Shown: positions 1 to 64,000 of the stretch, in pieces
Numbering within the stretch: the first letter of the stretch is position 1
Layout of the letters: each line of letters starts with the position of its first letter
Assembly (NCBI GenBank): GCA_964016885.1
Contig: OZ024741.1
Location: forward strand, 169,446,001 to 169,510,000
Length of the DNA stretch: 64,000 nt
Source of the DNA: Eledone cirrhosa
Lineage: Eukaryota
Reading direction: 5' to 3'
Program-made: the position numbers and the translations under genes
Notes under the pieces: generated by a model
The model's database searches: none
Told to the model about the DNA's origin: nothing
Seen by the model: only the letters and a program-made list of their open reading frames with translations

Positions 1-445
1 TATGGTGGACACGTTTGAAAGGGCTGAAGACGAGCACTTACCTCTTCGGTGATGCCCTGATTAACTTTTTCAAATTTCATTTGAAAAGGAAAATCAGGGT
101 AGAGAGGGAAGTGCTCTCTTCCCAGCATTTTGTTGAAAGATGGGTGAGAGAAGCAAGTATGGCCCGAATGAATGGGCCTTCTCTGAGTATGTGTCTGTAA
201 ATTAAAGGTGGAAAACTGGGAGAGGGCACTTGCCTTGGTGGTCAGGGCCACTGTGTTCTTTTAATGGGCTTTCTCCACAAATGTCCCTCGGAAGTCTCCC
301 CCCTATTGGGGAATTTTTCTTTGTTATTTTATTTCATCCTCTGTTTTCTTTTACAGGCAGAAATGCCCATTTGTACCGTCCTGTATTGTTCTGTACTGTC
401 CTTAATGTCTACTTTATGTAAACCCTTGTGGTTAATAAAGAAAAC
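1..445 (+). mobile_element. 3' end (ORF2 C-terminus + 3' UTR) of an upstream copy of the Tx1-like non-LTR retrotransposon
   Basis: 1-200 aligns to 8729-8928 (10 substitutions counted by eye) and ends in TAA. The 3' UTR matches 8929-9190 with indels and ends GTTAATAAAGAAAAC, followed by (ATT)n and the same U1 upstream flank. Confidence 0.93.
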
Positions 446-933
446 ATTATTATTATTATTATTATTATTATCATTATTATTATAATAAAATTAACCGTGA
501 GAGACACTAAAGACACACACACAAATCTCAATTTGCATTATTCATCGATCTGCTGGAAACAACGTTGATATTTGTCTCAACTAACAGCCTCTCTCCTGGA
601 AGAAGGAAAAAACAGTGGTAAATACTTTTCTGCAAGTTTGTGATAGTAGTTAATGCTAAAAGCAAATGTTGAATTATTTCCCTTGACTAATACAAGATAG
701 TAGATTTGAAGGCGTAAGTAAAGATAGTTTAGTTGTTAAATTGATAAAGTTTGTATAAAGAAGAATAACTTTGAAAGTAAAGAGTATTGAATAAGTGTAT
801 AAATAAAATAATTTGCAAGTTGTATTGTTTTTTGTATTGTGGAATTAAATTTTCAGTAGTTGTTGATGGTATAAAGTCAGTAGATCTTTTGTAAGTATAA
901 TGTTATATGAAGAAAGTGATTATTGTATCTAGC

Positions 934-1096
934 ATACTTACCTGGCACAGGGGTTAACCATGATCCGCTAGGTGGTTCTCCCAGAGTGAGGCTCTTCCAT
1001 TGCACTGCGGTTGGGTTGACCTTTGCGATCGCCCCAAATGTGGGCGACTCGGGTGCGCTATTTCTAAGTGTGGGGTCTGCGTTCGCGCTCACCCCG
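934..1096 (+). ncRNA. RNU1: U1 spliceosomal snRNA (variant), copy 1
   Basis: Starts ATACTTACCTGG. It has the CCATGATC..GGTGG stem-loop I, the ATTGCAC U1A loop, CCCCAAATGTGGG stem-loop III and a 3' GGGGTCTGCGTTCGCGC..CCCC stem-loop IV. Length ~163 nt. Confidence 0.95.
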
Positions 1097-1103
1097 TAAA
1101 ATA

Positions 1104-1117
1104 ATCAAAAAGACAGA
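1104..1117 (+). terminator. snRNA 3'-box-like element downstream of U1 copy 1
   Basis: ATCAAAAAGACAGA ~8 nt after the U1 3' end resembles the AARRYAGA part of the metazoan snRNA 3' box; conserved in copy 2 (9862-9875). Confidence 0.55.
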
Positions 1118-2297
1118 ATTTTTACTATTATTAAATTATAATTATCTTTCTCTATTCTTTCACACAATCCACTTTACTCATTCTCTCATACAACCTAACT
1201 TTTCAGATTTATTTCTTTTACAAACTCCCTCATACAACCTTTTCCTATTCATGCAATCCTCACCTAACTCTTCTCTGCACTCTCAACTCTTGCCCACGCC
1301 GGCATATCATACACTAACACACCATTTCACCGGCTCTTGCCTACCTTTTCCACCACACATGCATCGTCCCTTCTATTTTCAATTAACAACAACTACCTTC
1401 ATTCTATTTCAATTCAGCCGCAATCACTCTTACCTTTCACACTTCTCTTCCAACATACACCCAACCGTCTGTCGTATATCTGAGTAATTAACCTCATAGA
1501 AACAACACTTAAATTTACCTCCTCTCACACATAACCTACATTATATGGAGAAAGATATCTGCCATTTTCACTCTTAGTATATCTTTCATCATACCACTGG
1601 CCAGCTAAATCATAACTTCCATCTTCCGACGGAGAAGACGCTCCTATCAGAAGAAATCATCAGGCTAGATCCAGAAACGATCTTATCTTATTTGTCGTCT
1701 AGCCTTCGGTCTCACGCCAGTTGGATTTACCCGTATTATCTCTCTAGTCATTCTTTTCTTATACATTCTAAACACACCTTCCTACTACCAGAGCGGTGAT
1801 CTTCCGATTCAGAAAATTCGCTGCTCTACCTGTAGCCACTCCCTCATCTCCAAGCTACACATCCAATCGACCAAGCTTATTCCAAACGCTTGTAAATCTA
1901 CATTTACAAATCAATACAACAAACAATTTACTTCAGCGTACACACACAGACATATATTACTAGCAAATCACTTATATATGGAACTTGTGAGCATGTGATA
2001 TCTCTAACAGGTCGCATCTTGAACTCAATCAAACAATCTAGCCTATACTAATATGGAAAGAGGACGTGCAATGATGATATGGAGTTTTAGGCTTTTCTTA
2101 AGCACAGAGATTGTTTTAGTGTCACTTGGATTTAAAATTTAATTATCTTTATTATCCACTTCTCAGTAGTGAGAACTTGATAAATATTTATTACAACAGT
2201 TAAACCAACTTCATTAAAGTATTATGTTGCTGTAGGTGTGTGTATAACATGCAACTAGATAAACTCTGATATAGTAGATAGATTCATGTGAAATATC

Positions 2298-3127
2298 TAT
2301 ATACAAGTGCACCACCATGTATTTTGGGAGTAAAAACCCAGCGTCCACATACTCCCTCCACAGCACTAATATCAAGAAGTCTTCTTGTGAACGTGACCTG
2401 GACATTGCGGTCAGCAGCGATTTGCGTTGGACGAAGCACGTCTCTAAAATTGTCAAGAGGGCCGAGGGTGTCTTAACATCACTCAGCAAGACCTTTGTCA
2501 GCCGCTCTCCTGCTATCTATTTAAGGCTGTACATGGCTATGGTGCGGCCACACTTAGAATTTGCATCACCAGTCTGGGACCCCTAGCTTGCTCAGAACAT
2601 TGACCGCCTGGAAACTGTTCAGAGACGTGCAACCAAGCGAATACCCTCCATCAGGCATCTACCGTACTCTGAGCGCCTTGCTTCCCTGGGCATGGATACA
2701 TTGAATCTCCGACGCCTGGCAACTGACTTGGTAAACACCGACAAAATTGTTAACCATCTTGCCAACAACAACCCTGAGTAGCTTTTTGATTTCCATGTGT
2801 CTAACACACGTGGGCATGCCCACAAAGTCTGAAAACAGTACAGTTCCCATGACTTTCGGAAACATTTTTTCACGCTCAGAGTTGCTGAAGAATGTAACAA
2901 ACTACCTGCATCGGTTGTTAGCTGTCAAGACACTGCATCCTTTAAGGCCTCCATGCTTCCCGAGATTCGCTAACACTACACCTAATGTCGCCCCCTCCCT
3001 CCCTCATACACACATGTATATCATGACTCATACACTATTCACTTCTCTGACTTTTGGTTTTTATTCTATGTACTATACATGCACCTTTGACGAGTTGTAG
3101 TGCACCTGAGCACTTTACACAATAATT

Positions 3128-3159
<32 letters not shown>
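2298..3159 (+). mobile_element. 5'-truncated, degenerate CR1/L2-group LINE 3' fragment with (ATT)n tail, part of the U1 repeat unit
   Basis: Translates to a CR1-type post-RT region (ERDLDIAVSSDLRW..LYMAMVRPHLEFASPVWDP*..LETVQRRATK..YSERL..TRGH..FRKHFF) with in-frame stops. Ends in (ATT)10 at 3130-3159. Confidence 0.85.
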
Positions 3160-3374
3160 GAATGCCATGGTTGACGGAGGCTCGGCTCTGTAAGGTATAG
3201 TAATTTTTAACCGTTAAAACAATTGTAAATTGTTTAAAACTTGAACCAAATTGTTGATAAAGACACCCTCCTCCTCGTGAGAGGGGTCTTTCTGTCCGTT
3301 ATTTGGCCCTTCGGGGTTAAATAACCAGTTATTGGGGTTTTGTACCCAAAATTTCATTTTAAACAAAAAACAAC

Positions 3375-5473
3375 ATGGCTACGAAAAAGAAATTTCATAC
3401 GTCATTCCCACTCATTCCGTCTTCTTCTTCCTCAATCATCACTACAGCAGAGAGAAGATTGTCTCTCTCCCTCCCTTCTTTAAATGTGTCTCTCTCCCTC
3501 CCTTCTCTTTCGCAAGTGACGAAAGAAAAGAAAAGTCTCGTGCAAAGCGTGCAAGGTTTCTCCACGACGACGACGACAGCGACGAAACAGGTGTGCGGGA
3601 AATACGAAAACCCAGTTCATTCGTCTGACGTCAGGAATAATAGCAGTAGCAGCCGTAATAACAACAGCAACAGTGACAATGAAAACAACAGTAGCAGCCG
3701 CAACAGCATCACCAGCAGCATAAACAACAACAGCATTAGCAGCAGCAACACCAACAACAACCACAGCAACAGCGGCGGAGGCAGTAGTCGTAGTACCTGC
3801 AGCAACAACAAAAGTACCAGCAGCTCTGACGACAACAACAACAGCAGAGAAAAACCAATCTCATTTGCAGGTATTGCGAAAAACTTGGAAACAATCCTCA
3901 TAACAAATGAGGAATTAGAGGAAGCGAAGAAGATGGTGACAAAGAACGGACACAGAGCAATCTGCAAGGCAGCGAAAAATTTTTTCGAAACCCAAGAGCA
4001 CTGTACGGTCACGTACCGTACAGTAAGTACAAAATCCCGTAGGGTGGAAAGAGCCACAGAGGCCCAAATACAAAAAGCCTTGGGGTCTGTGTGGCAGAGG
4101 AAAACGCACATCACCCGAGGCAAAAAAATACGCCACCGTAGACGTACTTTTTGCCACACCCCAGGAGGCAAAGGCCCAATCAGTAGTGACCCTAAGGAGC
4201 GAGGAAATGGTGTTGGTGCCCTCCTACTGCGGGCAAAAAATTGTGAGGGTCAAACTGACCCACGTCCCCCCCGGAATGACCCCTTCTTGGCTGGCCGCGT
4301 CTGTCCTCGTCGGAATCGAGGACAAAACAACTGTACTGCAAGTACAGAAAAAAGTAAGAGAAGATTGGGTCGGCTCCTCCATTGAGATGCTAATCCAAAC
4401 CAACCAGGAGTGCATCGAAGCTATCCCGGATGTGATAGACTTCGATAACGGCACTCAACTGCCCATAAGTGTTGAGGGCAAACGCCCGAAATGCTTTCGC
4501 TGTGGATCGAAGACTCACCTCAGGGCCTTCTGCAACGAGAAGACCCTGAGAAAGGAGAAACCCCCCCCTCCTTCCGAATCCGGCTCCACGGCTACCAGCA
4601 ACAGGACAAGCGGCAACCAGGAACGATAGGTCCGTGGCACCCATACCCACTCCACGGAAATCAAAGACAGCAGCAGCAGTGGAAATATTAACAACAACAA
4701 CAGCAATACCAAATGCAGCTGCAACAGAGACTCCAGTGCAAACATCACCAACAACAACAAGTGAAAGAGTGGAGATGGTACCCCTCCCCGACCTTACAGA
4801 ATCAGACATGGAGTGTGAGGTGGGAGAGGGATGGCAAAAGGTCGCAAGAAGGCACAAACGCAGAAGCAGCGCATCGTCGCCTTTGAAAAGGGAGGAAAGA
4901 AATGAGAAAAGGGTAAAGTCTACTGCAAAGAGACCCACAGCAGCAACACCACCAACACCATCACCACCCACACCAGCACCACCATCACCACCGGCGACAA
5001 CCCCACCGCCAACAACACCTTCAACACCACCACCACAAGCACCAACATCGCAAACACAACAACAAAACACACACACCCAGCAACAACGACAAGAAAATAG
5101 CAGAACCACACCCCACCCCCAGAAAAACAAATGCACGGCAATAAACACACACAACAAGAAACTAATGACTTACATAATTGAACACACAGACATTTCACAA
5201 CAGGACTACATAATACCAGCACCAATCAAAACGCCAACTAACATAAGACTGCTAAAAATAGCACAGAAACAATACACAAACATTAAAACGAAATTCCCCA
5301 ACGCAGTTGGTGATTTCAGGGACCTAGGAGGAACCATCAATCGAAGAGTATATTCAGACATTCTCTTAGAAGAGCCGACGACCAGCCGAAGGGAGGATTC
5401 AACGGTCCCTTCACCAGACGATCAAGTGAAAAGGGATGTAAAAACCATCCCTCCTCTACCAAAAGTACGGTAA
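3375..5473 (+). CDS. ORF1 gag-like nucleic-acid-binding protein with CCHC zinc knuckle, split by two +1 frameshifts (~698 aa if repaired)
   Basis: ATG at 3375. The frame changes at the A7 run (~4122-4128) into a frame containing CFRCGSKTHLRAFC (CX2CX4HX4C). It changes again at the C8 run (4561-4568) into a Pro/Thr-rich frame ending TAA at 5473. Confidence 0.78.
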
Positions 5474-5508
5474 GTGGTCTTTCCCATCTTTTCCACTCTA
5501 TTTTAAAC

Positions 5509-8500
5509 ATGACCTCACTCAGAATAGGCAGCATAAATGCGCGTGGCTTGGGGTCGTCATGGAAGCAGGGTCACCTGCTCAACGACCTCAGGTCACTAAA
5601 CATAGATGTAGTGGCCATCAGCGAGACCAGAATCTCTGAAGCACGGGCCTTCGCACCGATCTTCGGCGGCTACGATGTGTACGCATCTCCCAGCCGTCCT
5701 GGATCGGGTGGAGGAGTTGCTGTGCTTTTTCGGAGAGGTTTGGATCTCGCCATACGGGCCATCTTCCTGGACCCAGAGGGTAAGCTGGTGGTGCTGGACG
5801 TGACCAGCGGAGACGGGCAAGCTTTCAGGCTAGTGGCCGTCTATGCCCCGACAGGAGCAGGGCGGCCTGATTTCTTCAGGCGTCTGGAGACCTTTCTTGG
5901 AACGTCCCGCTCTTTAGTGTTAGTGGGCGACTGGAACGGGATCTTAGATGCACGCTGGGACTGTGTGGGATTAGCGGATAGGGGTGGAGGGTGCAAGAGC
6001 CTCACCAACCTGCTCAGGCGTTTTGAACTGTCTGACAGGTACCGATTGGATTTCCCGAATGTGCCAATGTGGACTTGGACAAACCGCATAGGGTCATCCA
6101 GATCATATCTAGATAGAGTATTTTGTAGGGAAATAGATAGGTCTAGCATAGGCTGTCCACAATTCAAGATAGTCAGCTACACGGACCACAAATTCGTGAC
6201 CTGTGTGCTTGACTTAGATAGGCTTCATAGACGAGGACCCGGCTACTGGAAGCTAAACGCGTCCTTACCAGCGCGCAAGGCCTACAGAGACCGGATTAGC
6301 GAACTAGTTAAGCGGGCGTTGACGGGGGCCATCGTCAACAACAAGTGGTGGTTTGCTCTGAAAAGAGCGATTAGAATAGAATCGATTAGGTTTAGTAAGG
6401 CTTTAGCAATAGAGAAAAATAGAGCAGAGGGAGAACTAGTTAGAAAATTAGACGAGGCGCTTAGCAAAGGCATTGCGACCGACGTGCTTGCGGCGAAATT
6501 GGCCCTTGACCAATTCTTCAATGCAAAGCACGAAGGCTGCGTTGTCAGAGCTAGGGTGCGTGCTCTCAGACACGAGGGGACGAAAGCCGTTCAATGGGCC
6601 CGAGTGGCGGAGGCGCGTCGTGGCAACAAAGCCACGATCCGGTCTTTGGTGGACCACGACGGGCGCATGCTACCCGATCCCGGGCAAATGTGTGAAGCTT
6701 TTCAGCGACACTTCGCTCAGCTGTTCGGGGGCAGCGGGGGGCCGGGTAGAGGGATGGACTTTAGTGTCTACCTCGACGGACTGCCGCGGCTCTCGGCCAC
6801 TGAGGCGAAGTGTTGCGAAAAGCCGATAACAGCCGCTGAAGTAAGGGAGGCAATGACTGGCTGCACAAGGGGTAAATCGCCTGGTTTGGATGGTCTGCCC
6901 TATGAACTTTACGTACAGATGCCAGACTTGTTCGGAGGCCTCTTAGCGGACGTCTACTGCAACTGGCAACAGAACGGGAGAATTCCCAGTTCTGTGAGCC
7001 GAGGAGCGGTGGCACTGCTGAGAAAGGATCCGAACAAGGGGGATAACATAGACAATTTCCGGCCCATAACTCTGCTAAACACAGAGTTTAAGATTTTGGC
7101 CAAGGTGCTAGCAAAGAGGTTGGCGCTTGTCGTTGGTGGTCTAGTGGGAGAGGCGCAGACATGCGCCATTCCCGACAGATCCATCCACGACAACCTCCAC
7201 CTCATGCGATACATCGTAGAGAGGGTAGCTAGGGAACCTGGCACGGGTGGGTCCTTGATCAATTTAGATCAGTCGAAAGCTTTCGATAGGGTCGACCATC
7301 GTTACCTAGCGGCAGTCCTGAGGGCGGCTGGCTTTGGGCCCGTCTTCAGAGGCTGGATCGCTGCCATGCACAGCGACATCTGCTCTGTGGTGAGAGTGAA
7401 CGGTCACCTGTCGGAACCGTTCAACATCATGCGCTCGGTCCGCCAAGGATGTCCCCTCTCGTCCCTCTTGTACGTATTGACTCTCGAGCCATTACTGCAC
7501 AAACTGGAGACGTTGAGGGGAGTCCCGCGCGAACTAGGATGCGGAAGATCCGTGTCAGCATATGCCGACGATGTCACCGTAGTGGTGTCGAACGCCAAAC
7601 ACATCGAGGCGATCGGCACTACACTAAGAGAATACGAAGCGGTGACAGGAGCAATGATCAACCAGGAAAAGTCAGTGGGCCTGCAGCTCGGCACCTGGAG
7701 AGGCAGGTCCATGCCGTCCAACAGCGTCGTCGGGCGCTGGACGGACGGACCGGTTAAATTGCTAGGGGTCTGGTTCGGTCCGGACCTCCAGACGGACAAA
7801 AACTGGGACGAGGTGACGAGCAGGGTGGCTTCTCTCACCCAGAAATGGGCGGAGAGGAAGCTATCCCTGAAAGGTCGAGCGGAGGTGGCTAACGCGTACA
7901 TCGCGTCTGTCATCTGCTACCGCCTAACCGTCGTACCTTGTCCTAAGCCTCGCCTGACTGCGCTGGAGCGTTTGCTCTTTCGCTTTTTGTGGAAGGGACG
8001 TGCTCCGATGGTCAGGCGGTCCATCTGTTGTCAACACCCGCTACGTGGAGGGCTGGGCATGCCGTGGCTGATGATGCGCAGGCACGCGCTCAGGCTACGA
8101 CATCTCCACCTCTTCCTCGACGGTGATCAGGTGTGGTCGCCGTTTGCTAGACGCGTTTTTCCCCAGCTCGTTTCCTTGACGGAGCTGCAGTCCTGGGTCA
8201 AGCGAAGACCGAGAGGGAGCGCCTGGAGACTGGAATGTCTTCAGGCGCTCACAGCCCTCGACCAATCGGGCAATGTGATCGGTGGAAACTCCACCTCGGC
8301 GTTCTATAGAGGATTAGTGGAGGGGAAGAGCGACGACGTACTTGGGGAAACTCTAGGCGTCGACGAAAATCAACTAGCCAATCTCTTCGGAAGAACTTTC
8401 GGGCCAGGGCCTATGGACAACTTCCAGAAATCTCTGGCCTGGCAGTGCTACCGAGGAGCCTTGCCAGTTCGGGATAAACTCTACAGGCATGGAGGTGCCG

Positions 8501-8928
8501 TCAGCCGGGCATGTCCGAGATGCGCGCAGGGCGACGAAACCGTCCTGCACGCACTCGTCCAGTGTCCGAAAATTGCTGACTTGTGGGTTTATGTCGAACA
8601 CCTGCTGTCGCGTTTAGGACGGATCCAGCTATCATCTGAGTCTATCGTGAGGATTGCCCCGCCCTCCTCCTTTAGCCGGGAAGGGCAGGCAGTTTTTATC
8701 TGTCTGGTGGCCATGGCGAAAGAGATAGTATGGTGGACACGTTTGAAAGGGCTGAAGACGAGCACTTACCTCTTCGGTGATGCTCTGATTGACTTTTTCA
8801 AATTTCATTTGAAAAGGAAAATCAGAGTAGAGAAGGAAGTGCTCTCTTCCCAGCATTTTGTTGAAAGATGGGTGAGAGAAGCAAGAATGGCCCGAGTGAA
8901 TGGGCCGACTCTGAGTATATATCTGTAA
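5509..8928 (+). CDS. ORF2: APE endonuclease + reverse transcriptase + C-terminal CCHC zinc finger (1139 aa, intact)
   Basis: APE motifs SINARGL, AISET, VAVYAP, LVGDWN, SYLDRV, YTDH. Linker GPGYWKLN. RT motifs KSPGLDGL, NFRPITLLN, LDQSKAFDRV, RQGCPLS, YADD. C-terminal CPRC..ETVLHALVQC. Confidence 0.97.
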   Translation: MTSLRIGSINARGLGSSWKQGHLLNDLRSLNIDVVAISETRISEARAFAPIFGGYDVYASPSRPGSGGGVAVLFRRGLDLAIRAIFLDPEGKLVVLDVTSGDGQAFRLVAVYAPTGAGRPDFFRRLETFLGTSRSLVLVGDWNGILDARWDCVGLADRGGGCKSLTNLLRRFELSDRYRLDFPNVPMWTWTNRIGSSRSYLDRVFCREIDRSSIGCPQFKIVSYTDHKFVTCVLDLDRLHRRGPGYWKLNASLPARKAYRDRISELVKRALTGAIVNNKWWFALKRAIRIESIRFSKALAIEKNRAEGELVRKLDEALSKGIATDVLAAKLALDQFFNAKHEGCVVRARVRALRHEGTKAVQWARVAEARRGNKATIRSLVDHDGRMLPDPGQMCEAFQRHFAQLFGGSGGPGRGMDFSVYLDGLPRLSATEAKCCEKPITAAEVREAMTGCTRGKSPGLDGLPYELYVQMPDLFGGLLADVYCNWQQNGRIPSSVSRGAVALLRKDPNKGDNIDNFRPITLLNTEFKILAKVLAKRLALVVGGLVGEAQTCAIPDRSIHDNLHLMRYIVERVAREPGTGGSLINLDQSKAFDRVDHRYLAAVLRAAGFGPVFRGWIAAMHSDICSVVRVNGHLSEPFNIMRSVRQGCPLSSLLYVLTLEPLLHKLETLRGVPRELGCGRSVSAYADDVTVVVSNAKHIEAIGTTLREYEAVTGAMINQEKSVGLQLGTWRGRSMPSNSVVGRWTDGPVKLLGVWFGPDLQTDKNWDEVTSRVASLTQKWAERKLSLKGRAEVANAYIASVICYRLTVVPCPKPRLTALERLLFRFLWKGRAPMVRRSICCQHPLRGGLGMPWLMMRRHALRLRHLHLFLDGDQVWSPFARRVFPQLVSLTELQSWVKRRPRGSAWRLECLQALTALDQSGNVIGGNSTSAFYRGLVEGKSDDVLGETLGVDENQLANLFGRTFGPGPMDNFQKSLAWQCYRGALPVRDKLYRHGGAVSRACPRCAQGDETVLHALVQCPKIADLWVYVEHLLSRLGRIQLSSESIVRIAPPSSFSREGQAVFICLVAMAKEIVWWTRLKGLKTSTYLFGDALIDFFKFHLKRKIRVEKEVLSSQHFVERWVREARMARVNGPTLSIYL

Positions 8929-9188
8929 ACTAAAGGTGGAAAACTGGGAGAGGGCACTTGCCTTGGTGGTCAGGGTCATTGTGGCTTTTTACTGGGCTTT
9001 CTCCACAAATGTCCCTCCGAAGTCTCCCCCCTATTGGGGAATTTTTCATTGTTATTTTCATTGTTATTTTTGTTACATCCTCTGTTTTTGTTTTTTTACA
9101 CGCAGAAATGCCCATTTGTACCGTCCTGCATTGTCCTGCACTGTCCTTAATGTCTACTTTATGTAAACCCTTGTGGTTAATAAAGAAA

Positions 9189-9246
<58 letters not shown>

Positions 9247-9691
9247 AATTAACCGTGAGAGACACTAAAGACACACACACAAATCTCAATTTGCGTTATT
9301 CATCGATCTGCTGGAAATAACGTTGATATTTGTCTCAACTAACAGCCTCTCTCCTGGAAGAAGGAAAAAACGGTGATAAATACTTTTCTGCAAGTTTGTG
9401 TTAGTAGTTAATGCTAACACCAAATGTTGAATTATTTCCCTTGATTAATACAAGATAGTAGATTTGAAGGCGTAAGTAAAGATAGTTTAGTTGTTAAATT
9501 GATAAAGTTTGTATAAAGAAGAATAACTTTGAAAGTAAAGAGTAGTGAATAAGTGGGTAAATAAAATAATTTGCAAGTTGTATTGTTTTTTGTATTGTGG
9601 CATTAAATTTTCAGTAGTTGTTGATGGTATAAAGTCAGTAGATCTTTCGTAAGTATAATGTTATATGAAGAAAGTGATTATGGTGTCTAGC

Positions 9692-9854
9692 ATACTTACC
9701 TGGCACAGGGGTTAACCATGATCCGCTAGGTGGTTCTCCCAGAGTGAGGCTCTTCCATTGCACTGCGGTTGGGTTGACCTTTGCGATCGCCCCAAATGTG
9801 GGCGACTCGGGTGCGCTATTTCTAAGTGTGGGGTCTGCGTTCGCGCTCACCCTG
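9692..9854 (+). ncRNA. RNU1: U1 spliceosomal snRNA (variant), copy 2
   Basis: Identical to 934-1096 except ACCCTG vs ACCCCG at the 3' end; homologous flanks; offset 8758 bp. Confidence 0.95.
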
Positions 9855-10382
9855 TAAAATAATCAAAAAGACAGACTTTTTACCATTAGTAAATTATGAT
9901 TATCTTTCTCTATTCTTTCACACAATCCACTTTACCCATTCTCTCATACAACCTAACTTTTCAGATTTATTTCTTTTACAAACTCCCTCATACAACCTTT
10001 TCCTATTCATGCAATCCTCACCTAACTCTTCTCTGCACTCTCAACTCTTGCCCACGCCGGCATATCATACACTAACACACCATTTCACCGGCTCTTGCCT
10101 ACCTTTTCCACCACACATGCATCGTCCCTTCTATTTTCAATTAACAACAACTACCTTCATTCTATTTCAATTCAGCCGCAATCACTCTTACCTTTCACAC
10201 TTCTCTTCCAACATACACCCAACCGTCTATCGTATATCTGAGTAATTAACCTCATAGAAACAACACTTAAATTTACCTCCTCTCACACATAACCTACATT
10301 ATATGGAGAAAGATATCTGCCATTTTCACTCTTAGTATATCTTCCATCATACCACTGGCCAGCTAAATCATAACTTCCATCA

Positions 10383-10634
10383 TAACAAACTACCTACATC
10401 GGTTGTTAGCTGTCGAGACACTGCATCCTTTAAGGCCTCCATGCTTCCCGAGATTCGCCAACACTACACCTAATGTCGCCCCCTCCCTCCCTCATACACA
10501 CATGTATATCATGACTCATACACTATTCACTTCCCTGACATTTGTGTTTTATTCTATGTACTATGCACCTTTGACGAGTTGTAGTGCACCTGAGCACTTT
10601 ACACAATAATTTCATTATTATTATTATTATTATT
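10383..10634 (+). mobile_element. Short 3' remnant of the CR1-like LINE with (ATT)7 tail in the deleted last U1 unit
   Basis: Matches ~2895-3159; joined to spacer sequence equivalent to ~1623 by a ~1.27 kb deletion. Confidence 0.85.
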
Positions 10635-10659
10635 ATATAAATTAACCGTGAGAGACACT

Positions 10660-13600
10660 GAATTTCAGCAAGATATCTCCGTAAAATCAATAGTTGTGGC
10701 TGTGGAACCAAACCGTGTTAAACGTCAACAAAGTCGGTGAGCGTAAGTTTGTTTACATTGAACTCGTGGTGGGATCGATCTGTAATTACTGGTACATGTG
10801 CAGACACACATTGCTTGTGTGTGGTGTGATTTTCAAAAAAAACTGCCCATGCTAAATGAGGCAGCTGAAGTCCGGCGGCGAATGGTGTGCTTCGAAGAAA
10901 ACGAATCCAAAAATGACGATTAGCCGGCGGATTTACCTTTTCAATCGCGGGCCGGCCGCCCGTGGTCGGATCGATCTGTAATTACTGGTACATGTGCAGA
11001 CACTCATTGGCTATGTGTGGCGTGAATTTCAGCAAGATATCTCCGTAAAATCAATAGTTGTGGCTGTGGAACCAAACCGTGTTAAACGTCAACAAAGTCC
11101 GCCGGCGAATGGTGTGCTTCGAAGAAAACGAATCCAAAAATGACGATTAGCCGGCGGATTTACCTTTTCAATCGCGGGCCGGCCGCCCGTGGTCGGATCG
11201 ATCTGTAATTACTGGTACATGTGCAGACACTCATTGGCTATGTGTGGCGTGAATTTCAGCAAGATATCTCCGTAAAATCAATAGTTGTGGCTGTGGAACC
11301 AAACCGTGTTAAACGTCAACAAAGTCCGCCGGCGAATGGTGTGCTTCGAAGAAAACGAATCCAAAAATGACGATTAGCCGGCGGATTTACCTTTTCAATC
11401 GCGGGCCGGCCGCCCGTGGTCGGATCGATCTGTAATTACTGGTACATGTGCAGACACTCATTGGCTATGTGTGGCGTGAATTTCAGCAAGATATCTCCGT
11501 AAAATCAATAGTTGTGGCTGTGGAACCAAACGGTGTTAAACGTCAACAAAGTCCGCCGGCGAATGGTGTGCTTCGAAGAAAACGAATCCAAAAATGACGA
11601 TTAGCCGGCGGATTTACCTTTTCAATCGCGGGCCGGCCGCCCGTGGTCGGATCGATCTGTAATTACTGGTACATGTGCAGACACTCATTGGCTATGTGTG
11701 GCGTGAATTTCAGCAAGATATCTCCGTAAAATCAATAGTTGTGGCTGTGGAACCAAACCGTGTTAAACGTCAACAAAGTCCGCCGGCGAATGGTGTGCTT
11801 CGAAGAAAACGAATCCAAAAATGACGATTAGCCGGCGGATTTACCTTTTCAATCGCGGGCCGGCCGCCCGTGGTCGGATCGATCTGTAATTACTGGTACA
11901 TGTGCAGACACTCATTGGCTATGTGTGGCGTGAATTTCAGCAAGATATCTCCGTAAAATCAATAGTTGTGGCTGTGGAACCAAACGGTGTTAAACGTCAA
12001 CAAAGTCCGCCGGCGAATGGTGTGCTTCGAAGAAAACGAATCCAAAAATGACGATTAGCCGGCGGATTTACCTTTTCAATCGCGGGCCGGCCGCCCGTGG
12101 TCGGATCGATCTGTAATTACTGGTACTTGTGCAGACACTCATTGGCTATGTGTGGCGTGAATTTCAGCAAGATATCTCCGTAAAATCAATAGTTGTGGCT
12201 GTGGAACCAAACCGTGTTAAACGTCAACAAAGTCCGCCCGCGAATGGTGTGCTTCGAAGAAAACGAATCCAAAAATGACGATTAGCCGGCGGATTTACCT
12301 TTTCAATCGCGGGCCGGCCGCCCGTGGTCGGATCGATCTGTAATTACTGGTACATGTGCAGACACTCATTGGCTATGTGTGGCGTGAATTTCAGCAAGAT
12401 ATCTCCGTAAAATCAATAGTTGTGGCTGTGGAACCAAACCGTGTTAAACGTCAACAAAGTCCGCCGGCGAATGGTGTGCTTCGAAGAAAACGAATCCAAA
12501 AATGACGATTAGCCGGCGGATTTACCTTTTCAATCGCGGGCCGGCCGCCCGTGGTCGGATCGATCTGTAATTACTGGTACATGTGCAGACACTCATTGGC
12601 TATGTGTGGCGTGAATTTCAGCAAGATATCTCCGTAAAATCAATAGTTGTGGCTGTGGAACCAAACCGTGTTAAACGTCAACAAAGTCCGCCGGCGAATG
12701 GTGTGCTTCGAAGAAAACGAATCCAAAAATGACGATTAGCCGGCGGATTTACCTTTTCAATCGCGGGCCGGCCGCCCGTGGTCGGATCGATCTGTAATTA
12801 CTGGTACATGTGCAGACACTCATTGGCTATGTGTGGCGTGAATTTCAGCAAGATATCTCCGTAAAATCAATAGTTGTGGCTGTGGAACCAAACCGTGTTA
12901 AACGTCAACAAAGTCCGCCGGCGAATGGTGTGCTTCGAAGAAAACGAATCCAAAAATGACGATTAGCCGGCGGATTTACCTTTTCAATCGCGGGCCGGCC
13001 GCCCGTGGTCGGATCGATCTGTAATTACTGGTACATGTGCAGACACTCATTGGCTATGTGTGGCGTGAATTTCAGCAAGATATCTCCGTAAAATCAATAG
13101 TTGTGGCTGTGGAACCAAACCGTGTTAAACGTCAACAAAGTCCGCCGGCGAATGGTGTGCTTCGAAGAAAACGAATCCAAAAATGACGATTAGCCGGCGG
13201 ATTTACCTTTTCAATCGCGGGCCGGCCGCCCGTGGTCGGATCGATCTGTAATTACTGGTACATGTGCAGACACTCATTGGCTATGTGTGGCGTGAATTTC
13301 AGCAAGATATCTCCGTAAAATCAATAGTTGTGGCTGTGGAACCAAACGGTGTTAAACGTCAACAAAGTCCGCCGGCGAATGGTGTGCTTCGAAGAAAACG
13401 AATCCAAAAATGACGATTAGCCGGCGGATTTACCTTTTCAATCGCGGGCCGGCCGCCCGTGGTCGGATCGATCTGTAATTACTGGTACTTGTGCAGACAC
13501 TCATTGGCTATGTGTGGCGTGAATTTCAGCAAGATATCTCCGTAAAATCAATAGTTGTGGCTGTGGAACCAAACCGTGTTAAACGTCAACAAAGTCCGCC

Positions 13601-16600
13601 CGCGAATGGTGTGCTTCGAAGAAAACGAATCCAAAAATGACGATTAGCCGGCGGATTTACCTTTTCAATCGCGGGCCGGCCGCCCGTGGTCGGATCGATC
13701 TGTAATTACTGGTACATGTGCAGACACTCATTGGCTATGTGTGGCGTGAATTTCAGCAAGATATCTCCGTAAAATCAATAGTTGTGGCTGTGGAACCAAA
13801 CGGTGTTAAACGTCAACAAAGTCCGCCGGCGAATGGTGTGCTTCGAAGAAAACGAATCCAAAAATGACGATTAGCCGGCGGATTTACCTTTTCAATCGCG
13901 GGCCGGCCGCCCGTGGTCGGATCGATCTGTAATTACTGGTACATGTGCAGACACTCATTGGCTATGTGAGGCGTGAATTTCAGCAAGATATCTCCGTAAA
14001 ATCAATAGTTATGGCTGTGGAACCAAACAGTGTTAAACGTCAACAAAGTCCGCCGGCGAATGGTGTGCTTCGAAGAAAACGAATCCAAAAATGACGATTA
14101 GCCGGCGGATTTACCTTTTCAATCACGGGCCGGCCGCCCGTGGTCGGATCGATCTGTAATTACTGGTACATGTGCAGACACTCATTGGCTATGTGTGGCG
14201 TGAATTTCAGCAAGATATCTCCGTAAAATCAATAGTTGTGGCTGTGGAACCAAACCGTGTTAAACGTCAACAAAGTCCGCCGGCGAATGGTGTGCTTCGA
14301 AGAAAACGAATCCAAAAATGACGATTAGCCGGCGGATTTACCTTTTCAATCGCGGGCCGGCCGCCCGTGGTCGGATCGATCTGTAATTACTGGTACATGT
14401 GCAGACACTCATTGGCTATGTGTGGCGTGAATTTCAGCAAGATATCTCCGTAAAATCAATAGTTGTGGCTGTGGAACCAAACCGTGTTAAACGTCAACAA
14501 AGTCCGCCCGCGAATGGTGTGCTTCGAAGAAAACGAATCCAAAAATGACGATTAGCCGGCGGATTTACCTTTTCAATCGCGGGCCGGCCGCCCGTGGTCG
14601 GATCGATCTGTAATTACTGGTACATGTGCAGACACTCATTGGCTATGTGTGGCGTGAATTTCAGCAAGATATCTCCGTAAAATCAATAGTTGTGGCTGTG
14701 GAACCAAACCGTGTTAAACGTCAACAAAGTCCGCCCGCGAATGGTGTGCTTCGAAGAAAACGAATCCAAAAATGACGATTAGCCGGCGGATTTACCTTTT
14801 CAATCGCGGGCCGGCCGCCCGTGGTCGGATCGATCTGTAATTACTGGTACATGTGCAGACACTCATTGGCTATGTGTGGCGTGAATTTCAGCAAGATATC
14901 TCCGTAAAATCAATAGTTGTGGCTGTGGAACCAAACCGTGTTAAACGTCAACAAAGTCCGCCCGCGAATGGTGTGCTTCGAAGAAAACGAATCCAAAAAT
15001 GACGATTAGCCGGCGGATTTACCTTTTCAATCGCGGGCCGGCCGCCCGTGGTCGGATCGATCTGTAATTACTGGTACATGTGCAGACACTCATTGGCTAT
15101 GTGTGGCGTGAATTTCAGCAAGATATCTCCGTAAAATCAATAGTTGTGGCTGTGGAACCAAACGGTGTTAAACGTCAACAAAGTCCGCCGGCGAATGGTG
15201 TGCTTCGAAGAAAACGAATCCAAAAATGACGATTAGCCGGCGGATTTACCTTTTCAATCGCGGGCCGGCCGCCCGTGGTCGGATCGATCTGTAATTACTT
15301 GTACATGTGCAGACACTCATTGGCTATGTGTGGCGTGAATTTCAGCAAGATATCTCCGTAAAATCAATAGTTGTGGCTGTGGAACCAAACCGTGTTAAAC
15401 GTCAACAAAGTCCGCCCGCGAATGGTGTGCTTCGAAGAAAACGAATCCAAAAATGACGATTAGCCGGCGGATTTACCTTTTCAATCGCGGGCCGGCCGCC
15501 CGTGGTCGGATCGATCTGTAATTACTGGTACATGTGCAGACACTCATTGGCTATGTGTGGCGTGAATTTCAGCAAGATATCTCCGTAAAATCAATAGTTG
15601 TGGCTGTGGAACCAAACCGTGTTAAACGTCAACAAAGTCCGCCCGCGAATGGTGTGCTTCGAAGAAAACGAATCCAAAAATGACGATTAGCCGGCGGATT
15701 TACCTTTTCAATCGCGGGCCGGCCGCCCGTGGTCGGATCGATCTGTAATTACTGGTACATGTGCAGACACTCATTGGCTATGTGAGGCGTGAATTTCAGC
15801 AAGATATCTCCGTAAAATCAATAGTTGTGGCTGTGGAACCAAACCGTGTTAAACGTCAACAAAGTCCGCCGGCGAATGGTGTGCTTCGAAGAAAACGAAT
15901 CCAAAAATGACGATTAGCCGGCGGATTTACCTTTTCAATCGCGGGCCGGCCGCCCGTGGTCGGATCGATCTGTAATTACTGGTACATGTGCAGACACTCA
16001 TTGGCTATGTGTGGCGTGAATTTCAGCAAGATATCTCCGTAAAATCAATAGTTGTGGCTGTGGAACCAAACCGTGTTAAACGTCAACAAAGTCCGCCCGC
16101 GAATGGTGTGCTTCGAAGAAAACGAATCCAAAAATGACGATTAGCCGGCGGATTTACCTTTTCAATCGCGGGCCGGCCGCCCGTGGTCGGATCGATCTGT
16201 AATTACTGGTACATGTGCAGACACTCATTGGCTATGTGTGGCGTGAATTTCAGCAAGATATCTCCGTAAAATCAATAGTTGTGGCTGTGGAACCAAACCG
16301 TGTTAAACGTCAACAAAGTCCGCCCGCGAATGGTGTGCTTCGAAGAAAACGAATCCAAAAATGACGATTAGCCGGCGGATTTACCTTTTCAATCGCGGGC
16401 CGGCCGCCCGTGGTCGGATCGATCTGTAATTACTTGTACATGTGCAGACACTCATTGGCTATGTGTGGCGTGAATTTCAGCAAGATATCTCCGTAAAATC
16501 AATAGTTGTGGCTGTGGAACCAAACGGTGTTAAACGTCAACAAAGTCCGCCCGCGAATGGTGTGCTTCGAAGAAAACGAATCCAAAAATGACGATTAGCC

Positions 16601-19600
16601 GGCGGATTTACCTTTTCAATCGCGGGCCGGCCGCCCGTGGTCGGATCGATCTGTAATTACTGGTACATGTGCAGACACTCATTGGCTATGTGTGGCGTGA
16701 ATTTCAGCAAGATATCTCCGTAAAATCAATAGTTGTGGCTGTGGAACCAAACCGTGTTAAACGTCAACAAAGTCCGCCGGCGAATGGTGTGCTTCAAGAA
16801 AACGAATCCAAAAATGTAGATTAGCCGGCGGATTTACCTTTTCAATCGCGGGCCGGCCGCCCGTGGTCGGATCGATCTGTAATTACTGGTACATGTGCAG
16901 ACACTCATTGGCTATGTGTGGCGTGAATTTCAGCAAGATATCTCCGTAAAATCAATAGTTGTGGCTGTGGAACCAAACGGTGTTAAACGTCAACAAAGTC
17001 CGCCGGCGAATGGTGTGCTTCGAAGAAAACGAATCCAAAAATGACGATTAGCCGGCGGATTTACCTTTTCAATCGCGGGCCGGCCGCCCGTGGTCGGATC
17101 GATCTGTAATTACTGGTACATGTGCAGACACTCATTGGCTATGTGTGGCGTGAATTTCAGCAAGATATCTCCGTAAAATCAATAGTTGTGGCTGTGGAAC
17201 CAAACCGTGTTAAACGTCAACAAAGTCCGCCCGCGAATGGTGTGCTTCGAAGAAAACGAATCCAAAAATGACGATTAGCCGGCGGATTTACCTTTTCAAT
17301 CGCGGGCCGGCCGCCCGTGGTCGGATCGATCTGTAATTACTGGTACATGTGCAGACACTCATTGGCTATGTGTGGCGTGAATTTCAGCAAGATATCTCCG
17401 TAAAATCAATAGTTGTGGCTGTGGAACCAAACCGTGTTAAACGTCAACAAAGTCCGCCCGCGAATGGTGTGCTTCGAAGAAAACGAATCCAAAAATGACG
17501 ATTAGCCGGCGGATTTACCTTTTCAATCGCGGGCCGGCCGCCCGTGGCGGATCGATCTGTAATTACTGGTACATGTGCAGACACTCATTGGCTATGTGTG
17601 GCGTGAATTTCAGCAAGATATCTCCGTAAAATCAATAGTTGTGGCTGTGGAACCAAACCGTGTTAAACGTCAACAAAGTCCGCCGGCGAATGGTGTGCTT
17701 CGAAGAAAACGAATCCAAAATTGACGATTAGCCGGCGGATTTACCTTTTCAATCGCGGGCCGGCCGCCCGTGGTCGGATCGATCTGTAATTACTGGTACA
17801 TGTGCAGACACTCATTGGCTATGTGTGGCGTGAATTTCAGCAAGATATCTCCGTAAAATCAATAGTTGTGGCTGTGGAACCAAACCGTGTTAAACGTCAA
17901 CAAAGTCCGCCCGGCGAATGGTGTGCTTCGAAGAAAACGAATCCAAAAATGACGATTAGCCGGCGGATTTACCTTTTCAATCGCGGGCCGGCCGCCCGTG
18001 GTCGGATCGATCTGTAATTACTGGTACATGTGCAGACACTCATTGGCTATGTGTGGCGTGAATTTCAGCAAGATATCTCCGTAAAATCAATAGTTGTGGC
18101 TGTGGAACCAAACCGTGTTAAACGTCAACAAAGTCCGCCGCGAATGGTGTGCTTCGAAGAAAACGAATCCAAAAATGACGATTAGCCGGCGGATTTACCT
18201 TTTCAATCGCGGGCCGGCCGCCCGTGGTCGGATCGATCTGTAATTACTGGTACATGTGCAGACACTCATTGGCTATGTGTGGCGTGAATTTCAGCAAGAT
18301 ATCTCCGTAAAATCAATAGTTGTGGCTGTGGAACCAAACCGTGTTAAACGTCAACAAAGTCCGCCCGGCGAATGGTGTGCTTCGAAGAAAACGAATCCAA
18401 AAATGACGATTAGCCGGCGGATTTACCTTTTCAATCGCGGGCCGGCCGCCCGTGGTCGGATCGATCTGTAATTACTGGTACATGTGCAGACACTCATTGG
18501 CTATGTGTGGCGTGAATTTCAGCAAGATATCTCCGTAAAATCAATAGTTGTGGCTGTGGAACCAAACCGTGTTAAACGTCAACAAAGTCCGCCCGCGAAT
18601 GGTGTGCTTCGAAGAAAACGAATCCAAAAATGACGATTAGCCGGCGGATTTACCTTTTCAATCGCGGGCCGGCCGCCCGTGGTCGGATCGATCTGTAATT
18701 ACTGGTACATGTGCAGACACTCATTGGCTATGTGTGGCGTGAATTTCAGCAAGATATCTCCGTAAAATCAATAGTTGTGGCTGTGGAACCAAACCGTGTT
18801 AAACGTCAACAAAGTCCGCCCGCGAATGGTGTGCTTCGAAGAAAACGAATCCAAAATGACGATTAGCCGGCGGATTTACCTTTTCAATCGCGGGCCGGCC
18901 GCCCGTGGTCGGATCGATCTGTAATTACTGGTACATGTGCAGACACTCATTGGCTATGTGTGGCGTGAATTTCAGCAAGATATCTCCGTAAAATCAATAG
19001 TTGTGGCTGTGGAACCAAACCGGTGTTAAACGTCAACAAAGTCCGCCGGCGAATGGTGTGCTTCGAAGAAAACGAATCCAAAAATGACGATTAGCCGGCG
19101 GATTTACCTTTTCAATCGCGGGCCGGCCGCCGTGGTCGGATCGATCTGTAATTACTGGTACATGTGCAGACACTCATTGGCTATGTGTGGCGTGAATTTC
19201 AGCAAGATATCTCCGTAAAATCAATAGTTGTGGCTGTGGAACCAAACCGTGTTAAACGTCAACAAAGTCCGCCCGCGAATGGTGTGCTTCGAAGAAAACG
19301 AATCCAAAAATGACGATTAGCCGGCGGATTTACCTTTTCAATCGCGGGCCGGCCGCCCGTGGTCGGATCGATCTGTAATTACTGGTACATGTGCAGACAC
19401 TCATTGGCTATGTGTGGCGTGAATTTCAGCAAGATATCTCCGTAAAATCAATAGTTGTGGCTGTGGAACCAAACCGTGTTAAACGTCAACAAAGTCCGCC
19501 CGCGAATGGTGTGCTTCGAAGAAAACGAATCCAAAAATGACGATTAGCCGGCGGATTTACCTTTTCAATCGCGGGCCGGCCGCCCGTGGTCGGATCGATC

Positions 19601-22600
19601 TGTAATTACTGGTACATGTGCAGACACTCATTGGCTATGTGTGGCGTGAATTTCAGCAAGATATCTCCGTAAAATCAATAGTTGTGGCTGTGGAACCAAA
19701 CCGTGTTAAACGTCAACAAAGTCCGCCCGGCGAATGGTGTGCTTCGAAGAAAACGAATCCAAAAATGACGATTAGCCGGCGGATTTACCTTTTCAATCGC
19801 GGGCCGGCCGCCCGTGGTCGGATCGATCTGTAATTACTTGTACATGTGCAGACACTCATTGGCTATGTGTGGCGTGAATTTCAGCAAGATATCTCCGTAA
19901 AATCAATAGTTGTGGCTGTGGAACCAAACCGTGTTAAACGTCAACAAAGTCCGCCCGCGAATGGTGTGCTTCGAAGAAAACGAATCCAAAAATGACGATT
20001 AGCGGCGGATTTACCTTTTCAATCGCGGGCCGGCCGCCCGTGGTCGGATCGATCTGTAATTACTGGTACATGTGCAGACACTCATTGGCTATGTGTGGCG
20101 TGAATTTCAGCAAGATATCTCCGTAAAATCAATAGTTGTGGCTGTGGAACCAAACCGTGTTAAACGTCAACAAAGTCCGCCCGCGAATGGTGTGCTTCGA
20201 AGAAAACGAATCCAAAAATGACGATTAGCCGGCGGATTTACCTTTTCAATCGCGGGCCGGCCGCCCGTGGTCGGATCGATCTGTAATTACTGGTACATGT
20301 GCAGACACTCATTGGCTATGTGTGGCGTGAATTTCAGCAAGATATCTCCGTAAAATCAATAGTTGTGGCTGTGGAACCAAACCGTGTTAAACGTCAACAA
20401 AGTCCGCCGGCGAATGGTGTGCTTCGAAGAAAACGAATCCAAAAATGACGATTAGCCGGCGGATTTACCTTTTCAATCGCGGGCCGGCCGCCCGTGGTCG
20501 GATCGATCTGTAATTACTGGTACATGTGCAGACACTCATTGGCTATGTGTGGCGTGAATTTCAGCAAGATATCTCCGTAAAATCAATAGTTGTGGCTGTG
20601 GAACCAAACCGTGTTAAACGTCAACAAAGTCCGCCGCGAATGGTGTGCTTCGAAGAAAACGAATCCAAAAATGACGATTAGCCGGCGGATTTACCTTTTC
20701 AATCGCGGGCCGGCCGCCCGTGGTCGGATCGATCTGTAATTACTGGTACATGTGCAGACACTCATTGGCTATGTGTGGCGTGAATTTCAGCAAGATATCT
20801 CCGTAAAATCAATAGTTGTGGCTGTGGAACCAAACCGTGTTAAACGTCAACAAAGTCCGCCGGCGAATGGTGTGCTTCGAAGAAAACGAATCCAAAAAAT
20901 GACGATTAGCCGGCGGATTTACCTTTTCAATCGCGGGCCGGCCGCCCGTGGTCGGATCGATCTGTAATTACTGGTACATGTGCAGACACTCATTGGCTAT
21001 GTGTGGCGTGAATTTCAGCAAGATATCTCCGTAAAATCAATAGTTGTGGCTGTGGAACCAAACCGTGTTAAACGTCAACAAAGTCCGCCGGCGAATGGTG
21101 TGCTTCGAAGAAAACGAATCCAAAAATGACGATTAGCCGGCGGATTTACCTTTTCAATCGCGGGCGGCCGCCCGTGGTCGGATCGATCTGTAATTACTGG
21201 TACATGTGCAGACACTCATTGGCTATGTGTGGCGTGAATTTCAGCAAGATATCTCCGTAAAATCAATAGTTGTGGCTGTGGAACCAAACCGTGTTAAACG
21301 TCAACAAAGTCCGCCCGCGAATGGTGTGCTTCGAAGAAAACGAATCCAAAAATGACGATTAGCCGGCGGATTTACCTTTTCAATCGCGGGCCGGCCGCCC
21401 GTGGTCGGATCGATCTGTAATTACTTGTACATGTGCAGACACTCATTGGCTATGTGTGGCGTGAATTTCAGCAAGATATCTCCGTAAAATCAATAGTTGT
21501 GGCTGTGGAACCAAACCGTGTTAAACGTCAACAAAGTCCGCCGGCGAATGGTGTGCTTCGAAGAAAACGAATCCAAAAATGACGATTAGCCGGCGGATTT
21601 ACCTTTTCAATCGCGGGCCGGCCGCCCGTGGTCGGATCGATCTGTAATTACTGGTACATGTGCAGACACTCATTGGCTATGTGTGGCGTGAATTTCAGCA
21701 AGATATCTCCGTAAAATCAATAGTTGTGGCTGTGGAACCAAACCGTGTTAAACGTCAAACAAAGTCCGCCGGCGAATGGTGTGCTTCGAAGAAAACGAAT
21801 CCAAAAATGACGATTAGCCGGCGGATTTACCTTTTCAATCGCGGGCCGGCCGCCCGTGGTCGGATCGATCTGTAATTACTGGTACATGTGCAGACACTCA
21901 TTGGCTATGTGTGGCGTGAATTTCAGCAAGATATCTCCGTAAAATCAATAGTTGTGGCTGTGGAACCAAACCGTGTTAAACGTCAACAAAGTCCGCCGGC
22001 GAATGGTGTGGCTTCGAAGAAAACGAATCCAAAAATGACGATTAGCCGGCGGATTTACCTTTTCAATCGCGGGCCGGCCGCCCGTGGTCGGATCGATCTG
22101 TAATTACTGGTACATGTGCAGACACTCATTGGCTATGTGTGGCGTGAATTTCAGCAAGATATCTCCGTAAAATCAATAGTTGTGGCTGTGGAACCAAACC
22201 GTGTTAAACGTCAACAAAGTCCGCCCGCGAATGGTGTGCTTCGAAGAAAACGAATCCAAAAATGACGATTAGCCGGCGGATTTACCTTTTCAATCGCGGG
22301 CCGGCCGCCCGTGGTCGGATCGATCTGTAATTACTGGTACATGTGCAGACACTCATTGCTATGTGTGGCGTGAATTTCAGCAAGATATCTCCGTAAAATC
22401 AATAGTTGTGGCTGTGGAACCAAACGGTGTTAAACGTCAACAAAGTCCGCCGGCGAATGGTGTGCTTCGAAGAAAACGAATCCAAAAATGACGATTAGCC
22501 GGCGGATTTACCTTTTCAATCGCGGGCCGGCCGCCCGTGGTCGGATCGATCTGTAATTACTGGTACATGTGCAGACACTCATTGGCTATGTGTGGCGTGA

Positions 22601-25600
22601 ATTTCAGCAAGATATCTCCGTAAAATCAATAGTTGTGGCTGTGGAACCAAACCGTGTTAAACGTCAACAAAGTCCGCCCGGCGAATGGTGTGCTTCGAAG
22701 AAAACGAATCCAAAAATGACGATTAGCCGGCGGATTTACCTTTTCAATCGCGGGCCGGCCGCCCGTGGTCGGATCGATCTGTAATTACTGGTACATGTGC
22801 AGACACTCATTGGCTATGTGTGGCGTGAATTTCAGCAAGATATCTCCGTAAAATCAATAGTTGTGGCTGTGGAACCAAACCGTGTTAAACGTCAACAAAG
22901 TCCGCCCGCGAATGGTGTGCTTCGAAGAAAACGAATCCAAAAATGACGATTAGCCGGCGGATTTACCTTTTCAATCGCGGGCCGGCCGCCCGTGGTCGGA
23001 TCGATCTGTAATTACTGGTACATGTGCAGACACTCATTGGCTATGTGTGGCGTGAATTTCAGCAAGATATCTCCGTAAAATCAATAGTTGTGGCTGTGGA
23101 ACCAAACCGTGTTAAACGTCAACAAAGTCCGCCCGCGAATGGTGTGCTTCGAAGAAAACGAATCCAAAAATGACGATTAGCCGGCGGATTTACCTTTTCA
23201 ATCGCGGGCCGGCCGCCCGTGGTCGGATCGATCTGTAATTACTGGTACATGTGCAGACACTCATTGGCTATGTGTGGCGTGAATTTCAGCAAGATATCTC
23301 CGTAAAATCAATAGTTGTGGCTGTGGAACCAAACCGTGTTAAACGTCAACAAAGTCCGCCGGCGAATGGTGTGCTTCGAAGAAAACGAATCCAAAAATGA
23401 CGATTAGCCGGCGGATTTACCTTTTCAATCGCGGGCCGGCCGCCCGTGGTCGGATCGATCTGTAATTACTGGTACATGTGCAGACACTCATTGGCTATGT
23501 GTGGCGTGAATTTCAGCAAGATATCTCCGTAAAATCAATAGTTGTGGCTGTGGAACCAAACCGTGTTAAACGTCAACAAAGTCCGCCCGCGAATGGTGTG
23601 CTTCGAAGAAAACGAATCCAAAAATGACGATTAGCCGGCGGATTTACCTTTTCAATCGCGGGCCGGCCGCCCGTGGTCGGATCGATCTGTAATTACTGGT
23701 ACATGTGCAGACACTCATTGGCTATGTGTGGCGTGAATTTCAGCAAGATATCTCCGTAAAATCAATAGTTGTGGCTGTGGAACCAAACCGTGTTAAACGT
23801 CAACAAAGTCCGCCCGCGAATGGTGTGCTTCGAAGAAAACGAATCCAAAAATGACGATTAGCCGGCGGATTTACCTTTTCAATCGCGGGCCGGCCGCCCG
23901 TGGTCGGATCGATCTGTAATTACTGGTACATGTGCAGACACTCATTGGCTATGTGTGGCGTGAATTTCAGCAAGATATCTCCGTAAAATCAATAGTTGTG
24001 GCTGTGGAACCAAACCGTGTTAAACGTCAACAAAGTCCGCCCGCGAATGGTGTGCTTCGAAGAAAACGAATCCAAAAAATGACGATTAGCCGGCGGATTT
24101 ACCTTTTCAATCGCGGGCCGGCCGCCCGTGGTCGGATCGATCTGTAATTACTTGTACATGTGCAGACACTCATTGGCTATGTGTGGCGTGAATTTCAGCA
24201 AGATATCTCCGTAAAATCAATAGTTGTGGCTGTGGAACCAAACCGTGTTAAACGTCAACAAAGTCCGCCCGCGAATGGTGTGCTTCGAAGAAAACGAATC
24301 CAAAAATGACGATTAGCCGGCGGATTTACCTTTTCAATCGCGGGCCGGCCGCCCGTGGTCGGATCGATCTGTAATTACTGGTACATGTGCAGACACTCAT
24401 TGGCTATGTGTGGCGTGAATTTCAGCAAGATATCTCCGTAAAATCAATAGTTGTGGCTGTGGAACCAAACCGTGTTAAACGTCAACAAAGTCCGCCCGCG
24501 AATGGTGTGCTTCGAAGAAAACGAATCCAAAAATGTAGATTAGCCGGCGGATTTACCTTTTCAATCGCGGGCCGGCCGCCCGTGGTCGGATCGATCTGTA
24601 ATTACTGGTACATGTGCAGACACTCATTGGCTATGTGTGGCGTGAATTTCAGCAAGATATCTCCGTAAAATCAATAGTTGTGGCTGTGGAACCAAACGGT
24701 GTTAAACGTCAACAAAGTCCGCCGGCGAATGGTGTGCTTCGAAGAAAACGAATCCAAAAATGTCGATTAGCCGGCGGATTTACCTTTTCAATCGCGGGCC
24801 GGCCGCCCGTGGTCGGATCGATCTGTAATTACTGGTACATGTGCAGACACTCATTGGCTATGTGTGGCGTGAATTTCAGCAAGATATCTCCGTAAAATCA
24901 ATAGTTGTGGCTGTGGAACCAAACCGTGTTAAACGTCAACAAAGTCCGCCCGCGAATGGTGTGCTTCGAAGAAAACGAATCCAAAAATGACGATTAGCCG
25001 GCGGATTTACCTTTTCAATCGCGGGCCGGCCGCCCGTGGTCGGATCGATCTGTAATTACTGGTACATGTGCAGACACTCATTGGCTATGTGTGGCGTGAA
25101 TTTCAGCAAGATATCTCCGTAAAATCAATAGTTGTGGCTGTGGAACCAAACCGTGTTAACCGTCAACAAAGTCCGCCCGCGAATGGTGTGCTTCGAAGAA
25201 AAACGAATCCCAAAAATGACGATTAGCCGGCGGATTTACCTTTTCAATCGCGGGCCGGCCGCCCGTGGTCGGATCGATCTGTAATTACTGGTACATGTGC
25301 AGACACTCATTGGCTATGTGTGGCGTGAATTTCAGCAAGATATCTCCGTAAAATCAATAGTTGTGGCTGTGGAAACCAAAACGGTCGATACGCAACGTCA
25401 ACAACAGTCCGCCGGCGAATGGTGTGCTTCGAAGAAACGAATCCAAAAAGACGATTAGCCGGCGGATTTACCTTTTCAATCGGCTGGGCCGGCCGCCCGA
25501 TGGTCGGAATCGATCTGAATTACTGGTACCATGTGCAGACACTCATTGGCTATGTGTGGCCGTGAATTTCAGTAAGATATCTCCGTAAATCAATAGTTGT

Positions 25601-25843
25601 GGCTGTGGAACCAAACGTGTTAAACGTCAACAAAGTCCGCCCGCGAATGGTGTGCTTCGAAGAAAACGAATCCCAAAAATGACGATTAGCCGGCGGAATT
25701 TACCTTTTCAATCGCGGGGCCGGCCGCCCGTGGTCGGATCGATCTGTAATTCCTTGTACATGTGCAGACACTCATTTGGCTATGTGTGGCGTGAATTTCA
25801 GCAAGAATCTCCGTAAAATCAATAGTTGTGGCTGTGGAACCAA
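10660..25843. repeat. 227-bp satellite DNA array (~67 monomers, runs into the gap)
   Basis: Motif GAATTTCAGCAAGATATCTCC recurs every 227 bp (e.g. 11251 and 13521 are 10 units apart). Monomers are nearly identical; the first one is divergent. Confidence 0.98.
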
Positions 25844-26043
25844 NNNNNNNNNNNNNNNNNNNNNNNNNNNNNNNNNNNNNNNNNNNNNNNNNNNNNNNNN
25901 NNNNNNNNNNNNNNNNNNNNNNNNNNNNNNNNNNNNNNNNNNNNNNNNNNNNNNNNNNNNNNNNNNNNNNNNNNNNNNNNNNNNNNNNNNNNNNNNNNNN
26001 NNNNNNNNNNNNNNNNNNNNNNNNNNNNNNNNNNNNNNNNNNN
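25844..26043. other. Assembly gap (200 N)
   Basis: Run of N. Confidence 1.
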
Positions 26044-26992
26044 TATATTTATACATATATAATATATATATAATATACATATATATATATATATACCATA
26101 TATATATACATATATATATATATACACATATATATATATATATACACATATATATATATATACATATACATATATATACATATATATATATATATACATA
26201 TATATACACATATATATATATACATATATATACACATATATATATATATACATATATATACACATATATATATATATACATATATATACACATATATATA
26301 TATATACATATATATACACATATATATATATACATATATATACACATATATATATATATACATATATATACACATATATATATATATACATATATATACA
26401 CATATATATATATATACATATATATACACATATATATATATATACATATATATACACATATATATATATATACATATATATACACATATATATATATATA
26501 CATATATATACACATATATATATATATACATATATATACACATATATATATATACATATATATACACATAATATATATACATATAATATATATACATATA
26601 TATACATATATATATATACATATATATATATACATATATATACATATATATATATACACATATATATATATATACATATATATATATACATATATATACA
26701 TATATATATACATATATATATATACTATATATACATATATATATATACATATATATATATACACATATATATATATATACATATATATATATACATATAT
26801 ATACATATATATATACATATATATATATACATATATATACATACATATATATACATATATATATATACATATATATACATATATATATATATATACATAT
26901 ACATATACATATATATACATATACATATATATATATATACATATATATATATACATACATATATATACATATATACATATATATATATATAC

Positions 26993-27038
<46 letters not shown>

Positions 27039-27466
27039 ACATATACATATATATATATACATATATACATATATATATATACATATATATATATACATAT
27101 ATATATATACATATATATATATACATATATACATATATATATATACACATATATATATACATATATATATATACATATATATATATACATATATATATAT
27201 ACATATATATATATACATATATACATATATATATATACATATATATATATACACATATATATATATACACATATATATATATATATACACATATATATAT
27301 ATATACACATATATATATATATACACATATATATATATATACACATATATATATATACACATATATATATATATACACATATATATATATATACATATAT
27401 ATATACATATATATATACATATATATATATATACACATATATATATACATATATATATATATACAC

Positions 27467-27497
<31 letters not shown>

Positions 27498-27500
27498 CAC

Positions 27501-27563
<63 letters not shown>

Positions 27564-27616
27564 CATATATATATATACATATATATATACATATATATAT
27601 ATACATATATATATAC

Positions 27617-27647
<31 letters not shown>

Positions 27648-27648
27648 C

Positions 27649-27713
<65 letters not shown>

Positions 27714-27748
27714 CATATACATATACATATATATATATATACATATAC

Positions 27749-27795
<47 letters not shown>

Positions 27796-27880
27796 CATAT
27801 ATATACACATATATATATATATACATATATATATATACATATATATATATACATATATATATATACACATATATATATAC

Positions 27881-27911
<31 letters not shown>

Positions 27912-28719
27912 CATATATATATACATATATATATATATACATATATATATACATATATATATACATATATATATATATACACATATATATACACATATAT
28001 ACACACATATATATATATATACATATATATACATATATATATACATATACATATATATACATATACACATATACATATATATATATACATATACATATAC
28101 ATATATATACATAAACATATATATATACATAATATATATATATACATATATATACATAATATATATATATACACATATATATACACATATATATACACAT
28201 ATATATACACATATATATATACATATATATATACATATATATATACATATATATATACATATATATATATATATACATATATATATACATATATATATAC
28301 ATATATATATATACATCTATATATATATATACATATATACATACATATATATACATATATATATATACATATATACATATACACATATATATATACATAT
28401 ATATATATATACATATATATATATACATATATATATACATATATATATATACATATATATATATACATATATACATATACATATATACATATACATATAT
28501 ACATATACATATACATATACATATATATATACATATATATATACATATACATATATATATATACATACATATATATATATACATATATACACATATATAT
28601 ATACATATATACATATACATACATATATATATACATATATATATACATATACATATATATATACATATATATATATATATACATATACATATACATATAT
28701 ATATATATACATATATATA
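26044..28719. repeat. Complex (TA)n/(TACA)n microsatellite
   Basis: Almost pure A/T/C alternating low-complexity tract; the long I/Y/H/T ORFs over it are artefacts. Confidence 0.97.
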
Positions 28720-29143
28720 CGTTATTCCGGGTTGAATCGGAGGTAACCACAGTAAGTAAGGTACTCAATACATAGCAGAGTATAATAGTTTTAATATAGA
28801 AGAGATTCTACAGGACTAGAACTGTTTCATTCATTAGAAATCTGGGTATCAAAAAATAAATATGGTATTTATAGGTCTCTACAAGTGGTAGGAGAGGGTG
28901 GGGAGTAGGATGGGTGCAGGTCATTGGTTGATAGAGAAGGGAATTCATTACTTCAGTAAGTAATAAGTAATGAATTCCCTTCTCTATCAACCAATGACCT
29001 GCACCCATCCCACTCCCCACCCCCTCCTACCACTTGTAGAGACCTATAAATACCATATTTATTTTTTGATACCCAGATTCCTGATGATTTCTAATGAATG
29101 AAACAGTTCTAGTCCTGTAGAATCTCTTCTATATTAAAACTAT
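28720..29143. mobile_element. Fold-back repeat element (probable Penelope-like element end) with ~170-bp inverted arms
   Basis: Unique leader GTTATTCCGGGTTGAATCGGAGGTAACCACAG, then arms ~28785-28950 and ~28968-29143. Same family as 54038-54552; embedded in (TA)n. Confidence 0.65.
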
Positions 29144-29157
29144 ATACATATATATAC

Positions 29158-29188
<31 letters not shown>

Positions 29189-29227
29189 CATATATACATA
29201 TATACATATACATATATACATATACAC

Positions 29228-29274
<47 letters not shown>

Positions 29275-29483
29275 CATATATACATATATACATATATATA
29301 CATATACACATACATATATATATATATACATATACATATATATACATATACATATATATATATACACATACATATATATATACATACATATATATATACA
29401 TACATATATATATACATACATATATATATACATACATATATATATACATACATATATATATACATACATATATATATACATAC

Positions 29484-29514
<31 letters not shown>

Positions 29515-29681
29515 CATACATATATATATATACATACATATATATATATACATACATATATATATATACATACATATATATATATACATACATATATATA
29601 TATACATACATATATATATATACATACATATATATATACATACATATATATATACATACATATATATATATATATACATAC

Positions 29682-29712
<31 letters not shown>

Positions 29713-30472
29713 CATACATATATATATACATACATATATATATATATATACATACATATATATATACATACATATATATATATATATACATACATATATA
29801 TATATATACATACATATATATATATACACATACATATATATATATACACATACATATATATATACATACATATATATATATACATACATACATACATATA
29901 TATATATATATACATACATATATATATATATATACATACATATATATATATATATACATACATATATATATACATATACATACATATATACATATACATA
30001 CATATATACATATACATACATATATACATATACATACATATATACATATACATACATATATATATATACATACATATATACATATACATACATATATACA
30101 TATACATACATATATATATATACATACATATATACATATACATACATATATACATATACATACATATATACATATATATATACATACATATATACATATA
30201 TATATACATACATATATATATATACATACATATATATATATACATACATATATATATATACATACATATATATATATACATACATATATATATATACATA
30301 CATATATATATATACATACATATATACATATACATACATATATATATATACATACATACACATATATATATATACATATATACACACATATATACACATA
30401 TATACACACATATATACACACATATATACACATATATATATACATATATACACATATATATATATACATATA
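29144..30472. repeat. Complex (TA)n/(TACA)n microsatellite
   Basis: Low-complexity tract. Confidence 0.97.
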
Positions 30473-30837
30473 TTCCAGCCGTAGAAAACCCGCCAGACAG
30501 TCTTATGCGAGCAAGACAACCACTCTTGCCTCAAGTGGGAAAACTCCCGTCCAAACCCATGCAAGCGTGGAAGATGGACGTTAAACGATGATGATGAGAC
30601 ATACATACACATACATATATATACATACATACACATATACATATATATATATACACACACACACACATATATATAAGACAACCACTCTTGCCTCAAGTGG
30701 GAAAACCCCCGTCCAAACCCATGCAAGCGTGGAACACGGACGCTAAACCTGATGATGATGATGATATATACATATAATCATCATCACCGTTTTTCTTCCA
30801 CGCTAGCATGGGTTATACATACATATATATATACATA

Positions 30838-31172
30838 TGGAGGCACATGGGTTAGTGGTTAGAGCATTGGTCTTGCAATCGAAAGGTTGTGAGTTCAATT
30901 CTCAGACCAGGTGATATGTTGTCTCCTTGAGCAAGAAACTTTATTTCACATTGCTCCAGTTTACTCAGCTGTAGAAATGAGATCATAGGGACTGGGGTCC
31001 CTATCATTCCACTGCAAAGTGGTCGTGGAGGTGCCACGGTAGAAAAGCACCAGCACTCACTGTAAATGAGGTTGGTGTTAGGAAGGGCATCCAGCTGTAG
31101 AAATCAAGCCAAAATTAGTTCCCGTCCCACCCTTGCAAGCAGGGAAAAGTGGACGTAAAATGAAATGATGAA
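30838..31172 (+). mobile_element. tRNA-head SINE with RTE-derived 3' tail
   Basis: A/B-box-like head (TGGGTTAGTGG..GAGTTCAATTC). The 3' half matches the RTE 3' UTR at ~31296-31401 (minus). Close second copy at 62455-62792. Confidence 0.75.
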
Positions 31173-31185
31173 TGATATATACATA

Positions 31186-32701
31186 TCAGCATCACCGTTT
31201 TACGTCCGTTCTTTCACGTTAGCATGGGTTAGACGGGTTGTCCTGTTGTGGGCAGTGTCTGGTTGGCTGACCTTGTCTTGCTCATACAGGAAATGATTTG
31301 GCTTGATTTCTACAGCTGGATGCCCTTGCTAACACCAACCTCATTTACAGTGTGGGCTGGGTGCTTTTATGCCGTGGCACCTCCATGACCACCTTGCAGT
31401 GGGAGGGTGTGGGGGCATATTGTCTATATGCTTCAGCTTGTACCCATGGGAGGTTGGGTACTCTGTATAACTGCATGACGCCAGAGGTCACAGTCGTGTG
31501 TCATCGCCTTTGAAAGGTGTAATTGGGTAAGGTCGGCTTTTATCATCTCATCCCAGGTCATCTTGGGTCTCCCCACTCCGCGGTTTCCATCGACTTCTAG
31601 TGCTCTGCACCTTTTTATGCAGCTGTCATCCTTCATATGCATCACATGTCCATACCAATGCATTCGCCTCTCCTGCACACAGCATTTGATTCCTCTTATG
31701 CTCAGTCTCTCTCTCAATTCATTTATGCTTTGTCATTCGCGTATATTACTATTACACATCCATCGGAGCATGCAGGCTTCGTTCCTCTCTAATCTACGTA
31801 AGTCTTCCACCTTCAGCGCCCAGGTCTCACTACCAGTGTAACATTGCTGTTCGGAAACACGCATCATACAGTCTGCCTTTCATTTTGAGGGAGAAGCCTT
31901 TTGCAGCTAGCAGTGGTAGTAGTTCCCTGAACTTCTTCCATCCCGTTCTTACTCTAGTTATTGTACTTTCTGAACACCCACTTCCGCTGCTAATTCGGTC
32001 ACCTAGGTAGCAGAAGCTGTCTACTGTCTCTACAGAGCCCTCCCAGAGATTGGTGGTACTTGTTTCCTGTCCCAGTACAGCTGCTGCATGTGAAGCCTAC
32101 ATTCTTAATTAAGCTTCCTGAGATCCCGCTCCATCTCTTGTGTACCCATTGTTTGCATTTGGGGCAGAGAATGGAGTTCCTACCTACACCTTTCCTACAT
32201 ACTGAGCAAGGCCATTTCCCTGAGGGGATCTGGGTTCTGTTTTCTCATCTACTTGACAAAGATTAAGGTCCTTGTCACGTTGACTGAGACCCTTTCTAAC
32301 TAGTCCCTGCTTCCAAGTTTGGAATTCCTTCTCTAGTTCTACCATAGATTCAGCTATAAGTGCGAGATCATCAGCATACAGGAGTTCCCATGGGCATCCG
32401 GTCTTAAACTCCTCCGTTATTGCCTGCAGGACTATGATGAACAGGAGAGGGCTAACAACAGAGCCCTGGTGGACCCCAACCTGTACGCTAAATTCCTCGC
32501 TATACTCATTGCTAATCCTAACTTTGCTGACTGCTCCCCTATACATGGCTTGTACAGCTTTCACAAGCCATTCATCTACTCCTAGTTTTCTAAGAGCCCA
32601 CCAGATTACAGCACGTGGAACTCTGTCAAAGGCTTTCTCGAGATCGACGAATGCCAGGTAGAGTGGCTTACTTTTAGCTAGGTACTTTTCCTGTAACTGT
32701 T
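31186..32701 (-). mobile_element. 5'-truncated, degenerate RTE-clade LINE
   Basis: Minus-strand peptides LAFVDLEKAFDRVPR, GVHQGSVVSPLLF, ELLYADDLAL and RRMHWYGHVM..GRPKMTW, with frameshifts; the 3' UTR runs toward 31186. Confidence 0.9.
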
Positions 32702-33291
32702 TATATACATATATATATATATATATATATACTACATAAAATTAACGAAGATCGTTGGTATTAATTCAACAGTCTCCGGTCAGTATCTAACTAATTCAAT
32801 GAATTGGCTAAATTGCAGTAATGGAGTTGCAATCAGCTGTTCAGAGTACACACATTTAGTTTTAGCAGATGCAATGGCAGTGTTTTCAGGTAGAGAGAAA
32901 GGTGAAATTCTCATCCTTTGGACAATACTGTTTCTGTGAAACATCTTCATAAATGCAGATATAGATCCTCAATGTTCAGAAAATCACGTAATATGTGCAG
33001 ACATTTTTGCAACCAGGCTGTTACGCTCATCAGCAAGGATGCCCAAGTCATACAATAGTTCCATACAGTGTGTGCGTTAGCCATTGCCTCAGGATATGGA
33101 ATCCAGTAGTCCTAGCTAATTCTACACCTACCTCTAAAAGGGAAAGAAACATACCACAGACTAAAACATGATTTGGCAGTTGAATTCAAATAAAGGAATT
33201 TGTGCCAAGTAAAGAACTCAACTTGCCAATCACATACATACATACATACATACAAACAAACATAAGATTCATACATATATGTATATATACA

Positions 33292-33331
<40 letters not shown>

Positions 33332-34440
33332 GATTATATACATATATAATTCAATAACAAGAAAAACAATAATAAATAAAGCCAACACAAAAAATAACAA
33401 TTATAGTGTAACAAACAATAAATTATTTCTCTTTGCCATATTACAAATTAATTCCAATAATTTTTGAATTCTTATAGAAATTATTGTTCTTGTATTGTTT
33501 TAGTGGAATTTATTTTTTTAAATATATTTTCATTTTTGTTATAGTTTATATTTCATCTTGTGTGGATGAAACACATATCAGTATACACACATTGTGTGTA
33601 TGTATATATGATCGTGCATGTATGTAGAAATGTCCATGTAAAAAAATTTTTCTTTCAAAAATCAGAAACCACATGAAGTGTTTGACAGAATTCAGTGCTT
33701 GCTTTAACTTAAGGTTTTCTTTCTGGAGTTTTCATTAAGTGGTAGATGAAAAAGAAATCTGCTCATAAACAGGTAGTTAGTTGATTGCATTTGATCTTCC
33801 TCACTCTAGTCTATTACACTGAACCCTAGTACAATATAGATGACTTGTAATTATTCTATTGACATTGGGAGGGATGAAAGACATTGTTAATCCCAATGAA
33901 AGAGTGTGAACTGAGAAAGGAGAGAAAGAGAAGTAGAGATGCAGATATAGATAGAGAGCATGACATGTATTTTGCCTGACTCTTTACTGTTTCTCTAACT
34001 CTCTATAGAGGTACAATAAACTATAAATCAGCTAGCTCTAAAATCTCAATTTACTATGGCAACATGAGGCAATTGCTTTTGTGTCCCTCCACCTTGCATT
34101 CTTTGAGGGGAAAAATTATTGATAATTTGGAGAACATCTAAAAGAGTGATAGTGCTACCACCCAGGTGGAGAGTAAAGGAAAAAGGAGTTGGTAGGGCAA
34201 GCTGAAGATGGAGAAAGCATGATTCCTTTGAAAGAGCTTTTGAAAGGGCCAGATCTGGCCGACACACCAATCTTGTTTAGGCCATTTTTTAGGATATGGG
34301 AAGAGAGAAAGAAATAATAAATAAAAATTGTTCTCCTCCCTCATCTTTGGTCTAGGTCATGGGTCACATAGCTCAGAGCTGACATGAGTCAGATGAACCG
34401 TCACAATCCGAGTAAATTCATATTTGGAGTTATTATACTG

Positions 34441-34475
<35 letters not shown>

Positions 34476-35351
34476 CCCGTTTGAAATAGCAAGAATAATT
34501 TAAGGCAAACGCCATCAATACAATCATCAGTTTTACATCTTTTTCTATGCTGGCATGGGTTGGACGAGAATTTTCAAACTAAAATTCTATGCTGGATGCC
34601 CTTCCTCATGCCAACCCTCACTTAATCTGTTAAAGTAAGGTACAGATCTTCACATGCTTAACTGCTGTGCAGCAGGTTATCTGTTTATGCAAAATATCAC
34701 CATCTATGATGCCGAATGCGAAGAGATGAGAAAACATCGACACATATACACAAAGGGCTTCCTTACAGTTTCCATCTACCAAATTCATTCACAAAACATT
34801 GGTCAGTTCAAGGCTATAGAAGAAATTTGCCCAAGAAGCCATGTGGTGGAATAGAACTCAAAGCCACACGGTTGTGAAATAAATTTCATAATCCCACAGC
34901 TATGACAGCACATTACACACAAAGTTGATTTTCTGAAATGAATAGAACATAAGTGCAGGTGGATAAATAAATAAAATAAATGGGGATGGGAGTGTATGTG
35001 TCATGATGAAGAAGAAGAGAAAAAGAAGAAAAGACTTTGGGAAATATTAAAGAGAATGATGACAGAATGGTGAAGGAGAAAGAAAAAAAAAAAAAGCCCC
35101 CCCCCCCCCCCATTCTCATTCCAACTTTTGTTGTCATTATGAACAAAGTCATGTGTGTGTCCTTAAAATATATATTATATTTTTAAACCTGAAAGAGAGA
35201 GGGAGGGAGAACACATGCTTACCACTATTATGATAATGATGATGATCATCATTGCTGTTATTATCATTGTCAACAGTTTTATTTATTTTTAACAGCTTCA
35301 TTGTTTAAATTTAAAAAAGAAATTGTTGCTTTGTATAAAATGTCCAATGTA

Positions 35352-36863
35352 TTAGAAATGTTTTTCAGTGACCTTCATTTTATAATGGTAATACTTAAGG
35401 AAGTCTTTTAAGGCTAGTGGAAGGGGCAGCTCTGACACTTTGTCATATGTGATAAAACTACAGATGGCAGCTCGGCACAGATGTTGAAGGGAGAATGGGT
35501 AAGTCCTGGTGAGGGGCCGGGTAAGCATTGGTTCAAAGAACATACAACAGCTGGGATCTTTGTAATGCTCTATCAGGCGGCAAACAGTATCAGCTGCAAA
35601 GACACCTGGGTCATGGCAATCGAAACTGAACTTGTGGTTCCACTGTTCAATACGTGCATGAAGAGACCTTCCATAGCGCCGAAAACTGACGGAAAATAAA
35701 AAATCTTCCTGTGCACTGTCTCGCAAAAGGAACGTTCCCTCAGCTTTGTTCTCAAGCAGGTTCTCTGCTTCGTACCGATCCATCACCCCCCAGTAAAAAC
35801 TGCAGTTTGCAATTTGCTGCAAGTCTGGCACCAGACAATGAGTGTACTCAACACGACTGTGTATGCGCTGGTAGGTGTCACTGTTAGCAGCTTCATGTGG
35901 TGGGTAATCCTGAATTGGAGAGTCATTGAAGTCATCGTGGAAGTCATCATTGAAGTCATCATTATTAGAATAATCTATGGAGAACTGACTGTGACTTCCA
36001 GGTGTTGTCTGAAGTGAACAACCTTGCTGGAATGAGAAGCAGAGTTGTTCATTAGATGACCGAAAATTGCGACATTTACAGAATGCATTTCTGTCCATGT
36101 GGTTTCCAGTGACCCTGGAATTGCCTTGTTGTTGTTGTTGACAAGTTGTATCAATTTTATCAATGGTACAGCTGACTGAACTTGAAGCATTATTAATACT
36201 ATTTAAAGATCCGGCAAATTGCCTGGCTGACAACCGATGGTGCTGCTTCTCGGCAGCTCCAAATACAGTTTTCTTTGAATGGTGTTTTCGATGATGTCGA
36301 CTTTTCAAACGCCCTACATTGTTTGTCGATATTTGGCAAGATGGAGCCAACAAGAAGTTGGAAGTTGATGGCCGCTGTGAGCACGTGGCTAGTAGTAGAT
36401 GGTGATCACAGTTGGAGAAGTTTGAACATCTGGAAGTTCCGACACAGGGCTGTGTATATTCCATATACCGGGACTGCTTAGATTGTTTGTCACGAAATTT
36501 AATGGACCAGAGTTTTTTGTGCTTGTTCTTTGGTGGCGATCCTGACCACAGGCCAGAAGCAGCTTCCATGCCCACTTTTGATTTATATCCACAGTGTTGG
36601 CACGAGGAAGGGCAATTGGTGTGTTTCTTTGTCTGTTCAATTTGTAGGGAATCGGACAGGGCATTTTGCTTCAACAAGATAGGTTCACTACTTATCTGTG
36701 ATGAGCCTGAAGTTAACGAAAGTGTAGCAGCCTGTTGTCGTTCATGAAGTTCAACAATACTGACAAGAGACAGTTCGCTGCCACAGCAGAAAAATGGACG
36801 AATGGGCGATCGGTGGTGGACAGTACTTGGTTTGTTCTTTCCAGCATGATTAAAAGTGGCCAT
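35352..36863 (-). CDS. SOCS5: Suppressor of cytokine signaling, SOCS4/5 (SOCS36E)-type; SH2 + SOCS box; 503 aa from the first in-exon ATG
   Basis: [59 protein letters not shown] and [27 protein letters not shown] closely match the SOCS4/5 C-terminus. A polypyrimidine-CAG acceptor puts the exon start at 36910, so the N-terminus may extend into upstream exons. Confidence 0.93.
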
Positions 36864-39261
36864 TGTTTCAGATTGCACACTAGACTGGCTCTCACTGGAG
36901 GAACTACTTCCTGTAAAGAGAAGAAAAGGATTAGTTTTAATTTTTGAAAACAGAATGAAATAATTTGTTTTCACTTACATAAATGGATCACCCATAACAT
37001 AGTCATCAAGCAAAATCAGTGTGTGGTGACAAAGGTGGCCCTTTGAACTACAAGTACAATTCATGCAATAGTTTTCCATACAGTTTCTGTCTACTTCTCA
37101 ATTTCACTCAAAAAGGTTGAGTCAATCTGGGGTTATCATGAGACATACTTAGCTAAGATGCTACATAGTAGAATCAAACTCAAAACCTCGTGTTTGTGAC
37201 GCTAACATAACTGTTCAGCCATGCTGTGGATATAGCAGGTGATGTGAAGATTTATCCAACTCATATCAGCATGAGACTGGTAGATGAATGCATTCTCAAA
37301 CTGAAGACCTAACCCAAATATTTGCAACAGAGTGGACTCCACTAAAGACACTCAAGGGCCAGTTGGTGGTATTAAACTGGGTGACAGTATATCACCCAAA
37401 GAGATAATCGTCAGATATTACATTAATGGAATGGCTGATATATACAAGTCTCCATCAACTGACTTTCATAAGCCAATGGATATTCTATTTACTAGAAATA
37501 ACAAGCAAAAGTCACACCACACTGTCTTTAAAATGGAAAGACATATTAGACAGGCATCCATCTGTAAAATACTGCCTAAACGAAAATCCTCTAACTGATG
37601 CTAGTCTTTTACATGTTCCAGGTCATGATCTGTAGCCATGTTGGGGTTGAAATAATGAAAAAAAATGATAAATTGGTCAATGTAGTCCCTTTTATAGGAG
37701 AAAAAAACTGGAATGGTTACAAGTGAAACATTTTTCAATATAGTAGTGCTGGATCAACCCACCACTAAGATATCAAGTAGAAATACTCTAAACCATTGCA
37801 CCTACAGAGAACGTTTCAACACATCAAAAATAGCAGTCAAATCTCCATGAAACCACATCCTTTTCATTACTTTATTTCTGATCTGTGTTACTTTGAATGC
37901 TTTCAGTAGAAAACCATTTTTTTTTCATGAGAACAAGTTGCTTGTTCTTCATTTCATCTCTCCTCTATTTCGAGGGATGCTGTGAGTAGTCTCCCACACT
38001 CCCCATCACCGTAAAACAAAACTGATTTAGAGAGAAACAGAGCAAGAGAAGAAATCCCAGTACTTGACACATACTTTATTGACCCTAAAAAGACGAAAGC
38101 CAAAGTTGACTTTGATGGGATTTCAGAGCACAGAAAGCTAACACAAATAGTATAAGGTATTCACCCACTTATACCAGACATTATGATGATTTTTTTTCCC
38201 AAAGAAAAGGGAAAATCATATTTCAGCAGGTCAAATGACCATGAAGAGAGACCCTTTTTAACTGGACAAGTAGAAATGGAAGCTGAAGAATGTAGAAACA
38301 TTTCCAGAGAACTACTACTACCATCACCACCTCTACATACTACTATTGCTTGTATATAAAATAGTTATAGTAGTAGTGGTATTATTTTATTAGTAGAAGT
38401 TCAATGACTGTGTAAAAATAGCAGGGTAGGTAGACACATGAGCAGAAACTACCTATAAAGTCTCAATTGCAAGAGAGATTGTTTACTTACTGTGAGGTTA
38501 ACTTGTGCAACTAACATATGCAACAACACCCCCTCAAACATGCATACAAACATATACAGCAAAAGGAATTCAACAAGAAGGAGAATAAAAAATGTCAAAA
38601 ATGAAAAATAAACACATTGAGATGATATATAAAAACAACAACACAAATTATAATTCTGTGTGTGTGTGTGTGTGTATGTGTGTGTATGTGCAAACAAAGT
38701 TATTCTCCCATTTCCACTAGTCTCAATTTAACTTTACCAGTAACGCACCCAACCTACCCACAAAAGTTTGAAAAACAAACAATGGCTACACACACACAAA
38801 CTATAAATCATAACATACATATATATATATATACAAATTTGGTGTACATCTGGTTAGTGAGAGTTGATGCAACTAACAGACTTATCCCCATGACTGTAAA
38901 AGATATCATCACCACCCCCTATCATCTACCTGTACCAACATCCTGTTCAGAATCACATGCAATCTGCCATTATATCATAAAATCACCACTCCTCTCAAAA
39001 TACATCTGACACCCTAATCCCTTTGATAAATAAAGAAACTTGTAATAACTAAAACTAACTAGGATCATATTGCTTGATCAAAGTTGAGCTGTGGTTAAAC
39101 AATATAATCATTGGTTCGTTTTTCCATTCTAGCACGAGTTGAATAGGCTTCATCATTTAAAACAGTTTTCTGTTAGTTTATTATATATAACTACTCTATT
39201 ATGTGTTCCAGCCGACAGGATGAAGCCATGGTGGAACACCAGCATATATATATATATATAT

Positions 39262-39912
39262 AGGCGATGAATTGGTTCCTGAATACTGTGATAACTGGAG
39301 ATGAGACATGGGTGTACAGGTTTGATCTGGAAACCAAAGCTCAGTTAACACAGTAGTAGCATCCAACAATGCCAAGCGCCCAAAAAGCAAAATCAAAGTG
39401 ATAAGGACTGTTTCCTTCAACTACTGAGATTTAGTGTATCACAAATACACACCAGATAAACAGTTACAAAAGAGTAATCAGAAAATCCTGACATCTTTGT
39501 GATGCAGTTTTACCAAGTGATTGGATCAGTAGGCCTCGCAAAGCTGGTAGCTACATCATGAAAATGGCCCCAGCTCATTCCTCGCAGCTGGTCCAAGGTT
39601 TCTTAAGAAAGAAGAGTATTTTGCTTATTCACTAGGCTCCCTACTCTCCAGAAATGGCTTCTTCTGACTACTGGTTGCTCTCCAAATTGAACATTGCCAC
39701 TGAAAAACTTCGGCTTTGAGATCCAAGTTGACATTATGTAGATTGTGACAGCAAAGCTGAGAGCCATTTTAGACGTGCTTCAAACAATGGCAAGATTGCT
39801 GGACTGTGTGTGTGGAGGCACAAGGGGCCTACATCAAAGGGGATTAGCAATTCAACTGCACCAAGTACATAATATTTTCCCTCGCTTAAGGTTAGGTACT
39901 TTTTTAGTCCTC
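39262..39912 (+). mobile_element. Degenerate mariner transposase remnant
   Basis: Peptides FLNTVITGDETWVYRFD and PYSPEMASSDYWLLSKL correspond to the mariner TGDETW and YSPDLAPSD motifs; multiple stops and frameshifts. Confidence 0.8.
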
Positions 39913-40047
39913 AAAATGGCTCACTAAACGCACACGTTCTCTCCTCATAAAATTTTTTTCACGTTTCTTCCTCTTTTTACTCATCTATTTTTCTATTTCT
40001 TCTTTATCTCATTCTATCTTCTGATGAAGAACTATACCAAGCATTAA

Positions 40048-40263
40048 CCCTTTATTATTTACATTACTCTATATTTACTATTGTATTTTCACTGTAAACA
40101 CTTTATTTCACACAATTATATCACACTATCAAATGTACGAGATTTTGATATTTATTTTGAGAAGAATACTTTAACATAAGTATAAGCAGCTGGTTACGGC
40201 TGGTTTGAACAGAAATAGGTGCGAGAACTCTAGCCAGATATGGCCGGTTTAAATGCTAAAGGG
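40048..40263. mobile_element. piggyBac-type MITE
   Basis: TTAA|CCCTTTA...TAAAGGG|TTAA: TTAA target duplication and CCC/GGG termini; inverted homolog at 42587-42795. Confidence 0.75.
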
Positions 40264-40544
40264 TTAAACTAATATATATCTTCATTGTACTGTATCCTTT
40301 TTTTTGTTGTTTTTTCTTGCACACAATTGCAAAACAATCTTTTACATAGAAATGAGCAAATTTGAATATTGAAAGTATGTTAGCTCATTGTAAGCTACTA
40401 CAAAGGCATAACCATAAAATAGTCAAACAAGTTGGGCATTTAAAACCCACCTCTAAGGGTTTATATGTCCAACCTGTTTGACTATAAAATAGCAGCTTAT
40501 AAAGGCAGCACACCACACCACACTTCTCTATCTCCCTCTCTATG

Positions 40545-40577
<33 letters not shown>

Positions 40578-40647
40578 CACACAAAGAGAGTGTGGTAAAA
40601 TACCAGGTGGACCATAATGCACCAGAGTACTCAATACTTAGGGTAGT

Positions 40648-40772
40648 AGGAAAAGAGTCGGGACCCCGATGACTGAGCTCCGGGCGTTTTGACAGCAAGA
40701 TCTGAACTCAGTTCGGATCTAGATGTCGAAACGGCTGGAGCTCAGCCGTCGGGTTCCTGACTCTTTTCCTAT
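40648..40772. repeat. Imperfect ~60-bp-arm palindrome of a dispersed repeat family
   Basis: AGGAAAAGAGTCGGGACCCCG...GATCTGAAC TCA GTTCGGATC...CCTGACTCTTTTCCT; single arms recur at 52889-52929 and 56997-57054. Confidence 0.8.
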
Positions 40773-41106
40773 ATATATATATTAATATAGTTTCAGAAGA
40801 CCCTGTAAAAGGGTGAAAGCAGCAGTTCTTTGCTTAAACTTTAATTTGTACATATAATAAACGTGTGTGTGTGTGTGCGTGTGCGTGCGTGTGTCCCAGG
40901 TTCAATTGGGGTTAACCACAGTAAGGTACTCAAACAGTTCTAGTCCTTTAAAAGCCATTTCTATATTAAATTTATTTTATATACATATATATATGATTTT
41001 TAACTACAAAACCAGGTCATTGTCATAGCCCACCACAAACAATCACAGCTGTCTAGGTGCCAAGAATTGCATGATTTCTATTATTATTAGCTATGATGCA
41101 AGTTTC

Positions 41107-41144
<38 letters not shown>

Positions 41145-42586
41145 GAGAGGTAGTGATGGTTGTAGCAATAGTCCCAGTCAGTCTTCCCCACTCCCACCCT
41201 CGTACATGCTGTCAAATCATCTACTACTAAGGACTACTAACAGATTTTCAGTCAGCCCAGTATGGAAATCTCTTACCAACCACTCACCCCCACCATCACC
41301 ACACACCACTATTACTACTACAATCACCATGGCTGTCCTTGGGCTAAACAACAACACTACTATTATCAGAGAATAGGAGGCAATCAGTCTGCTAGAATCA
41401 GCAGCCAGATTTCCCTTAAATTACACTCTCGTCTTAATAAAAGGGGAAGGAAACATTGGATAATGTAGTCCTTGATACACTGATTAAAATAAGACAGGCT
41501 GGTCAGGATTAGACTATCTTCGATCATAAATATTCTCAATCATTGGCACAAAACCCACATATTTACAGAGTGAAGTGGCGAGGGAAAGCAGCTTGAAGTG
41601 TGTCAAATCGATTGAATCAACACTAATATATGACTGGTAGTTTTTTATGAATGTAGGCAACATTTGAACTCTGTACGTACTTAAATGCTGAAGGGTCTGG
41701 CTCTATATGGTATAGGAATTTAGATGAACCAATCTGCACAAACACACAAATAAACAATAGCTAAATTCCATGAAATTATACTCTAATCAAGCTTGTAGGG
41801 TGTAATTTAAAGGAATTAGGCTACCATTTTTAGCTTGAACAAACATGCAGAAACTCCCATATTGGTTCATGAGAAGAGAAATGCATAGTCAACACTAGCA
41901 TGGTTTGAACCTAGATCATAAAAGTGTGACATAGCCTTAAGTGCAACAAAGCATTACAGTTCAGTGTTGAACTGTTCTTGCAAAGTCAGAACTGGATTGG
42001 ACATTTAATAAAAATACAATTGAAGTATTGTTGTTGTTGTTTAACCCCCAGTTCAGTCATGATTGCGCTCTGATGATGGAATGAGTTCCAACCATAATTA
42101 ACCCATTTTGGGGGTATATATACATAACTACATTACTCAAAATATCCTTCCTTTTTATGATGTTAAGCTGTGATTTGAGACAAGTTTAACTGCTATTTCA
42201 ATCATGAGAGATCACAGAGACTCTCTCTTTGTTCACTATAAGTTAGTCAGGGGTAATAGAAATTACTTTTGCAGGCCCCTCCATGACTGGTGAGACTGAT
42301 ACTGTCTGATGATCACCACACGACTTCCATAATCATCATTTTAATGTCTGCATCGGTTGGATAAGACTTTTTTTGAAGCAGTACTCAATGGTACAGTCGT
42401 ATGCCTTTTCTAACAATAATCTCTACTTATTTTGTTGATTTCTACAGGATGAACTGCTAAGCAGTAGGACACAAACAACTAGACAGACACACACACAAGG
42501 AATTGGTTAGTCTAATGTACCATCACCTTCAGTTCACCATAATGTACTCTAAAATAACAGCCATTGCTACCAAGTACCAACTTTAA

Positions 42587-42795
42587 CCTTTTAGCATTTA
42601 AACCGGCTGTATCCGGCCAGAATTATCTCCACTCTTTCTGTTCAAACTGGCTGCCCATAGTAATGTTAATGTATTGTTCAAAAAATGAATAATATAAAAA
42701 TCTCATAGATTCAATATTGTGAGATAATCATGAGAGATAAAGTCTTTACAACAAAAATACAATAGTATATATAGAGTAATGTAAATGCTGAAGGG
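42587..42795. mobile_element. piggyBac-type MITE (opposite orientation to 40048-40263)
   Basis: TTAA|CCTTTTAGCATTTA...TAAATGCTGAAGGG|TTAA; ~14-bp TIRs. Confidence 0.75.
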
Positions 42796-45700
42796 TTAAC
42801 TGATTTTTACTTTGTACTTTGAGCCACATAGAATATTAATATCACACATTTATAAACCAATTCAGGAGAATACTTTGCCCTGCTCCCCACTAGCTTCTTA
42901 TATTATAAGTTTTTGTCTCATTCGTTATCTCTTATTGAAAAGAAAGTGGGTGGTGGAGGAGAAGATAGTTATGGTGGTTGTGCAGTAGAGTGCTTGTTTA
43001 TATCTGATAAGATGTCAACTTCAAGTTATATGAGAAGAAGAATGATTAGATAAGGAAATTTGGAGAGACAGAGAGATGGACGGACTGACAGACTGGGGGA
43101 GAGACAGAGAGGGCAATTTATATGAGAATTAACATGTATAATAGAGTTTCTGACTACAACTCACTCCTCTCACTTGCGGCATCCTATGCATGTTCCAACA
43201 AAGAAAATGTTTCTTTTAAAAATGAAAATAGACCTAAGTACAAATTGAGAAAAGGAAAAAAAAAAAAAATAAATAAAAAGCAATGTGGCAGGGTGGGGAT
43301 TTAACAGACTTATTTCAAAGAAATAGGTGATGGTTAACTTGTATATTGCAATGGTGATTGGTTGTTGTTAATCCCTAAAGACATTCTAGCTGTGGCCATA
43401 TGGTTTTTAAAAATATATATCTAGCAATGAATTGACCAATATGATCATTCTTTTTAAGATTGTAGGATATGATTTGAAGGAGATCTGGCAACTATTGCTA
43501 GCAGGACATGCAATCACATAGAATATCCTTTGCTATGATAAGTGGCTTATGTGGATGAATGATTGAAGTTAAAACATGAGTGAACAAGTAAAAGAAAGTG
43601 GTTGGAAAAGGGTCTTGTGAGACAATAGGGTATGGCTACTCAGACATCCTAAGCTGCATCTCTACCCCACCCGATTGGAATGAAAACGCTCACCAGCACA
43701 CCTTAATGTGTGATTTTCTCAAACAGGGAATAGGAAAACTAGATACACACATTAGATAGTATTGTCAACACAATAGCAAATATAAAACCCAAATAAAAAC
43801 ACTGCACATATCCAGTGTTCAGAGCTGTTCTCAATTATGAAGAAAAGGAGTAGGGAAAAGCTCCATACAGTGTACCCATTGAAAACTATGGGAGCAGAAG
43901 GTGTAGTGGTATCACAGGCAGGCTGACAGAGAAGAGAAGTTAGCAATAACAGCGCACGTGAAATAAACTGATCAAAGGAAAGTTCCATAGAAGTAGTTGA
44001 TAGCTTCATTACCTAAGTGACATAATTAGTAGTGGTGGAAGGTGCTCCAAAAGTATAGCTAGAATAAGAACAAGGTGGAAAAAGTTCAGAGAGTTACTAA
44101 TGGTTGGAAATAAAAGAATTCTTTCTCTGATTAAAAGATAGATTGTATGATGCCAGTATATGAAGTACTATGTTGCATGGCAGAGATGTGGGCATTGAAT
44201 ACAGAGGATGTGTGAAGTCCAGAAAGAAAAGAATCAAGCATATTCTATAGAGTGTATGTGTTATGATAGTGTGCATATACAACAAAGAGTTGAGATAAAA
44301 ACTGGCTATAAAAGGAATTAGATAGAATGCACTGGTAGACATGTAATGTGTATGGATGATGATCATTGGGCAAATAATTGCGAGGAGTTCCATGTGGAAG
44401 GAAGATGTGGTAGAGGTAGGCTAAACAAAACTTGGGCAAAAGTGGTGAAAGAGGTTGCTAGGATACTGTGCTGGAAAGGATTTGTCTAATCCATGCAAAC
44501 ATGTAAAAATGAGTTTCTGCAATAGCATAAAACCAGATTTTGGGAAGGATTGTTATGGATATAGTCAACTCCAGTACTTGACTATTATCTATTTCATCAA
44601 CCCTGGAGATAATACTCAAGCCAATTATATCTCAACATGAATGAACACAATACAGACTGAGGCAACTATAGAAAGATAATGATTGTTTTGATTTGTACAT
44701 AAAACACTTCAAATAATGCTTAGTAAATTTTTCTGTATAATAACGATTTTTTTAGAGTATTTCTTTTTTACAACACACTTGAGCTGAATTTATCAATCTT
44801 ATCTAAACCCACTTAATGATATGTATCATAGCACAGTGATCAGTCAATCATTTCTCTAAGTATATTGTCAGCTGTCAGGGTAGGTTCATAGGGCAGGTTC
44901 CTCATCCATTTATAACCACCTTCATGTAGTGCTGAGCAGAGACAGATCTACTTACCAGGAGAGAGACAATGTCTCCCAAGATGAAAAACGTTTGTCTTGA
45001 GCCTAGAGGCACATGCAGCTGGAGCTTAACCTGGGTTTCATAAGGCATTAAGTGATTGAGAGTACAAAATCCCCTGCTGGGTGGTTAACCCCAACTGTTG
45101 CTAATACATATTACTTTGCATAAGTGAAATGGAGCAATGTGAAACCTAGTTCAGGGACTGAACCCATGGCCCCATGATAGTGATCAACATCTGAACCACA
45201 ACATTGCACACATTCATATAATCTATAACTGTTTCTACATTAGGCACAAGGCCAGCAATTAACAAGTAACTTACCTCCAATAAGAACCAACACTTAACCA
45301 AGCTACCTATGCTAGCTCATGTACTGCAACTTTCTCAGTGAGAGAAAGTGTGGCCGAGTGGATACTGGGAAGGCAGAGGAGGTATTAGAAAAGGTACTGA
45401 GAGGTCAGCAGTTCACATTCTGTCAAAGACACTGTGTTGTAATTAAATCAAAATTCTTAATGTGGGAACCTATATGTAAGTAGACAAGGAAGCAGTCACC
45501 CCCACTCCACCCCAATACTATACTCTTTTAAATGATCCAGTCCACTTAATTATAAATAGGCACTACAAGATAGGAACACTTAACACTAACCCCTTTGATG
45601 ATAACCCATCCCTGGTTCTATGATACAAAACTGTTTGTTTTAAAGTGTTTATATTTATCTAAAAACTGTCCATCATAATTTTCTATAAGAACCTTTTTTA

Positions 45701-46068
45701 AGTTATGTTTCAAACACCAGATAAATAATGAGTACATTAGGTATATTATTTAATCTCTTCAGTGTCTTTCATATATATATATATGATGATGATGATGATA
45801 TATACAAACACACACACATTTCTTTGTCTATTGCGGACCAAGACAAACATCTTCCAGTTGTTAAAAATTAAATATATCCAGTCACCTCTAAACTGAACTA
45901 TAATAATAACAATAGTAATAATAGATTTCAAATAAGACACTTTAATATTTCTGTATCTCTCCACCCCCGCACAGAACTCGAGTCACGAATTGCTGCAGCA
46001 TATCCCCCCCCCCCCCCCCCCCGACCCCTACAGCTCAAGACAAGAAGTGCTACACACGTGTGTGTGTG

Positions 46069-46109
<41 letters not shown>

Positions 46110-46505
46110 ACTTGACATTATTCACAAATTGCCTGTAATACGATCTTGCTGAGAACCAAGAGAAATACAGGTCAGATGTGAAAGGAGGTTTGGAACAAAA
46201 ATGTGTGTGTGTGGATGTACAAACGCACATACACATATGGAAAAAGGAACAATATAAAAATGGAACAACAAATCATGATAAAAACAACTTGAAGAAATAA
46301 AATGAAGATGAAGTGGGATGTTATGGATAAGAACTTTCTTAATTTGGCACAGAACTGAGTAACTATACTATACAGCAAATAATGATTTGCAGACACTGAT
46401 TGTTGTATATTCCCATGCAGATCATTAATGAATGAAACAGCTCCTATATTTAATCCTAAATAAGGCATCAAGAAACTAGGCACACACACGTGTGTTCATG
46501 TATAC

Positions 46506-46747
46506 CAGGGGTGGTGGAAGCATTTCTGAATTTGAGTGGGCAGGGTGGGGTTGAGGGCAAATTTGGTCAATTTAGTTGTAGTGATTAGTTTAGCTGTTAT
46601 CAAATATCAAACAAGATATAAAAAAATTCTATATGCGATAAACATAACATGTACATAAATTGTAGCGCATATACAAATAAATGTGTGTTTTGGTAGATTG
46701 GGTGAAAAATATAATTATTGGGGGTGGGGCATGGCCAACCGCCCCTG
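46506..46747. mobile_element. Possible MITE with CAGGGG termini
   Basis: CAGGGGTGGT...ACCGCCCCTG short TIRs flanked by TATAC on both sides. Confidence 0.4.
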
Positions 46748-49013
46748 TATACACACACACACACACACACACTTGAGATCGTGTAGGTGTAACGACATAA
46801 AAAAAAACAGCCCACGCTGTAATTTGACCGTGTAGGTAACACGGTAAAAAGTTCCCAGTCCACACTAAATGTGGTTGGCGTTAGGAAGGGCATTCAGCCG
46901 TAGAAAACCTGCCAGATAATCCTATAATAACTTTCATCATTAGCTGGTGTTTGGAACATAAAGGTTATACTCCAACTATGAGGGAAGGTGTTTAGATAAA
47001 CATAAACACTTCAAAACAAAAAGTTTTGTACCACAGGCAGTTGGGTATCAAAAGGATTAAATTAACTGAGATATCATTTTATTGAACCACAGCCAACCCA
47101 CCACTTTCACTTTAAAAAAAAATATTACTTAGTTTAACAGAACCAGTAGAACGTCGTACAAAATGCCTTGTGGTATTTTGTTATGTTCTAAGTTCATGTC
47201 GTAATGGGAGGGTGGAGGGCGACTTTGCCTTTCGTATTTATATAAAGTGAAATAGCAGTTGATTAATTGGATATAAAAAGCGGCAAAGTGGCAAAATCTT
47301 TAGAACAGCAGATTGAATATTTTGTGGTATATACTCAAGATTTGTGCTCTGAGTTCAACACTGCCTTTTATCATTTCGAGGTTGATAGAATGAAGTACCA
47401 AATTGATACTAAGGCTCTCTGGAAGAAGTGTTCTGACCTGGAGAGGGATAGGCTTCACCGCTTTTAAATCCCCAATACAGTGGCCCTTGTGATTCCATTT
47501 TGAGTTAAGGGTCCAATATACATAAACATGAAAATATGTATGTACATTTCAAGTTGTAGGTCACATATTTGCACGTAGGTAGTTGAAAGTTTGCACAAAA
47601 GCATATCTTTTTAAGGTCATAAGGCTGTTATATATTTTTTTCTTGAAATCTCTTTTTTAGCTCCAGACAGAATAACTAAGAATATTGTATACTTTAAAGC
47701 ACTGCAACAGATATTAGAAAAGTTACTGCAATTATGTAAATTAGTCTATTCATTATTTTAGGTTCTATATTTATTGTTTCTTTTTATGCACTTTTATGAG
47801 GCCTAGATTGAACCATATTATAAATGGATTGGATACAACAATTTATCCAAAATATGGAGAATTCATGTGACTATTTTAAGTATTAATAACACATGTATTA
47901 AGTATTAATAAAACCCAATGCTGGGTACAGCTGCTAGTCTCTAATAACTGAGGTACAAATGGAACAGTTAGGAAAGGGATTTAATATCGATTTTTGTAAC
48001 TTGACAGGTTCTTTTTTTTTTAAATGGAGCTGGGAATGATGAAATGCAAAGTCGACCTCAGTATGATTTGAACTCGCAACGTAAGGGAAAGTAACTAAAT
48101 ACCATAACCTTTTGACCGTAACTCTACCGACTCAGCTAACCACAATAATGATAATTGTTTCTACTTTAGGCACATGGCCAGCAATTTTGGGGGAAGGGAA
48201 AATCGATTAAATCGACGCCAGTGTGTTACTGGTGCTTTATCTATCGACACCGTAAGGATGAAAGGCAAAGTTAACCGTGACAGGATCTGAACTCAGACCG
48301 TAACGCTATGCTGCAAAGCATGGCGTCCGACCCTCTACAGATACTGCCAAATGGCTTCTAATTTAAACATAAGCCGATCAATTTGGGGGAAGGGGAGGTA
48401 GTAGTCGATTAATTTGAACCCAGTACTGGCATCAACCCCCAACAAGGATGAAAGTTGAAAGCGACAGGATTTGAATTCAGAACGTAGAGTGCCAGAACAC
48501 ATACCACTTTGTATTTTGTCCGACACTATAGAGATTCTGCTAATCAATAATAACAATAACGCCCCCTCATGCCGACTGAGTCAACAGGTAAAATAAAGGT
48601 TGCCGATGTGTATGAGAACCAGCTGAAAGAAGACAGTAAAGATTGCACAGGTGTATAATATATTATACACACACTACTTACACAATGTGTGTATAACGAA
48701 CAACGGTGTCAGCGAGTGTAAACATATTAAAAGCAGGCGCCGCTCTACTGTCAATAAAACAAAGAGGTTTCACGTTATCAGGTCAATATGTACGTATATA
48801 TATATATATATATATAGAAATATATATATATAGTCCACTTCCACCAAGCGTGAACCTAATATAACTGTAAAAATTGTCTCCTGTGTTTTGTTTTGTTCAT
48901 TTTTCAAATCCCCAATGCTATCTATCTTTCTATATATATAAGTAAAAAAACAAAAGAATAATAACGAAGAGTGCAGTACAAACAGTGTTGGTATTAGGAT
49001 CACGCTTGAGAGT

Positions 49014-49052
<39 letters not shown>

Positions 49053-49587
49053 GAGTAAATAACCAAGGTTTAATATTATTTAATTGATTTCCACTAGTTT
49101 CATTCAAATACAGGAGGGATTAGCATTTTATTTCTTTAGAATCATTATATATATATATATACACATATATACATATATAGTAATTGTGAACATTGTAGTT
49201 AAAAAACAAAATGTTAACAGTAATGGAAATTGTTTTGAGGTTTCGTTCTTGTTGGCAACATATAAACACATGAACACAGAATCAGTTCGTCCGTATTCTT
49301 GAGGCAGCGTATATATACAAACTTAGAGTATTTCGCCCTTTCTACAGAAATACTTATATTTTTCTTTCATGGAACCCCCAAGCTTATTTGGCTGTATTAC
49401 TGTCCACTGTACCAAACACCAAATGGTCGTTAAAATAAAATACAAGTAACGCAATGCGAGTCGATTAAATCGACTTTCGCTTTCCAAAAAAATGTTGGCC
49501 GTATTTAAATCAGAAACCATTATTATAAGTAATGCACTGGGTAATTGCTGGCCTTGTGCCTAAAGTAGAAACAATTATTTCTACGTC

Positions 49588-49790
49588 AGAGTGGTGGATT
49601 GGCAGTATCAGTAGAGTGTTGGACAATATGCTGCGCGGCATAGAGTTACGGCGCTTTACGTTCTGAGTTCAAATCCCGCCGAGGTTAGCTTTGCTTTACG
49701 GGGTCAATAAAATAAAACACCAGTAATGCACTGGGGTCATTTAATCGACTTTTTCCACCCCCCTTGTGCCTATAGTAGAAATGATTATTA
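49588..49790 (+). mobile_element. tRNA-derived SINE of a second family (many copies in the window)
   Basis: A box TGGCAGTATCAG and B box GAGTTCAAATCC. Related minus-strand copies carry GATGAAAGGCAAAG..GGATTTGAACTCAG at ~48030-48545, 51470-51575, 55230-55385 and 58565-58885. Confidence 0.7.
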
Positions 49791-52627
49791 TTTCTTCGAC
49801 AATTTCACGCCAGAGCTTCGAATGAATCACCTGGTGCAAATACGTGTTCCCGAGGTGCATGTAGCATTGTGTTTTTATTTTTGTAGGGTTAAGGTGAGTA
49901 TATACTGTTAGTACACTGCATCAGTCATGCTTTGATATGGCGTTTAACTGGTTTGTTTTTGTTATTTTAGAGTCTGTTCTGTTGTGTTATATCATGGAGT
50001 GTTCTACGTTGTATGAGTGGTGTTGCTTTATTTTCTTAGGTGGTTATTGTATAGGGTGTGTGAAGATTATGCTATTGGGCAGTGTAGCGTCCAATAGCAT
50101 AATCTTGTATGTATTCTGTTTTTGTACATAATTAATCTAATTATGAGGGCAGTGATTCTCTCTCTATAATCAGGTATGTCAATTCTTCCCGTCTGACGAG
50201 ATTTCCCACCAACTTTGGGATGTATGAGATATGTCTTCTGTGAAAATGAATATAGCTTTCATTTTGTAAAATCTCCCCATTTTGCTTCATTTCTCCGTTT
50301 TGGGGCACTTTTTCCTATGGTACTCCCCGTTTGGAATTTTAGAGGTTGGCAGGTCTGATGTCTATCTATTTCTCTCTCTCTCTCTCTATATATATATAGT
50401 GTGTGTGTATGAAGGCGCATGGTTTAGTGATTAGGGTTAAGTGATTCCTGGTGGCGCGCTGTCCTTGAGCAAGAAAGACTATTTCACGAGCAGGCAGATT
50501 TTTTTTTATCAACTAGAACGAAAGTCCAGCATACACACACATACATACATATATATAAATACACACACACATACATACATACATACACACCCACATATAC
50601 GTTCTGTATGAGCAAGACATGATCACCTGACCCAACTTGCCTCAAATGGGACAACCCGTCTAATCCATGGTAGCGTGGAAAGTGGACGTTAAACTACGAT
50701 GATTATATATATAATCTATCTTCTAAACAAACACGTATTTCTAAAAACGGCATACTTTAGCCTTGTTTGGTACAATAACGTTCATGGTCTGTCATCCACG
50801 GATGTATTTAGACATCACTCGGCTCTGTTGTCCCGATCAATTGATTTTAATTTGTTTTTAGCCTTACATCATCTTATTAAGCGCGCGCGCGTGTGCGTAT
50901 TTCAACATTGAAATCATCAACGCAGCCACTATTGATTTTGAAACAGTCGACCTACCACATCACACATTTTAGGGGTACTTATAGCCAATTATATCGAGTG
51001 CTAATTTATTTGACATAACCCGTGAAGTACCCCCTCGACTATTGTTTCCCTGTAACTTTCTTAAATAATACATACTTTAAAGTGTGGATTACGATTATGT
51101 TGATGTAAAAACAATTTAATTATATTTTTTTTACAATTCATTGTTGTAAAAATGATATTGTGTTCCTGTAAAAACTCCTGACATCTGATATCATTTAGAT
51201 GTATGTTATTTATTAACACCACGAAATTAGAAGGCTTTAATGAGCAAATTACCAAGTTTATATTTAGCCTACACCAAACACAAATCGGATTTAGTATATG
51301 AGAGTACGAATGAACAGTATTATATATAATAATTTAAGTATTAAACATGCATTAACATGATCGTTATCTACACTATGGAAAACGAATTCCTGCCAAATTC
51401 CATTGAAAAACAAAATCGAGGAGGGGGGCACTAAACTGCAAATACGCCATTCATTTTAGTCATCCTTAAGAAATGAAAGGCAAAGTACATCGGCAAAATT
51501 CGAACTCAGAACGTATTGAGCCATAAATAAATACTAAAAGGTACTGTCCGACATGCTCTAACGGTTCTGCCAACCCATCAACCCTGCTGATGAGGAAATG
51601 GAAATATTTGCTTTATTTAACCTGAAATCTGAAGTCATTTATTATATGTCTACGTTGGTAGACATACAAATCTCTTCCTTTTAACAAATATATCTCTCTG
51701 GCTACTGAGTAAACAAACTATTGCATACCTTTTAACAACATATTCTTAATATATAAACCACCAATAATAACTAAAAAAGAACTTGTGAAATATACACATC
51801 CACAAAATAGCAGTAATGGGCTTCAGTCCCCCCCCCCTCTCTATATATATATGACGATTTATTATGTCTTCATTACGTTTATTGGTGGTGACGCACGTTT
51901 CGCTATTGAACAGCTCAAGGTTCAATCTGGCCCGACTCTGGAATCAAAAGCTCGTCGGATCTCTACTGTGGTAATGACAGTATAAATATATATATGTGTG
52001 TGTGTGTGTGTACACATGATGATGATGATGACTGCTATAGCCAGAGACACAATAGAGCTTGCGAGGCAATGCCCAGCGATACCAATGAAAGCCATAGCCA
52101 GACACACAGCTAGAGTTTCCAAAGCGAAGCCGAAAGAAGCTATAGCCAGAGACTCACAGCTAGCGATGTCAAGGCGGCGCGGATTCTTCTACATTCTACT
52201 TTCTAGTTAGCAAAATGAGAAACAAAAATAATAATTCTTGACGCGAGGAGATTGAACTTAGAACAGCCTAAACCATTTAAAATTAGCAGTTACACAATTA
52301 TATAACCAGCAACTGTACCACACAACCACCGAGACTTCAAAATTTGAAACCCTTTTTAAAGTTATATTGTAAATAGTTACCTTTGGCATGTTACGGGTGG
52401 ATTTGCTTAAATATTTGACATCGTTGAACGGTTATTTTATCAATTATCAAAGACTAACATTTACTTTTATTTATTTAATTAATTTCATGTTTACCTCTAC
52501 AAAGAACCCCTCTCTCTCTCTCTCTCGTATTAAATTGTTAAACAATATTCAATGATTATGTCAAAGAATGATTTTTACAGTAGATTGGAAGCACTCAACG
52601 AAAAATAAATTTTCTTTTGATCAATTA

Positions 52628-52682
52628 CACTTTATTATACATATTTCGGATGTACAACAGTACGTCCTCATCAGACAAAATA
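52628..52682 (-). ncRNA. Minimal type-I hammerhead ribozyme (Penelope-type)
   Basis: Minus strand: TATTTTGT (stem I) CTGATGA GGACGTAC-TGTT-GTACATCC (stem II) GAA ATA-TG-TAT (stem III) A ATAAAGTG (stem I'). Stem I is fully paired including G-U. Confidence 0.72.
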
Positions 52683-52782
52683 TGATACATGACATACCCT
52701 GAGATGTTAAATGGTTAAGATTTAATCAAGGTACCTTGATTAAATCTTAACCATTTAACATCTCAGGGTATGTCATGTATCA

Positions 52783-52837
52783 TATTTCGTCTGATGAGGA
52801 CGTACTGTTGTACATCCGAAATATGTATAATAAAATG
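52783..52837 (+). ncRNA. Minimal type-I hammerhead ribozyme (mirror copy)
   Basis: CTGATGA at 52791, GAAA at 52818; same architecture with one stem I mismatch. Confidence 0.68.
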
Positions 52838-53489
52838 TAATTGATCAAAAGAACATCTATTTTATTAATACTTTATATATATATATATGAAAAGAGTCAG
52901 GACCCCGACGGCTGAGCTCCGGCCGTTTCTAAATGGCTTCTACAGGACTAGAACTGTTTCATTCGAAGGAAATCACCAGGAAAGCATCCTTCGAATTAAA
53001 CAGTTCTAGTCCTGCAGAAGCCATTTCTATATTAAAAAGTGGATTTGTGTCTGCGGAGCAGTCTCCTAAATGAGGGTCCCGGGTGTGCCAGCCGTATATT
53101 CAATCCCTTTCTACAGATGGCTTGTCTGATGGAAGCTGTTGTCTTTCCATTGAAATGTGGTAGCTTTAGGCAGCATATATTATCCTTAGAGGCACTTTTC
53201 CTCCTTGTTCTTTTACGTGTTGCTGCCTTAGCATTTCAGTGTTTCATTTGTCCTTAGAATTTTTGTACCGCATTGTACCGCTTAAAAAAAAAATTATCGG
53301 TTTTATTACAGGACTAGACTAGACAACTCTGGAATCTAGATATGATATATTTTTTCATTGTAATGTGTAGTTTGCTTTGTTATTTCTGTTTACTTTTCAC
53401 ACACACACACACGGTGGTTTGAAAGAAACTCCTTGTAACTTTTGGCCCACACTGACCACTTGGAACAACAGTTTTACACGCACTGTTTG

Positions 53490-53601
53490 TAAGTGGCTTG
53501 GTGTCCAATTTCCAGGTCGATGGGTGAATTGTCGAGGTCTAGAAGAATGGCCAGCAAGAAGCCGTGATTCAACGCCATGCGATTTTGTCCTGTTGGGGTG
53601 A
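53490..53601 (+). mobile_element. Tc1/mariner-superfamily transposase fragment
   Basis: FPGRWVNCRGLEEWPARSRDSTPCDFVLLG resembles the WPxRSPDLTPxDFFLWG motif. Confidence 0.7.
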
Positions 53602-54004
53602 AGGAAGTTTTTTTTTATTGTTATAATGTATCCCGGGTTCAATCGGGGGTAACCACAGTAAGTAAGGTACTCAATGCATAGTAGATGATTTCCTTCAAAT
53701 GAAACAGTTCTGTAGTCCTGTAGAAGCCATTTCTATATTAAACATTATATATATATATATATATATCGAGAGTCGATCGACTTTCGTCAAATCGGACCGG
53801 GGAAACAATGTTTCCATTGGTCTTTCCAATTAATAATACTAGCTGTCGGTCGCAACTCCAGGTAGAAGGAGCAACATGAAATACAGTGTCATGCTCAAGG
53901 ACATAACGCATCACCCGGTCCGGGAACCGAACTCACAACCTCACAAATGCGAATCCAATTCTCTGACCACCACTCAGCCACACGCCTTCACTATACACAC
54001 ACAC

Positions 54005-54037
<33 letters not shown>

Positions 54038-54552
54038 CGTTATTCCGGGTTGAATCGGAGGTAACCACAGTAAGTAAGGTACTCAATACATTGCAGAGTA
54101 TAAAAGTTTTAATATAGATGAGATTCTACAGGACTAGAACTGTTTCATTCTTTAGAAATCATCAGGAATCTGGGTATCAAAAAATAAATATGGTATTTAT
54201 AGGTCTCTACAAGTGGTAGGAGAGGGTGGGGAGTGGGATGGGTGTAGGTCATTGGTTGATAGAAAAGGGAATTCATTAAAAGCTAATTCTACAAAGCTAT
54301 AGTTTATTTTTATTAATTTTTGTTACCCTAAAAACAAAAATTAATAAAAATAAACTATAGCTTTGTAGAATTAGCTTTTAATGAATTCCCTTTTCTATCA
54401 ACCAATGACCTACACCCATCCCACTCCCCACCCTCTCCTACCACTTGTAGAGACCTATAAATACCATATTTATTTTTTGATACCCAGATTCCTGATGATT
54501 TCTAAAGAATGAAACAGTTCTAGTCCTGTAGAATCTCATCTATATTAAAACT
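54038..54552. mobile_element. Fold-back repeat element (probable Penelope-like element end) with 220-bp inverted arms
   Basis: Arms 54105-54324 and 54333-54552 around an 8-nt loop. Same leader as 28720; flanked by (TA)n. Confidence 0.7.
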
Positions 54553-57050
54553 ATATATATATATATAGGTTATAAAGGCCATACAAACTGAGAAGCCAGT
54601 CAAGAAGTCATTTACCACCCAAGCCAAAAAACAAGTCAAGCTAAACAGGTCAGACAAAATAAATGACAGTCATATATATATAGTTAAGTCTTGTCTATTT
54701 ATTACATGAATTTACTAAAAATATGTTTTTTTCTGGAGGGAGGGTCTGTGACTATGACATTTGCAGGACCTCCGAGGCGGATATCCATATCCATATATAT
54801 ATATCCATATATATATATATATATATCCATATATATATATATATACGCCATAGACAAGACTTAACTTTCTGTCTTGTTCTTACTTTGTTAATCCCATAAC
54901 ACAAACTATTCTGTCTGACGTTCTATCGATTCTAATAACTCACTGCCCTTCTACTTATCTACATAAAAAAAAAATATTGCTTCATCATTTATATACGGTA
55001 TAATATTCTGTATAAATTTGTTTTAGGGACAAAATATATAACAATATTTAGGGACAAAATATATAACAATACCAAATCTTGTATCAAACGCGAATTTTGA
55101 AAAAATAACGAATTAAAAGAGAACAGCTACCCCCCCCCCCCCCCCCCAAAAAAAAAGACGCTAAATGAATTTTTAAAATCCAAGTTGTTTTTTTTATAGA
55201 CATTGAAATATTAATTTCTAAAATTAAAATAATTGTTTCTACTTTTTGGCACAAGGCCAGCAATTGTCCAGTACATTACTTTATCGACAAAGTAAGGATG
55301 AAAGGCAAAGTTAACCTCGGCGGGATTTGAACTCAGAATGGTAAGGGCCGTAACTCAATGCGTCCGACTCTACCGATACTGCTATCCAACAGCTGACTTG
55401 TATCGGTGAGAAAGTAGTAACTGCGTAATATTAGGTTTACTAATGATTATTATCGTTATCACAATGATGATATCATTGTTATCATCATCATCATCATCAT
55501 CGCCAAATTACTTTTCCTCATCACCATCACCAAACTATCATTTCCTCCTCATCATCATCACCATCGCCAAACTATTACTTACTCCACCTCCTCCACCCCT
55601 ACTCCTCCTCATCCCCATCACCACCCTCATCGTTGTCATGATGACCATTGTTGTTAGCAGCATCATTACAGGCACACGTTTCTTCTGAGGTCAATGACTT
55701 GCGAAAACATAAATTACAGATAAATGGAGAAGGGGGTGGAGGTGGGGGTGGGGCAGAGAAAATGATAGATTAGAAGTGCGAAAGGGAGAGAAGGTGATAG
55801 ATAGATACGTAGAGAGAGGGAGAGAAAGAAATTGACGGAAAGAGAGAGAAATATACAGACAGTAGTGGGGAGAGTAAGAAAGAGACAAAGAATCCTAAAA
55901 CAGAAAAGAGAGAGCAAAGACGGATAGATAACATTTTATAAGAAAATACAAATTACATGTATAAACAAACACACACATATATATATATTATATATTATGG
56001 AATACTGTTGGCTTCTTGCTACAATAATTTCTATACTTTTCATTTATATATATATATAAATTTACATATGTATACATATATATCCTTCACTCCCACCAAG
56101 CGTGAAACTAATATAACTGTACGATTGCCTCTTGTGTTTTGTTTGTTTCATTTATTAACTATATATATATATAGTGGCGGACTGGGTCTAAAAATATTGG
56201 TTGCCAGGAGATAAAGAGGGCCCACCCACATATACAATGCTATCATTTAATTTTTATAATGAATAAATAACATTTTCAGTGCAATCGAATTTTTGCAGAA
56301 AAAAAAAAAACAAAAAAAACAAAAAAAAAAAAAACGTATTTTTTAAACTAATTATAGTGTATATATACTGTACATATTACTGTCATTATACAGAAATAGT
56401 AAATGTTAATACAGAATGTTATAATTGAATTTTTAAATAATTGTGAATGTATAGTATATTGTTATTTAGAGTAGAGTATGCAAGTGACCATTCTTACCTA
56501 ATAATTGTTTCTAATTTTGGCACAAGGCCAGCAATTATCCCAGTGCATTAAATGACCTTTGGTCTTTCACATTCACTCAATATATATATCTGGGAGTGTG
56601 TGTATGTGTGTACACGTATATAAATGGATTTATATACATGTATACATACATGTTTTCAACTTGTACAAACATTTGGCGACTCAGTCTCCCGAGGGACTTT
56701 AGACTGAAGAACTGACCATTAATTGATTTTACAGGTCTTTAACCCATTGATATTAAAAAATATTTGGTCAGCAGCTCGTGTGTAAGTATGACACGCATGC
56801 ATATATATCTTAGAGAAAAGGAAGCACACAGCGGGTTATGCAGTCCAAAACAGACAAAAATAATAAATAAGACGGGATGGTTACAACTATCATTATAGGT
56901 CTTGCTCAGTTAGGGCCGGCCTGGGACGAAGCAACACCAACAATAAAACACACACACACATATATATAAAACAAAGGGTGTGTGGTAAGATACTTTGTTC
57001 GGATCTAGTTGTCGAAACGGCCGGAGCTCAGCCGTTGGGGTCCTGACTCT

Positions 57051-57093
<43 letters not shown>

Positions 57094-57180
57094 GGAAAAA
57101 TTTGAACAGGGACAAAACAGAGAGGCAGTACAACGAATGTTTATTAATTTCACGCTCTGGAGAGTGGGGTGTTGGTGGGG

Positions 57181-57211
57181 GACGACGTTTCGGGCATAAG
57201 CCCTTCCTCAG
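57181..57211 (-). ncRNA. Hammerhead-like core, Penelope-type
   Basis: Minus strand CTGAGGA-A-GGGC TTAT GCCC-GAAACGTCGTC, with AATAAA ~35 nt downstream; stem I is weak. Confidence 0.5.
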
Positions 57212-57390
57212 GTGAGAAGTGTGTGGGGACAGAGTTCAAAGGGTGTGTAGGGGAGTGGTGGAGAGACATATAGCGAAAGGAAACGGTGCGAATGAAAAAA
57301 TAAAAAATAAAGATAAAAATAAAAAATGATCAAAATACAATTGAATTTGTCTAAGTTATATATATATACATAATAATTTCTATACTTTTC

Positions 57391-57424
<34 letters not shown>

Positions 57425-57450
57425 CTTAGACAAGTTCAATTTATCTAGTT

Positions 57451-57486
<36 letters not shown>

Positions 57487-59339
57487 GAAAAGTATAGAAA
57501 TTATTATACATATATATATATATATATATATATAACTTAGACAAATTCAATTTGTCTAGTTCAATATATATATATACGTGGTATGGGAAGTAAAATATGT
57601 AAGGAAAAATAGTGTAAACTGAAGCGAAAACTTGCCTGGCTTTTTCACACGGAAGAAAGCAACAGCCGTATTTTTACATATATGATGCATTGAGCAGCGG
57701 TTTACTACGTCGTTGTTCACTGAACGAAGAGACGATATATGAATGAAAACAGAACACAGGAAAGTCGTACGAGGAGTAAACTGAATGAGTAGAAATACCC
57801 AACAAAGCTGAATGAACAATCAGCAGTTGCGTGCGTGGACTTATACGGTTGAGAGAGGGAAGTGACAGAGATATAGGGTAGTAGTAAGAGTAAAACTGTA
57901 CTTCAAATACATACAAATCCGCCCACACACAAAACAGAGAGAGTGCGCTGAACTGGCTAGCAATAGCAGCCAACTCTCCCACAAATCACATCCTACCGCA
58001 TCGAGAAAGGGACAGACGTTGAATAATGTAGTAATACATAATCTCTAAAAACGACGGTGCTGTCATGGCTGGACAACCTTTCATCTTGGGCCTGCTCGAT
58101 CAAGTCTGAACTGGGACTAAACAATCGCCATAACATGGGCGGTAGCTGGACCTGTTACGAATACCGGCAAATTTCACTATCAACCTAAGAAAAAAAAAGG
58201 AAAAAGAAAGAATGGGTAATATGGGATAATGTGGTCCTATATATACTATGTCTGAGAGATAGAGAGAAGGGGGGAAGATATATAGAGGGGGTAGGGGGAG
58301 AGATAGAGAGGGGGGGGGGGATTGGAAAGTTATGGCTGGAATGTGTTTTACGGTTTTCTGACCCCGGGTTAAATAGAAACATACACTAAACTTCGAGCTA
58401 ACAAAAGAGCATATATGTGGTAGCATGGACTACAAGAAATAGCAGCCAAATTTGATTCAAATCCTTGATACACTATATTGGTAAAACAAAAAAAATATTT
58501 TATTATAGCCGCGAAGCCACACCAGTGACTTTGGAGCCAGATGTTTCGTGCGCTTTTCAAATTTAAATAATTGTTTCTACTTTTGGCACAAGGCCAGCAA
58601 TTATCCCAGTGCATTACTGGTACTTTATTTTATCGACCCCGTAAGGATGAAAGGCAAAGTTAACCTTGGCGGGATTTGAACTCAGACCATAAAGGGCCGT
58701 AAAATAATGATTTCTAATTTAGCAATTTTGAGGGGAGGCGAAAGTTGATTATATCGATCTCAGTACTTGATCGGTATTTTATTTTATCGACTCCGGAAGG
58801 ATGAAAGGCAAAGTCGACTTCGGTGGGATTTGAACTCAGAACGTAGAAAGTCGTAACTAAACACCACAAATCATTTTGTCCGACGTTTTACTGATACTGC
58901 CAACCCACCGCCCTTTTTTTAAACAGAAAATATTTTTTGTTTTTATCTATATAGTCTGTACACACCTATCAATAGATATCCTTATATTAGTCATGTATAT
59001 TCATTCATACATACCTACCAATTTGTGTGTGCGTATATGTACGTACACACACATATACACACACATTTATCCATCTATATCAATTACTCATGTGTCTATC
59101 GACCTGTCTGACTGCCTACCTATCATAAATTGTGTTATTTGTGGAAAAATCACGGACAAGGACAGGTATTTTCATGGAAAACCATTTGAAATGTTCCACT
59201 GAAATAAACACAATCAAATCATTTGGAATAAATATATGAAGCGAAAAATCCAGTGTAGCAACAGTGAATCATGAACTTCAAACAAAATATACTCTACTCC
59301 ATACATTTTACATTAACGTTTGTGTATAATATGACTGTG

Positions 59340-59370
<31 letters not shown>

Positions 59371-59372
<2 letters not shown>

Positions 59373-61736
59373 AGAACCGAGGAGTCAATCAAGGCCAAAA
59401 AGCAGGCTTGGAAAGTATGGCAGGATGGGGGAAGTAAAGAAGACTATCAAGTGGTCAGGAGGGAAGCTAGGAGACAAGTGTACTTCGCAAGAAGGGAAGC
59501 AGAGGAAAGAAAGTTCAAGCATGTTTCTACAACGTGAGGACCAAAAACGTGAGGTGTTCAGGATTGCTAGGCAATGTGTCAAGGAAAACCGTGATATTGT
59601 CGGGGAGAAGTGTGTCCGTAATGATGATGGTGTACTTGCCATCATTGACGCTGATAAGAAGGTAGCTTGGAAGTGTCACTATGAAAGGCTACTAAATGAG
59701 GAGAATATATGGGAGAAAGACAATCTCCCTCACATCGATCCAACAGAGGGACGACCAGCAGTGCAAGTTGAAGGTAGTATAATAAGTAAGGCAATCAAAG
59801 ATATGAAGACGGGCCTTCGGAAATAGTTGCTGAAATGCTGAAAGCATCTGGAACGGTGGGACACACTATGGTTACCCGGATAGTAAACCAAGTTACAGAA
59901 TGGGGTCGTACCAAAGGACTGGCATAACAGCATCATCATTAACTGCTACAAGGGTAAAGGAGATGCCCTAGATAGGGGTAACTATAGAGGCATTAAATTA
60001 ATTGACCAGGTCATGAAGGTCACAGAAAAAGTAATAGCACAACTAATCAGAGAGCGAATTGATCTAGATGAAATGCAGTTCGGGTTTGTGTCAGGTAAAA
60101 GTACCACAGACGCTCTTTTCATTGTACGACAACTACAGGAGAAGTACCTAGCTAAAAGTAAACCCCTCTACTTAGCTTTTGTAGACCTGGAGAAAGCCTT
60201 TGACAGAGTCCCCCGCTCCATTAGAGCTTGTGAGAGCTATACAAGCCATGTATAAAGAAACAGTCAGCAGGTTAGAATTAACAACGAATATAGTGAAGAG
60301 TTTAGCGTAAAAGTTGTTCATCAGGGTTCCGTCCTTAGCCCCCTCCAAGCTATAATGAAGCAGTTCAAGACCGGCTGCCCATGGGAACTTCTATACGCAG
60401 ATGATCTAACGCTCATAGCCGAATCAATGGCTGAACTAGAAGAAATTCCAAACATGGAAGCATGGCCTAGAATCAAAAGCCTTAAAATTAACTTGTCTAA
60501 GACTAAAGTCCTAATATGTAGGAAGGAGAATAGGGCACTGGTCCCATCTGGGAAATGGCCATGCTCAGTGTGTAGGAAAGGAGTAGGCAGAAACTCATTT
60601 TATGTCCCAAATGCAAAGTATGGGTGCATAAAAGATGTAGTGGGATCACAGGTAAGCTTACTAAGAATTTAGATTTTATATGTGGCCAGTGCTCTGGTGC
60701 AATAAGTAGCAGCACATGCCCACAGAATACTAGCTCATTCCATTGCCCAGATGGTTCTATAGAAATAGTGGACACCTTCCGTTACCTGGGTGACAAAATC
60801 AGCAGTGGAGGAGGGTGCTCCGAAAGTACTGTAGCTAGAGTCCGAACGGGATGGAAAAAGTTCAGAGAGCTTATACCACTATTGGCCGCTAAAGGTTTCT
60901 CTCTAAAAATAAAAGGCAGGCTGTATGATGCTTGCATACGAACAGCGATGTTACATGGCAGTGAGACATGGGCCTTGTGTGCAGAGGATCTACGCAGACT
61001 GGAGAGGAACAAAGCTTGCATGCTCCGTTGGACGTGTAATAGTAATATACGCGAACGGCAAAGCATAAATGAACTAAGTGAGAAATTAGGAATAAGAGGG
61101 ATCAGATGCTGTTTACTCGAGAGAAGACTACGTTGGTATGGTCACGTGATGCGCATGAAAGATGACAGCTGTATAAAAAAGTGCAGGGCGATCAAAATAG
61201 ACGGTAGCTACGGAGTAGGCAGACCCAGAAAAACCTGGGACGACTTGATAAACTCCGACCACACACACACACACCAAGACAATGTCACTGGACCGAGATC
61301 TTTGGCGCTACGTAGTAATACAGAAGACCCGCCTTGCCTAAGTACAAAACGAAACCTTCAGTCAGTAGGCACCTCTTAACCAAAATACACCCCCGTCATT
61401 CTACCCCTACCTCCACCACCATCTACACCACCCCTTTCGATTGTAAAGCTATGTTGGTACCACAACATCCAGTCCTAAATAAATGAGGTCGTGTAGGTGT
61501 CACAACAAAAAAACACACAGTCCACGCTGTAATGTGGCCGTGTAGGTAACACGGTAAAAACCTCCCAGTCCACACTGTAAACGTGGTTGGTGTTAGGAAG
61601 GGCATCCAGCTGTAGAAAACCCGCCAGACAGTCCTGAGCAAGACAACCAATCTTGCCTCAAGTGGGACAATTCCCGTCCAGACCCATGCTAGCGTGGAAG
61701 ATGGACGTTAAACGATGATGATGATGATGATGATGA
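59371..61736 (+). mobile_element. 5'-truncated, degenerate RTE-clade LINE with (GAT)n tail
   Basis: KGKGDALDRGNYRGIKL, QFGFVSGKSTTDA, LAFVDLEKAFDRVPR, LLYADDL, MLHGSETW, RRLRWYGHVMR and GRPRKTW, spread over several frames. The 3' UTR ends in (GAT)n at ~61714-61736. Confidence 0.92.
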
Positions 61737-62454
61737 CATACTTCCTTACTTAATATATGTCAGTATGACTTGTCACATTCATTATATTAAATTTCATGTT
61801 TAAGCCGATGAGTAACATTGTGAGCATATGTACACACATACATAAGCATGTAATTTCAGAATAGTGTGTATCTACTTACACACACACACATATATACACA
61901 ATGTGTGTGTATATATATATTGACATTCCATGTTATATATATATATAAAGTGCCAGAGTTCCGTGTGGAAAGAAGACCTAGGCAACAGAGGTGAGGGTGG
62001 ATCTGAAAACGCTGTACCTCACAGAGGAAATAACAAAGGAATGCAGTAGATGGATTGAAATTGGGCTGGAAAAGACCAGTCCAACCCATGCAAGCATCGA
62101 AAAATGCATGTAAAATATATATATATATATGCAAAAAGTAAACAACACAGTACAATGAGGAAATATATTAGATTCATGCTTTATATAGTAGGAAAAGATA
62201 TATATCATCATCATCATTAAACAGAATGGAAGGATGTTTGGGGGAGGACATCATCATCATCACCGTTTTACGTCCATTCTTCCACGCTAGCATGGGTTAG
62301 ACGGGTTGTCCTGTTGTGGGCAATGCCAGGTCAGGTGACCTCATACAGAACTGATTTTGGCTTGATTTCTACAGCTGGATGCCCGAACAAGACACGGTCA
62401 CCTGATCCATTAGAGTTGGGTCAAGTGACCATGTCTTGCTTATATATATATATA

Positions 62455-62792
62455 TGGAGGCACATGGCTTAGTGGTTAGAGCATTGGCCTTGCAATCGAA
62501 AGGTTGTGAGTTCAATTCTCAGACCGGGTGATGCGTTGTTTCCTTGAGCAAGACACTTTATTTCACATTGCTCCAGTTTACTCAGCTGTAGAAATGAGAT
62601 GATAGGGACTGGGGTCCCTATCATTCCACTGCAAAGTGGTCGTGGAGGTGCCACGGTAAAAAAGCACCCAGCACTCACTGTAAATGAGGTTGGTGTTAGG
62701 AAGGGCATCCAGCTGTAAAAATCAAGCCAGAATCAGTTCCCGTCCCACCTTTGCAAGCAGGGAAAAGTGGATGTAAAATGAAATGAAAATGA
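62455..62792 (+). mobile_element. tRNA-head SINE with RTE-derived tail (second copy of 30838-31172)
   Basis: TGGCTTAGTGG A box and GAGTTCAATTC B box; collinear with 30838-31172. Confidence 0.75.
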
Positions 62793-64000
62793 AATACACT
62801 GTCTTCTCCCAACCATCCTTCCATTGTTTCTCCACATTACACTGAGAGTCTTACTCTTTCCACTGTCAACATCTTGGACATTGCTCCTTTATATTTACAT
62901 TCACTGTCAGGTTTATCTTGAAAGTATACAGACCACAAAGATTGAGAAGAATTATTTAGCCTTGCAGTGGACAAGACAGCTTCTTTAGTGTTGGTACCAG
63001 ATTAAATGCATCCAGTACATTCTGTAAAGTTGTTGTTTAAACAGTGACAACATAAGGTAGGGGGGATTCTTTATGGCACATTCTCTGGAACTGGTGTAGC
63101 AATAAAATACACCCAGTACCCTCTGTAAAGCAGTTGGTGTTACGAAGGACATCCAGCCATAGAAATCTTGCCAAAACTGGAACATACGAGTGAGAAGTGG
63201 TCTTCTTACTCATCTAGCAATTCAATAACTGATTAAGAATTGACTCAGACTACAACAATCCTCCAACCCATGCCAGAATGGAAAGTGGACATAAAATGAT
63301 GACACATATGTTTCATATTCTTGTTTTTCTAGAATGCTTAAAGTAAATGGCAACATTCCAGATTGTATTGTGAGATAAGGTGTCTTTTAATACAATTTAA
63401 TAAAAACTTGTTTTTTAAATATATAAATTTTCTAACAAGTTTTGTTTTAATTAATTAATGAAGAATTTTTAATGATTAATTATTTCATTATTACTATAGT
63501 AACTTAACACATGCTTTTAAATTAAAATTGTGTTGGGAAGATTTTAATTTAAATATGAATCTTTAAAATGGGTGGCTTTGTTTTAATAGAACCAGAGCCA
63601 GGTTTTGACTGGGTTGGTACCAAAATAGTTAATATCTAGTTAAAATTAGGATGTTGGGGACTGTCTTTAAAATGTAGGTGTGGACTCCACAATTTTCAGA
63701 AAATTGTACAATGGTTCTGTGACAAAATAACATTCAGAACCATTGCTGTAGAACATTAACATGATGTCACTATTATATTATTACCATTGTATGCTGTCAG
63801 CAACACTTAACATCATCATCATTATATAAAAGCTTATGGATAGTGTAATTGCAGAAAACTAATTTCAGTTTGATGATAAACAGTAAATAATATATTATAT
63901 CATAAACTGTATATAAGTTTTAACATTTGATATTTTTATAATCTGTGAAACAGTATATTTGTTGTTTATTATTGTTTTAAACTGTATAATATTAGATAGA

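Follow-up and report, generated by a model that had tools for sequence, protein, structure and literature searches.

Dewa is a Tx1 element that resides in tRNA spacers. Keno, also of the Tx1 clade, targets the U2 snRNA gene, Utopia (RLE) likewise targets U2, and the DNA transposon Dada-U1 targets U1 (PMC4494074, PMC4640811, PMC8869645). Other Tx1 elements reside in microsatellites. Specifically, Kibi and Koshi occupy (TC)n and (TTC)n in teleosts, and a crocodilian Tx1 sits in (TTCC)n/(TTTC)n (PMC4494074, PMC3812793). Under Kojima's rule for sequence-specific elements, the repeat is present in more than 20% of flanks (PMC4494074). Dong, of the R4 clade, occupies TAA microsatellites in Bombyx, Anopheles and Biomphalaria (PMC3812793), and 13 recently active L1-Tx1 families with 421 insertions have been reported from Octopus vulgaris (PMC13282606).

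We analysed a 64,000-nucleotide stretch of the Eledone cirrhosa genome (termed the window; contig OZ024741.1, positions 169,446,001 to 169,510,000), in which a sequence-only reading had proposed a Tx1-like retrotransposon that targets the spacer of a U1 snRNA array. We consider it highly probable that the element is instead a young, high-copy L1-group LINE that inserts in (ATT)n, and that it landed three times independently in a U1 cluster by way of the tails of an older LINE.

Structure of the locus and its element

The window carries one complete element, termed type A, and the 3′ end of a type-B copy that starts 5,417 bp upstream of the window, after (ATT)7 (Table 1). The sequence-only reading had these two copies as one family filling two U1 units at one position. 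The position was correct, as an identical 20-bp flank follows both ATT runs (446-483 and 9191-9241), each time 445 bp upstream of U1. The family was not: the copy ending at 445 has a different 5′ UTR and ORF1, and only its ORF2/3′ part is close to type A (94.6% identical). Both ends of the complete copy were placed correctly and its ORF2 is open, but its ORF1 is interrupted near 4122 and 4562, in both cases within homopolymer runs.

Table 1. Annotated features of the window
Feature	Position	Strand	Remarks
Type-B copy, 3′ end (ORF2 end and 3′ UTR)	1..445	+	Full-length copy
(ATT)n with one ATC, tail and 3′ part of target	446..483	+	First filled site of the window
20-bp U1-unit flank	489..508	+	445 bp upstream of U1; 35 exact genome copies
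U1 snRNA gene	934..1097	+	Identical to a main-array copy
3′ fragment of decayed older LINE	2301..3129	+	Fixed in the U1 unit
(ATT)10, 5′ part of target and tail of old LINE	3130..3159	+	
Complete type-A element	3160..9190	+	6,031 bp
ORF1	3375..5473	+	Split here by two one-base frameshifts
ORF2	5509..8928	+	1,139 aa, open; PF03372, PF00078, PF13966
3′ UTR	8929..9190	+	AATAAA at 9179-9184, ATT tail immediately after
(ATT)17, tail and 3′ part of target	9191..9241	+	
U1 snRNA gene	9692..9855	+	One difference from a main-array copy
Old-LINE end, empty (ATT)7 site (10614-10634) and flank	10383..10659	+	
227-bp satellite, ~66 copies, 98% matches	10660..25843	.	Terminates the U1 cluster

The two junctions of the complete element reconstitute the empty site (about 10601-10659), as had been proposed, and the insertion leaves the U1 gene intact. 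The empty site is real, but there is no U1 gene downstream of it: this last unit lacks ~1.27 kb and ends at 10659, where the satellite begins. An assembly gap spans 25844-26043. The proposal that insertion uses the tail of an older LINE fixed in the unit is also upheld. Dispersed copies of this LINE, which has only an automatic CR1/jockey-group-like label, show 84-89% identity and likewise terminate in (ATT)n, and one such tail serves as target at a locus unrelated to U1 (L170). No Pfam family matched the old LINE pieces above the cut-off.

The ORF2 protein contains an APE endonuclease, a reverse transcriptase (with the motif YADD) and a zf-RVT domain, all above the Pfam cut-off. Its best PDB match is human L1 ORF2p (E 1.6e-52), with which the catalytic motifs of both enzymes align; R2 proteins match ORF2 at E 1e-21 or weaker. 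ORF1 is 698 aa long in an A copy located 20 kb upstream. It comprises a low-complexity N-terminus, a ZCCHC3-type RNA-binding/CCHC-like core, one CX2CX4HX4C knuckle and a Pro/Thr-rich region. ORF1 has no Pfam match above the cut-off, and its atlas look-alikes (0.91-0.93), which serve as a lead only, are CCHC/ZCCHC3-type. In a quick tree of 37 rows, which did not include curated Tx1L, Keno, Kibi, Koshi, Dewa or vertebrate L1, the reverse transcriptase groups with four vertebrate proteins that carry automatic, similarity-based YTX2/TX1 labels (SH-aLRT 95), apart from plant and Dictyostelium rows. The APE/RT/zinc-binding ORF2, the separate ORF1 with its knuckle, the AATAAA followed by a simple-repeat tail and the presence of truncated copies are features of the L1 group. 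Judged from its sequence, the element is an L1-group LINE, likely of the Tx1 clade, which agrees with the original description of a Tx1-like APE non-LTR element.

An Rfam search at E values up to 1 revealed no 5′ ribozyme and nothing besides U1 and a chance match to mir-203. We also considered splicing between ORF1 and ORF2. The ORF1 stop coincides with a donor-like word (GTAAGT at 5470, and GTAGGT in the sister family described below), and a putative splice to the first AG downstream would join the two frames in both families (53 or 51 nt). This is a weak lead only: intron-less A or B copies number zero in the genome, and a donor-like word occurs anywhere ahead of ORF2 in only 4 of 23 distant relatives from metagenomes. 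As for the targets of such relatives, one metagenome scan gave no match and the other gave proteins with ~25-37% identity to ORF2 (best 30 matches), without clear flanks.

Genomic copies and their flanks

Exact sequence patterns were used to count copies in the species' own genome. The 3′ end of the element occurs 6,580 times, and a control pattern is absent. At least three ATT units lie immediately 5′ of 1,564 of 1,604 type-A 5′ ends (97.5%) and of 2,156 of 2,314 ends of type B (93.2%), which shares ORF2 with type A. All sampled heads (30/30 and 20/20) likewise follow at least three ATT units, past which the sequences are unrelated. These fractions lie far above the 20% of Kojima's rule, and 4 of 12 truncated copies have such a run. 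By the same measure, the share of copies flanked by the snRNA gene unit is 3 of at least 6,580, far below that threshold.

The samples were drawn, non-randomly, from the first part of one contig (C1). Of the 12 copies with 5′ truncations, inspected by eye, only in the four just mentioned is the 5′ junction clearly an ATT run; the others abut (TTC)n (two copies), (ACT)n, (AAT)n, a mixed ATC/ATT run, or only ATTAT-like words (three copies). Among 30 sampled 3′ ends, just 22 lead into three or more ATT units. The specificity for (ATT)n is thus strong but not strict.

The 5′ ATT run might belong to the element itself, copied from a read-through transcript during otherwise non-specific insertion. 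Another Tx1 tail lies beyond the ATT run at 19 of 50 heads, as co-transcribed tandem copies could produce. However, the remaining 31 flanks are dissimilar, many of them ATT tails from elements unrelated to this one (SINE-like in 7 of 50), the runs vary from 3 to 27 units, and the empty U1 sites already contain (ATT)7-11. We therefore regard a read-through origin as very improbable. Separately, three of 30 type-A head flanks have (TTC)n ahead of the ATT run.

The same counts bear on the proposal that the family targets the U1 array spacer. None of the 60 sampled ends (30 at each side) matches the U1 unit. Among 35 U1-unit sites genome-wide, three are filled, all in the diverged local cluster, and none of 29 in the two uniform main arrays, whose assembly stops at a gap or is confined to a 52-kb contig and may have been collapsed. 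Around five other U1 genes, 45 kb of sequence contains no A/B element either. The shared insertion position had been taken as a sign of U1 targeting, but an occupancy of 3/35 is no excess over the expectation for a microsatellite-specific element, given that a rough 10-21% of long ATT runs are filled genome-wide (binomial p 0.09-1.0). In favour of U1 targeting, three of the six local sites were filled independently (binomial p 0.02-0.11 against a rough background), and because of this fraction there may be a local preference for the cluster. Yet only three out of 6,580 or more copies sit there, and U1 specificity was rejected and can hardly be correct. The sequence-only reading had named two observations that would decide the matter, and both go against U1: most copies lie at unrelated loci, and ATT runs of many origins are filled. 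For these reasons the element is likely microsatellite-specific and not U1-specific. Three copies probably came to lie in the U1 cluster only because every unit carries the (ATT)n tail of the older LINE.

It had also been asked whether one insertion was amplified with the array. The two A copies do share a junction of (ATT)10 followed by the head and are 98.9% identical. However, the ATT-head junction is general (1,564 copies), and over ~1,430 bp the window's A copy is nearer to dispersed copies (0-6 differences, including none from a copy on another chromosome) than to the A copy 20 kb upstream (26 differences) or the B copy (66 differences). Furthermore, the third copy differs in its 5′ UTR and ORF1. 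The three insertions are independent, and, barring a duplicated insertion later overwritten through gene conversion by dispersed copies, amplification of a single one almost certainly does not explain them. Summed per U1 site, ATT units are more numerous where the site is filled (17, ~19 and 27) than where it is empty (7-11), a comparison in which pure ATT would mask any target-site duplication.

Near-identical copies on different chromosomes, together with copies in which both ORFs are open (4 of 20 A copies fetched), are signs of recent activity. Thirteen public sequencing runs contain at least half of the ORF2 words, with no RNA run among those listed; in four public runs the element body is seen and its flanks are not.

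Insertion route and the source of specificity

Copy number, flanks, orientation, independence and domains are observed; beyond them we infer that copies insert through target-primed reverse transcription. The first step would be an APE endonuclease nick in the (AAT)n strand, after which the exposed 3′ end would anneal to element RNA terminating in a short AUU tail and prime its copying. A second-strand cut after an ATT could then account for the constant ATT|G at the 5′ junction. Each insertion would leave ATT runs on both sides, and the element would therefore make its own targets and form head-to-tail nests. Main-array units are 99.7-99.9% identical to each other, and the local units are ~98.4% identical to one of them; the uniform arrays may purge insertions by unit turnover, with the diverged cluster retaining them.

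Alternatively, the endonuclease might nick T/A steps loosely, leaving pairing of the AUU tail to pick the site. This would leave the conclusion about U1 unchanged and differs only in the origin of specificity. Insertions at (ACT)n, at an ATTAT word of a minisatellite and at a non-repeat site retain just a single ATT unit at their 3′ end, and the sister family has a tail that matches its own TATC target after the same AATAAAGAAAT end. Tail-directed choice is also in line with evidence that factors beyond nicking shape L1 integration (Repanas 2007, PMC1950540). In contrast, the full-length 5′ junctions lie precisely after an in-frame ATT in 93-97.5% of cases, a position that 3′ pairing alone is insufficient to fix, and hairpin-loop grafts are reported to alter specificity (Repanas 2007, PMC1950540). 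We hold selection by the tail to be possible but doubtful.

A sister family and comparison with known systems

The sister family has an endonuclease 61% identical to that of the ATT family, with four differences in the hairpin loop. It has 546 5′ ends, and its sampled flanks show (TATC)n in 22 of 30 cases and ATT in none. A 20-bp duplication is visible by eye around one copy (L299). At 11 of the 30 loci sampled, the Tx1 copy has a tail-to-tail neighbour with a PD-(D/E)xK-type C-terminus; this C-terminus has no Pfam match above the cut-off, and we infer that the neighbour is a Dong/R4 element.

A far-reaching reading, possible but doubtful, is that octopods host a live radiation of Tx1-like LINEs with microsatellites partitioned among lineages. 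One lineage would take (ATT)n, where a restriction-endonuclease LINE would use the opposite strand, and the sister lineage (TATC)n. The target switch would involve a few hairpin-loop residues and the RNA tail, with 5′ UTR-ORF1 modules exchanged on one ORF2. If so, the two families would form an active natural pair for a change of APE endonuclease target, and such elements would be a main origin of the long ATT runs in this genome.

With the family pair, one can test what sets the target of an APE retrotransposon, its endonuclease loop or its RNA tail. Self-made ATT targets could explain how retroelement clusters become nested in octopus genomes, and the U1 locus offers a modest example in which uniform snRNA arrays stay clean while a diverged cluster accumulates insertions.

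Microsatellite-specific Tx1-like LINEs are known, and the aspect that may be new is the pair of targets. Neither (ATT)n nor (TATC)n was found as a Tx1 target in the literature searched, a set outside which lie Repbase, Dfam and the target list of PMC4494074 (Fig. 3 and supplement), which may include a Tx1 specific for ATT or TATC. The L1-Tx1 families of Octopus vulgaris are of the same repeat class and recently active in an octopus, and the element may already be in that library; the words 'target' and 'snRNA' are absent from the main text of the report (PMC13282606). Keno, Utopia, Dada-U1 and Dewa also occur at small-RNA gene repeats, but they are specific for the RNA gene or array, unlike the present element with its empty main arrays. 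Dong shares the same microsatellite, yet its restriction-like endonuclease is unrelated and its orientation on the repeat is opposite, making the target convergent. Kibi, Koshi and the crocodilian Tx1 are most alike in being APE-type and Tx1-like with two ORFs and strong microsatellite specificity. They differ in target, as (ATT)n and, in the sister family, (TATC)n are used here and not the (TC)n or (TTC)n of Kibi and Koshi, the last abutting two of the 12 truncated copies noted above, and the present element has a mollusc host and thousands of copies.

Insertion sites genome-wide and in U1 units

The Tx1-like LINE of the window had been read from the sequence alone as specific for the (ATT)n spacer site of a U1 snRNA gene array. 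The observations behind that sequence-only reading mostly hold, namely the filled and empty sites and the junctions, which are real and together rebuild the empty site at 10614-10634. The last unit, which holds this empty site, lacks ~1.27 kb and runs into a 227-bp satellite without reaching a U1 gene, and a third filled site of the cluster lies 20 kb upstream.

Features of the window and a nearby sister-family copy (window positions unless a locus or contig is named)
Feature	Position	Strand	Remarks
LINE 3′ end	1-445		then ATT run, 20-bp flank
U1 gene	934-1097		445 bp beyond 20-bp flank
Spacer after first U1			terminates in decayed LINE fragment with (ATT)10 tail
Complete element	3160-9190		6,031 bp; then (ATT)17 and again the 20-bp flank
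ORF2 of complete element	5509-8928		open; APE endonuclease, RT and zf-RVT domains
Second U1 gene	9692-9855
Empty site	10614-10634		rebuilt by junctions of filled site
227-bp satellite	10660-25843		~66 copies, 98% matches; ends U1 cluster, continues into assembly gap
Long TA-rich arrays	26044-30473
Fragments of other RT-encoding elements	32184-32741, 59335-61379		presumably RTE-like, by motifs
SOCS-family gene exon (open frame encoding an SH2 domain plus a SOCS box)	35352-36974	minus
Sister-family copy	L034, ORF2 start near L034:3228; G000:C2 ~169.41 Mb	minus	further copies at loci L260-L301

Specificity of the element for U1, in contrast, is refuted. A 26-mer at the element 3′ end has 6,580 exact matches in the genome (reversed control, 0). 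The 5′ end of type A, the form of the complete element, has 1,604 matches, 1,564 of them immediately after (ATT)3; for type B, which carries a second 5′ UTR and ORF1 on the same ORF2 and 3′ part, the figure is 2,156 of 2,314. At least three ATT units are present in all 30 A and all 20 B loci returned, with unrelated sequence beyond the run; among these 50 head (5′-end) loci it is another Tx1 copy's tail in 19 and a SINE-like tail in 7. The 3′ ends carry at least one ATT unit in 30/30 loci and at least three in 22/30. No U1 unit match was found at 30 3′-end or 30 A-head loci, the sampled loci being the first ones on contig C1 and not a random draw. A clear ATT run accompanies only 4 of 12 5′-truncated copies (13 rows were read, and L010, not a true junction, was dropped), which counts against strict (ATT)n specificity. 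A and B heads together amount to ~60% of 3′ ends. For a LINE this full-length share is high; the estimate is rough, as it compares exact-word counts from different ends.

At 11/30 loci (L002, L003, L020 and others), a Tx1 copy and an element whose C-terminus is of the PD-(D/E)xK type face each other tail to tail across one ATT/AAT run. This C-terminus matches R2 proteins weakly (E 0.004), and the neighbor is probably Dong/R4-like. Dong has TAA repeats as its target (PMC3812793), and Dong-R4 is described as active in O. vulgaris (PMC13282606).

All 35 genomic copies of the 20-bp U1 flank were read. Three of these sites are filled, every one in the window's cluster, giving 3/6 there versus 0/29 in the uniform arrays of 2,674-bp units on C2 near 180.98 Mb and contig C1128 (Fisher p 0.003). 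Genome-wide, 31,790 (ATT)7 runs have A, C or G as the preceding base, and therefore roughly 10-21% of long runs adjoin this lineage, a crude figure because element tails make up many of the runs and further runs are uncounted. Against this background, 3/35 is unremarkable (p 0.09-1.0), 0/29 is low (p 0.001-0.04) and 3/6 is mildly high at best (p 0.02-0.11). Unit turnover would purge insertions from the main arrays; these may also be collapsed in the assembly and could hide filled units. The ATT run has a CTT interruption in 10/29 main-array units (G000:C2:180973099-180994509 and C1128). At G000:C2:27.92-27.95 Mb and C11:40.09 Mb, five more U1 genes lie among diverged spacers, four of them in mixed orientation, with no A or B element in the 45 kb fetched.

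History of the cluster

Cluster units are ~98.4% identical to main-array units, and the five older, shorter units at the cluster start carry neither the LINE fragment nor the ATT site. Dispersed copies of the old fragment are 84-89% identical and also end in ATT; by eye, 7/30 sampled ATT runs are its tail, and at locus L170 it carries a B insertion outside any U1 unit. Over ~1,430 bp of 3′ sequence, the window copy has 0, 1, 2, 4 and 6 differences from five C1 copies, versus 26 from the upstream A copy and 66 from the B copy. These comparisons therefore place the U1 unit first, then an old LINE fixed in the arrays, and then three recent, independent insertions in its tail. The earlier proposal that the target is the tail of an older LINE fixed in the unit is borne out by the decayed fragment.

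Coding capacity and relatives

An 850-residue alignment of the ORF2 product with human L1 ORF2p takes in the catalytic motifs. The nearest named relative of ORF2 is from Argonauta hians (74% identity over 41% of the query), which points to an octopod as the likely host. ORF1 encodes 698 aa in the A copy 20 kb upstream of the window; in the window two one-base frameshifts within homopolymers interrupt it, and either mutation or assembly error may account for them. The resemblance of the ORF1 core to CCHC/ZCCHC3-type RNA-binding proteins counts only as a lead. A quick tree of 37 RT rows, built without curated Tx1 or vertebrate L1 sequences, groups octopod rows with four vertebrate proteins automatically labeled YTX2/TX1 (support 95), and plant and Dictyostelium rows fall outside this group. 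The element likely belongs to the Tx1 clade.

Types A and B have ORF2 and the 3′ UTR in common (94.6%), whereas their 5′ UTRs differ and their ORF1 cores are ~50% identical. The switch point is the ORF1 end in the three B copies seen (L031, which ends at window 445, L114 and L117). Loci L103 and L133 show a possible third head after ATT runs. In the interval 5470-5522 of the window, the ORF1 stop lies inside a splice-donor-like word, and the first AG downstream would fuse ORF1 and ORF2 in frame; the genome contains no intron-less copies.

A sister family mostly in (TATC)n and known systems

Upstream of the cluster we found a sister Tx1-like family with 546 5′ ends genome-wide. At least three TATC units lie within 40 nt in 22/30 of its heads, and (ATT)3 in 0/30; among 12 fetched copies, 8 have TATC units at the end and 6 a full ORF2. 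The arrangement of a splice-donor-like word at the ORF1 stop and an AG downstream recurs in this family, whose two ORFs share one frame and are separated by a single TAG. Copy L299 sits at a non-repeat site, flanked by a 20-bp target-site duplication. The sister and window ORF2 are 66% identical (endonuclease 61%, RT 74%), and their endonucleases have four differences where they align to the presumed position of the hairpin loop of L1.

The window's family keeps one orientation, its sense strand reading ATT. In full-length copies the 5′ end begins with G directly after ATT, and 3′ ends consist of AATAAA, a few bases and then ATT. As in target-primed reverse transcription generally, the nick would fall on the (AAT)n strand, a short AUU tail of the RNA would prime at the nick, and the second strand would be cut after ATT. 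Either the endonuclease or tail pairing may give the specificity. The two families, with their different repeats, form a useful sister pair. For L1, Repanas 2007 (PMC1950540) reports effects of the loop as well as additional factors.

L1-Tx1 elements are common in molluscs (PMC10294476, PMC8967140), U1 genes are the target of Dada-U1 DNA transposons (PMC8869645) and U2 is that of Keno and Utopia (PMC4640811); PMC5753468 and PMC5786205 yielded nothing further on the question. ATT- or TATC-specific Tx1 elements and target specificity in cephalopods are absent from the literature searched, which leaves aside most subscription journals, Repbase and Dfam, and (ATT)n and (TATC)n are apparently unreported as Tx1 targets. 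Established microsatellite-specific Tx1 families include Kibi (TC), Koshi (TTC) and crocodilian families (TTCC, TTTC) (PMC4494074), whereas the window's element occupies (ATT)n and its sister mostly (TATC)n.

Follow-up and report, generated by a model that had tools for sequence, protein, structure and literature searches.

Two copies of a Tx1-like non-LTR retrotransposon, here called A and B, occupy adjacent junctions of a short tandem U1 array that fills the first 10.7 kb of the window (the whole 64,000-nucleotide stretch of Eledone cirrhosa DNA that was analysed) on the + strand, and a third junction of the same array is empty. Copy B has an open ORF2 and a broken ORF1, and the units differ from one another unevenly along their length. 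We put the chance that A and B were inserted separately at about even. Separate retrotransposition was also the proposal of an earlier sequence-only reading and is still the leading one, although the divergence argument first made for it proved weak and its support now comes from evidence outside that reading, namely the empty junction, the decay of copy B and the variability of the amino-acid columns at which the copies differ. Under this reading we infer the order of events, the separateness of the insertions, targeting through (ATT)n or its context and conversion in the spacer.

The U1 array and its Tx1-like element

The 5′ part of the array (Table 1) runs from the 3′ end of copy A through (ATT)n, flank a, U1 a and spacer a with an old LINE remnant to (ATT)10; the 3′ part continues with copy B, (ATT)17.7, flank b, U1 b, spacer b, the remnant tail and (ATT)7.7 and stops in a partial third flank. 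The element is inserted not in U1 itself but in (ATT)n, which lies about 450 bp upstream of the gene. Two of the three junctions are filled on the 3′ side; the third has no element, and its flank fragment (10637–10659, 23 bases) is identical to the start of flank b up to the point where a satellite cuts it off. Because this junction is empty, tandem repetition of the U1 unit probably predates the arrival of the Tx1-like element, barring loss of an element by recombination between (ATT)n tracts. Within the window, no ATT or AAT tracts of at least four units were present beyond the four of the array, and no further copies of the element were found.

Table 1. Features of the U1 array and of the retrotransposon copies in it (window positions).
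Feature	Position	Strand	Remarks
Copy A (Tx1-like), final 65 ORF2 codons with stop	1..200	+	open frame 3-200; remainder outside window
Copy A 3′ UTR	201..444	+	AATAAA at 434
(ATT)n tract 3′ of copy A	446..483	+	single ATC interruption
U1 upstream flank a	488..933	+	15/446 vs flank b
U1 snRNA gene a	934..1097	+	Rfam RF00003, 124.8 bits
Downstream spacer a, common to unit b	1098..1623	+	7/526
Segment of about 1270 bp private to unit a (deletion in unit b)	1624..2893	+	
Old LINE 3′ remnant	2330..3129	+	three in-frame stops in translation; start approximate
(ATT)10 tract, remnant tail and copy B 5′ junction	3130..3159	+	
Copy B, apparently full-length Tx1-like non-LTR retrotransposon	3160..9190	+	
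Copy B ORF1	3375..5473	+	three frames; CX2CX4HX4C knuckle
Copy B ORF2, 1139 aa, open	5509..8928	+	APE endonuclease, RT (YADD), zf-RVT
(ATT)17.7 tract 3′ of copy B	9191..9243	+	
U1 upstream flank b	9244..9691	+	
U1 snRNA gene b	9692..9855	+	Rfam 123.1 bits
Spacer b, up to deletion junction	9856..10381	+	
LINE-remnant tail, unit b	10383..10613	+	7/231 vs 2895-3129
Empty junction c	10614..10659	+	(ATT)7.7 fused directly to first 23 bases of U1 flank; satellite after

Pfam searches of ORF2 matched PF03372 at residues 22–210, PF00078 at 511–754 and PF13966 (zf-RVT) at 974–1026, and the NARG, SETR, GDWN, TDH and YADD motifs are present. An N-terminal APE domain followed by RT, a C-terminal Cys-His motif and an upstream ORF1 with a nucleic-acid-binding motif are all features by which the L1/Tx1 group is recognized, so that copy B would be expected to work like an element of that group. 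Membership of the Tx1 clade in the strict sense is likely from the sequence: ORF2 matches Xenopus Tx1 ORF2 with E=1e-92 and human L1 ORF2p with E=1.6e-52 (the latter in a much smaller database), and a 30-row tree built without an L1 outgroup places B inside a supported group of 13 rows, the fork that links this group to Xenopus Tx1 being open. Over the C-terminal overlap of ORF2, 58 of 65 residues are identical between A and B. The nearest named relative of ORF2 is Argonauta hians protein P0002 (69%); the best match among proteins reached 82% over half of the query and none had 90% amino-acid identity or more. When relatives with flanking DNA were sought in genome contigs, two pattern scans yielded 27 and 563 matches, none of which was confirmed. 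One further protein, P0124, is 70% identical to ORF2 and is labelled as a Herbaspirillum MAG; this is probably animal DNA in a bacterial bin.

The frame of ORF1 breaks near an A7 run (4122–4128) and a C8 run (4561–4568), with no in-frame stop across the three pieces tested, and among its 202 relatives P0148 and P0178 match across all three frames; a Pfam search of ORF1 gave no match. Runs of at least six equal bases number six in ORF1 and one in ORF2, and the frameshifts may be true slippage or consensus error. The two together weigh against a pristine or very young copy B, unless they are errors of the assembly or consensus. No RNA structure was detected in the 3′ UTR (z −0.67 and 0.07; the folds differ between the copies). 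The older LINE remnant in the spacer we take from its motifs to be CR1/Jockey-like; a Pfam search gave no match for it and its Atlas matches were mostly to unnamed clusters.

Both U1 genes are full-length Rfam matches (cutoff 69.5 bits) and differ from each other by one base. In an alignment of copy a the 5′ splice-site-pairing end and loop II are intact. Loop I, the site bound by U1-70K, mismatches the Rfam consensus at 4 of its 10 positions in both genes, and both also carry changes in the Sm-site region, a departure from the canonical form. By their sequence the two may represent a variant U1 class or homogenized pseudogenes. Both are followed by a 3′-box-like motif, and an octamer at 531–538, 400 bp upstream of U1 a and with one base changed in flank b, is presumably the snRNA distal element.

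Beyond the array the window holds several other features. The satellite that interrupts the third flank 23 bases in has a unit of 227 bp, spans 10660–25843 (about 66 copies at 98% identity; across 63 units there are 56 substitutions and 20 small gaps) and ends at a 200-N gap (25844–26043). It is followed at 26044–30473 by a 4.4-kb low-complexity array rich in TA, which switches strand internally and whose long ORFs are repeat artefacts. A SOCS5-like ORF of 503 aa with an SH2 domain and a SOCS box lies at 35352–36863 (−) and is 85% identical to its counterpart in Octopus sinensis, which marks the host as an octopod. Decayed RT-bearing LINE fragments of another family are found at 31456–32695 (−) and about 59890–61330 (+), with 71% mutual identity, and near-perfect palindromes at 52602–52863 (97%) and 54105–54552 (98%), the second of which is MITE-like and in parts matches 28781–29141.

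Divergence between units and decay of copy B

Positions 1–1623 were aligned globally with 8729–10381 and segments were compared by two-sided Fisher tests. The overlap of the two element copies carries 25 substitutions in 444 bp (5.6%, CI 3.7–8.2), made up of 10/200 at the end of ORF2 and 15/244, with three indel events (17 bases), in the 3′ UTR. The upstream flank differs at 3.4% of positions with no indels, the U1 gene at 1/164 and the LINE-remnant tail at 3.0% with one 4-bp indel. The counts made by eye in the sequence-only reading for the end of ORF2, the flank, U1 and the spacer were reproduced exactly, and the additional 3′ UTR substitutions and indels that it described are present. Its claim that the element is more diverged than its flanks held against the spacer (P=0.0002) and the pooled non-genic flank (29/1203, P=0.003) but not against the adjacent upstream flank (P=0.11); the remnant tail gave P=0.18 and upstream flank plus remnant tail (22/677) P=0.067. 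The excess is not explained by CpG decay: none of the 25 element changes is a CpG-context transition, against three in the upstream flank.

The spacer is itself uneven, with 5 changes in the 81 bp beside U1 and then 2 in the 445 bp of 1179–1623. In a permutation scan, a 445-bp window this poor in changes had P=0.005 without U1 and 0.017 with it, and a three-segment heterogeneity chi-square gave P=0.095. The tract at 1179–1623 is a probable conversion tract. Leaving it out, the flanks stand at 27/758 and differ from the element with P=0.11, the boundary having been chosen after seeing the data. A single duplication would give one age to everything left of the crossover and separate insertions would give one age to all flanks, so that both need local homogenization; once conversion is admitted, the divergence of element versus flank tells little. 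The premise of the sequence-only reading, that a single duplicated insertion should be as diverged as its flanks, is undercut by such patchy conversion and by the result for the nearest flank. That reading had also named conversion restricted to the flanks as an outcome that would tell against it, and this is what we find in part, the probable tract being confined to the spacer. The near-identical tract abuts the 1270-bp deletion in unit b. At the deletion junction (10368–10386) 8 bases from just upstream are repeated, resembling the scar that templated end-joining might leave.

A second estimate of age comes from the decay of copy B. If the copies were split by duplication, the element divergence implies about 2.8% decay per branch, at which the simulated chance of an ORF2 with no stop in its 1139 codons is 0.03 (0.13 at 1.7%). 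Copy B departs at 6 of 179 ultraconserved codons, and two relatives do so at 4/177 and 9/182; one of the six departures is common to A and relatives and was dropped, leaving five, in half of the runs. Stops and ultraconserved codons together put the decay of copy B at about 0.9–1.2% (upper limits 2.1–2.6%). This fits the split of upstream flank plus remnant (P 0.15–0.34) but not the element split (P 0.008–0.036, or 0.02–0.075 with adjacent changes merged); against the coding overlap alone P was 0.04–0.17. Crude Bayes factors for separate sources were 1.4–76 with the flanks ignored and 4–52 with the near-identical tract removed, under uniform priors of our own choosing and with the two ORF1 frameshifts ignored. 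Pooled-flank Bayes factors of 45–344 were set aside because the flanks look uneven. From these results we lean moderately towards element lineages that are older than the stay of copy B at the site.

One insertion or two

If the copies were inserted separately, a tandem unit of flank, U1, spacer, old LINE remnant and (ATT)n would have come first, and a Tx1-like APE retrotransposon would have entered (ATT)n at two of its junctions by separate target-primed reverse-transcription events, from source copies already a few percent apart, leaving the third junction empty. Later patchy repair would have homogenized part of the spacer and deleted the 1270 bp in unit b. By established non-LTR biology, the endonuclease might prefer (ATT)n, or an RNA ending in (AUU)n might pair with it; any target-site duplication would be unreadable inside the repeat, and (ATT)n may in part be the element's own tail. 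As to the earlier claim of two insertions into one site, both copies do lie in the (ATT)n tract of the unit, and their independence is supported in part. A family that seeks (ATT)n in general would be expected to strike adjacent units rarely, and duplication is favoured a priori unless the site is one that the family prefers, as is often the case for Tx1 families.

Clearly less probable, but a real contender, is a single insertion whose filled unit was duplicated by unequal crossover and then decayed neutrally, with U1 and spacer partly homogenized by selection or conversion and the element excess due to sampling noise and a slippage-prone UTR. Duplication of filled units should be the default in a small tandem array, the confidence interval of the element overlaps the values for flank and remnant tail, the near-identical tract makes homogenization of the flanks plausible, and the element changes are clustered in the way expected of multi-base events (6 in 20 bp, P=0.04). 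The coding overlap bears on the same point. Its 10 changes comprise 7 nonsynonymous and 3 synonymous, and a neutral simulation expects 7.0–7.3 nonsynonymous (P for seven or fewer 0.55–0.64). The sequence-only reading had looked to dN/dS, a value near 1 being taken as evidence against separate insertions; over the 200-bp overlap the ratio by count (pN/pS) is 0.64, indistinguishable from 1, which goes part of the way to that outcome. As a discriminator it was set aside as uninformative. Polarization with the 17 of 27 relatives that cover the stretch assigned the derived state to B at 2 of the 7 sites and to A at 3 (2 unclear), a roughly symmetric split, and two residues, one of them at a near-invariant valine, are common to A and B but do not occur in close relatives. 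The nearest-flank result, the neutral-like changes, the split derived states and the shared private residues all count against separate insertions, as do the two ORF1 frameshifts of copy B unless these are errors.

On the other side, the amino-acid columns with changes show more variation across relatives than expected (P 0.011–0.026 in four homologue sets), a signal that rests on the 5 of 7 changes lying within the last 14 codons. Both residues are seen in relatives at 4 of the 7 sites (P 0.012–0.038), or at 1 of 7 with the five closest relatives (P=0.29); a BLOSUM test of the changes gave P=0.07 and two further statistics on their placement P 0.06–0.13. Duplication also needs about 2% decay per branch (best fit 1.9–2.0%) with no stops in about 5.5 kb of coding frames, and it is the reading disfavoured by the 1.4–76-fold factors given above. 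The bases following (ATT)n at junction b match the empty junction c and those at junction a differ from both by two small changes, which is a weak point at a microsatellite edge.

It is unlikely that a duplicated insertion was afterwards overwritten in part, through conversion by a family member or through a second insertion into regenerated (ATT)n followed by recombination. Such a history would explain selection-filtered differences without two strikes on adjacent empty units and suits the uneven divergence within the element (4 changes in 1–157 and 13 in 158–264, scan P=0.04), but there is no donor among the relatives found, all below 90% amino-acid identity, and the comparison spans 444 bp. 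It is very improbable that the tandem pair arose in assembly, from two haplotypes placed one after the other next to the 15-kb satellite and scaffold gap that directly follow the array: the small gaps in the satellite hint at consensus error, but the empty junction shows tandem structure regardless, there are no indels between units over 972 bp of flank and spacer, and 3–6% is high for alleles.

Going beyond the pair itself, we tentatively suggest that an octopod Tx1-like lineage with at least two active sublineages repeatedly inserts in (ATT)n of the variant-U1 spacer, where the end of a defunct LINE would serve as the landing site; this is possible rather than probable. Should the insertions be independent, the array would hold a site-preferring cephalopod APE retrotransposon, one copy of which is nearly intact and would allow its endonuclease to be tested on (ATT)n, and the known Tx1 targets would extend to a U1 spacer or the TAA repeat. 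Should they not be, it is an ordinary duplicated unit. In either case, where conversion is patchy across an array, the divergence of element versus flank makes a poor test, and a decay clock in an intact ORF is a better one.

Comparison with known target-specific elements

The type of event is already known. According to the available text of PMC4494074 and PMC3706591, many Tx1 families are target-specific, some of them for microsatellites or spacers, and the parts of PMC4494074 and PMC3812793 available to us list Kibi in (TC)n, Koshi in (TTC)n and crocodilian families in (TTCC)n/(TTTC)n. The element described here resembles these in being a two-ORF APE element that sits within a microsatellite, flanked by repeats at either end and adjacent to an unoccupied tract, and differs in that the repeat is (ATT)n and target specificity is putative, the rule given in the accessible part of PMC4494074 being that more than 20% of genomic copies are flanked by the same target. 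The same text gives TAA repeats as targets of Dong and not of Tx1 families. If true, the (ATT/TAA) repeat or the U1 spacer as a Tx1 target would thus be new relative to the targets listed in the available portions of PMC4494074, PMC3706591 and PMC3812793, and none of the literature matches listed (few subscription papers and no repeat databases covered) described a Tx1 element from a cephalopod in either location.

Among zebrafish elements, the sections of PMC3706591 and PMC4494074 at hand place Dewa in the tRNA-Leu spacer, Keno in U2 and Mutsu in 5S. Like these, A and B occupy one position of a tandem small-RNA gene unit, in the spacer as for Dewa; unlike them, the unit is an octopod U1 unit, insertion is at the tail of an older LINE remnant, and two filled junctions stand beside an empty one. 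Dada-U1 (PMC3706591, in the text available) shares the association with U1, but it comprises DNA transposons inserted inside U1, an unrelated mechanism. A parallel in reasoning is that of R1 and R2 in Drosophila rDNA, where, in the available part of PMC2718515, the inserts are more variable than the spacers of the array, and copies 1–7% divergent with intact ORFs in non-divergent units are read as possible separate active lineages. The question and the logic of comparing copies with spacers are the same here, whereas hundreds of units, scorable 5′ junctions and insertion in the 28S gene are features of R1/R2. Finally, the octopod L1-Tx1 families are the nearest named protein relatives of the element, and their recent activity is on record in Octopus vulgaris, for which Table 1 of PMC13282606, as far as available, gives 13 recently active L1-Tx1 families with 421 insertions; the present array comes from another octopod.
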